Source of the DNA: Bacteroidota bacterium
Lineage (GTDB): Bacteria; Bacteroidota; Bacteroidia; UKL13-3
Assembly (NCBI GenBank): GCA_010027395.1
Contig: RGVD01000002.1
Span: 1 to 33,870 of the forward strand
Reading direction: 5' to 3'
DNA length: 33,870 nt
Shown: positions 1-33,870 of the stretch, one piece after another
How positions within the stretch are numbered: the first letter of the stretch is position 1
How the letters are laid out: the number at the start of each line of letters is the position of its first letter
Program-made: the position numbers and the translations under genes
Notes under the pieces: generated by a model
Database searches by the model: none
What the model saw: the letters and a program-made list of their open reading frames with translations, nothing else
Told to the model about the DNA's origin: nothing

Positions 1-634
1 CTCGGGTGATTTTGCGCGTTACAAAGGTTTCACCACGCACCGGGGATTCGTGGTTGAAAAGGATCCCATTGCAGGCGTACATGTTGTAGGCTTCGCGGTA
101 ATTGACGGTAATCCAATAGGCGTAGAGCTTGGCCACCCCGTACGGAGAGCGTGGGTAGAAGGGGGTGGTTTCGCTTTGGGGTACCGCCTGCACCAAGCCG
201 TAGAGCTCGGAGGTGGAGGCTTGGTAAATTCGGGTGCTGTCGGTCATCCCCAAGAGGCGAACCGCTTCCAGCAAACGCAGGGTCCCAATACCGTCCGCGT
301 TGGCGGTGTATTCCGGCATATCAAAGCTGACCTTCACGTGGCTCATCGCCGCCAGGTTGTAAATCTCGTCCGGTTGGATTTCCTGCACCAAACGAATCAG
401 GTTGGTGCTATCCGTCAGGTCCCCGTAATGCAAACGGAAGCCGGCCTGCCCGGAAGAATCCGGCCCATCCCCGTCGTGTCGATCCCGATAAAGGTGGTCA
501 ATGCGTTCGGTGTTAATTAACGAGGAGCGGCGCTTGATGCCGTGGACCTCGTAACCCTTGCCCAGCAGGTATTCGGCCAGGTAGGAACCATCTTGACCGG
601 TGATACCGGTAATCAGGGCTTTGCGGGGGGACAT
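1..634 (-). CDS. gmd: GDP-mannose 4,6-dehydratase, N-terminal ~211 codons; the 3' end runs off the left edge of the window
   Basis: Not in the ORF track. The reverse complement from the ATG at 632-634 reads [38 protein letters not shown]...[13 protein letters not shown]...[10 protein letters not shown]...[14 protein letters not shown]...[18 protein letters not shown], which is the canonical Gmd N-terminus and SDR motifs. It starts 2 nt after the stop of the upstream gene. Confidence 0.9.
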
Positions 635-636
635 GT

Positions 637-2601
637 TTATGAATTTGGGGTTAAAGTGGATGAACGAGCCTGTTCCTTGTCCAGGTGATTAAAACGAGAG
701 TTGTTGGAAATGTATTCTGGGATATGTTTCTTGAGGGTGGAGACCAGGCGGTAATCGTCCCCGGAATGCAGGGCATCACGCAGCTCGCCCAGTGCATCGC
801 TGGCCTGGTCGTAGGAAGAAGACCGAACTCGGGCCACCAAAATTTTGGGGTGATGGGTGGGCAAGGTGTTCTCTTCGCCTGCCAACAATTCCTCGTAAAG
901 CTTTTCCCCGGGTCGAAGACCGGTGTACTTGATGGCAATATCCTTGCCGGGTTGCAGGCCTGATAAACGAACCATTTGATGCGCCAGATCCGCTATTTTG
1001 ACTGGATCGCCCATATCAAAGACATAAATCTCCCCCCCCTGCCCCATAGTCGCGGCCTCCAGGACCAACTGACATGCTTCGGGGATGGTCATGAAATAAC
1101 GAGTTATTTCGGGATGTGTTACGGTAATCGGTCCACCGGCCTCCAATTGCCGCTTGAAGAGGGGAATGACCGAACCGTTGGAACCCAATACATTCCCAAA
1201 GCGCGTCGTCACCACGTCCATCGTTTGTTCAAAGCCCGGAGCATCGGCCATGGCCTGGGCGATGATCTCGGCCATGCGTTTGGAGGCTCCCATCACATTG
1301 GTAGGGTTGACGGCTTTGTCCGTGCTCACCATCACAAATCGGGCCACCCCGTATTCGCGAGCCAAGTGAAGCAGAGAAGAAGTTCCCAATATATTGACAC
1401 GCACCGCCTCCATGGGGTTTTCTTCCATCAAGGGCACATGCTTGTAGGCCGCGGCATGAAAAATCATCTGCGGACGATGCTTGCGAATGATTTGCCGCAT
1501 TCGTTTGGTATCGGTGATATCGGCCACATAATAATGCAGAGATCCTTGACCGGTATTCAGGCTCCGTTTTGTCAAGTTGAGCTGCAAATCATGAAGGGGG
1601 GTCTCGGCCTGGTCCACCAAGATCAATTGAGCCGGGTCGTAGTGCATGAGTTGCTGAACCAGTTCCGACCCGATGGAACCGGCCGCGCCGGTCACCATCA
1701 CCACCTTTTCGCGAACCAAGCGACTGACCTCGGGATTGCTCAGGTTGATCGGATCCCGTTGTAGAAGTTCCTCAATAGCTACCGGGGCGATTTGACGGAG
1801 GGACAATTCCCCGTTGATCCAATGTTCCAAAGGGGGAACTACTTTGACCTGAATATTCCGACTCAGGCACAGATCCACGATGGCCTTCTTGCGCCGCGGT
1901 TCGATGTTCTGAATGCTAACAATGAGTTCATCAATGCGACGGTTTTCTAGAAAGTCCGAACTCAAAGCGGCCGAAGAGAAAACAGGGACGCCCTCAATGC
2001 TTTTGTTCTGCATGCGGTCGTCGTCGTCCAAAAAAGCCACCACCATGTTGAGCGACCGGGTTTCGCGTAACAAGACCCCCAAGGTCATTCGCCCCGAAGA
2101 ACCGGCCCCGTAAATCAGGTAACGCTTGCGGGGACGCTCTTTGTTGTTGAATTGGTTAAAGAGCCCTTTGAACATAAAACGACTCCAAATCATCACAAAG
2201 GTGAGAAGCAAGTAATGGGTCAAAATCAGCGAAAGGGTCAGGTTGAAAGGAGAAACCTTGGCGCTGCTACTCAAAGTGGTGAGGGTATGCAAGGCCAGGA
2301 GGACTGTGGCAGCCCCCGAATTGGCCCAAAGAATCCGGGTCGCATCGGCCACCGAGGTATGCCGAATGATTCCCACAAAGGAACGGAACATCAAAAAAGA
2401 CATCGCGTAAAGCAACAAAACCACCGCCGACTTCTCCATCACCCTGAACCAACCCAAGGTATTGAAATCCTGGAAATCCGAAACCAACAAAAGACTCAAC
2501 CAAAAAGTAAATGCCACCAAGAGGATATCGATGGCAAAAATCGTCCAACGTGAAATCACGTTTTGGGAGTACCAGTTTAAAATATTTCGTAAACTTTTCA
2601 T
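637..2601 (-). CDS. Membrane-anchored nucleotide-sugar 4,6-dehydratase of the CapD/WbpM/PglF family (UDP-GlcNAc 4,6-dehydratase type)
   Basis: 654 aa. It has N-terminal TM helices, a first Rossmann motif (YGAGSSG) and a second extended-SDR domain ([12 protein letters not shown], ...YKHVP..., MGASKRMAE). The ATG overlaps the upstream TGA as ATGA. Confidence 0.9.
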
Positions 2602-3095
2602 GGCATAGAAGGCTTCAAATTCGGGTAACGCGAAAAATAATCGATCAAAAAGGGCAAAACCGGAAGAATTTCCAGGAATTGACGAATATTTCCAACATTA
2701 AGTAATAAAAAATAAAAAGATTGATTCTTTAGACGAAAAACAAAGTAATGCATAAACATGTCCAATGAAATAAAAAATAGTAATAGGCCTATCAACAGGC
2801 CTATACCCCCTCTTTTAATCTTTAAAAACATGGCTAAGACGATGTTTACCAGTACGACCGATCCATTATAAATCAATGAGTCTGTATGAATGACTCTTTG
2901 AATATCAAAAGGTAGCGCAATACGATAGATTTCTTTTGCAACGAAACCCCTGGAATCCAATACCTTGAGGCTAAGACTTGCAAACTCCCAATCTAGGTTA
3001 TACTGTCCATGAAGCCGAACCAACAGCATCAAGAAACCAAACGCGAGTCCAAAAGCCGCTAAGCGACTTGTTTTTTCTGTAACGTAATGACCCAT
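2598..3095 (-). CDS. Small polytopic membrane protein, probably the exosortase F system-associated partner protein
   Basis: 165 aa and hydrophobic, lying immediately downstream of the XrtF-like gene and overlapping it by 37 nt. The assignment rests on my recollection that XrtF genes are paired with such a partner. The start is uncertain. Confidence 0.5.
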   Translation of the reverse strand: MGHYVTEKTSRLAAFGLAFGFLMLLVRLHGQYNLDWEFASLSLKVLDSRGFVAKEIYRIALPFDIQRVIHTDSLIYNGSVVLVNIVLAMFLKIKRGGIGLLIGLLLFFISLDMFMHYFVFRLKNQSFYFLLLNVGNIRQFLEILPVLPFLIDYFSRYPNLKPSMP

Positions 3096-3598
3096 ACCAA
3101 CAACATCCAGGAATAAACAACCAAAGCAAAGGTGTATTTATGATGAAAATCTAATTCAGATGGACGATACAAGACCACCCAAGCCAATCCAGCAACACGA
3201 ATAATATTTAATAGATAGATTCCAACGATACCAAATAGAATCCATTTGATGGAGCGAAAAAATTTGCCTAAGGCAATATAAAATGCAATAAACAAAATAT
3301 ACAGCTCTAAACCATTGCAGGGATCTCCTACCCAGACCAAAGGCTTTTCTAGATGATACAAATAATATCCATTTCTAATATTTTCTAAGTGAATTTTTGG
3401 ATCAAAAATTTGACATATTTTGCTTGCACTCATGGCGACCCAACGGGTCAAAGGGTCGTTAATGCCCCATTGGATAAGAAACCCGTGGTACAAAATATTC
3501 CATAAAAAATAGAGACCCAATGCCTTGCCCAGAAAAAGAAGGACCGATTGGTTTTGGTTGTAAAATTCAATGAGTAATAACCTAGTGCGATTAATCAT
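3059..3598 (-). CDS. xrtF: Exosortase family protein, short XrtF type
   Basis: 179 aa polytopic membrane protein. It shows the exosortase Cys/Arg/His pattern in order (VGDPCNGLE, LNIIRVAGL, DFHHKYTF). Size and context fit the Bacteroidota XrtF subfamily. Confidence 0.75.
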   Translation of the reverse strand: MINRTRLLLIEFYNQNQSVLLFLGKALGLYFLWNILYHGFLIQWGINDPLTRWVAMSASKICQIFDPKIHLENIRNGYYLYHLEKPLVWVGDPCNGLELYILFIAFYIALGKFFRSIKWILFGIVGIYLLNIIRVAGLAWVVLYRPSELDFHHKYTFALVVYSWMLLVWVITLQKKQVA

Positions 3599-4733
3599 GG
3601 TTTGAGTAGGCTGTTTTGATTTGTTTTACCACTCTTTGCAAATCTGTCTCACTGAGATTAGAACCCGACGGCAAACAAAGGCCATTCATAAACAATCGCT
3701 CGCTCGTGCCGTTGCCATAATAAGGGGCATCGGCGAAGATAGGCTGCATATGCATGGGCTTCCAGAGCGGGCGGGATTCTATGTTTTGGGCATCGAGCGC
3801 CAGGCGCACGGTTTCGCGGGTAACACCCCCGCTCCTCTCGGGGTCGATGAGCACACAGGTAAGCCAGCGGTTCGAAAAACAACCATCGGGCTCTGGCAGG
3901 AACGAAAAGCCGGGGAGGTCCGACAAGCTCTGCTCATAGAAAGCGTGGTTGCCGCGGCGTGCCTCCACTCGGTCGTTGAGCACTGTCATCTGCCCGCGAC
4001 CTATCGCCGCGCAGACGTTGCTCATGCGGTAGTTATATCCAATCTGAGAATGCTGATAGTGGGGCGCCGCATCGCGGGCTTGGGTGGACAAAAACCGCGC
4101 ATGTTGTACCCAATCAGTTCGGTTCGACAACAAGGCGCCACCCCCAGAGGTGGTGATGATTTTGTTGCCGTTAAAGCTCAAAATGCTGATGTCACCGAAG
4201 CTACCGCAAGGCTTGCCATCCAAGGTCGACCCGAGGGCCTCAGCAGCGTCTTCCACGATGTAGAGATCGTGCCGGCGGGCCACTTCCGTAATCGCAGTCA
4301 TGCGGGCTGGCATGCCGTAAAGATGCACTGGAATAACCACCTTTGCCCGCTTGCCCTGTGATTTCAAATCAAGGATGGCTCGTTCAAGGGCAGCGGGGCA
4401 CATATTCCAACTGTCGGGTTCGGAGTCAACGAAAACCGGTGTTGCACCCATGTATGCTATCGGATTCGCTGATCCCGAAAAGGTAAAACTTTGACAGAGC
4501 ACATAATCGCCCCGTTGTACGCCAAGGATGATAAGAGCAAGGTGAATAGCCGCTGTTCCAGAACTCAAAGCCGCGGCATGCGCCACCCCCGTGTACTCTT
4601 GTAGATCACGTTCGAATCCATCGACATGCGGCCCTAGGGGGGCAATCCAATTCGTGTCGAAGGCCTCGCGAACACGTTCAAATTCCTCGCTGCCCATATG
4701 GGGTGACGACAACCAAATTTTCTTCAGATCCAC
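3591..4733 (-). CDS. PLP-dependent DegT/DnrJ/EryC1-family sugar aminotransferase (PglE/EpsN/WcfR-like, 4-keto-6-deoxy-HexNAc 4-aminotransferase)
   Basis: 380 aa. It contains the KIWLSSPHMG...AFDTNW N-terminus and the SFNGNKIITTSGGGAL PLP-lysine motif. The start is GTG at 4731-4733; the next in-frame ATG would remove the conserved N-terminus. Confidence 0.9.
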   Translation of the reverse strand: MDLKKIWLSSPHMGSEEFERVREAFDTNWIAPLGPHVDGFERDLQEYTGVAHAAALSSGTAAIHLALIILGVQRGDYVLCQSFTFSGSANPIAYMGATPVFVDSEPDSWNMCPAALERAILDLKSQGKRAKVVIPVHLYGMPARMTAITEVARRHDLYIVEDAAEALGSTLDGKPCGSFGDISILSFNGNKIITTSGGGALLSNRTDWVQHARFLSTQARDAAPHYQHSQIGYNYRMSNVCAAIGRGQMTVLNDRVEARRGNHAFYEQSLSDLPGFSFLPEPDGCFSNRWLTCVLIDPERSGGVTRETVRLALDAQNIESRPLWKPMHMQPIFADAPYYGNGTSERLFMNGLCLPSGSNLSETDLQRVVKQIKTAYSNHD

Positions 4734-4761
4734 TGCTTTAGGTTTGAAATGGCGATAAAAA

Positions 4762-5631
4762 CTAACATTGAGGGCCCAAAAAATGGGCCAGATGTTCCTT
4801 CAAGAACTCATCGAGCCAGTCAATGTGCTTCCAGGAGGGAAGCGCATCCGACCAGCGAAACGGACGAAGCGGGTTGTGCTTGACTTTAAAATCGCAGGGT
4901 GCCGCCATTGGATTCGCACCAAAAGCGGTGAAAAAGGCCATTGCGCGGCGCATGTGCGAGGCGGAGGTAACGAGCACCACTCGCGCTCCTTGGCCATGGG
5001 CATCCAAAAATGCACGTGCCTCTTCGCAGGTTGTTCTGGGCAGCTCCTGAACCAGAATTGGTCGATCTGTGTAGCCAAGGCTACGGGCTGCGCGGCGGGT
5101 TAGTTCAGCTTGGCTGTGTGGACTATATTCAAAGTTTGCGGAAGTCACCAAAACCACCTCGGGCATCAGACGCGCCACGCGTATGCCTTCTGCCAAGCGC
5201 ACCATTTGGGTGGATGACAACAACTGCCCCGGAGGCAAGGTCGGATCGTAGTCGGCTCCCGCTCCCAGCACCAACACAAACAGGCTGTCGGAAGCGGCTT
5301 GTGAAAAAGAATCGCACGCTGCGGCCGCCTCGCCCGAAGACACAACCGAGAAAGGCGGGTAGGTCGACTCCAATTGCCCCATCAGGAAACGAGGCATCAG
5401 CGGAAGGGTGTAAATCAGCCACAGCACCAGACCGATGGCCAAACACCTCAAAGCCATTCGCTTTCGGTTGACCACAAAAAGCATCAAGCCAACCACCCAC
5501 ACGATCATCAAATGAGATGAAGGCTTGAGTAGGTCGAATAGGTAACGGAGGAAGTCAGAAATGGGAGCCTGTTGGGTTAGTACAAAAAAGACTGAGCGGA
5601 TTAGTTCTATTTCATAATAAATGTTTTTCAT
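4762..5631 (-). CDS. DUF218 (YdcF/ElyC/SanA-like) domain membrane protein
   Basis: 289 aa. It has N-terminal TM helices followed by LVLGAG...VLVTSASHMRRA, which is typical of DUF218. Confidence 0.7.
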   Translation of the reverse strand: MKNIYYEIELIRSVFFVLTQQAPISDFLRYLFDLLKPSSHLMIVWVVGLMLFVVNRKRMALRCLAIGLVLWLIYTLPLMPRFLMGQLESTYPPFSVVSSGEAAAACDSFSQAASDSLFVLVLGAGADYDPTLPPGQLLSSTQMVRLAEGIRVARLMPEVVLVTSANFEYSPHSQAELTRRAARSLGYTDRPILVQELPRTTCEEARAFLDAHGQGARVVLVTSASHMRRAMAFFTAFGANPMAAPCDFKVKHNPLRPFRWSDALPSWKHIDWLDEFLKEHLAHFLGPQC

Positions 5632-6670
5632 TCATAATGATCGGACGCTCATCGACATCGCGCAAAAATATAGTGCCTGGCTCGAATGCGTACATCTTGA
5701 AATCCATTGAAAACGAAGGATCACCCATCAACAACCTAAGACTGTCTTCAGCAAAATTAGCACCTGCCGCAGCAAAGCATTGGGTAAATGCAACGTGGCG
5801 GACATTGATTTCCGTAACAAAAGGCCTACCGGCCGAGTCCTCTTTCAAGTCAACAGTAAAAAACCCGTGCTGCGGAGCCTTTGCGTACTCAAAAACTAAA
5901 TCCATGGTTTTTTTGGCCACATCTATTAATTCAGGTTCGTTGAACAGCCTTCCAAATGAGGTGTTACCCGTAATTCCAGAAGGCGCAACTTTGGCCATGA
6001 TATAATTTACCCTTTCACCACATGCAGCGCGCAAAAGCTTTCCCTCCCAATATAGCAGCTTGCAAGCCAAATTGCGTCCAGGAAGGAACATACTGGCCAA
6101 AAAATATTGAACTCCAGGATTAATCTCTATCCAATTTTGAAGTGACTCCAAACCATCAATGCGCAGCGAACCCAAACCGCTCGTTCCTGAAGAACTCCTT
6201 ACCCAAAAATCACTCCCCAATTCATCGAAAATTAACTGGAGTTTATCTGAATCGCGATGAAAGGAAACAGATGGAGGAACCAACCCAGATTCCATTAGTA
6301 CCTCTGTCATGGCTGCCTTATCGACCAATATCCCATTGATAGAGGGGTCGGGGAGGAATGCCTTACAAGGCAATTCCCCTTTTTGGGCTCTTTTGCTCCA
6401 TTCCACAACCTCAAGTTCAGGTAATACTACTGCTGCTTGAATTTTATGCTTCTCCACAATCTCTTCAATTACCTTCCAATATGTAGCGTCATCGGCACGC
6501 GGAATTACATAGGAATGGGAAAATAATGCACTCTGATACAAACCAATTGCCAAACGATTCGTATCGGTTGCAATCAATTGTGCATTTCTGTATTGGGTGC
6601 CAATAAACTTCAAAGAGTGCGCAAAACTCCTAGGCGTTGGGCCACCTACGCCGGTAATTAAAATATTCAT
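5612..6670 (-). CDS. ATP-grasp domain carboxylate-amine ligase (carbamoyl-phosphate-synthase-like fold), substrate unknown
   Basis: It has the MNILITGVGGP pre-ATP-grasp N-terminus, then FWVRSSSGTSGLG and TEINVR motifs. I chose the ATG at 6668-6670 over the track start at 6712, which would overlap the upstream gene by 38 nt. Confidence 0.7.
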   Translation of the reverse strand: MNILITGVGGPTPRSFAHSLKFIGTQYRNAQLIATDTNRLAIGLYQSALFSHSYVIPRADDATYWKVIEEIVEKHKIQAAVVLPELEVVEWSKRAQKGELPCKAFLPDPSINGILVDKAAMTEVLMESGLVPPSVSFHRDSDKLQLIFDELGSDFWVRSSSGTSGLGSLRIDGLESLQNWIEINPGVQYFLASMFLPGRNLACKLLYWEGKLLRAACGERVNYIMAKVAPSGITGNTSFGRLFNEPELIDVAKKTMDLVFEYAKAPQHGFFTVDLKEDSAGRPFVTEINVRHVAFTQCFAAAGANFAEDSLRLLMGDPSFSMDFKMYAFEPGTIFLRDVDERPIIMNEKHLL

Positions 6671-6674
6671 CAAT

Positions 6675-7280
6675 TTAATTTTTTCCGTTAAATGGTTGCA
6701 TCGGCCGATCATCAGATTGATTGATGCCGTCGCGCCTCAATATCTTTAAAATAGTCAAGTAGAAAATCTTAATATCTAACGACAAGTTCATTCGATCTAC
6801 ATATTCAACATCTAATTCAAATTTCCGTGTCCATGAAATTGAGTTACGTCCATTCACTTGAGCCCATCCCGTAATTCCTGGCCGGACTTCATGTCTTCTG
6901 TTCTGCTCACTGGTGTATAAAGGTATATATTTAAATAGAAGAGGCCGCGGACCAATAAGGCTCATATCACCTTTAAGAACATTGTACAGTTGAGGGAGTT
7001 CATCCAGTGATAATTTGCGAACCCACATACCTAAACTTGTAATTCGCATATTATCGGGGAGTAAATTGCCATGGGCATCCAGGTCGTCTGTCATCGTTTT
7101 AAACTTTATTATCTTAAAAGGCATTTTATTCCGCCCCGGACGTTCTTGAAAAAAAAACGCTTTACCCCTATTTTGAAAAGAAAGGGCAATAATGCATACA
7201 AAAAGCAAGGGAAATGTTAGCGATAGAACGGTAAGGCTCAGAAGAATATCTAAAATACGCTTGCCGAAGTTTCTATACAC
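6675..7280 (-). CDS. Small monotopic phosphoglycosyl transferase (PglC/WcfS-like initiating undecaprenyl-phosphate sugar-1-phosphate transferase)
   Basis: 201 aa. It has a single N-terminal hydrophobic helix, the SLDELPQL Asp-Glu dyad, SLIGPRP and GITGWAQV motifs of the bacterial sugar transferase family. The start is GTG. Confidence 0.9.
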   Translation of the reverse strand: MYRNFGKRILDILLSLTVLSLTFPLLFVCIIALSFQNRGKAFFFQERPGRNKMPFKIIKFKTMTDDLDAHGNLLPDNMRITSLGMWVRKLSLDELPQLYNVLKGDMSLIGPRPLLFKYIPLYTSEQNRRHEVRPGITGWAQVNGRNSISWTRKFELDVEYVDRMNLSLDIKIFYLTILKILRRDGINQSDDRPMQPFNGKN

Positions 7281-8271
7281 TTGTCTTAAGCATTGATTTC
7301 AAACCTTCATTAACCGGCAATTGCCACACCAACTTACACCAATCGTGGTTGCCTTCAATTAAACCAGGACCATTAGCCGTTACTACAATATCCCAACCAA
7401 TAGATCGATTTTGCTTATATTTCAAAGCAGCGTCTGTTGCCAACTGTACACACTCCTTCCAAAAAGGGACTTGAAAACCAACGATTGAAACCCCAGTTAA
7501 TGGGTGAATAGAAACCGCTTCCTTTGTTATATCGCTATAAACACCTGGTCCAGTAATAACGCCAGTTGATTCATCTATAGGGGCGGCCAGATTGCCGGCA
7601 GCTAAATTATCGACCGAACTATTAATTGATATTCTTTGCCTACAGCCCAAAATTTCAACCTCATTGCAATTATTCAATTGAGTGAAAATTCGCACTGTAT
7701 TTACAGCGCTTGGCGACAGTGCATTCAACGACGGATGTTGACTTATAAATGTCTCAACCATATCAAATCCCTCTTTATTCATGTAGGAAACAAAAGAGTT
7801 TCTCCCTAGTTCGGCGGAACTAATGATTCGAACGGATGTTCCACACTTGCCATTTGAAACTTTAAAAACTAACTTTTGAGATTCGAGAATTTTATTAACC
7901 AGCACCGGGTCTTGAAGCAGCTCATTCAAGGAAAAAACATGATGCACAAAAAACTCTCGATAAAATTTGTAAAATTCCCTCTTATCGTCTAAAATTTGGC
8001 GCTTAGACGGTGGATTCATGACCTTTTGATACTCGTACATATGACCGGTTCCCGCCCAATTCAACTTTTGCGCATGGCTCATTTCGAAGAAACGAAATTG
8101 ATAATATTCTAGAATTGAGATATTGTACTTGACTGAATGATAGAAAATTAAGATCCACTGCCTTATAGAGCTATAACCTCGTTGAGATTTTAGATAAATT
8201 TGAAAAATACGGAGCCGATCCCAGTCGAGATGACGCACGTAATACCCAAAATATAAAAGCCTATTGATCAT
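7273..8271 (-). CDS. Sugar-transfer-associated ATP-grasp protein (ATPgrasp_ST-like amidoligase)
   Basis: 332 aa. Motifs are VFKVSNGKCGTSV, VDNLAAGNLAAPIDESTGVI, HPLTG and GWDIVVTANGPGLIEGN, which are characteristic of the ATP-grasp clade found beside sugar transferases. Confidence 0.7.
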   Translation of the reverse strand: MINRLLYFGYYVRHLDWDRLRIFQIYLKSQRGYSSIRQWILIFYHSVKYNISILEYYQFRFFEMSHAQKLNWAGTGHMYEYQKVMNPPSKRQILDDKREFYKFYREFFVHHVFSLNELLQDPVLVNKILESQKLVFKVSNGKCGTSVRIISSAELGRNSFVSYMNKEGFDMVETFISQHPSLNALSPSAVNTVRIFTQLNNCNEVEILGCRQRISINSSVDNLAAGNLAAPIDESTGVITGPGVYSDITKEAVSIHPLTGVSIVGFQVPFWKECVQLATDAALKYKQNRSIGWDIVVTANGPGLIEGNHDWCKLVWQLPVNEGLKSMLKTSV

Positions 8272-9389
8272 AAATCACTATTCATCACATGAACCAACTC
8301 ATCCACACTAACAAACTCCACATCTGGCATCTTATTAACTACTTTATCTAACAATGATTTTAAAGCTATTAGTCCTTTTTTACGATTTTCAGGATCAATT
8401 TGTCCGCAAAAATTAACGCGATGGGAACTTACAATGGCTGGTTTACCCCAAAAAAATGCTGCTTCAATTTGTTTCAACGTGAGATTTACCCAATCAATAT
8501 CTCCATCGGTTGGTTCAAATACACAATTTCGAACAATAGTGGTTGTGTCACCCAAACCGCTTTCTCCTAGAATATTATGTTCTTTAACATAAACCCCCTC
8601 CCCTTTATGACGCATGGTAGCACGTGCCTTATCAACTCCTTTCACACCAAGGCTACCAACATAGGCATACAAGTTCGCATGTAATTGCTGCGCAGGTGGA
8701 GTAAAAGTAATTGATTTATAACCATATACTTGCTCAAATCGTTCTAATCCATCTTTTAGAATTTCTTTGTGCAATTCTACTTCTTCCTCCTTCCAAAAAG
8801 CAAAAGCTTGATTGAAGCCAACCTTTGGATAGCTGGGATGATTAGGGACACCTGCTAAAGATTGACTTTCGATGTTGGCTAATAGTTGTGGTGTTTTATC
8901 TTTTAATAATGCATTGAATAGGTTAACATTCAAATGCTCTCTTCCGTGAAATTGAGGTTTTATTAAATTGTCATGTATCCCTTCCAATAAAACTTCATAG
9001 GCTCTGTCATAGGCACTATCTAGCGTTCCAAGTTTTTTATATGTTAAATCTAGATTTTCAGGTATAAAACAGTCAGCCTCTATCGTCTTTTGATAGTCTG
9101 TGTTGCACGGTAAAGCATACAGGGTAAAAATGGCTGTATTACCTTTTTTATCTTTTACTGATCCTAGAACATCAAACAACATTTCATAGTCCTCTCGAGT
9201 ATCTAATGCATCAAACTGATCAAAACGATTATCTAGCTTAACTCCCTTTTGTAAGAGATTATCTTTTGCTTTAAGATTTGCTACTCGAATATTACCGTAA
9301 TCGTCAACTGCAAAAGCCAATAGGCGCCTTTTGGTCTTCCAACCCTGTACGTTTTTTAGATTATTCTTTAAAAAACTAATTACTGACAT
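8268..9389 (-). CDS. Uncharacterised 373-aa protein, paralog A, with putative carbohydrate-esterase-4 / DUF2334-like deacetylase-fold motifs
   Basis: Motifs appear in order: AVDDYG (DD), PQFHGREHLN (HxxxH), FTPP, NCVFEP and GKPAIVSSHRVNF. It is clearly paralogous to 16898..18019, with the same length and the same motif order. Confidence 0.45.
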   Translation of the reverse strand: MSVISFLKNNLKNVQGWKTKRRLLAFAVDDYGNIRVANLKAKDNLLQKGVKLDNRFDQFDALDTREDYEMLFDVLGSVKDKKGNTAIFTLYALPCNTDYQKTIEADCFIPENLDLTYKKLGTLDSAYDRAYEVLLEGIHDNLIKPQFHGREHLNVNLFNALLKDKTPQLLANIESQSLAGVPNHPSYPKVGFNQAFAFWKEEEVELHKEILKDGLERFEQVYGYKSITFTPPAQQLHANLYAYVGSLGVKGVDKARATMRHKGEGVYVKEHNILGESGLGDTTTIVRNCVFEPTDGDIDWVNLTLKQIEAAFFWGKPAIVSSHRVNFCGQIDPENRKKGLIALKSLLDKVVNKMPDVEFVSVDELVHVMNSDL

Positions 9390-9393
9390 AATC

Positions 9394-10578
9394 TCAATTT
9401 AAACACTTCAATATCGTATTATAAGCAATTTCAGTAGTTAGGAATTGTTTAAAATAAGTATTTCCATTTTGCCCCATGGTTGATGTTAAATCAGGTGATT
9501 GATACAACTTGATTAAATTTTCATGAAATAGTTGATGATCTCCCGCATAAGACCATAAACCGCATGATTCTTCATCTAAAATTTGCCCGAAATCTGTTGC
9601 CCTATCCAGACTCGCCAAAACAGGGATGCCCACATTGAAATAGTCCAGGGCCTTACTCGGTATATTGGGAATAGTGAAATCTTCATGAAGACTAATCAAA
9701 CCTACATCACAAACACTTAGTAAATCCTGATATTCCTGTTTTGGTATGGTTCGATGGATCATGACGTTGGTCAGTCCTCTTGCTGTTCCCTCAGCCTCTA
9801 TTTTGTTCATTTGAACCCCTTCGCCTAATAATAGAAATACAATATCTGAGAAATGAATGACTGATTCTGCTAAAGTCAATACATTCTCAAGCTGCTGCGG
9901 CTTGCCCATATTGCCACCAAATACTACTACAAATTTATCAGCTATTCGGTACTTTTTTTTAAGAAATTCTGGATTTGAACCAAAGCCTTTGTATAGTTTC
10001 TGGTAATTTTTTAATTCATGTAACTTTTCTGCGGGTACATCTGGATTATGCTTCTTCACATAATCTATATTTGCCAGTGACATACAGCCAATATAGTCTG
10101 CCTCCTTATAAAGTTTTTTTTCCTTCCTACTGAAATAGCGGTGTAACAGTCCTTCTTTTTTAATAAAACCCAAGTCCACCGCATTTTGAGGAAAAATATC
10201 TCGTAAAATCAGGTAAAAATTAGACCCAAGCTTTCTCTTCAATTTTGCAGCTAAATCCACCAAATTTATCGGGGGAGTAGGCGAAATAATTACATCAAAT
10301 GATCTTTCTTTATAGAATTGATTTAAGGCACGATCAAATTGATAAGGAAGTAAGACGTTTGAAATTCCTTTCAAATTATTAGGTACATTTTTTATGGGGA
10401 ATGTTTGAACACGGAGAACAGGAATAGCATTTTCCACATAAACTCCTGTTTTATCCTTTCCAGGAGCCACTATCGTCACTTCATGTCCATGTTTAACAAA
10501 TTCCTCCACCAAAGTCGTGTACATATTGAACGACTTGTTCATGTCTGGAAAGGCAAACATTAAAAATAAAACATTCAT
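9394..10578 (-). CDS. GT-B fold glycosyltransferase (GT4-like)
   Basis: 394 aa. The N-terminal domain has the GT4 pattern (GHEVTIVAP). The C-terminus carries an IPSKALDYFNVGIPVLAS sugar-donor-binding motif. Confidence 0.75.
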   Translation of the reverse strand: MNVLFLMFAFPDMNKSFNMYTTLVEEFVKHGHEVTIVAPGKDKTGVYVENAIPVLRVQTFPIKNVPNNLKGISNVLLPYQFDRALNQFYKERSFDVIISPTPPINLVDLAAKLKRKLGSNFYLILRDIFPQNAVDLGFIKKEGLLHRYFSRKEKKLYKEADYIGCMSLANIDYVKKHNPDVPAEKLHELKNYQKLYKGFGSNPEFLKKKYRIADKFVVVFGGNMGKPQQLENVLTLAESVIHFSDIVFLLLGEGVQMNKIEAEGTARGLTNVMIHRTIPKQEYQDLLSVCDVGLISLHEDFTIPNIPSKALDYFNVGIPVLASLDRATDFGQILDEESCGLWSYAGDHQLFHENLIKLYQSPDLTSTMGQNGNTYFKQFLTTEIAYNTILKCLN

Positions 10579-10584
10579 GAATAA

Positions 10585-11790
10585 TTATAAAAGACTAGTG
10601 TAGAGATTAAAATACCCATTCAAATGATTCTGAAGACCAAAAAGTTCCTCCGCTTTTTTTCTGCAATTCTTTGAATAATTTTCCTTGCCTTGAGTAATAA
10701 TATATTGAATAGATTTCAAGAACTTCTGTGGGTCAAGGCCAGGGACTATTTCTCCCACTTCGGGGCTAACCAACTCTGGCAAGGCAGAGGAATCATTTAC
10801 AACGCAGGGAGTACCGCAGGATAATGCCTCTGCAACAACCATCCCAAATGTTTCAGCAATAGAAGGGCTTACAAAAACGTCTGCCGCATTATAAAAACGG
10901 ACTAATTCTTCTAAATTCTGTGTCTTTTGATACCCATATATATTTCGTGGTAGGGATTTGATTTGTTTTTCACTCAAGCCAATTAAAACAATCCGATAAT
11001 CAACGTCCAAAAACTTTGCCACTTCCAAAAATATTCTAAGCCCTTTCCCATCTGACCATTCATTAGCAACTCCCAAAATTACTTTATACCCCGAAAGACC
11101 TAACTTAATTTTAGATAATGCGTGGTCCTTTGGCTTGAAGAGATCCAAATTAACCCCATTATAAATAGTTTGAACAGGATATTCCTTTAAAAAAGACTGC
11201 CTTACCTGAGATTCCAACCAATGAGATACAGTTACTATGGTAAGGTTATTCAAACCTTGAAACGAGGTTTTTTTTCTGATAAAATTATTTCTAGAATTAT
11301 CAAAAACTATAGATTCTGGATATAAAAAAGAAAGGGGGCAGGTATGGCATTGGGTTTTCCATTTGTCGCAACCAACTCTTTCATAGTAACAGCAATGTCC
11401 AGTAAATGCCCAGCAATCGTGTAGTGTCCAAACAATTGGTTTACCGTATCTTTTCAAAAATTCAAAAAGCAATTCCACATTTAAATAATATCCATGAAGG
11501 TTATGTAAATGGATGACATTAGGATTAATTTCCAAAATTTGTTTGACCAGTTTGGCAGTTGCACTTTTGGAATGGAATCCATGGGTGTCAAAAGCCCTTG
11601 TATTAACCAAATGATTCAACTGATGAAGTTTAGAGCCAATTTTAAGCGTTTGCGATTTGCTTTTTCGAGCTCTTCTACCAAAGGCAACGGTACTTTCCCC
11701 ATAGTTAGCGATAACAAAAGCACCAAGATCTTCGGTTATCCTACCTGTGCTACCTACACCTAGTGTAGAATTAATCTGGAGTAATTTCAT
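10585..11790 (-). CDS. Glycosyltransferase family 4 with a Cys-rich insert
   Basis: 401 aa. Motifs are HLHNLHGYY, LHDCWAFTGHCCYY..C.KW..QCHTCP and ETFGMVVAEALSCGTPCVV (EX7E). Confidence 0.8.
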   Translation of the reverse strand: MKLLQINSTLGVGSTGRITEDLGAFVIANYGESTVAFGRRARKSKSQTLKIGSKLHQLNHLVNTRAFDTHGFHSKSATAKLVKQILEINPNVIHLHNLHGYYLNVELLFEFLKRYGKPIVWTLHDCWAFTGHCCYYERVGCDKWKTQCHTCPLSFLYPESIVFDNSRNNFIRKKTSFQGLNNLTIVTVSHWLESQVRQSFLKEYPVQTIYNGVNLDLFKPKDHALSKIKLGLSGYKVILGVANEWSDGKGLRIFLEVAKFLDVDYRIVLIGLSEKQIKSLPRNIYGYQKTQNLEELVRFYNAADVFVSPSIAETFGMVVAEALSCGTPCVVNDSSALPELVSPEVGEIVPGLDPQKFLKSIQYIITQGKENYSKNCRKKAEELFGLQNHLNGYFNLYTSLL

Positions 11791-12855
11791 TTAATTATGA
11801 TATAAAGCCTTTTCAAACTGCTTAACAATAGTTCCCTTTTCAAAACCTTTCAAGGAAGGTGGCGCATTATTAGACAATTTATTTATCAGCTGTTTATCTT
11901 CAATTAATTGATTAAGACATTCAGCCAATTGGACATCATTTCCAGGTTCAAAAAGAAATCCATTAAATCCATTTGTAATAATCTCTGAGGGTCCTGCTAT
12001 GCAATCAGAAGCAACGCAGCATAATCCTAAGCTCATAGCTTCCAATAATGCATTTGGAAAACCTTCATAAAAGGACGGTAAAACAAAAATCGTTGACTCT
12101 AAAAGTAATTGCTCAAAATTTTGCATTCTCCCATGAAAAACTACCTTATTATCAATTTTAAGTTCTCTACTTAATTGTTCAAGTGATGGTCTTTCATTAC
12201 CATCTCCTACCAAGTGTAGTTTCCATTCTTTATTTCGTAATTGAGCGATTGCTTTCAGGAGAACTTGGTGGCCTTTCTCCCTAGACAATCTACCAACTGT
12301 TATGATTTGTTTCTTTTGGATTCGCCTTTCTAAATTGACGAATTGAACTGGATTAGGAATTACCGTTATTTTTTTAACTTTATATTTTTTTTTAAGAATT
12401 TCCTTTGCTCTTTCAGTTTGAACAATCAATTCGTCTGCAAAACGATAGAAAATCCTGTTCATGGTCTCAACGAAATTGCCCAAAAACAAATTGGGTCCCA
12501 TCCTATTTGTAATTATCATTTTCGATGAAAGTCCTCTAGTTGCAACAATTGCAAATGCATTGAACCAATCGCCAAAACAAATTACAGCATCAGGTTTATT
12601 ATGCTTAATTAAACCACGAATAAATGGAATCATCCTGATTGTATAGATAAATTTATTCATTTTACTCCTATCTATTCCAGGAAAGTAAACGGTTATAGAA
12701 GGATGTAAATCAAAATCGATGGAGGTTTGAAATAAAGAAATTATGAAAACATTATCTCCCTTTTCAGCCAGTGAATTTGCTAAAAAAACTAGTGCCCTTT
12801 CCTGTCCACCAATAGTCAATCCACCGCCTAATAAGCAAACTGTTTTAAATTTCAT
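11791..12855 (-). CDS. Glycosyltransferase family 4
   Basis: 354 aa. Motifs are GGQERAL, GRLSREKG and YEGFPNALLEAMSLGLCCVASD (EX7E). Confidence 0.85.
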   Translation of the reverse strand: MKFKTVCLLGGGLTIGGQERALVFLANSLAEKGDNVFIISLFQTSIDFDLHPSITVYFPGIDRSKMNKFIYTIRMIPFIRGLIKHNKPDAVICFGDWFNAFAIVATRGLSSKMIITNRMGPNLFLGNFVETMNRIFYRFADELIVQTERAKEILKKKYKVKKITVIPNPVQFVNLERRIQKKQIITVGRLSREKGHQVLLKAIAQLRNKEWKLHLVGDGNERPSLEQLSRELKIDNKVVFHGRMQNFEQLLLESTIFVLPSFYEGFPNALLEAMSLGLCCVASDCIAGPSEIITNGFNGFLFEPGNDVQLAECLNQLIEDKQLINKLSNNAPPSLKGFEKGTIVKQFEKALYHN

Positions 12856-13864
12856 TAAGCTGTTTTAAAAGCAAATCCACCATCCACTCACAAGAATCAA
12901 ACTTTCCTTCATGAAAATTCATTTCTTTGTCCCAATATCCTATACATTGGTTGTATACATCTATCGCATATCCATAGCTGATTTCAACAATCAAGGGTTT
13001 TTTTTTAGAATCGAACACATAATCAAACGCCACTACCTGTGAACTCAAAGATTGTGCATATTCGAACGATTTTTGGATGAGATTGTCATCAAAATGATGT
13101 TTTTCAAACAATAAGTTTCCACTCCCTGAAGCTCTGAAATCATTATTCCTGACAAGTCTCTTAATTGCAAAAGCTTTATCATCTACAACTATTACTCGAA
13201 TATCAGAATCATTATTCGGAATAAAATCTTGAAAATAGACTTCAAATCTTTCTTTAGGCAAAAGCTTTGCATATCTGGGAACATTAAATATTCTGTAACA
13301 TGATTTTAACACACCGAAAAATGAATCCTTACCTTCCCTAAATTTTCGCCATCTCTCATTTACTACACCATAATCATCATATACACTAAATCCAGAGGAA
13401 AAGGCCTTAGTGATTAATGAAATAGCTTGTTTTCTGTTATACGTCAACCTCACATTGGCAGATCCTGCACCGCGTGTCAATTTAAAAACTTTAGGGAAAT
13501 CAGTATCCTTTACCCACTCTATCGCTTCTTCTTTGTCCAAAAAATGGTAAGTTGGAACTAACGGTAATCCCAAGGATTCCAACAAATATTTTTGTGCTAT
13601 TTTATCGTCAAAATGCCATCCGGTCCTGAAATTGGGAAAAACTATTTTCCCTGCATGCTCTAGGGCAAAAATTAGTCTCTTTGCTTTCAAAATATCTTTA
13701 GAATTGACATGCCAATGATGCCACATGAGGGCATCACAATCCTCCAATTGATGAATGATATTATTGTCGTAGCAATTCACCAATTTGTAAGGGATTCCCT
13801 TGGACTCACAATATTGAATCCACCTTGGAGTGAATCCTAAATTGTTATTATGTATTGCTATCAT
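12845..13864 (-). CDS. ATP-grasp (RimK-like) carboxylate-amine ligase, substrate unknown
   Basis: 339 aa. Motifs are FPKVFKLTRGAGSANV, DIRVIVVDDKAFAIKR..NDFRASGSG and VEISYGY. It overlaps the downstream GT gene by 11 nt. Confidence 0.7.
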   Translation of the reverse strand: MIAIHNNNLGFTPRWIQYCESKGIPYKLVNCYDNNIIHQLEDCDALMWHHWHVNSKDILKAKRLIFALEHAGKIVFPNFRTGWHFDDKIAQKYLLESLGLPLVPTYHFLDKEEAIEWVKDTDFPKVFKLTRGAGSANVRLTYNRKQAISLITKAFSSGFSVYDDYGVVNERWRKFREGKDSFFGVLKSCYRIFNVPRYAKLLPKERFEVYFQDFIPNNDSDIRVIVVDDKAFAIKRLVRNNDFRASGSGNLLFEKHHFDDNLIQKSFEYAQSLSSQVVAFDYVFDSKKKPLIVEISYGYAIDVYNQCIGYWDKEMNFHEGKFDSCEWMVDLLLKQLNEI

Positions 13865-13868
13865 TAAT

Positions 13869-15752
13869 TTAATCTAAATATTGTTTTGCCCAAATTTCAA
13901 ACCCCATCATTAACCAAACAGCATCCTGCTGTTCAGCAGTCATTTTTTGGGGATGACTCATCCATTGAGCCAATGATTGTTCGTTAAAAATGTTACGTTT
14001 TTGGATACCAGGTAGCAGTTCCTTATTCCATCTTTCTTGGAAGGGGGCTGAGCTGAAAAAAGCCTTCAACGGAATACCAAAACCCATTTTATCACGGAAG
14101 GCAAAGGCTTCGCCAAAAGTAGATGCACATATTTCTTTTAAAGGAAATTTACCGTGCCACTTACTATTTCGTTGTTGAATCAAATGCTCATCGGAAATAC
14201 GTAGTGCAGTTTCCAGCATTTCATTGTCTAAAAAGGGAACGCGATTCTCTATGGTGTGTGCCATCGACATTTTGTCTTGACGCATTAATAAATCTGGCAA
14301 ATAGGTCAATAATTCGTATTTGCGTTTTCGCTTGGGCAATGTATCAGAAATTGAATTCCATACTTTCTTTCTGCTTTCCATGGCATGGGAAACAGAAAAA
14401 TTAGGATATAAGGCATAAGCACCGGCAAAGTTGCCAAAAGCCGTCTGTAGAATATAACGGTTTTCTTCTTTTTTCCAAACATTAAGAAAATCAAGAATAT
14501 GAAGCTTATTTTTTATAGCTTTCTTCAACGTTTCTACAGACCAAAAAGAACTTTTATTGGGTAAAAAGCGACTATACCCTGCCAATGCTTCGTCTGCACC
14601 TTCTCCACTTAAGAGTACCGTTACGTGTTTTTTGGCTTCTCTACTCAATAACTTTATCCCTATAGTATTGGGATGATTTAAGGGCTGCTCGAAATGCCAA
14701 ATGGCCTCATCAATCAAATCTAAATAGGCAGTGGCATCGAGCGTAAATTGATGCGATTTCAGTTTATACCGCTCAGCTACTTGATCAATGTATTTTTTCT
14801 CAGAAAAGTTCTTTTCGTCAAAAACGATGGAAACCGTTTCTAAGGCTCCTTCATTTAAGGTTTCCGCGGCAAAGGCGGTAACCAAAGACGAATCTACACC
14901 ACCCGATAATTGACATCCCAGCTTCACATCACTGATCAATTGACGCTTAACCGAATTTCTTAGAGCAGTCTCTAATTCAGTTTTATTGAGTTGCGGATTT
15001 ATGGCGCCCTCATTTCGCAAATTGTAATAGACTTTAATCGCAACGCCTCCATCTGAATCGATGCACCAATACGTGCCAGGCTCAATATTGATAATGTTTT
15101 TAAACAATGTATGATTAATGGCATTACGAAACAACAAGAATTCAGAAAGCTTAGAATCATCGAGTTCAAATCTAAAATCTGGAAGCGCTTTAAAGCTTTT
15201 CATTTCCGATGAAAAAGAAATACGATCGTTTTCTTGCAACACATACAAAGGCTTGATTCCCACACGATCTCGGATTAAGAAAAATGCGTTCTCTCGTCTA
15301 TCGTAAATGGCTAAGGAAAACATGCCATTTAGGCGTTTAAGCATTCCTTCCACTCCATATTCTAAATATAAATTCAGTACAACCTCTGTGTCGCTATGCC
15401 CTTTAAAAACATAACCTTTAGCTTCTAAATCAAGCTTAAAGTCGAAGGCATTATAGACCTCCCCGTTCATCATTAAAGCCACTTTAGACTCATGATGTAT
15501 CATGGGCTGATGCCCAGCAGGACTTAAATCTAATATACTCAAGCGATTAAACCCAAAAATAAGATTGGGAGCTGATAGAAAGTCATTGGGTCTTTGAACA
15601 GCTAACTCCTCTAAGGTTTTTTGCGTTGTATGAATACCTACGATACCCGAATCATCAGGGCCTCGATGACATTGAAGTTCCAGCATATTGAGAATCGTTT
15701 GTGAATTCGATTCAAAATTATTCTTTAAAAAGTAACCTGCGAATCCGCACAT
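13869..15752 (-). CDS. Asparagine synthase (glutamine-hydrolysing) family amidotransferase, AsnB/WbpS-like
   Basis: 627 aa. It has the MCGFAGY N-terminal nucleophile Cys, GPDDSG, and the SGGVDSS PP-loop. Confidence 0.9.
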   Translation of the reverse strand: MCGFAGYFLKNNFESNSQTILNMLELQCHRGPDDSGIVGIHTTQKTLEELAVQRPNDFLSAPNLIFGFNRLSILDLSPAGHQPMIHHESKVALMMNGEVYNAFDFKLDLEAKGYVFKGHSDTEVVLNLYLEYGVEGMLKRLNGMFSLAIYDRRENAFFLIRDRVGIKPLYVLQENDRISFSSEMKSFKALPDFRFELDDSKLSEFLLFRNAINHTLFKNIINIEPGTYWCIDSDGGVAIKVYYNLRNEGAINPQLNKTELETALRNSVKRQLISDVKLGCQLSGGVDSSLVTAFAAETLNEGALETVSIVFDEKNFSEKKYIDQVAERYKLKSHQFTLDATAYLDLIDEAIWHFEQPLNHPNTIGIKLLSREAKKHVTVLLSGEGADEALAGYSRFLPNKSSFWSVETLKKAIKNKLHILDFLNVWKKEENRYILQTAFGNFAGAYALYPNFSVSHAMESRKKVWNSISDTLPKRKRKYELLTYLPDLLMRQDKMSMAHTIENRVPFLDNEMLETALRISDEHLIQQRNSKWHGKFPLKEICASTFGEAFAFRDKMGFGIPLKAFFSSAPFQERWNKELLPGIQKRNIFNEQSLAQWMSHPQKMTAEQQDAVWLMMGFEIWAKQYLD

Positions 15753-15754
15753 GT

Positions 15755-16888
15755 TTAATCAAATTTTTTCAATGAATGTAACAACACCTCTCTATGCGAT
15801 TCGCATTTCGATAGTATTTTAAGCATCTTCTTTTTTGAAATACCCATTATATCAGGCAACAGACCTCTTTTATGAAGTGCAACTAGGTATTTATTTCTAT
15901 AGGGCTGAATGCGGGACTGCATAATTGGTTTAATACTTTCCGCATAATCTTCAAAATATTTTTGTAGCTGTTTATCATCTGCTATAATGCTGTTCAGCTT
16001 TTGTACTGCTGACTCCTGAACCGTAAGCTCTTGCTGAGTCAAGTGTTTTACGCCAACATGTTTGTTATTTTGGTGAACGAATTGATATTCAAAAGAGATT
16101 CCAGAAGATTTATCGAAAACCAACCGCAAAATCATTCCATTATTCCAAGTATCGTTTCTCAGACCCGGCCAATCAAAGCAAAAGTTACCCAAACTGTAAA
16201 AAATCGGTTTGTCCTTATATACTTCGTAGCCTGATATGATATGCGTATGGTGTCCCACCACAGCATCCGCACCTGCATCTATCATAAAGCGAAATTGCGC
16301 TTTCATGCGTGGGCTTGGCAAGGGATAATGCTCGTGTCCTCCGTGTAAAATTACAATGATAAAATCAATATTATTATCTTTGGCCTCTTGAATTTTAAGC
16401 AAAGAACGAGGGTAATCAATAGGATTGCAACCTGGTTCACAATCATGTGTAGTGGTCCACTCGTTTTCCGCCATATTAATGATGGCAAAAGACATCTCCT
16501 TGATTTGTAAAAATTTAGTTTGTGAAGCTTCATCGATGGAAGCACCACTACCACACCAGTCTATGTTATGTTTTTTTAAAGCATCATAGGTGTCTTGCAT
16601 ACCAACCCATTGATAATCCTTGAAATGATTGTTGGCTGTAACCACCAACTTACAATTAAGATAAGATAGGATCTCGACTGTCTCAGGCTTAGATTTTATA
16701 TGTGGACCTGTTTTGACAATCATTTGGTCGTGATTCGTTAGGGGGCACTCTAAATCTATAATATTCAAATCATTGTTTAAAAAGAAAGGTCTAACTTCGT
16801 CAAATAAAGGCTTCCAATCGCCCGTTTCAAATTGCTTTTCTACCCTTGTCATCGGACAAAAGTCACCTGTAAAGCCTATAGATACCAT
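15755..16888 (-). CDS. CapA / PGA_cap family metallophosphoesterase-fold protein
   Basis: 377 aa. Motifs are GFTGDF, ANNH, ILHGGHEH, VVGHHTH and SLGNF, the calcineurin-like metal-site pattern of CapA-type proteins. Confidence 0.8.
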   Translation of the reverse strand: MVSIGFTGDFCPMTRVEKQFETGDWKPLFDEVRPFFLNNDLNIIDLECPLTNHDQMIVKTGPHIKSKPETVEILSYLNCKLVVTANNHFKDYQWVGMQDTYDALKKHNIDWCGSGASIDEASQTKFLQIKEMSFAIINMAENEWTTTHDCEPGCNPIDYPRSLLKIQEAKDNNIDFIIVILHGGHEHYPLPSPRMKAQFRFMIDAGADAVVGHHTHIISGYEVYKDKPIFYSLGNFCFDWPGLRNDTWNNGMILRLVFDKSSGISFEYQFVHQNNKHVGVKHLTQQELTVQESAVQKLNSIIADDKQLQKYFEDYAESIKPIMQSRIQPYRNKYLVALHKRGLLPDIMGISKKKMLKILSKCESHREVLLHSLKKFD

Positions 16889-16897
16889 AAATAATTA

Positions 16898-18019
16898 CTA
16901 ATCTAAGTTTAACAAATCAGGCGTTGAAATAAATTCAATGTCTGGCCATTTTACAACTATTTTTTTTAAAAGTTCACTTAACAATCTGAGGCCAAACTCA
17001 CCGTTTTTCTGACTTATTGATGAAATATAATTAATTCTATGAGTAGAAATAACGGCTGGCTTCCCAAATAAGAAAGCTATCTCAATATCCTTCATAGATT
17101 TATTAACCCAATCAAAATCCTTGTTAAATACTGGCTCAAAATTTACATTCCTTATATTATATAATAATCCTGAAATATCTTTTTCAAAGAAATAATGTGG
17201 TATTTTCTTATACCTATTGAATTCACCTGTTGGAGCTAATTGAACTCTCATACCCTGTAAAATTTCAATCCCATGATCGTACAAAAAACCATGAAGATCA
17301 GGGTCTAAATTATAACATGGCGGAATGAATGATTTTGATGAAAAACCAAATATTTTTTTAAATAGTTTAAGGCCATCTGAAATAATCATTTTATGAAATT
17401 CTATTTCATCTTTTGAATCCCAATCAAATGCTTCCATATAACTATAATCTCCAGTACCTGAAAATGTTGATTTCAAATGAAATGATAGTAATGTTTTTTC
17501 CTTTTTATTATTCAAATCATTTAGCCATCTCGTAATATTTAAATGCTCTCTACCATGAAATTGAGGAACAATAAAGCCATCGTTAATGCCTTTTTTAAAA
17601 AATTCAAACGTAGAAGATGAACTTTGATAATTTCTGTAGGATTCTGTAAACGGTTCTAAAAAAAATTCTTTATAATGATATTTTTCAATTTTATCAAAAT
17701 CAGGATTAGCAACTATTGTGTTAGCAGTTATTTTAGCTGGATAACCATTTACATCCTTTACTGAGTTTAATACTTCAAAAATCCTTTCAAAATCATTAGA
17801 ATTCTCCAATGAATCATACTTATAAAAACTTTTCGATAAGTCTATTTTATTTGCACTATAAACATCAAGTGCATTTTTTGAAGGAGTACGAATAGCTCCC
17901 CAATCATCAGATTCAAAAATAACATATTTTTTATCTAATTTTTTACCCCTGTAATTAACTCTAATTGCAGAGGCGATATTTTTTAATTTTATCAACGATT
18001 CTTTATTCACCCCAAACAA
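16898..18019 (-). CDS. Uncharacterised 373-aa protein, paralog B of 8268..9389, with putative CE4/DUF2334-like deacetylase-fold motifs
   Basis: Motifs are ESDDWG, PQFHGREHLN, FIPP, NVNFEP and GKPAVISTHRINY. The only available starts are TTG (18017-18019) or GTG (18008-18010). This gene is extremely AT-rich. Confidence 0.45.
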   Translation of the reverse strand: MFGVNKESLIKLKNIASAIRVNYRGKKLDKKYVIFESDDWGAIRTPSKNALDVYSANKIDLSKSFYKYDSLENSNDFERIFEVLNSVKDVNGYPAKITANTIVANPDFDKIEKYHYKEFFLEPFTESYRNYQSSSSTFEFFKKGINDGFIVPQFHGREHLNITRWLNDLNNKKEKTLLSFHLKSTFSGTGDYSYMEAFDWDSKDEIEFHKMIISDGLKLFKKIFGFSSKSFIPPCYNLDPDLHGFLYDHGIEILQGMRVQLAPTGEFNRYKKIPHYFFEKDISGLLYNIRNVNFEPVFNKDFDWVNKSMKDIEIAFLFGKPAVISTHRINYISSISQKNGEFGLRLLSELLKKIVVKWPDIEFISTPDLLNLD

Positions 18020-19214
18020 CTCTTTTGATATAACTCGTGTAACTCAATATAATTCGCACCGTTTTCTCGCTGACGTTGGGCATGGAATAGTCGGAGACGG
18101 GGCGGAACAAGGTAATCTGTGAGCTGTAATCTTTAAGCTCCGTTTTGTTGTTAGCGGATCTTGCACCAATTGCTTGAAGTTCGAGTTGGCCTAGGCATTG
18201 AAGGATTCGTTCGGGGTCGAGTCCTACCATCATTACAGAGGCCTCTTCCATGGCTTCGGGACGTTCGTGGGCGTCGCGGATGTTAAGTGCTCTAAAGTTC
18301 ATGACGGATGATTCTTCAGAGATGGTACCGCTATCAGATAGGACGGCAAACGAATTTATTTGTAGTGCGTTGTAGTCAGAGAATGCGAGGGGTTTTTGCC
18401 ATTGAATCAGCGAATGAAGATGGTACGCGGATGACACGGATTGATTGGATTTGCCCTGATTTAATTGATCTAGGCGTTTCCGTGTACGTGGATGGGTACT
18501 AACAATTATCGGAAACTGATACTTTTCAGCTATCTGATTTAGAGTTTCAAGTAATCCGAAGAAATTCTTGTCGTTACTGATATTTTCCTCTCGGTGGGCA
18601 GAGACAACAAAGTATTTACCTTTTTCTAATCCCAAACGATCTAATACATCACTGGATTGAATCTTCGGCATGTAATGATTCAATACCTCAAACATCGGTG
18701 AACCTGTTTTGATAATACGGTCTGCGGGTAAACCTTCTTGGAGTAAGTATTCTCTGGCGATATCTGAATAAGTTAGGTTGATATCCGCAATGTGATCGAC
18801 AATTTTACGATTGGTTTCCTCAGGTACACGTTGATCGAAACAGCGGTTGCCTGCCTCCATATGAAAGATAGGGATTCTACGCTTCTTAGCTGGGATGGCA
18901 CACAAACAAGAGTTGGTATCTCCTAGAACCAAAAAGGCATCTGGATTAACTTCTTCCAAAATGGGATCGATGTTAATCAATATTTGCCCGATGGTTGCTG
19001 TAGCTGTTGCACCCGCGGCGTTTAAAAAATAATCCGGTTTACGAACACCCATGTCCTCGTAGAATACTTCGTTTAGTTCGTAGTCATAATTCTGACCCGT
19101 ATGAACCGTAATGTGTTCGATTGCGGGACTGGCATCTAATGCTGCCATGACTCTTGATAATCGGATTATTTCAGGTCGTGTTCCTACAACCGTCATTACT
19201 TTTAATTTTTTCAT
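18003..19214 (-). CDS. fnlC: Non-hydrolysing UDP-HexNAc 2-epimerase of the FnlC/Cap5G/WbjD type
   Basis: Motifs are MKKLKVMTVVGTRPEIIRL, HTGQNYDYELN, FHMEAGNRCFD..VPEE.NR and SAHREEN. I prefer the ATG at 19212-19214 (MKKLKV) over the track start at 19223. Confidence 0.85.
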   Translation of the reverse strand: MKKLKVMTVVGTRPEIIRLSRVMAALDASPAIEHITVHTGQNYDYELNEVFYEDMGVRKPDYFLNAAGATATATIGQILINIDPILEEVNPDAFLVLGDTNSCLCAIPAKKRRIPIFHMEAGNRCFDQRVPEETNRKIVDHIADINLTYSDIAREYLLQEGLPADRIIKTGSPMFEVLNHYMPKIQSSDVLDRLGLEKGKYFVVSAHREENISNDKNFFGLLETLNQIAEKYQFPIIVSTHPRTRKRLDQLNQGKSNQSVSSAYHLHSLIQWQKPLAFSDYNALQINSFAVLSDSGTISEESSVMNFRALNIRDAHERPEAMEEASVMMVGLDPERILQCLGQLELQAIGARSANNKTELKDYSSQITLFRPVSDYSMPNVSEKTVRIILSYTSYIKRVVWGE

Positions 19215-19215
19215 T

Positions 19216-20331
19216 CTAAACATTTTCTAAATACGTATCTGGGTCTGCTGGGTCATAAGGTTCGTTTATCCAAAAAATGGTATACAATGTTTCATCGCCT
19301 ATATTCTTAATATTATGGGTGTACCAGATGGGCATATCAACATAGGCGGGTTCTTCCCCGTCTAGGTAAAAATCGCGAACTTCATCGGTTCCGATTCTGC
19401 GGAGTTGGATAAGGGCTTTTCCTTTAACTACTGCGAAGCGCTCTATCTTACGGGTATGAAAGTGATTTCCCCTAGTAATACCTGGAACGGTGGTTGAGAA
19501 AGATGTTTGTCCTGCTATGCCATGACGGGCGATTTCTACAAAAGCGCCTCGGTTATCGGTATGCTGAGTAAATTTTCGTGGAAAGTAATTCGCAATATCC
19601 ATGTAGCAACGGTAGGTATTAAACAGCTTGTGTTCGAATGAGCTGTTAATGGCTGGAAATTCTCCCTTTTCTTGATAGACATCTTTATAGTGTTGCAACA
19701 AATCCAATATTTCTGATACCTTAGCTTCGGCGGTATGCGGAATTTGAAGCTCGTGGGTGTTATCCTCCCTACGAATCGCTTTTAAAATCGCCTCCACTAG
19801 TTCACCCACATAAATCAACTTCAATAGGCCATCTACTTCAACTTTAGGTGTTTCATTGTGTGAAACTTGATGGCAAAACGTAGCCACAACAGAATTATAA
19901 TAAGGATTTCCAAAGGGGCCAAAAACATTCGGAATCACCATTCCTGTTAACTTCCCGCCTGCTCTATTAGCCCAATCTGACAGCATCAAGCGCCCTTCCA
20001 TCTTGGATTTACCGTAAAGGTTATCTCGCTCTTCCTGAGTAGAAGAAGAAATCAAGATATGTGCTTGGCTTTGGTTCCTATCAAGTGAAGCTACCAATTT
20101 CTTCACAAGACTAGTATTCGTTTCATAGATTACTTCGGAGTCGTTGTGACGGTTTAAGGCCGCCAAATGAACAATGACATGGCATTGGGATACAAAATTA
20201 TCTAACTTCGCTTCATTCTCAAAAAAAGAACGATCAAAGTCGATAAGCGTAAATTCATCTTTGAAAAGATTAAGTGTTTGATATAAATGACACCCAACAA
20301 ATCCACTTTTTATTTTAGAACGTAGATGAAT
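19216..20331 (-). CDS. fnlB: CapF/FnlB/WbjC-like bifunctional SDR + C-terminal cupin enzyme; no canonical start codon, so possibly 5'-disrupted
   Basis: The stop-to-stop open frame is 371 codons, the length I recall for this family. It reads IHLRSKIKSGFVGCHL...VIVHLAALNR...YGKSK... and ends with a cupin domain (GITRGNHFH, YTHNIKNIGDE). No ATG, GTG or TTG occurs before the TTG at 20164-20166, which the track uses. Confidence 0.7.
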   Translation of the reverse strand: MHLRSKIKSGFVGCHLYQTLNLFKDEFTLIDFDRSFFENEAKLDNFVSQCHVIVHLAALNRHNDSEVIYETNTSLVKKLVASLDRNQSQAHILISSSTQEERDNLYGKSKMEGRLMLSDWANRAGGKLTGMVIPNVFGPFGNPYYNSVVATFCHQVSHNETPKVEVDGLLKLIYVGELVEAILKAIRREDNTHELQIPHTAEAKVSEILDLLQHYKDVYQEKGEFPAINSSFEHKLFNTYRCYMDIANYFPRKFTQHTDNRGAFVEIARHGIAGQTSFSTTVPGITRGNHFHTRKIERFAVVKGKALIQLRRIGTDEVRDFYLDGEEPAYVDMPIWYTHNIKNIGDETLYTIFWINEPYDPADPDTYLENV

Positions 20332-20394
20332 CTAATCAAAAGGGTCTTGTCTACTATTAAGTGTGAATAGGTATGAAATATGCGCGCTATAGTC

Positions 20395-20781
20395 TCACCA
20401 ATTTAAGTTCTCCAAAGACTCTCTAAAATCATCACGCTTAGACTCCTCCAATCTAAAATCTGAAAAAACCATCAGTACACTTCCTTCTTCCAATGATTCA
20501 AATCCATTGTAATACCCTCCAGAAATTTCAAGAACCTTGGGTTCCAAATCTATCAGTTGATATTCCATCCTTTCAATTAAATTCATATTTATGGTCTTCA
20601 CCATAAAACTACCCTTAACCGCATAAAACCATTTGGTTTCAATCTTATGACCCTGCCATGCTCTAATGACACCGACTTTTGGTTCAATACAATACATTCG
20701 AACTACTTGAGACATATCGAAGTCGTTTACAAATCGTATTGTTCCCCGCAAGTCGGTATGGGTACTGCCGGTTATAAGCAT
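20395..20781 (-). CDS. Small stand-alone cupin protein, WxcM/FdtA-like (sugar-nucleotide ketoisomerase/epimerase-like)
   Basis: 128 aa. Motifs are TDLRGTIRF, RMYCI and IRAWQGHK.E.KWFYAVKGSF, which resemble the FdtA/WxcM cupin pattern. It lies between fnlA and fnlB. Confidence 0.6.
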   Translation of the reverse strand: MLITGSTHTDLRGTIRFVNDFDMSQVVRMYCIEPKVGVIRAWQGHKIETKWFYAVKGSFMVKTINMNLIERMEYQLIDLEPKVLEISGGYYNGFESLEEGSVLMVFSDFRLEESKRDDFRESLENLNW

Positions 20782-20854
20782 TTTTATATTGTGAGCTGTG
20801 AATTTGAATTGTGAAATGATATTGAATAAACCTCAAACTAATAGTTGATCTAGA

Positions 20855-21886
20855 TCAGACCAAAAACTCATCCACACTCTCACCAAAAATCTCTCTTCTA
20901 ACCAATCCCAAGCCACTGATCAACTTTTTTACTCCTTCTACATCTAGACGTTCCGTATTGTGAGAGTGATAATCCTCAATTTTTGCTGCATCTTGTTCCC
21001 CTTCTGAGAAATACATCGCATAGTTCAAATCCCGGTTATCAGCAGGGATACGATAAAATTCGCCCATATCTTCTGCTTTGACCATTTCTTCGCGCGTACA
21101 AAGCGTTTCATAGAGCTTTTCCCCATGACGCGTACCTATGATTTTGATTTCATTATCGGCATTGGCCAATTCTTTGACGGCTTGGGCTAAATCACCAATG
21201 GTCGCGGCAGGCGCTTTATTAACAAACAAATCACCAGAATTACCATGTTCGAATGCAAACAATACTAAATCTACAGCATCATGTAAACTCATTAAGAAAC
21301 GAGTCATGTTGGGGTCGGTGATGGTAAGCGGCAATCCACTTTTGATTTGATTAATAAACAAAGGAATCACCGATCCGCGAGAAGCCATTACATTACCATA
21401 ACGTGTTAAACAAACAGTGGTGTCGGACAAATTTCTTGCTTCTGCAATCGCTACTTTCTCCATCATGGCCTTGGAAATACCCATAGCATTGATGGGATAA
21501 GCCGCTTTATCCGTACTCAAACAAATCACCTTTTTCACTCCATTGGAAGCAGCCGCACGAATTACATTTTGTGTACCTTCCACATTGGTTTTTACGGCCT
21601 GCATAGGAAAAAACTCACAGGATGGTACTTGTTTCAAAGCCGCTGCATGGAAAATGTAATCTACTCCTCGGGTTGCAGGTTCTACCGAATTGAAATCACG
21701 GACGTCCCCGATATAAAATTTTAGCTTTGAGTTCTTCAAGGTATTCCTCATATCGTCCTGCTTCTTTTCATCGCGTGAAAAAATACGTATTTCGGCAAAA
21801 TGATTTGTATGCAAAAATTGCTGCAATACAGCGTTTCCAAAAGACCCCGTACCCCCAGTAATCAAAAGCGTCTTATTTTGTATCAT
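20855..21886 (-). CDS. fnlA: UDP-GlcNAc 4,6-dehydratase/5-epimerase (FnlA/CapE/WbjB type)
   Basis: 343 aa. Motifs are KTLLITGGTGSFGNAV, IFHAAALKQVP, MGISKAMMEK and YGNVMASRGSVIPLF, typical of soluble CapE-type enzymes. Confidence 0.9.
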   Translation of the reverse strand: MIQNKTLLITGGTGSFGNAVLQQFLHTNHFAEIRIFSRDEKKQDDMRNTLKNSKLKFYIGDVRDFNSVEPATRGVDYIFHAAALKQVPSCEFFPMQAVKTNVEGTQNVIRAAASNGVKKVICLSTDKAAYPINAMGISKAMMEKVAIAEARNLSDTTVCLTRYGNVMASRGSVIPLFINQIKSGLPLTITDPNMTRFLMSLHDAVDLVLFAFEHGNSGDLFVNKAPAATIGDLAQAVKELANADNEIKIIGTRHGEKLYETLCTREEMVKAEDMGEFYRIPADNRDLNYAMYFSEGEQDAAKIEDYHSHNTERLDVEGVKKLISGLGLVRREIFGESVDEFLV

Positions 21887-21903
21887 AGTCTAATATTCAC
21901 TTT

Positions 21904-23166
21904 TTATTGTGTTTTGATATCTACGCTCTCTAAACTTTTGCCATAGCTCTTACCCACCAACTCCTCCAAAAACGCCAATAACTTCCGCGCCTGCAAATCT
22001 TTATTAAAATACTCTTCCGCCACTTTTCTTCCATTCGCTCCTACTCTAACAGCATTTTCATAATCACCCAATGCTCTCTCCATGGCCTCTGCAAAAGACT
22101 CCACCGAACCAGGTTGAGCGAAAAAAACAGACTCATTATCCGTTAGATAATTGGGTATTTCCCCTACTCTTGTAGCACATACTGGTTTACCTGTGGCTAA
22201 GTATTCTCCAAGCTTAGTCGGAAATCCTCCTTGAGCTTGTTTGGAGTCGGGACGCGGTAATACCAACAAATCTGCATTACAAATTATACTAGGTATAAGG
22301 TCTCTTGGAAACTCCTTCATCCAGATAACCCTATCTTCCAAACCAAAATTCTTAATTAACCGCATATGAATAGGAGTATCGTAGTTCCAACCACCTACTA
22401 AATAAACTCTATGTAAAGGGAATTTTTCTTTAATAGAATTAAAAGCTTTAATCAAGTTACTTACACCATCTTTAGCGTCATTCATAACTCCTACAAAAGC
22501 TATGTAAGGCGGTTTGAATTCTTCCATTAATTCAGGTGAGATTTTAAACCTATCCAAATCCACCGTCATAGGTAGATGCATAAGTTTGGGTTGTGGTTTC
22601 GGAAAGTCTTGATAATCCTTCATTAAAGTTTGAGTCATCAATGCCATGCCATCGTAGGAATAATATGCTTTCTCTTCGAAGAAAAGTTGTTTTACATCAG
22701 CTTGCCATCTTTGAAGAATATTACCTTTATTGTTTTTGTGAATATCAAGAAATTCACTCATTTCGAGGAATAGTTTTAATTCAGAGATCGTCTTTCGGAT
22801 TTTGACTGCGAGCTCAAACCCAAAATGACTCGAATCTGTCCATACCAGGCCATCATATTGTTTTAATTCCTGCAAAATCAATTTTGACAATCTACGCCTT
22901 TGAAATACAAAACCTATGTATATATAGTAGCGTTGTTTTAAAAACCCCATCACAAGTCGAGGTTCAAGGTATTTATAGTTGATGCCGTTTTTTTCGCCAA
23001 ATGTTTTCCAGTTTATAACTTCATTTTCTGTTTGATAGCCCCCATATATCAAAAGCTTAATTTGTACTCCTAAATTGGCTAAACCTTCAATTAGCGTAAG
23101 CCAGCGATTGGCGGATGCTGAAGAAGAACAAAATGGATTGTGATTAATTAGAATTAAGATTTTCAC
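21904..23166 (-). CDS. GT-B fold glycosyltransferase (GT1/GT4-like)
   Basis: 420 aa. The C-terminus carries a GFPTKLGEYLATGKPVCATRVGEIP motif. The start is GTG. Confidence 0.75.
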   Translation of the reverse strand: MKILILINHNPFCSSSASANRWLTLIEGLANLGVQIKLLIYGGYQTENEVINWKTFGEKNGINYKYLEPRLVMGFLKQRYYIYIGFVFQRRRLSKLILQELKQYDGLVWTDSSHFGFELAVKIRKTISELKLFLEMSEFLDIHKNNKGNILQRWQADVKQLFFEEKAYYSYDGMALMTQTLMKDYQDFPKPQPKLMHLPMTVDLDRFKISPELMEEFKPPYIAFVGVMNDAKDGVSNLIKAFNSIKEKFPLHRVYLVGGWNYDTPIHMRLIKNFGLEDRVIWMKEFPRDLIPSIICNADLLVLPRPDSKQAQGGFPTKLGEYLATGKPVCATRVGEIPNYLTDNESVFFAQPGSVESFAEAMERALGDYENAVRVGANGRKVAEEYFNKDLQARKLLAFLEELVGKSYGKSLESVDIKTQ

Positions 23167-23168
23167 AT

Positions 23169-24491
23169 CTAGGTAAACAAACTGCTGAACTTGTAATCAA
23201 TTATTTCACTTGAAAAATTCTGATTAGCCACCATTCTGGCATTTTTCGATATTTCATACTGCTTATTTTCATCGGAGAAAAACTGACGAAGCCGCACTGC
23301 TACATCAGTTGTCACGGGGGTATCTATAACAAAAGCAGAGTTAGTTTCAACTACAAATTTATAAGCTGCTGTTTCTTTAGGAGCAAATAATATCACTGGC
23401 ACACCGCTTATTAAATACTCTGAAAGCTTAGTTGGAATTGAAAGTCTTGAAAAAGCTATATCTTTATCATTAAAAGAAAGGGGAAGGATTAAGTAGTCAT
23501 ATCCCACAATTTCTTTAGGAATTTCCGTATGATTTATAAATCCATGAACCTTAATAAAATCAAGACCCAAATAAGCATTAGGCAACAAATTATTACTATA
23601 AATATTGATCTGAACAGAAACTAAATGGACCTCTATTAACTCTTTTATAGCATCTACAAATGTCAAAAACGCTTTGTCATTGGCTCGTCCAATCCTCCCA
23701 AAATAAGCAATTTTAATCATCCCGGAATTCGAGGAAATTATTTTCCTCTGATAAGGTAACCAATTAGGAAGATGTATTGGGTTATGAAAATAATCCCATT
23801 TCCCTCCAAACCTAGATTCAAATTCTAAGGCCATAAATTCTGAAATTGCAACCCTTTTATAAACATTACTAAGAAGTTTCTTTAGCTCTAGATTTATCTT
23901 TTTATTCCAATATTTTTTAAAAACACAATCACTCCCGATGGTTGAAGGCCAATCATCCATAATGTGAATAATAATAGGTTTGTTAAACTCAACTAATAAT
24001 TTTTCAGCAAAAAGTATAGAATGCCTCGTGGATAGAACAGCATAAAAATAATCAGGGTCAGACTTTTTTATCCAACTCCTTAATTCATTGCTGATAATTT
24101 GTCTAAAAAATAAATGATCAAGACCAAGTCGTTGAAAAAAAACAAAACATAATGACCAAAAAGAATATTTTTTGGTTATTCCCGTAGTATTTAAACTATT
24201 TGATCTGGTTTTAGGCGTTTCTTTTGTACTTAAGTCAGAATTTTTTTTCCTAAACAATTTCCAAAGATTGAGAAAAATTCCCAATGGAAACCTGTGATAG
24301 TAGTCTTTATCATCTAGACCAAAATTGTTTAAATATCCATCAAGTTTAGATAACTGAACCATTTCTTGACTTCCAACCATAAAGAGATTCTCTTTTGGCC
24401 AAGAACTAAATAAATTGGATAAGGTTATAGCGGTTGCGTTCTTTTTGTGAAGCGTTGCATCGATAAACAATATTTTTTTTAAGTTTCCCAT
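23169..24491 (-). CDS. Divergent GT-B-like glycosyltransferase
   Basis: Only the C-terminal motif (LSIPTKLSEYLISGVPVILFAP) is recognisable. I prefer the ATG at 24489-24491 (MGNLKKILFID), which removes the overlap with wzy. Confidence 0.5.
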   Translation of the reverse strand: MGNLKKILFIDATLHKKNATAITLSNLFSSWPKENLFMVGSQEMVQLSKLDGYLNNFGLDDKDYYHRFPLGIFLNLWKLFRKKNSDLSTKETPKTRSNSLNTTGITKKYSFWSLCFVFFQRLGLDHLFFRQIISNELRSWIKKSDPDYFYAVLSTRHSILFAEKLLVEFNKPIIIHIMDDWPSTIGSDCVFKKYWNKKINLELKKLLSNVYKRVAISEFMALEFESRFGGKWDYFHNPIHLPNWLPYQRKIISSNSGMIKIAYFGRIGRANDKAFLTFVDAIKELIEVHLVSVQINIYSNNLLPNAYLGLDFIKVHGFINHTEIPKEIVGYDYLILPLSFNDKDIAFSRLSIPTKLSEYLISGVPVILFAPKETAAYKFVVETNSAFVIDTPVTTDVAVRLRQFFSDENKQYEISKNARMVANQNFSSEIIDYKFSSLFT

Positions 24492-24495
24492 TTTC

Positions 24496-25659
24496 TCACT
24501 TTCCAATAATAGACGAAAATCTAGCACCACTCAAAACACCGTAAACAAAAGCATAAGAACAAAAGAAGAGTGTATAACCCTCCATAATAGGTTCAACCAT
24601 AAATGTAGAAAAAATGGCAACTGAAAGAAAAAGAAAAATCATTTTAGTCTCAAGTAAGAATGTTTTCTTTAAAAGTGCTGCTAGGTTAGTTAGGTATAGA
24701 ACGGTACTTATGGTGAGTAACAATAGCACAATATAACCAGACCGCAAACCAACATCCAGCCATAAGTTGTGGGCATATCTATAACCACCCTCAAAGCCAG
24801 AGAAGTGGATGTCACCATCAGGCCTATTAAAGAACTCTTCGAGTCCAATCTCCCAAATTTCAGACCTCGATTTCAGGATACCCTTATCTGAATCCAAAAC
24901 AAATAGTCTTTCATAAATAGTAGATTCATAAATAAAATCAAAATTTACTAAACTTAATCCTATAAAAATCAAAGTTCCAATGAAAAAAAAGTTGGATAAT
25001 GATACTCTCGAAAAATTAAAACTTTTAACAATTGTAAAGAGGAGTAAACAAAATAGTAAAATAAAAAATCCCGTTCGCTGTCCAATGGATCCAATTATAA
25101 ATATAGCTATTATACTAAGGGTGATCCCATTACGCTTGATGATTTTATCACTATTATTTCTTGTGCTATAAAAGACAAGAGGAAATAAAGAAAAATTGTA
25201 GGCATAATAGGAAGCATAATTCGTAAAAGATATATATCCTGAACCTTTTCCGAGTAAGCGCAAATTTGAAAAATCAAATCCAAAGTTTAAAAGATTATAG
25301 AAGTAACTAACTATTGGAATTGCGTTAAAAATAAAAATGAATGAAAATAATAGTGCTATTATTTGATAATCCCCCGTGATTCGTTTTGTTAAGGACTTCC
25401 CAATAATGTAAAATGAAACTGGGAACATAATACTGACTGTTCTTCCTACTAGACCTCCAGTATTTGTTGATAGGTCGAAGGCCACTAAAAAAATGAATAA
25501 GAAAATGAAATTGATATCAATTACCAATTTCGAATGCCTCCATAACTGCGAAATTGAGAATATTATGAAAATATAAGAAAATATCTGGGAAAAACCTAAA
25601 AAAACGACAAGTAATAGAAGAAAATATAACTTAAACTTGGATATAAAACTAATTATCAT
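24496..25659 (-). CDS. wzy: O-antigen/capsule repeat-unit polymerase (Wzy / O-antigen ligase-like family)
   Basis: 387 aa with about 10 predicted TM helices. It has a periplasmic loop with a YRYAHNLWLDVGLRSG motif (Wzy_C-like). It is very AT-rich. Confidence 0.7.
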   Translation of the reverse strand: MIISFISKFKLYFLLLLVVFLGFSQIFSYIFIIFSISQLWRHSKLVIDINFIFLFIFLVAFDLSTNTGGLVGRTVSIMFPVSFYIIGKSLTKRITGDYQIIALLFSFIFIFNAIPIVSYFYNLLNFGFDFSNLRLLGKGSGYISFTNYASYYAYNFSLFPLVFYSTRNNSDKIIKRNGITLSIIAIFIIGSIGQRTGFFILLFCLLLFTIVKSFNFSRVSLSNFFFIGTLIFIGLSLVNFDFIYESTIYERLFVLDSDKGILKSRSEIWEIGLEEFFNRPDGDIHFSGFEGGYRYAHNLWLDVGLRSGYIVLLLLTISTVLYLTNLAALLKKTFLLETKMIFLFLSVAIFSTFMVEPIMEGYTLFFCSYAFVYGVLSGARFSSIIGK

Positions 25660-26915
25660 TCCTTTACATTGCTTAACTCAGAATATATCGATAATAAATC
25701 TTTTACAATTTTTTTTGATGAGTGTCTTTCTGTGGCTCGAACAATAGCGTTCATGGAAATTTCACTAGCCAGGTCATTATTTGTAAATAACCTTCGAATA
25801 CAATTTGCTAATAATTCAGGCTCTTCAAAGCGATAAAGTAATCCTGTATTCTCATGGTGTACCATGTCTGGAACTCCTCCAACATAGGAGGCTATAACTG
25901 GAGTTCCAAGTATTTGTGCTTCTCCAATAGAATTGGGGCTATTCTCAATGCTAGATGGACAAACAGTAACATGACAATTTAAAAATTCATCACGCATATT
26001 CTCTGTATTCAATACCCCTAAAAAAGTAACTGATAAATTGGACTTTTCAATCAATGAATAGATATATTTTCCATACCAATATCCTGTTAACTTTAGTTTA
26101 TCGCTAATTGATGGTTTTCGTGAGAAGGATTCACCGGCAACGCGAATTTCAATTAATGGAAATTCGCGTTTCAGAAGACTAACAGCTTTTAGAAGAATAT
26201 GAAATCCTTTTATTGGATAACTTGCCTGGCTAACAAATATTGAATAATTTACTTTTTTTTGGATATCCCACTTTTTGGATGTATAAAACTCATTTCTTAG
26301 AGTTTCATTGCAAAAACGATAATTCACGCAATTATTGAAACTTTTTGAATGCGAATAGTCCCAATTTGTTCGTCCTAAGACAAAATCAGTTTTCAAGAAA
26401 TACTTGATTTCATTTTTTCCTTTTCTCGTAAAAAATTTCTTTTGATGATAAAATGTATTTTTTCTCCAGCACTCAACTAAACTAGTGTTTCTTAACATGT
26501 CAAGGTAACCGATTGATCCGTAAAAATATCTCGAATAAATTTCAACCAACCCCTGAATACTTACAATTGATTTTACATTTGGGCATGCCTCCAAATAATA
26601 AAGCCCAAATGCACTTTCAGTACCATGAATGTGCAACAAATCGGGATTTATTTTTTCTGTAAGTTGCCTATACTTTAAATAAAGTTGGTCTTTATCGCTT
26701 AAGAGTTTAGTTGGAAGCACAACGTAATTTATACCCTTAACAACACCTTCAAATTGGATATTATTGTAAAAGGATAGGATACATAGTTCAATTTCCCCAA
26801 TAGAACTCAATTGCTTTGCGAGGCTATACATCCAACTGCCACCCTTGTGCGGTAATATACCAATTTCAATACAAACATCAGGTAAAGGAAAATTAGTTAT
26901 CCACAATACTTTCAT
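25656..26915 (-). CDS. Glycosyltransferase family 4
   Basis: It has an MKVLWITNFPLP N-terminus and SPNSIGEAQILGTPVIASYVGGVPDMV. I prefer the ATG at 26913-26915, which forms an ATGA overlap with the upstream stop. Confidence 0.8.
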   Translation of the reverse strand: MKVLWITNFPLPDVCIEIGILPHKGGSWMYSLAKQLSSIGEIELCILSFYNNIQFEGVVKGINYVVLPTKLLSDKDQLYLKYRQLTEKINPDLLHIHGTESAFGLYYLEACPNVKSIVSIQGLVEIYSRYFYGSIGYLDMLRNTSLVECWRKNTFYHQKKFFTRKGKNEIKYFLKTDFVLGRTNWDYSHSKSFNNCVNYRFCNETLRNEFYTSKKWDIQKKVNYSIFVSQASYPIKGFHILLKAVSLLKREFPLIEIRVAGESFSRKPSISDKLKLTGYWYGKYIYSLIEKSNLSVTFLGVLNTENMRDEFLNCHVTVCPSSIENSPNSIGEAQILGTPVIASYVGGVPDMVHHENTGLLYRFEEPELLANCIRRLFTNNDLASEISMNAIVRATERHSSKKIVKDLLSIYSELSNVKE

Positions 26916-27835
26916 CTTGCTATCCATACTAAGATTCTATTAAGTAGCCTTTTGAATAGACCCGGTGGTACAGGTTCATTAATATGCTGAGTAAAGTGAT
27001 ATCTATCATACTCAACGGAGTGAACTACTCGTTTCGGATGTTTGTTAATTCTAAAATTTTTATCAGTAGGCCAGTAATGTTGGTTTGATTGCTTATTTGT
27101 GTGTAGTCCTTCCGTCCCTATATTTTTTGCAAGATTAGAAATTGGCACTATCGAGAAGAGGCCTTTGGAAAAAATAAAGAAGAAAAAAAAGGGTCCCCAA
27201 GCATTGGCTTCTTTCTTTTTCATTTTATTATACCAAAAAGTAAAGAACCATTTAAAGTAATTTAATTCGTCGGCATGCGAAACAAACGTTTTCAAATTAC
27301 TACTTGTAATGGTATTTTTCATGTCTGGGCATGAAACATCAAATTTATTCCAAACCCTTGCCCAGGTTGCCCATCCCCAAATATGGGCATACTTTGAGAA
27401 GAAGTAATCACTATCAGGATTTATGAATGTTGTATAGTTATTTCCACTAATCATCCCTATTTCTTCATTGTCTTTGTATAGTTCCAGTAAATCATCAGCA
27501 AAATCAAAAAATGATATTTCAGGGACAACATCATCTTCGATAATTATTACCCTGTCTTCCGTACTTAAAACCCACGAAATTGCACCTACGACTGCATCAC
27601 GGCAACCAAGGTTTTCATCACGAATCAAATAATATACATTTGAATTCCAATCAACCCTTTTTGTAATTTCAGCAACCTGTTTGCAAAGTTCAATATCATT
27701 TGATTTATCTTTCCGCGGTCCATCGATTGCGATATAAAGTTTGGATGGTTGAATTTCCCTAATTCTGTTGAAAGCAACCTCGGTTGTTTCTGGCCTATTA
27801 AATGCTATAAACAGGATTGGTGCTTTAATATTCAT
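26912..27835 (-). CDS. GT-A fold nucleotide-diphospho-sugar transferase (GNT-I / GT2-like)
   Basis: Motifs are PILFIAFNRPETT and IAIDGP, plus a probable DXD motif in IIIEDDVV. I prefer the ATG at 27833-27835 over the GTG at 27841. Confidence 0.6.
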   Translation of the reverse strand: MNIKAPILFIAFNRPETTEVAFNRIREIQPSKLYIAIDGPRKDKSNDIELCKQVAEITKRVDWNSNVYYLIRDENLGCRDAVVGAISWVLSTEDRVIIIEDDVVPEISFFDFADDLLELYKDNEEIGMISGNNYTTFINPDSDYFFSKYAHIWGWATWARVWNKFDVSCPDMKNTITSSNLKTFVSHADELNYFKWFFTFWYNKMKKKEANAWGPFFFFFIFSKGLFSIVPISNLAKNIGTEGLHTNKQSNQHYWPTDKNFRINKHPKRVVHSVEYDRYHFTQHINEPVPPGLFKRLLNRILVWIAR

Positions 27836-27840
27836 ATACA

Positions 27841-29376
27841 CTACTTAAATAAAATTTTTGACCGAATTGAAAGCGCCAAGGAATTAAGTTTATTGTATTC
27901 GATATTTGTTAATCCAAAAAACCTAATCGTGATTAGTAAACTAAATGTGCTAACCAAACCCGTAATTATCATTCTCGAAAAACCTTCATCCAAAAATATT
28001 ATTGGCAATACCGCGATTAATGAAGCAAGTAAAACTGGAAACAACCCATTAAGAAAAACAGATTTAATGTAATCTTTTAAATCAATTTTTACAATTAATT
28101 TACCATAATATAGGCGACTTGTTGTGCTGAAAAACAATGATCCGATAATTGCAATCGTGTAAATTACAGGAGGACCGTACCCTTCTTTGTAAAGGAAATA
28201 AGTAACTAATAGTTGAATTAGCAAATTTAATGTTACAATTAAAGTAATGCCTCTAATTCTTCCAACAGCCTGAATTGCAGTGGTCAGTGGATGTGTCAAT
28301 TTTTGTATCAGCATTTCAATCAATATCAATCGAATGAAAATTGTAGAGTAGTTTGGGGCTTTTTTTAACCACCAATTCAGCAAAAATTCCGTTTCAAATA
28401 AAATTGGTAGGGAAAAAATTGCAAAAATAAACAATGAAAATTTTGCTGAAAGCTTGGTTAATTCAATCAGTCTATTCCGATTTCCCTCTCCTTCAGACTT
28501 AATCAATTGAGGATTAACAGCTGTTGTCAAATTTGAAGAAAAATTATTGATTTGCATGGTCAGATTTGTCGCGATCCCGTTGGCTGCATTTACAACTACA
28601 CCAAAAAAGACATTCATAATTACACTTTTCAACTGAACATATAAAAGTGAGACCCCTGCGTCTAACGTTTTCCAGCCAGCAAATGAAAGAATGCTTTTAA
28701 TAATGGAATTATCTGTACCTCTTCTAAATTGTAATTTACACACCGGGTATTTTCGGATACAATAGTCTTGCTTGATTAATCTTAATATAAGCTGTATTGC
28801 CGCATTTAAAAGCGCATAAACAACCAACGCATTTTTCGTATTATAAGTAATCCAAAAAGCAATTCCAATACTTAAAAATATGCCAATTATATCGATAATT
28901 GAGAATGCCAGAAAATCTTCATAGGCATTAAGAACAGCATCGTAAGGTACTGAAATAATTGAAATAAAAGTTGTCAAAGCCATTAGATGATAAATAGTCC
29001 TTGCGTCTGCGATTCTGGAATCGGGTATGTTTAGTATGAAATCAAACATGATAATCCCACCAATTTCAATAATTGTCCAAATTATAAACCCGAAAATTAA
29101 ATGTACAATTAATGAAGAGTTAAATGTTTTTTTTAAAGATTCAATGTCATTTTGCCCCAAGCTATAAGCCATGTACCTTACAGAAGCTGTCGATATGGTT
29201 GATTGCAGAAAGCCCAACATTCCAATAACTCCTGCAACCAACGAATTGATACCATAATCAACTTCTCCAAGTGCATTCAATACCAATCTTGAAGTAATAA
29301 ATGCCGCAATAACACTAATTAATAATTTTGCATATAAAATAGCAGAATTAAAAACAACTTTATTCAAATTACTCAT
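27841..29376 (-). CDS. wzx: Wzx-type oligosaccharide flippase (MOP superfamily)
   Basis: About 511 aa with about 12-14 TM helices. Its position next to wzy and the glycosyltransferases supports the call. I prefer the ATG at 29374-29376 over the TTG at 29385. Confidence 0.8.
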   Translation of the reverse strand: MSNLNKVVFNSAILYAKLLISVIAAFITSRLVLNALGEVDYGINSLVAGVIGMLGFLQSTISTASVRYMAYSLGQNDIESLKKTFNSSLIVHLIFGFIIWTIIEIGGIIMFDFILNIPDSRIADARTIYHLMALTTFISIISVPYDAVLNAYEDFLAFSIIDIIGIFLSIGIAFWITYNTKNALVVYALLNAAIQLILRLIKQDYCIRKYPVCKLQFRRGTDNSIIKSILSFAGWKTLDAGVSLLYVQLKSVIMNVFFGVVVNAANGIATNLTMQINNFSSNLTTAVNPQLIKSEGEGNRNRLIELTKLSAKFSLFIFAIFSLPILFETEFLLNWWLKKAPNYSTIFIRLILIEMLIQKLTHPLTTAIQAVGRIRGITLIVTLNLLIQLLVTYFLYKEGYGPPVIYTIAIIGSLFFSTTSRLYYGKLIVKIDLKDYIKSVFLNGLFPVLLASLIAVLPIIFLDEGFSRMIITGLVSTFSLLITIRFFGLTNIEYNKLNSLALSIRSKILFK

Positions 29377-29419
29377 AAAAATCAATCAGTCATAAATATG
29401 GAGTTAATTGGTTTAATAA

Positions 29420-30775
29420 CTAATTCACGTTTATACCTATGTTTTGAACTACAAATTTCATTTTACCGGCTTTGGTTTTAATAAAATTGTAACCATAATC
29501 AAATTCTACTTTTACTTTACCAACCTTATAAAAAGTTTTAGAAATTTCCTCTTCATCTTTCAATGTGAATTCGTTTGACTTATCAATTATAATCTTTACA
29601 ATGCCGGGTAAATCCTGAATTATCTGCCAACGGTTAATTCTAGAGAATGCATTGTAATGTTGTCCAAACACTAATGCCGTAAGCAGTACTTTTTCATTTT
29701 CATATCCAACAACGTAATCTGCAGTTCTTCCTAAAACCTTATTAAGTATAACAATTCCGTTTTTGGTTCCACCATAAATCGCTCGATCTCCTGTTCTATA
29801 TCTTATCAAAGGAAAGCCAAAACTGGAAAATCCAGTCACTACAATTTCACCTTCATGTCCTAAATCAACATGACTATCGTCATCATCAATAATTTCTGTC
29901 CAACCATACAAAGGGGAACAGTAGTAAGTCATCGTATCGTCTATTGTGTAACCAAATACGCAAGCCTCAGTGTGGCCATATTGACCAATGACTTTAGCTT
30001 TAAATGCCTTACTTATTAAGTTTGCCTGACTTTCAGTACATAATTCTGAGGTGACCTCTATAGCTTTAATTCGAAAGTTGATGTCAATATTGTTATTAAT
30101 TACGAAAGCAGCAATTTCCGATATGAATGCGGGGTAACCTCGTATGAAATCTGGTCGGAAGCCAATAATAAAATTCAAATATTCGTTGATGTTTTTCTTA
30201 TTCAGGTACATAGATGAGAGGGCCATACCACCATACGGCAACATATTCCCATCATTCTTCACTTTCCAATATATTTTATTTTCGATTAGATCTTCTTCAA
30301 TAAAAGTCCCGTCCATCGCAAGTATCTTATCGCCTTCTATATAACCAAACAATTTAAATAAAAAACTTTGATGCGGTAATTCTGTGTTGCCTATTGACCA
30401 AAAAGCCAATGGTTCGCCAGTACTTCCACCAGTTTTTCGTCTCAAAAGTAAATTTGTCGGTACTATAGTAGACTTGATAGCTTGTTCATTTTCTCGTATT
30501 AATTCTTTTGTTAAAAAGGGCAGTCCCTTAATTGTGTCAGAAGAAATTCTTTTTGTTTCTCTTAATATATTCCTATAATAAGGGGAATGTTTCCTTGCAT
30601 ATTTAAGGATATCAGTTAATAGTTTTTCTTTGACGAAGGTGAAGTCAGCTTTTTGATTAGCTTGATGGTATTGTTGAAGCTCTTCAATGTGGTTTTTTAC
30701 AATTTTTTCATGAGAAGCCAATGTCAACCTGGTTCTCCAATAATTTATACTACAGATATCGCCTTTAAATATCAT
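29420..30775 (-). CDS. Adenylate-forming enzyme of the PaaK / CapK / coenzyme F390 synthetase-like family
   Basis: 451 aa. Motifs are RRKTGGSTGEPL (P-loop-like AMP motif), GQYGHTE and RYRTGDRA. Confidence 0.8.
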   Translation of the reverse strand: MIFKGDICSINYWRTRLTLASHEKIVKNHIEELQQYHQANQKADFTFVKEKLLTDILKYARKHSPYYRNILRETKRISSDTIKGLPFLTKELIRENEQAIKSTIVPTNLLLRRKTGGSTGEPLAFWSIGNTELPHQSFLFKLFGYIEGDKILAMDGTFIEEDLIENKIYWKVKNDGNMLPYGGMALSSMYLNKKNINEYLNFIIGFRPDFIRGYPAFISEIAAFVINNNIDINFRIKAIEVTSELCTESQANLISKAFKAKVIGQYGHTEACVFGYTIDDTMTYYCSPLYGWTEIIDDDDSHVDLGHEGEIVVTGFSSFGFPLIRYRTGDRAIYGGTKNGIVILNKVLGRTADYVVGYENEKVLLTALVFGQHYNAFSRINRWQIIQDLPGIVKIIIDKSNEFTLKDEEEISKTFYKVGKVKVEFDYGYNFIKTKAGKMKFVVQNIGINVN

Positions 30776-31046
30776 ACTAACCTGAAGTGATATTCCTTAA
30801 AAACGGTGGAATAGCTGATGAAGTAACATATAATATACCAAATAAGATAATCGAAATAAATAAAATACTGTAATTAACCCTCGGCTTTTGTGATTTTCTT
30901 CCTAATTAATTCTTTTCTTACTTTGGAGTGGTCCACATTTACATCACTTAGCGGGTCGTAAACTGCTCTAATATAATTTTGTAAAATACCTTTATTTCTG
31001 CTAATTAACCTTCTTTCAAAGGCTCTTAGAAGGAATTCCCAATGTC

Positions 31047-32052
31047 TTATTTTTGATTCCTATACCACCCCAAGGCCAAACCAAGTCCATCCTCAAACCG
31101 TTGTCTTGGTTGATATTTTAACTGTTCAGCAATTTTACTGATTGATGCCTTGGAGTGCCTGACATCTCCGGCTCGCTCTGGGCCATAAAAAGGCTCCAAA
31201 GATTTCCCGGTTATTTGTTGCAGGATTTGAACCATTTGATTCAGGGTGGTTTGGTCCCCACAGGCAACATTGTAAACCTCGTGCGACTTTAGCGCATAGG
31301 CGCTTGTTGGCTCCAAACCATGAAGCAAAGCCAAAACATTGGCCTGAACCGCATTTTCCACAAAGGTGAAATCCCTGCTAGTTTCCCCATCGCCATAAAT
31401 CGTAGGCTGCGTACCCTCAAGAAAGTGTTTGCAAAACAAGGGGATCACCGCTGCATACGGATTATTCGGATTTTGTTTGGGGCCAAAAACATTAAAATAA
31501 CGCACCGTAAACCCTGCTAAAAACATCGGCATACATTTCATTCACCGCCTTGGTGACCGCATAGGGGCTCAACGGCTTGCCCTCTCGTCCTTCGACTTTG
31601 GGTAGTTCTGCGCTATCCCCGTAGGTGCTGGACGAGGCGGCATAGACCATGCGATGACAGCCGACTTCGTCCCTACAGGCCACCAACATGTTCAAAAAGC
31701 CCCCAATATTCACTTCGTTCGTAGTAATGGGGTCCGCCACGCTCCTGGGCACCGAGCCCAAGGCGGCCAAATGCGCCACCAAGTCCATACCCGAAACGGC
31801 CGCCTTGCAAGTTTCCAAGTCCCGAATATCCCCCTCCACAAATTCAAAGTTGGGGATTGTTACAAATTCCTGAATATTCTCCCAATAGCCGTTGGATAAA
31901 TTATCCAAAACCCGCACCTGACCCACGCCGTACTTGAGCAAATACTCTACCAAATTAGAACCTATAAAGCCAGCGCCACCGGTCACCAATATACGGTACT
32001 TGGACAAATCAACCTTGTGATAGGGCTCCAAGTACAAATCGGGATTGAACAT
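31047..32052 (-). pseudogene. TviC/WbpP-like NAD-dependent UDP-HexNAc(A) 4-epimerase, split by a frameshift with an apparent internal deletion
   Basis: Track ORFs 31492..32142 ([14 protein letters not shown]...[25 protein letters not shown]) and 31047..31541 (...[23 protein letters not shown]...GDGETSRDF...) are the two halves of one extended SDR. The frames switch at nt 31503. The likely start is the ATG at 32050-32052. Confidence 0.8.
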
Positions 32053-32080
32053 CAAATCAAATATTTTTTTTACGAATTTT

Positions 32081-33388
32081 TTATAAGCGCCAATCCGAAG
32101 CCCCTTTGGGTAGCAAGCCTTTGACATCATAAACCAAGCCATGAGGCGTCAGGACCCTAAGGTCCAGGTTTTCAAATTCGCGGTGAGCCACCGCCAAAAC
32201 CACCGCGTCGTAGGTCCCTTGTGGTAAGGCTGAATGCACCACCAAGCCTTTGTATTCGTGGGCCACCTCCTCGGATTGAACCCAAGGGTCGTGAGTAATG
32301 ACCTGCATCCCGTAGGATTCAAGCTCCTGTACAATATCGATAACCCGGGTATTGCGGACATCGGGGCAGTTTTCCTTGAACGTAAAGCCCAGAACCAAAC
32401 AGCGAGAATCCTTGACCCCCAGGCCCGCCTTGAGCATCCCCTTCACCAATTCTTCGGCCACATAGGCCCCCATGCTATCGTTCAAGCGGCGCCCAGCCAA
32501 GATAATCTCCGGGTGATACCCCACTTCCTGAGCCTTTTGGGCCAGGTAGTACGGGTCCACCCCGATGCAATGACCCCCCACCAAGCCAGGTTTGAATTTT
32601 AGAAAATTCCATTTGGTCCCGGCTGCCTCCAAAACCTCCTGGGTATCAATCCCCATGCGATTAAAGATTTTGGAGAGCTCGTTCACAAAAGCAATGTTGA
32701 TATCCCTCTGCGAATTTTCAATCACTTTGGCCGCCTCAGCTACCCGTATGGAGGAGGCTCGATGCGTACCAGCCACAATCACCGAACGGTACAAGGCATC
32801 CACAAAATCCGCCACCTCCGGGGTGGATCCGCTGGTCACCTTAAGGATTTTGGTTACTGTATGTTCCTTGTCGCCGGGGTTAATCCTTTCCGGGGAATAC
32901 CCGCAAAAAAAATCCTTGTTATAACGCAATCCCGATGCCTGCTCCAGGACCGGAACCATTTCCTCCTCGGTAACCCCAGGATAAACCGTAGATTCGTAAA
33001 TCACCACATCTCCTTGCTTCAGGACGGCTCCTATACTTTGGCTCGCCTTAATCATTGGCGTCAGAACCGGACGATTATGGCGGTCCGTAGGGGTAGGCAC
33101 TGTAACAATGTACACGTTGCAATCGTTCAGGTCATGGGGGTTTGTGGTGCACAAGAGACCGGTGGCCTGTGATGAACCCGGTCTGACCAGAACTTCTTCC
33201 AAGGACTTATTGTCCACCTCCAGGGTGCTATCGATGCCCTTGTGCAATTCCTCCACCCGGAATGCGTTAATATCCAAGCCGACAACCCGGTATTTCTCAG
33301 CAAAGGCCACCGCCAAAGGCAGACCCACATAGCCCAAACCTACAATCCCTATTTTTATGGATTTTGGATTAGCGAATTTTGTTTCCAT
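32081..33388 (-). CDS. UDP-sugar 6-dehydrogenase, TviB/WbpO/VipA-like (UDP-HexNAc dehydrogenase)
   Basis: Motifs are [29 protein letters not shown] and [11 protein letters not shown] (catalytic Cys). I prefer the ATG at 33386-33388 (METKF...); the track start at 33463 would overlap the kinase gene. Confidence 0.9.
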
Positions 33389-33438
33389 AAGCCATTTTTT
33401 GATAAGCCAAGGATTAGAGACTCGAAGGGTGATTTGCT

Positions 33439-33870
33439 TTAGGGAAGCAACCGCCTCCACCACGCCTTGGGTTTGCGGGGACCTTCGTCTTCGTAATAGC
33501 CGTAGCCATACCCGTAGCCGTACCCATAGCCATATCCGTACCCGTAGCCATATCCGTACCCGTAGCCATATCCATACCCGTAGCCATATCCGTAGCCATA
33601 ACCGTATCCGTAGGCGGTTTCGACTTTGTAATCATTGACCACAACGCAGGCATTCTGCATTTGGCCGTTGAGGCGCATGCCTTCCAGAATCTTGACCATT
33701 TCTTTGCGGGTATAGTTCTGCCGCATCACATAGAAATTGATATCCGAAAAGCGCATCATCTCAAAGGCATCCGCAATCAGGGTACAGGGCGGGGTATCGA
33801 TGACCACATGGTCGTAGCGTTCCTTGAGCCAATCAATCAATTCCCCAAAACGATCCGACAAGACCAATTC
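33439..33870 (-). CDS. C-terminal part of a BY-type protein tyrosine kinase (Wzc/EpsB-like); the 5' end runs off the right edge of the window
   Basis: It has a Walker-B-like YDHVVIDTPP followed by a C-terminal tyrosine cluster. The track's initial 'M' is an in-frame TTG, and the frame is open to the window edge. Confidence 0.85.
   Translation of the reverse strand, partial: ELVLSDRFGELIDWLKERYDHVVIDTPPCTLIADAFEMMRFSDINFYVMRQNYTRKEMVKILEGMRLNGQMQNACVVVNDYKVETAYGYGYGYGYGYGYGYGYGYGYGYGYGYGYGYGYGYGYGYYEDEGPRKPKAWWRRLLP
33493..33612 (-). repeat. In-frame imperfect hexanucleotide array encoding (Tyr-Gly)x19 + Tyr-Tyr
   Basis: I counted codon by codon: 38 alternating TAY/GGN codons (33499-33612) followed by TAT TAC (33493-33498). 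An exact 18-bp tandem duplication lies at 33529-33546 and 33547-33564. A third copy at 33565-33582 has one mismatch. Confidence 0.95.

Follow-up and report, generated by a model that had tools for sequence, protein, structure and literature searches.

What does a CapA-like protein do in a locus that lacks both of CapA's partners in poly-gamma-glutamate synthesis? The question is raised by four adjacent genes, here called D, C, B and A, in a 33,870-nucleotide stretch of DNA from a Bacteroidota bacterium (the window). An earlier note on this DNA had read them as a contiguous cassette encoding a CE4-like protein, a CapA-like protein, an AsnB-like amidotransferase and a RimK-like ATP-grasp ligase. 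Here, we examine the identities of the four proteins, their clustering in other genomes, and the reactions that they could catalyze together. The following features of the window are considered.

16898 to 18019, minus strand: gene D, soluble protein of distant CE4/NodB-GH57 (beta/alpha)-barrel fold with a putative metal-dependent de-N-acetylase/hydrolase site
15755 to 16888, minus strand: gene C, soluble PGA_cap protein (CapA/MslH-type, calcineurin-like fold), predicted C-alpha epimerase of an attached amino acid
13869 to 15752, minus strand: gene B, glutamine-dependent amidotransferase of the AsnB type, predicted to turn a free carboxylate, on either the decoration or a uronic acid, into a primary amide
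12845 to 13864, minus strand: gene A, LysX/ArgX/RimK-like ATP-grasp enzyme, predicted to ligate an amino acid to a carboxylate on the glycan
11791 to 12855, minus strand: GT4 glycosyltransferase (Pfam Glycos_transf_1 and Glyco_transf_4)
32081 to 33463, minus strand: Gna-like UDP-GlcNAc 6-dehydrogenase (UDPG_MGDP_dh domains), source of HexNAc-uronic acid
31047 to 32142, minus strand: Gne2-like 4-epimerase (UDP-GlcNAcA to UDP-GalNAcA), matched as Epimerase Pfam halves
8268 to 9389, minus strand: D2, second D paralogue, sharing the conserved motifs of D and followed immediately downstream by another ATP-grasp gene
7273 to 8271, minus strand: ATPgrasp_ST ("sugar-transfer associated") ligase (PF14397, E=3e-44), adjoining D2 and an initiating Bac_transf gene

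A recurrent and modular gene cluster

The four open reading frames lie exactly where the earlier note had placed them, all on the minus strand, and the tight packing it described corresponds to spacings of 9, 2 and 4 nt. As it had also observed, the 3′ end of A (12845) shares 11 nt with the GT4 gene; at the other side, D overlaps the upstream UDP-GlcNAc 2-epimerase gene (18003-19223). A family search of the window's long ORFs gave no match to CapB (a Mur-ligase type protein) or CapC, in agreement with the note, and none of the four proteins contains a transmembrane or hydrophobic segment.

We considered 80 species-representative genomes with the loci anchored on D. In 53 of them the four genes occur together as a cluster, with carriers in Bacteroidota, Wenzhouxiangella, Hydrogenedentota, Chlorobiaceae and Planctomycetota. 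D and C are direct neighbors in 41 loci, C and B in 48, and B and A in 44. Where the order is shuffled the cluster is kept, as B-D-C-A in Wenzhouxiangella and Hydrogenedentota and as B-A-GT-D-C in Mariniblastus, and look-ups anchored on A likewise retrieve D-C-(B)-A. The four genes are thus a genuine syntenic unit in many genomes, contrary to the chance juxtaposition that the earlier note had named as the refuting outcome. We found no account of this D-C-B-A arrangement in the literature, and the earlier note had not recognized it as a described pathway either; the cassette is a module that recurs in many phyla and is apparently undescribed.

The notion of a four-gene cassette stands as far as recurrence is concerned, but the unit is modular rather than a fixed block. 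A is found alone in Acinetobacter and together with D in Psychrobacter, D-C-A occurs without B in three loci (L077, L097 and L099), and in four loci C-B is swapped for a small ORF and a DUF362 protein, the Pfam clan of which includes LarA racemases/epimerases. O-acylation genes are frequently inserted between D and C. Presence is nested: A can stand alone, C is always accompanied by A except at contig ends or on short contigs, and orthologous B is always accompanied by both. On sufficiently long contigs, no complete B orthologue (at least 44% identity) was found without both C and A, the sole related case being a truncated B-like remnant beside A without C (L058). Such nesting is consistent with A acting first, C second and B last.

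Identities of the four proteins

Judging from its sequence, B is an intact AsnB-type amidotransferase, as the earlier note had it. It has GATase_7 and Asn_synthase domains (E=7e-71) and scores 406.8 bits against TIGR01536 (cut-off 267). In an alignment of 72 AsnB-family sequences (71 locus sequences, 26-29% paralogues included, and the window protein), its catalytic Cys2 and PP-loop S283-G-G-x-D287-S288 are kept in 97% or more. It also scores 316 bits against the NAGGN amidotransferase model and lies under the TIGR03104 and TIGR03108 cut-offs. Glutamine-dependent carboxylate amidation is the reaction that B would share with AsnO of the Ngg/AsnO NAGGN pathway, WbpS, WbtH, AsnH and AsnB1. In NAGGN synthesis, an ATP-grasp ligase makes a C-terminal carboxylate and an AsnB-type enzyme amidates it; WbpS and WbtH give GalNAcAN, and AsnH and AsnB1 act in peptidoglycan.

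A matches the RimK ATP-grasp family with a score that passes the Pfam gathering threshold (PF08443, E=3e-9) and reaches 55 bits against the RimK-family model, the cut-off of which is 143. A Foldseek search with its AF2 model (pLDDT 90) gives ArgX, LysX and RimK on top (TM 0.64-0.8), which bears out the RimK-like assignment at the level of the fold. These closest folds are activators of a carboxylate on a macromolecular acceptor.

C is a PGA_cap protein (PF09587, E=8e-58) of 377 aa with a C-terminal extension of ca 140 aa. Its relatives form ca 1,100 clusters (50% identity) at E<=1e-30, and the 150 listed ones are, with few exceptions, full-length proteins of ca 375 aa. The nearest solved structure is that of MslH (8gq9), which epimerizes the C-terminal Trp of a lasso peptide and for which the essential residues have been mapped (PMC10406935). 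Across an alignment of the window protein with 54 locus orthologues (55 sequences), residues D9, E47, N87, H88, D91, H182, H214 and H216 of C are invariant; N87, H88, D91, H182 and H216 align with residues essential in MslH (PMC10406935), and D9 and E47 correspond by motif position to MslH Asp11 and Glu44. The two dyads that MslH uses in catalysis (His88/Asp91 and His295/Asp11) are retained in C, as are its metal ligands Glu44, Asn87 and His259; the position of the fourth ligand, His261, is not conserved, being H in the window protein and F in about half of the orthologues. The two proteins share the PGA_cap/calcineurin-like fold; MslH binds the free carboxylate of the substrate residue at the metal, and is likewise encoded next to an AsnB-type enzyme (the lasso cyclase). 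They differ in that detectable sequence similarity is limited to ca 140 residues, that MslH has 440 aa with extra peptide-binding domains in contrast to the other C-terminal extension of C, and that a precursor peptide and RiPP genes are absent from the window.

CapA itself has been proposed as a peptide epimerase (PMC8179263), and MslH, an epimerase, is the only biochemically characterized PGA_cap member that we found in the literature. C is predicted to be the epimerase of an attached amino acid. The PGA_cap site is, however, common to metallophosphoesterases such as YmdB, so phosphatase and epimerase are not separable by sequence. CapA/PgsA of the poly-gamma-glutamate synthetase CapBCA (PgsBCA) has the same domain, but PgsA bears an N-terminal membrane anchor that C does not have, CapB and CapC have no counterpart in the window, and the genetic context is instead a Wzx/Wzy heteropolysaccharide locus. 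The CapA-like assignment in the earlier note is therefore right as to the family, while poly-gamma-glutamate export is not an informative precedent; MslH, a C-terminal amino-acid epimerase, fits better.

D (370-373 aa) has no Pfam or NCBIfam match, and among its more than 4,300 homologues some carry the name "polysaccharide (de)acetylase". Its AF2 model (pLDDT 88) is distantly similar to CE4/NodB deacetylases and GH57 enzymes (E ~5e-6, TM 0.4-0.5), with HP0310, 3rxz, PdaC, ArnD and GH57 enzymes as the best Foldseek matches, and D38 D39, H155 and H159 (DD, HxxxH), R290 and H327 are invariant. The label "CE4-like" can be kept at the level of superfamily and motifs, but not as closer membership. 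Of the four proteins, D has the least certain role. Duplication of the family is common (126 members in 76 related loci), and D2 is 33% identical to D over 361 aa (E=2e-64). The ATPgrasp_ST ligase beside D2, one of three ATP-grasp ligases in the locus, may represent a second decoration step. In L099, an unannotated 377-aa gene is followed by Bac_transf and ATPgrasp_ST, which resembles the D2 neighborhood by layout.

The sugar and the proposed reaction sequence

The window Gna is 61-62% identical to Gna of the Acinetobacter/Psychrobacter gna-gne2 modules, and Gne2 is divided between two ORFs that overlap (31492-32142 and 31047-31541) and are 55-62% and 44-46% identical to the two halves of Acinetobacter Gne2. 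Because the window encodes both, the HexNAc-uronic acid suggested earlier as substrate is plausible. In Moraxellaceae K loci, homologues of A (51-56% identity) come after gna-gne2-wzx in five out of five examined, either in the slot right after it (A. schindleri, A. indicus and Acinetobacter sp. YWS30-1) or a few genes beyond (A. haemolyticus and Psychrobacter celer); among A. baumannii K loci, gna/gne2 are rare, with 21 carriers out of 237. In the 80 genome loci, which were covered up to 10 kb from D, a UDP-sugar 6-dehydrogenase is never encoded, so the co-occurrence with uronic-acid genes is shown for the window and Moraxellaceae only. Of the 53 full-cassette loci, 45 contain a GT4 homologue, which comes immediately after A in 23. 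Because such a homologue lies right behind A or close to it in most related loci, the GT4 enzyme is a candidate for the transferase that works at or beside the decorated sugar.

The slot directly after gna-gne2-wzx is occupied by alt1 in A. baumannii KL18, the sister cluster of KL17 (PMC9676051 supplement), and the K17 capsule contains GalNAcA amidated with D-Ala (PMC10715181). Alt1 (KL17/KL18) is, like A, an ATP-grasp ligase within a Wzx/Wzy capsule locus, and its K17 product is an amino-acid amide on C6 of GalNAcA. It acts alone, presumably with free D-Ala, whereas A is accompanied by a CapA/MslH-type, an AsnB and a CE4-like protein. A second relevant case is Cj1438C of the C. jejuni HS:2 capsule, an ATP-grasp enzyme that amidates the C6 carboxylate of GlcA while the chain is growing, a prerequisite for the glycosyl transfer that follows (PMC11800379). 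Here too, ATP-dependent C6 amidation of a uronic acid, by the C-terminal domain of Cj1438, is followed by a second tailoring enzyme, Cj1435. However, the ligase domain is fused to a GT2 domain, its nucleophiles are serinol phosphate or ethanolamine phosphate instead of the amino acid proposed for A, and Cj1435 is a HAD phosphatase, with AsnB and PGA_cap proteins not involved. Alt1 and Cj1438C, the two known glycan amidoligases, are both TupA-like (PF14305, ATPgrasp_TupA), while A is RimK/LysX-like and its Pfam hits at E<=0.01 do not include PF14305. Neither enzyme is an orthologue of A, and the link to Alt1 is hence positional only.

Observed are the protein families with their intact catalytic motifs, the lack of membrane anchors, the clustering, the nested presence and the link of A to UDP-GalNAcA genes; the substrates, the sequence of the reactions, epimerization by C and the task of D are proposed. 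We infer that the four genes serve to decorate a Wzx/Wzy-dependent heteropolysaccharide, either an O-antigen or a capsule, in the cytoplasm. The mechanism that we prefer, tentatively and with somewhat less than even confidence, is that A attaches an amino acid to GalNAcA through an amide bond, C epimerizes it, and B amidates its free carboxylate. In the first step, A would activate a carboxylate of the sugar chain, most likely C6 of D-GalNAcA from Gna/Gne2, and couple it to a free amino acid through the amino group of the latter, giving an amide. Next, the metal site of C would bind the new free alpha-carboxylate and the alpha-carbon would be inverted from L to D, similarly to the action of MslH on C-terminal tryptophan. 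B would then adenylate the same carboxylate and convert it with glutamine to a primary amide, by which the remaining negative charge is removed. In the fourth and least certain step, D, as a CE4-like metal hydrolase, would most likely de-N-acetylate a HexNAc of the same lipid-linked unit. The three-step A/C/B scheme works without D, though D accompanies the cassette across phyla. We know of no polysaccharide with a uronic acid amidated by an amino-acid amide.

Alternative reaction schemes

Two other schemes were considered that we judge unlikely. In one, the acceptor is an amine: D would de-N-acetylate a HexNAc(A), A would acylate the freed amine via the side-chain carboxylate of an acidic amino acid (gamma-Glu or beta-Asp, as in poly-gamma-glutamate or D-Asp ligase), C would epimerize this residue beside its free alpha-carboxylate and B would amidate that group, giving an N-(D-isoglutaminyl/isoasparaginyl)-type substituent. 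This gives all four enzymes a task and is consistent with the intact CE4-type motif set of D, with its company with A over phyla, also in rearranged orders, and with the position of D2 beside a second ATP-grasp gene; furthermore, the native polymer of CapA, gamma-linked Glu, has free alpha-carboxylates that match the presumed handle of C. However, four of the five Moraxellaceae loci have A without D, the shared element being gna-gne2 and not a deacetylase, and the nearest structural relatives of A activate the carboxylate of the acceptor, not that of a free amino acid. Moreover, a GT4 and Wzy-like pair precedes D (Wm-D, 47 loci) about as often as C follows it, and other genes often sit between D and C.

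The other scheme, to which we would give a similarly low chance, is that independent decorations are co-inherited: B would form GalNAcAN like WbpS/WbtH, A would link another uronic acid to a phospho-amine or amino acid, C would be a metallophosphatase that takes off the phosphate, in the manner of the HAD phosphatase Cj1435 after Cj1438C, and D an unrelated deacetylase. The uronic-acid genes of the window and the AsnB paralogues that stand alone elsewhere within related loci are in line with this, as are the metal and His/Asp residues that calcineurin-like PGA_cap proteins share with the phosphodiesterase YmdB and the pairing of an ATP-grasp amidoligase with a phosphatase in C. jejuni. On the other hand, a lone uronamide synthase would be expected sometimes, and complete orthologous B is not seen on long contigs without C and A; the identities of C and B to their window counterparts co-vary strongly over the loci (r=0.88); genes for a phospho-amine donor (PLP decarboxylase/aminotransferase) are not in the conserved block; and the one characterized PGA_cap enzyme found is an epimerase.

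A poly- or oligo-glutamate-like peptide on the glycan, with A adding Glu processively in place of CapB, C acting as CapA and B capping the end, is improbable. RimK, the maker of poly-alpha-glutamate tails, ranks with the proteins nearest to A in structure, the locus has three ATP-grasp ligases, and the family name PGA_cap derives from poly-gamma-glutamate synthesis, but CapB, CapC and a membrane anchor on C are missing, A falls far under the RimK-family cut-off, and A of Moraxellaceae sits in the slot of a single-residue transferase. Finally, chance juxtaposition in a mosaic polysaccharide locus, to which the atypical GC of D (0.275, versus ca 0.37 for C, B and A) and its far lower similarity to the Cyclobacterium counterpart compared to C and B might point, is refuted by the synteny over several phyla, rearranged orders included, and has hardly any likelihood left.

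If the sequence of amino-acid ligation by A, epimerization by C and amidation by B is correct, a CapA-type protein would gain a role beyond poly-glutamate capsules.

Organization and spread of the cassette

The cassette consists of four genes, called D, C, B and A in the following:

16898-18019, minus strand: D, CE4-like protein
15755-16888, minus strand: C, PGA_cap (CapA/MslH-type) protein
13869-15752, minus strand: B, AsnB-type amidotransferase
12845-13864, minus strand: A, LysX/RimK-like ATP-grasp protein

The ORF listing of the window reproduces exactly the coordinates claimed for these genes in the earlier note, along with the tight packing described there (intergenic gaps D/C/B/A of 9, 2 and 4 nt) and the 11-nt overlap of A with the next gene, a GT4 glycosyltransferase at 11791-12855. 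D also overlaps the UDP-GlcNAc 2-epimerase gene upstream of it. The window is a single long low-GC polysaccharide locus in which every gene lies on the minus strand. Its Pfam content includes a Wzx-like flippase, a Wzy-like polymerase, eight glycosyltransferases, an initiating Bac_transf gene, FnlA/B/C-like, PglF-like and DegT-like genes, two ATP-grasp genes besides A, a UDP-sugar dehydrogenase and a split epimerase. That CapB and CapC are missing, as had also been claimed, is borne out by the Pfam scan of all long window ORFs, which gave no match either to the CapB/PgsB amide ligase (Mur-ligase family) or to CapC/PgsC. Two small, strongly hydrophobic ORFs of 165 and 179 aa at 2598-3598 (2598-3095 and 3059-3598) stay without a Pfam match when the threshold is relaxed to E<=1.

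Several other features of the window can be mentioned here. The best Pfam match of a 309-aa ORF at 26912-27841 is DUF3798, at chance level (E=0.074). Relative to two metagenomic contigs (L001 and L002, 99.9% identity), ca 31 bp are missing from the window at about 20308, within 19216-20400. This deletes the start of the fnlB-like gene, which encodes 372 aa in L001 as compared to a 316-aa TTG-started ORF in the window; the window gene is probably truncated, or else the assembly is in error. Between 11500 and 21000, the count of promoter-like sites is about 2 standard deviations above shuffles and patternless, and that of terminator-like sites is at chance level.

For the comparison with other genomes, one genome per species was scanned with an alignment of D homologues, the best 80 loci were kept and compared with all window proteins, and their ORFs were clustered. 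All four genes occur together in 53 of the 80 loci, and many of the others are contig ends. D and C are direct neighbours in 41 loci, C and B in 48, and B and A in 44. The carriers belong to Flavobacteriales, Chitinophagales, Cytophagales, Saprospiraceae and Bacteroidales, and beyond these to Wenzhouxiangella (Gammaproteobacteria), Hydrogenedentota, Chlorobiaceae, Mariniblastus (Planctomycetota) and Melioribacter. Annotated E. coli genomes and plasmids gave no match to the cassette. The order is B-D-C-A in Wenzhouxiangella and Hydrogenedentota and B-A-GT-D-C in Mariniblastus, which means that the genes stay linked despite rearrangement. In Bacteroidota, D is usually preceded by DegT, Wzx, GT2, GT2, acetyltransferase, (WecB-like), GT4 and a Wzy-like membrane protein, and the order continues as D, (second D), an optional insert, C, B, A and GT4. 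The optional insert between D and C consists of MBOAT and AlgJ-like genes or of FkbH/MaoC/SDR genes. Inserts of the MBOAT plus AlgJ/DUF1574-like kind were seen in nine loci (L012, L017, L024, L028, L031-L034 and L039), in some cases with FkbH-like, MaoC-dehydratase and SDR genes ahead of them. The D|C junction seems to be a preferred place for the insertion of extra acyl-decoration genes.

The cassette is a modular unit rather than a fixed block, and the presence and absence of its genes are nested. A occurs by itself in Acinetobacter and together with D in Psychrobacter. D-C-A without B is found in three of the loci (L077, L097, L099), and look-ups starting from A homologues returned D-C-B-A in one Tara contig and, in two further contigs, D-C-A with no B. 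C without A is seen solely at contig ends or on short contigs. Every complete B orthologue (at least 44% identity) seen on long contigs is accompanied by both C and A. L058, with a truncated remnant, has the only B-like sequence that adjoins A where C is missing; AsnB paralogues with 26-29% identity occur elsewhere in the same loci. In four loci (L058, L060, L075, L080), a DUF362 protein of ca 443 aa replaces C-B between D and A; in three of them (all but L075), a 170-aa ORF that matches nothing in Pfam comes before it. DUF362 shares the Pfam clan CL0471 with the LarA 2-hydroxy-acid racemase/epimerase family (PMC11770544). When sequence identity to the window proteins is compared across loci, C and B are strongly correlated (r=0.88), D shows a moderate correlation and A almost none.

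The four proteins

We now consider the individual proteins, starting with C. It matches PF09587 over residues 4-239 (E=7.9e-58, 196 bits versus a cut-off of 27), and its sole relative with a solved structure is MslH, the epimerase of the C-terminal Trp in a lasso peptide. Mutagenesis has shown the dyads His88/Asp91 and His295/Asp11 and the ligands Glu44, Asn87 and His259 of MslH to be essential (PMC10406935). The equivalents in C are H88/D91, H216/D9, E47, N87 and H182, where H88, D91 and H216 were placed by HMMER alignment to MslH and D9 by its position in the N-terminal GD motif. All seven residues are invariant in 55 aligned sequences (54 orthologues and the window protein). Among the Ca(II) ligands of MslH (Glu44, Asn87, His259, His261), the first three thus have invariant counterparts, while the counterpart of His261, H187, is H in the window protein and F in 28 of the 55 sequences. 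C resembles the MslH-type epimerases in that both catalytic dyads are kept, but the lasso-peptide context is missing: Pfam scans of the window found no RiPP genes (precursor, B1/B2, cyclase), and C scores 59.6 bits on NF038314 versus a cut-off of 700.

No N-terminal membrane anchor was found in C. Because there is no hydrophobic segment (maximum 19-residue hydropathy 0.73) and the metal motif GD9 comes right at the start, at residue 8, C is predicted to be a soluble cytoplasmic protein, unlike PgsA, which is membrane-anchored. A full-library HMMER search gave ca 1,100 clusters of C homologues at 50% identity (E<=1e-30), and nearly all of the 150 clusters listed are full-length, with ca 375 aa. 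C can accordingly be assigned, on sequence grounds, to a large soluble subfamily. The same query retrieved a 699-aa protein (P0383) in which the C-like part is fused to an N-terminal domain of ca 325 aa. This domain, which has a TDDD (DxD-like) motif, matches nothing in Pfam or the PDB and is not similar to the window ORF 26912-27841; the protein may be a glycosyltransferase-like fusion.

B has the N terminus MCGF with the catalytic Cys2, both domains (GATase_7 and Asn_synthase) and the conserved PP-loop SGGxDS (S283-G284-G285-x-D287-S288), and it scores 406.8 bits on TIGR01536 versus a cut-off of 267.1. It is thus, as judged from its sequence, a complete AsnB-type (class II, Ntn) glutamine amidotransferase. 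We have also considered B as the enzyme forming an acetamidino group on L-FucNAc, an idea suggested by the adjacent fnlABC genes. This was rejected, as Fnl genes stand beside the cassette in only 3 of the 80 loci, and it is also disfavoured by the Pfam reading of related loci, which seem to use a separate PP-loop protein with HisH/HisF-like partners. Five loci (L016, L058, L060, L084, L097) encode a HisH-like GATase, a HisF-like protein and a PP-loop NAD_synthase-like protein, some of them together with Gfo/Idh/MocA and hexapeptide acetyltransferase genes. These sets look like an acetamidino-forming set plus a WbpB/WbpD-type pathway to a diacetamido-uronic acid.

A matches PF08443 (RimK) modestly, with 37 bits versus a cut-off of 21, and at E<=0.01 its only Pfam matches are RimK and CPSase_L_D2. 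Its AF2 model (pLDDT 90) is closest to ArgX, LysX and RimK (Foldseek E ca 1e-14, target-normalised TM 0.76-0.81). In those three enzymes, a carboxylate of the acceptor macromolecule is activated and then joined to a free amino acid through its amino group. A is thus like the RimK/LysX ligases in its ATP-grasp fold, yet it lies outside the curated families, scoring 55.5 versus 143.4 bits on TIGR00768 and 45.7 versus 275.6 on TIGR02144. Homologues of A number more than 6,600.

For D, no Pfam family was matched at E<=0.01, including Polysacc_deac_1 (PF01522), and no NCBIfam match was found. The AF2 model (pLDDT 88) has distant Foldseek matches to the CE4/NodB deacetylases HP0310, 3rxz, PdaC and ArnD and also to GH57, with TM values of merely 0.4-0.5. 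The invariant residues D38-D39, H155-x3-H159, R290 and H327 fit CE4 motifs 1, 2, 3 and 5 by pattern. The label "CE4-like" given to D in the earlier note can therefore be kept at the superfamily level, on the distant fold and the motif pattern, but not as a family assignment. The GC content of D is 0.275, whereas C, B and A are at ca 0.37 and the epimerase gene upstream of D is at 0.43. The identity to the Cyclobacterium counterparts is ca 48% for D and 65-68% for C and B. Together, these values suggest a mosaic origin inside the locus.

A paralogue of D belongs to a second decoration-like block at 4762-9389:

8268-9389, minus strand: paralogue of D
7273-8271, minus strand: ATPgrasp_ST protein
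6675-7280, minus strand: Bac_transf protein
5612-6712, minus strand: PylC-like ATP-grasp protein
4762-5631, minus strand: DUF218/ElyC-like gene

With the ATP-grasp genes of this block, the locus totals three ATP-grasp ligases. L099 has a similar neighbourhood, in which Bac_transf and ATPgrasp_ST accompany an unannotated 377-aa gene.

Protein A and the GalNAcA genes

Homologues of A with 51-56% identity are found in the K loci of Acinetobacter schindleri, A. indicus, A. haemolyticus, Acinetobacter sp. YWS30-1 and Psychrobacter celer. All five of these Moraxellaceae loci start with gna-gne2-wzx, and A comes next or a few genes further on. The gna/gne2 pair is the UDP-D-GalNAcA module; among 237 A. 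baumannii K loci, it occurs in just 21 (PMC9676051). The KL18 locus has the order gna-gne2-wzx-alt1-gtr39-wzy-gtr40-itrA1-qhbC-qhbB-gdr (PMC9676051 supplement), and the YWS30-1 locus has nearly the same order, with A occupying the alt1 slot. In K17, the capsule made by KL17/KL18, one GalNAcA is amidated with D-alanine (PMC10715181).

Alt1, the ligase for this D-alanine, is an ATPgrasp_TupA protein (PF14305, E=3.7e-45), and Cj1438C, the GlcA amidoligase of Campylobacter jejuni, is also TupA-like (PMC11800379). A has no PF14305 match at E<=0.01, which rules it out as an Alt1 orthologue. Since Alt1 is TupA-like and A is not, A is a positional analogue of Alt1 only: it differs from the TupA-like amidoligases in family but, in 5/5 Moraxellaceae loci, shares the slot gna-gne2-wzx-ligase-gtr with alt1 of KL18.

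The window itself encodes orthologues of Gna (61-62% identity) and Gne2. The Gne2-like UDP-GlcNAcA 4-epimerase gene at 31047-32142 is split into the overlapping ORFs 31492-32142 and 31047-31541, either by a frameshift or through a sequencing error; should the split be real, the available uronic acid would be GlcNAcA and not GalNAcA. No UDP-sugar 6-dehydrogenase was found within 10 kb of D in the 80 loci, but this result is uninformative because the gna of the window is ca 14 kb from D, beyond that span. Some related loci contain WbpB/WbpD/WbpI-like genes by Pfam reading, which suggests diacetamido-uronic acids there.

A possible acyl-adenylate-forming decoration enzyme is the 451-aa protein encoded at 29420-30775, which has weak AMP-binding, DVU_1553-family and PaaK-like matches and shares 26% identity with a CapK_C-annotated protein of the A. 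schindleri K locus.

A possible decoration pathway

From the families, the intact catalytic motifs, the cytoplasmic location, the clustering and nesting of the genes and the link of A to the GalNAcA genes, we infer substrates, a step order, an epimerase activity for C and a role for D. They form a four-step scheme that we advance tentatively, with somewhat less than even confidence. A would ligate an amino acid onto the C6 carboxylate of GalNAcA, on the lipid-linked unit or the growing chain. C would then epimerise the attached residue, whose free alpha-carboxylate would be the metal-bound handle, and B would amidate that same alpha-carboxylate. D would de-N-acetylate a HexNAc. The nested presence and absence of the genes is the pattern expected from an ordered pathway A -> C -> B with B as an optional last step. 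The net effect would be a less negative or more positive charge, plus a D-residue, and a role in editing charge and protease resistance would fit the scheme. It is possible, but rather doubtful, that the CapA/MslH-type protein C specifically epimerises a sugar-linked amino acid added by a LysX/RimK-like glycan amidoligase, with AsnB capping the product as a D-amino-acid amide.

One alternative is that D frees a sugar amine, which A then acylates. We regard this amine-acceptor version as unlikely. A similarly low probability is given to independent decorations, in which C would act as a phosphatase, analogous to Cj1435, and B would be a simple uronamide synthase. As for the uronamide synthases of the WbpS/WbtH type, UDP-GalNAcA genes (those of the Gna and Gne2 orthologues) accompany B in the window. 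An oligo-glutamate tail is very improbable: the CapBCA/PgsBCA system has the CapB ligase, CapC and an anchored CapA, whereas the window is without CapB and CapC and C is without an anchor. Chance juxtaposition, for which the earlier note would have taken a lack of synteny in other genomes as the sign, can practically be dismissed, as the genes are clustered in 53 of the 80 loci, also in other gene orders.

Both ATP-grasp ligases and AsnB-type enzymes are already known to amidate glycans. Literature searches for the gene combination of the cassette returned nothing relevant, and in the literature searched a LysX/RimK-like family of glycan ligases, its partnership with a soluble CapA/MslH-type protein and AsnB, and the breadth of the module are undescribed. 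Amino-acid and amide decorations alter the charge, the antigenicity and the phage or depolymerase recognition of surface polysaccharides. To our knowledge, very few decoration enzymes are known, and both characterised ligases, Alt1 and Cj1438C, are TupA-like. The cassette suggests that another and much larger ligase family, represented by A, exists beside these, and that soluble CapA-like proteins have a glycan-tailoring role. If epimerisation by C with capping by AsnB proved true, it would constitute a short, non-ribosomal, peptidoglycan-like tailoring line on surface glycans, widespread in Bacteroidota and other phyla, and the LysX/RimK-like glycan amidoligases would be a previously unrecognised family with the sugar of the lipid-linked repeat unit as target.

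The role of CapA/PgsA in poly-gamma-glutamate synthesis is still unsettled because the complex is membrane-bound and unstable. With a soluble CapA paralogue acting on a defined small substrate, the proposed epimerase chemistry would be directly testable, and the protein would be a tractable model for CapA/PgsA. The complete module is present in the cultured strains Cyclobacterium xiamenense CGMCC 1.12432, Flavobacterium paronense CECT 8460, F. macrobrachii an-8 and Ferruginibacter paludis CECT 8366, and A by itself in Acinetobacter schindleri CIP 107287, which makes structural and genetic tests feasible. The main value of the cassette thus lies in a soluble, testable way into the chemistry of the CapA family and in a large, unexplored family of glycan-tailoring ligases.

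Follow-up and report, generated by a model that had tools for sequence, protein, structure and literature searches.

A 40-residue tyrosine-glycine tail on a predicted Wzc-type tyrosine kinase of freshwater Bacteroidota is held by selection and may serve as an iterated YxY phosphorylation track

The closest described systems to the kinase reported here are Wzc proteins, BY-kinases in which the tyrosine-rich tail of one subunit lies in the active site of its neighbor within an octameric ring (PMC9800525). The function of Wzc is set by the extent of phosphorylation, with no particular tyrosine being needed, and the ring comes apart when each monomer carries about four phosphotyrosines, forming again after dephosphorylation (PMC9800525). 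Cryo-EM intermediates of Wzc from Escherichia coli K30 show how successive tyrosines are presented: the tyrosine two residues N-terminal of the active-site tyrosine binds a tyrosine pocket made up of A534-P536, P645-L647, E675, and S679, and this pocket rejects phosphotyrosine, so that phosphorylation proceeds from the C terminus toward the N terminus (PMC11986026). A single step that departs from the YxY pattern, at N711, leaves the K30 tail disordered, and disassembly follows the fourth phosphotyrosine (PMC11986026). The number and position of tyrosines in the Y-cluster vary across the family (PMC9800525, PMC4007543). In Bacteroidota, autophosphorylation has been demonstrated for the cytoplasmic fragment of Porphyromonas gingivalis Ptk1 (PGN_1524) (PMC4082711), which was the only experimentally characterized BY-kinase of this phylum found in the literature searched. 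The paper on Ptk1 describes no periodic YG tail (PMC4082711).

The window analyzed here is a stretch of 33,870 nucleotides from a Bacteroidota assembly (GCA_010027395.1, contig RGVD01000002.1), apparently the complete contig, and its end carries, on the minus strand, the C-terminal 143 residues of a kinase gene cut by the contig end (33442 to 33870), with the stop codon at 33439 to 33441. This fragment matches positions 110 to 204 of the 204-position model TIGR01007 with 39.9 bits, half of the domain being present, and positions 618 to 715 of 720 in the Wzc model NF008568. Its full-length ortholog in the related contig L091 (848 residues) covers all of TIGR01007 (positions 1 to 204 of 204) with 155.1 bits versus a cutoff of 108.05, and among solved structures E. 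coli K30 Wzc is the nearest to it (7NHR, E = 2e-49). In the last 300 nt before the tyrosine array, L091 has two differences from L001, an independent contig that carries the sequence of the window. Along the L091 protein, the ExxRxxR motif lies at residues 596 to 602, Walker A at 625 to 629, Walker A' at 647 to 654, Walker B at 727 to 733, and the YG run at 792 to 831. Walker A (GEGKT) and A' (VLIGMDLR) are encoded beyond the end of the window contig and were read in L091 and in L001, whose overlap with the window is identical; in this A' motif, Gly replaces the first Asp of the canonical DxDxR. The oligomerization motif ExxRxxR of helix alpha-2 reads ESFRSLR in L091 and ESFRALR in L001. Hydropathy peaks of L091 starting near residues 29 to 32 and 534 to 536 (19-residue windows) mark two hydrophobic segments, and a GNVR domain occupies residues 474 to 552, this two-pass N-terminal region lying outside the window itself. 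In the alignment of L091 with K30 Wzc, HMMER matches the beginning of the YG run to the tyrosine tail of Wzc, ...SSYYRYGHNHYGYSY. In BYKdb, a BY-kinase is defined by a P-loop catalytic domain whose Walker A, A', and B motifs are correctly ordered and spaced (PMC3245071). Read across the window, L001, L091, and related contigs, the protein combines the Walker motifs with a TIGR01007 score above the cutoff, a Y-cluster, a two-pass transmembrane domain, ExxRxxR, and a locus next to wza. As judged from these features, what the window encodes is the C terminus of a Wzc-type (P-type, PCP-2a) BY-kinase, whose tail is the predicted autophosphorylation Y-cluster. The first-pass annotation had assigned the run to such a cluster, and the TIGR01007, Wzc, and 7NHR matches agree with it.

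The genes around the kinase point to polysaccharide assembly. A wza-type gene encoding Poly_export and SLBB domains abuts the kinase start in L086, L091, and L002. The next gene downstream in the window (32081 to 33388, minus strand), the first of the biosynthesis region, encodes a TviB-like UDP-N-acetyl-hexosamine dehydrogenase (NF011729, E = 7e-163, with three UDPG_MGDP_dh Pfam domains), and exactly the same protein is encoded on contig L001. Further downstream in the window are genes for a WbpP-like epimerase, a MatE-type flippase, a Wzy_C protein, about seven GT4 glycosyltransferases, and FnlA/FnlC-like enzymes, together with an AsnB-like amidotransferase, ATP-grasp proteins, a Bac_transf initiating transferase, a DegT aminotransferase, and a PglF-like dehydratase. 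Because an upstream wza gene occurs together with flippase, polymerase, glycosyltransferase, and initiating-transferase genes, the region reads as a classical Wzx/Wzy-dependent polysaccharide locus, with the predicted kinase sitting between this locus and the export gene seen in the related contigs. No cognate phosphatase domain, of either the Wzb-type LMW-PTP or the PHP type, was found among the ORFs of the window or in the upstream flanks, of up to 6 kb, in related loci, and the phosphatase gene may lie elsewhere in the genome. The genome relatives are freshwater Bacteroidota MAGs, including a "Sphingobacteriia" MAG from Lake Lanier (95% identity) and one from a pond (86%), and the sequencing runs containing the sequence are lake and freshwater metagenomes (24 runs among the matches listed); a search for PacBio runs with the locus found none. 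The roughly 400 nt before the array are about 99 to 100% identical between the window and L085, L086, and L091, and identity falls to about 80% farther upstream; downstream of the kinase, the sequence is 95% identical in L091 and unrelated in L085 and L086. The 3' end of the kinase gene is a mosaic junction, as is usual where conserved export genes give way to a variable, low-GC biosynthesis region, and contigs break near the array because of this junction.

The minus-strand ORF ends in ...NACVVVNDYKVETA-(YG)19-YY-EDEGPRKPKAWWRRLLP*, with the residues VVVNDYKVETA directly preceding the run in the kinase frame. The tyrosine cluster itself (33493 to 33612, minus strand) spans 40 residues with 21 tyrosines, forming 20 overlapping YxY steps; 19 of these are consecutive Y-G-Y steps and the terminal one is Y-Y-Y, so that every acceptor tyrosine has a tyrosine at position i-2. 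At the DNA level, the array is degenerate: the 21 tyrosines are encoded by 12 TAC and 9 TAT codons and the 19 glycines by 8 GGC, 5 GGA, 5 GGG, and 1 GGT. Three tandem 18-bp copies, each of three units, lie at 33529 to 33582. On the plus strand, positions 33529 to 33546 are exactly repeated at 33547 to 33564 (unit GCCATATCCGTACCCGTA), and the third copy, at 33565 to 33582, is one base off. Tandem Repeats Finder reports a period of 18, 6.5 copies, and 87% matches for the array, and these 18-bp copies are the trace of a block duplication or slippage. The first-pass annotation had given the extent of the run, its tyrosine number, the use of TAC/TAT and all four GGN codons, and the exact duplicate with its one-mismatch third copy, and all of these are correct to the base. 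The run ends 17 residues before the kinase stop codon, and the intervening segment EDEGPRKPKAWWRRLLP (33442 to 33492, minus strand) consists of an acidic patch followed by a basic-aromatic end; its motif YYEDEGPRKPKAWW is kept in 10 metagenome loci. Two other ORFs that cross the array, 33357 to 33638 (plus strand) and 33414 to 33653 (minus strand), were rejected as by-products of the repeat, the variation falling entirely on wobble positions of the kinase frame. A match to PF11759 (high-Gly/Tyr keratin-associated protein) at 18.1 bits, versus a gathering threshold of 21.1, was also discarded as being compositional only.

The array recurs in independent assemblies. The ENA contig L001 equals the window over 4.6 kb, including the array, except for one 17-nt indel elsewhere. 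A 1,936-nt Logan contig (run X1) spans positions 33300 to 33718 with zero differences, and a 135-nt contig (run X11) is exact over 33472 to 33606. JGI metagenome contigs were scanned with a degenerate pattern for the post-run peptide YYEDEGPRKPKAWW, which is blind to array length, and this yielded 10 loci from six other metagenome assemblies. Nine of these have complete arrays, each with a different DNA sequence, encoding (YG)19YY in seven cases and (YG)20YY in two. In addition, metatranscriptome contigs (run X10) match exactly over 33527 to 33573 and 33544 to 33760, which is consistent with transcription of the array region. The array is real.

Twelve arrays, those of the window, L002, L004, L082, L083, and L085 to L091, were compared, and all of them differ in DNA. 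All twelve haplotypes encode pure YG, their differences being synonymous without a single nonsynonymous change. In the 85 flanking codons, six comparisons with the window gave 70 synonymous and 25 nonsynonymous codon differences, while the arrays gave at least 61 synonymous and 0 nonsynonymous nucleotide differences from the window (Fisher p = 1.7e-6 against the flank, with the flank counted as codon differences and the array as a lower bound of nucleotide differences). Across 16 metagenome runs, all of the 17 polymorphic array positions are synonymous wobble sites of the kinase frame. It may be objected that unit shuffling alone preserves YG. Synonymous diversity within arrays is high, with five to eight unit types in each and seven in the window, and because this diversity persists in each array, homogenization is too slow to purge neutral missense variants. 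In addition, the relatives show that mutation can bring S, A, N, D, K, and R into the positions of the run. On the pattern of codon changes, the pure Tyr/Gly alternation is shown to be held by purifying selection, since all of the haplotype differences are synonymous. Selection on the peptide had been suggested earlier from the codon degeneracy of the window, and the 12 haplotypes and the 17 wobble sites bear this out.

Slippage does occur in the array, as had also been proposed earlier. Flanks and total length are the same in L091 as in the window, yet a 62-nt exact block is displaced by 12 nt, a compensated change in which one end lost two units and the other gained two. In run X6, a 2,457-nt Logan contig differs from the window by two wobble changes and a 12-nt deletion at 33548, leaving 17 units. 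Higher-order repetition has a period of 18 nt in the window and L091 and of 12 nt in L002, L004, L082, and L089, and adjacent identical 6-nt units are depleted, with 14 observed versus 42.9 expected. The number of units is 19 in eight haplotypes, 20 in two, and 17 in two. Among the close haplotypes, eight of nine have exactly 19 units, and the ninth is the X6 strain with 17. Set against the identity of the flanks, the unit number is 20 in two lineages at 87 to 91%, 17 at 84%, and 11 at 63%. Arrays of 17 to 20 units are thus common to lineages whose kinase flanks are 9 to 16% diverged in DNA. By this comparison, arrays of such length are older than the split of these lineages and not recently expanded, and the length looks constrained at about 17 to 20 units despite unit slippage, rather than hypervariable. 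Two parts of the first-pass annotation find no support in these comparisons, namely that the repeat expanded recently and that the tail length may vary between strains.

A survey at the DNA level of 71 complete kinase genes from species-representative genomes places the tail within a wider design. The longest uninterrupted YG run in these genes has a median of 14 residues (quartiles 10 to 17), 13 genes have runs of at least 20, and the maximum, 36 residues, occurs in the closest relative, L002. Other long runs measure 29 residues in L023, 27 in L010, 26 in L081, 23 in the isolate Salibacter halophilus KCTC 52047 (L021), and 20 in the isolate Mesonia phycicola DSM 21425 (L027). The kinases of these two isolates resemble that of the window in having an uninterrupted YG run followed by acidic residues and then a basic end, but kinases of this Flavobacteriales type have about half the units, and in many relatives N, S, A, D, or T breaks the run. 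Judging from these genes, uninterrupted (YG)n tails with 8 to 20 tyrosines are the normal design in related Bacteroidota, of which the window lineage is an extreme example; its run of 40 to 42 residues is the longest found against the 71 relatives. The benchmark of four to seven tyrosines from which the first-pass annotation started therefore holds for Wzc and CapB but not for this clade, in which YG runs of 14 to 29 residues are ordinary, and the survey of related tails that it had called for leaves the window lineage as the longest while its rarity shrinks, YG tails being commonplace at the DNA level.

Protein databases give a different picture. Searches of them returned 378 relatives, all with YG runs of 12 residues or fewer, from which the 40-residue run would appear unique. 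This uniqueness was rejected, as exact look-up revealed that long-run kinases are missing from the collection. Six kinases with runs of at least 19 residues (the L001 product, L091, L002, L007, and two from RefSeq isolate genomes) were absent, the start codons of five of the six having been inferred, and the controls, one short-run kinase and the product of the gene neighboring the kinase in the window, were present. This is strong but not absolute evidence that protein collections drop long-YG kinases, and protein-level surveys will wrongly report long YG tails as absent. A candidate short-tailed sister lineage, P0001, was excluded, as it is a 595-bp contig with an ORF lacking the Walker A/A' region and represents a remnant or chimera. 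No description of periodic YG tails was found in the literature searched, and a search for "YGYGYG" with "tyrosine kinase" returned nothing relevant. The (YG)n tail design of Bacteroidota is common but apparently undescribed.

The reading preferred here, with a probability of roughly 60%, is that the tail is an iterated YxY ratchet track, which would multiply the autophosphorylation steps, of a Wzc-type co-polymerase and regulator for a Wzx/Wzy-dependent polysaccharide in an uncultured freshwater bacterium, and that its length is an evolved timer parameter. The window kinase and K30 Wzc share the fused transmembrane-plus-kinase architecture, ExxRxxR, the Walker A/A'/B motifs, an aligned tyrosine tail, and a Glu at the position of E675, as well as a wza neighbor and a Wzx/Wzy locus. 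In K30 Wzc, about 14 residues include 7 tyrosines and one YxY step is broken, whereas the window kinase has 21 tyrosines in 40 residues with the YxY pattern unbroken. Unlike K30 Wzc, the window kinase carries an acidic patch and a basic-aromatic end after the run, and its other pocket residues differ. In the pairwise alignment, E675 corresponds to Glu (codon at 33700 to 33702, minus strand), S679 to Ile, A534-P536 to S-I-S, and P645-L647 to P-C-T, whose C-T part follows the Walker B motif VVIDTPP (33787 to 33807, minus strand). This loop is PCT in the window lineage and P[VIL]G in most relatives.

In the proposed mechanism, each tyrosine is preceded by a tyrosine two residues before it, giving 20 consecutive YxY steps. 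The tail would lie in the active site of the neighboring subunit with the i-2 tyrosine in the tyrosine pocket, and phosphorylation would proceed from the C-terminal end toward the kinase domain, the ring opening when the tail has been drawn in or its charge passes a threshold. With its 40 residues, the track would then allow many more ATP-consuming steps per cycle than the four of K30 Wzc, and it could give the polymerization-competent octamer a longer, lineage-fixed dwell time, with no switch from strain to strain. Under such a ratchet, an interruption would stall the track, which could explain the purity of the run, and a defined number of steps could explain the constraint on its length. 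Several points weigh against it. If charge alone sets the threshold, 21 acceptors would be unnecessary. The ratchet demands nothing beyond YxY, and the x position is open to S, A, N, D, K, and R in relatives, so that the strict invariance of Gly is not accounted for. Of the named pocket positions, one, E675, is clearly conserved in the alignment, and across the 71 relatives an acidic residue there shows no association with run length (p = 0.38). The search for a phosphatase gene in the window and the upstream flanks, which found none, also counts against the ratchet. A more specific version holds that (YG)19-20 is a 20-step stoichiometric counter, an unbroken YxY track along which the kinase ring has to phosphorylate before disassembling, in which both the step number and the invariant Gly spacing are under stabilizing selection and set the dwell time and chain length; this stronger claim is possible but doubtful.

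The alternatives to the ratchet differ in what they ask of the array. That it is an assembly artefact, a collapsed or chimeric repeat, could be suspected from the frequent ending of contigs near it (the window, L083, L087, L088, and L090) and from Logan unitigs broken across it in many runs. The breaks, however, fall at the strain-level mosaic junction about 400 nt upstream of the array, and in the window exact period-18 sequence extends for at most 47 nt, giving an exact repeat of 29 nt that is shorter than the word size of the Logan assembly, taken here to be 31 nt. The identical array in an independent ENA contig and a spanning Logan contig, with nine more complete arrays from six assemblies that differ in DNA each time and agree in peptide, excludes this explanation, and the array is not the artefact that the first-pass annotation had named as a possible refutation. 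A variable rheostat or contingency locus, built on a slippage-prone repeat that expanded recently and differs in length between cells or strains, would find its evidence in the exact 18-bp duplicate with its one-mismatch third copy, in the 17-unit contig of the closely related X6 strain lacking 12 nt, and in the two-unit register shift of L091. The array shares with contingency loci a tandem coding repeat with evidence of unit slippage, but it differs from them in its degenerate codons, in-frame 6-nt units, near-fixed length, and conserved peptide. Such loci combine a near-perfect DNA repeat with a copy number differing widely between close strains, and neither was found here: adjacent identical units are fewer than expected, and eight distinct close haplotypes from several assemblies all have 19 units, with 17 or 20 in lineages 9 to 16% diverged. 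Frameshift switching is impossible with 6-nt units, and arrays this long predate the split of the lineages. A variable rheostat is therefore very unlikely.

Two further explanations accept a stable tail and assign it another role. The YG run might be a low-complexity "sticker" that clusters rings or gels the cytoplasmic face through aromatic stacking, with phosphorylation dissolving the assembly and no stepwise counting. Its composition is like that of [G/S]Y[G/S] low-complexity domains, as the subthreshold, composition-driven PF11759 match echoes, and pi-stacking and a gel-like phase of Y-clusters have been raised as an idea in a review of BY-kinases (PMC9800525). A materials-type constraint would also suit the invariant Gly and strict purity better than a need for YxY alone. 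In position and alignment, however, the run coincides with the catalytic substrate tail of Wzc, and relatives function with interrupted and much shorter runs, so that a role as a sticker is unlikely. Alternatively, the run could be chiefly a flexible spacer of defined length that places the basic-aromatic end KAWWRRLLP on the membrane or on a neighboring subunit, only a few tyrosines mattering as acceptors. The conserved unit number would suit a spacer, and basic amphipathic C termini follow the cluster in the relatives as a class, with 24 of 66 at p <= 0.05 versus shuffles and a median hydrophobic moment of 0.70, which under the same scoring exceeds the 0.48 of the membrane-targeting helix of E. 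coli MinD; BY-kinases are themselves MinD/ParA-fold proteins. The terminal segment of the window is not individually significant (p = 0.17), though, and the long-run relatives L023, L032, and L043 end right after the acidic patch without a basic segment. Linkers normally tolerate substitution, whereas here every residue is fixed as Tyr or Gly, and a spacer role leaves this residue-level purity of the run unaccounted for; such a role is quite unlikely.

The protein from which a YxY ratchet was proposed in 2025 has only four productive steps, and Bacteroidota offer a natural YxY series of up to 20 units. In the window lineage, the purity and length of the longest track are apparently held by selection although the DNA slips. 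If the stoichiometric counter is true, unit number, which ranges naturally from 3 to 20 in Bacteroidota, would act as an evolutionary dial for polysaccharide chain length, and the basic-aromatic segment may keep the far end of the track at the membrane until it is freed by phosphorylation. The natural series of tails provides a comparative and mutational test of whether step number sets the timer, which bears on how the phosphorylation cycle is translated into chain length.

The tyrosine cluster at the tail of the Wzc-type BY-kinase, the (YG)19-YY run at 33493-33612 on the minus strand, is crossed by two open reading frames in other frames, one of 93 residues on the plus strand (33357-33638), reading RSHTRSRTHSHIR..., and one of 79 residues on the minus strand (33414-33653) in a frame other than that of the kinase, reading MATDMATGMDMATG.... 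Both ORFs are by-products of the repeat and were rejected as genes. Every variant observed in the array sits at a wobble site in the reading frame of the kinase. By exact look-up, the six queried kinases with YG runs of at least 19 residues (start codons of five were inferred), including two from RefSeq isolate genomes, were absent from the protein collections, in which a short-run control kinase was found. All 378 protein-collection matches from the homologue and representative searches have YG runs of at most 12. Taken together, the missing long-run kinases and the uniformly short runs lead to the conclusion that low-complexity YG tails appear to be undercounted by protein-level surveys.

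In most relatives' kinase loci (L002 to L081), the tyrosine cluster is followed by an acidic patch and then by a basic amphipathic segment, the window equivalent lying at 33442-33492. These C-termini, such as LLKRIKKAFKS, PFWKRILKG, and KAWWRRLLP, resemble the MinD-type membrane-targeting helix. Amphipathicity was significant against shuffles in 24 of 66 sequences, with a combined P value that is inflated because the sequences are phylogenetically related. The 595-bp contig L092, which carries P0001, codes for a kinase C-terminal part that finishes in the same YYEDEGPRKPKAWW but has a short, interrupted tail (SGYSYGYGYY). The Walker A/A' region is missing from its kinase ORF, with stop codons lying upstream, so this kinase end is either what remains of a decayed gene or an assembly chimera.

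In the kinase-frame translation, Walker B is followed by Cys-Thr (33781-33786), and this post-DTPP loop aligns with part of the tyrosine pocket (P645-L647) of the Escherichia coli K30 Wzc. The loop is CT in the window, in L091 (the contig with the full-length kinase ortholog), and in L002 and VT in L004; elsewhere it is mostly [VILM]G, the exceptions being three IA and one VV. Of the 72 tabulated kinases, three of the four with the longest YG runs come from lineages with the CT or VT loop, but because these lineages represent phylogenetically a single event, the possible association is only a lead.

Downstream of the kinase, a WbpP/TviC-like NAD-dependent epimerase occurs as two overlapping ORFs (31047-32142), split by a 17-nt deletion (junction 31504/31505) relative to L001, the contig with a window-identical array, which reads ...VYGMHTIGLRYFNVFG... 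at this site and encodes an intact product of 370 residues. The L091 epimerase is also unbroken (366 residues). The split is either a genuine frameshift pseudogene in the metagenome-assembled genome or an assembly error. A second disrupted gene may span 19219-20781, where an FnlB-like ORF (19219-20166), whose match to the epimerase model starts only at model position 81, is preceded, across a 230-nt gap, by a 128-residue ORF (20398-20781) without a family match.

The 3' part of the kinase gene forms a mosaic junction. The approximately 400 nt upstream of the array, of which the window includes 33613-33870, are 99 to 100% identical among the kinase genes of L001, L091, and two metagenome contigs with the same-lineage kinase (L085 and L086). 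Farther upstream of this block, the kinase sequences of the same strains differ by about 20%, and the loci downstream of the kinase are 95% identical or unrelated. In 1-kb windows, GC content is 28 to 43% in the 6- to 31-kb block, versus 49 to 55% at both window ends. This sequence pattern fits a biosynthesis region that would have been swapped by recombination, with the kinase 3' end as a putative anchor.
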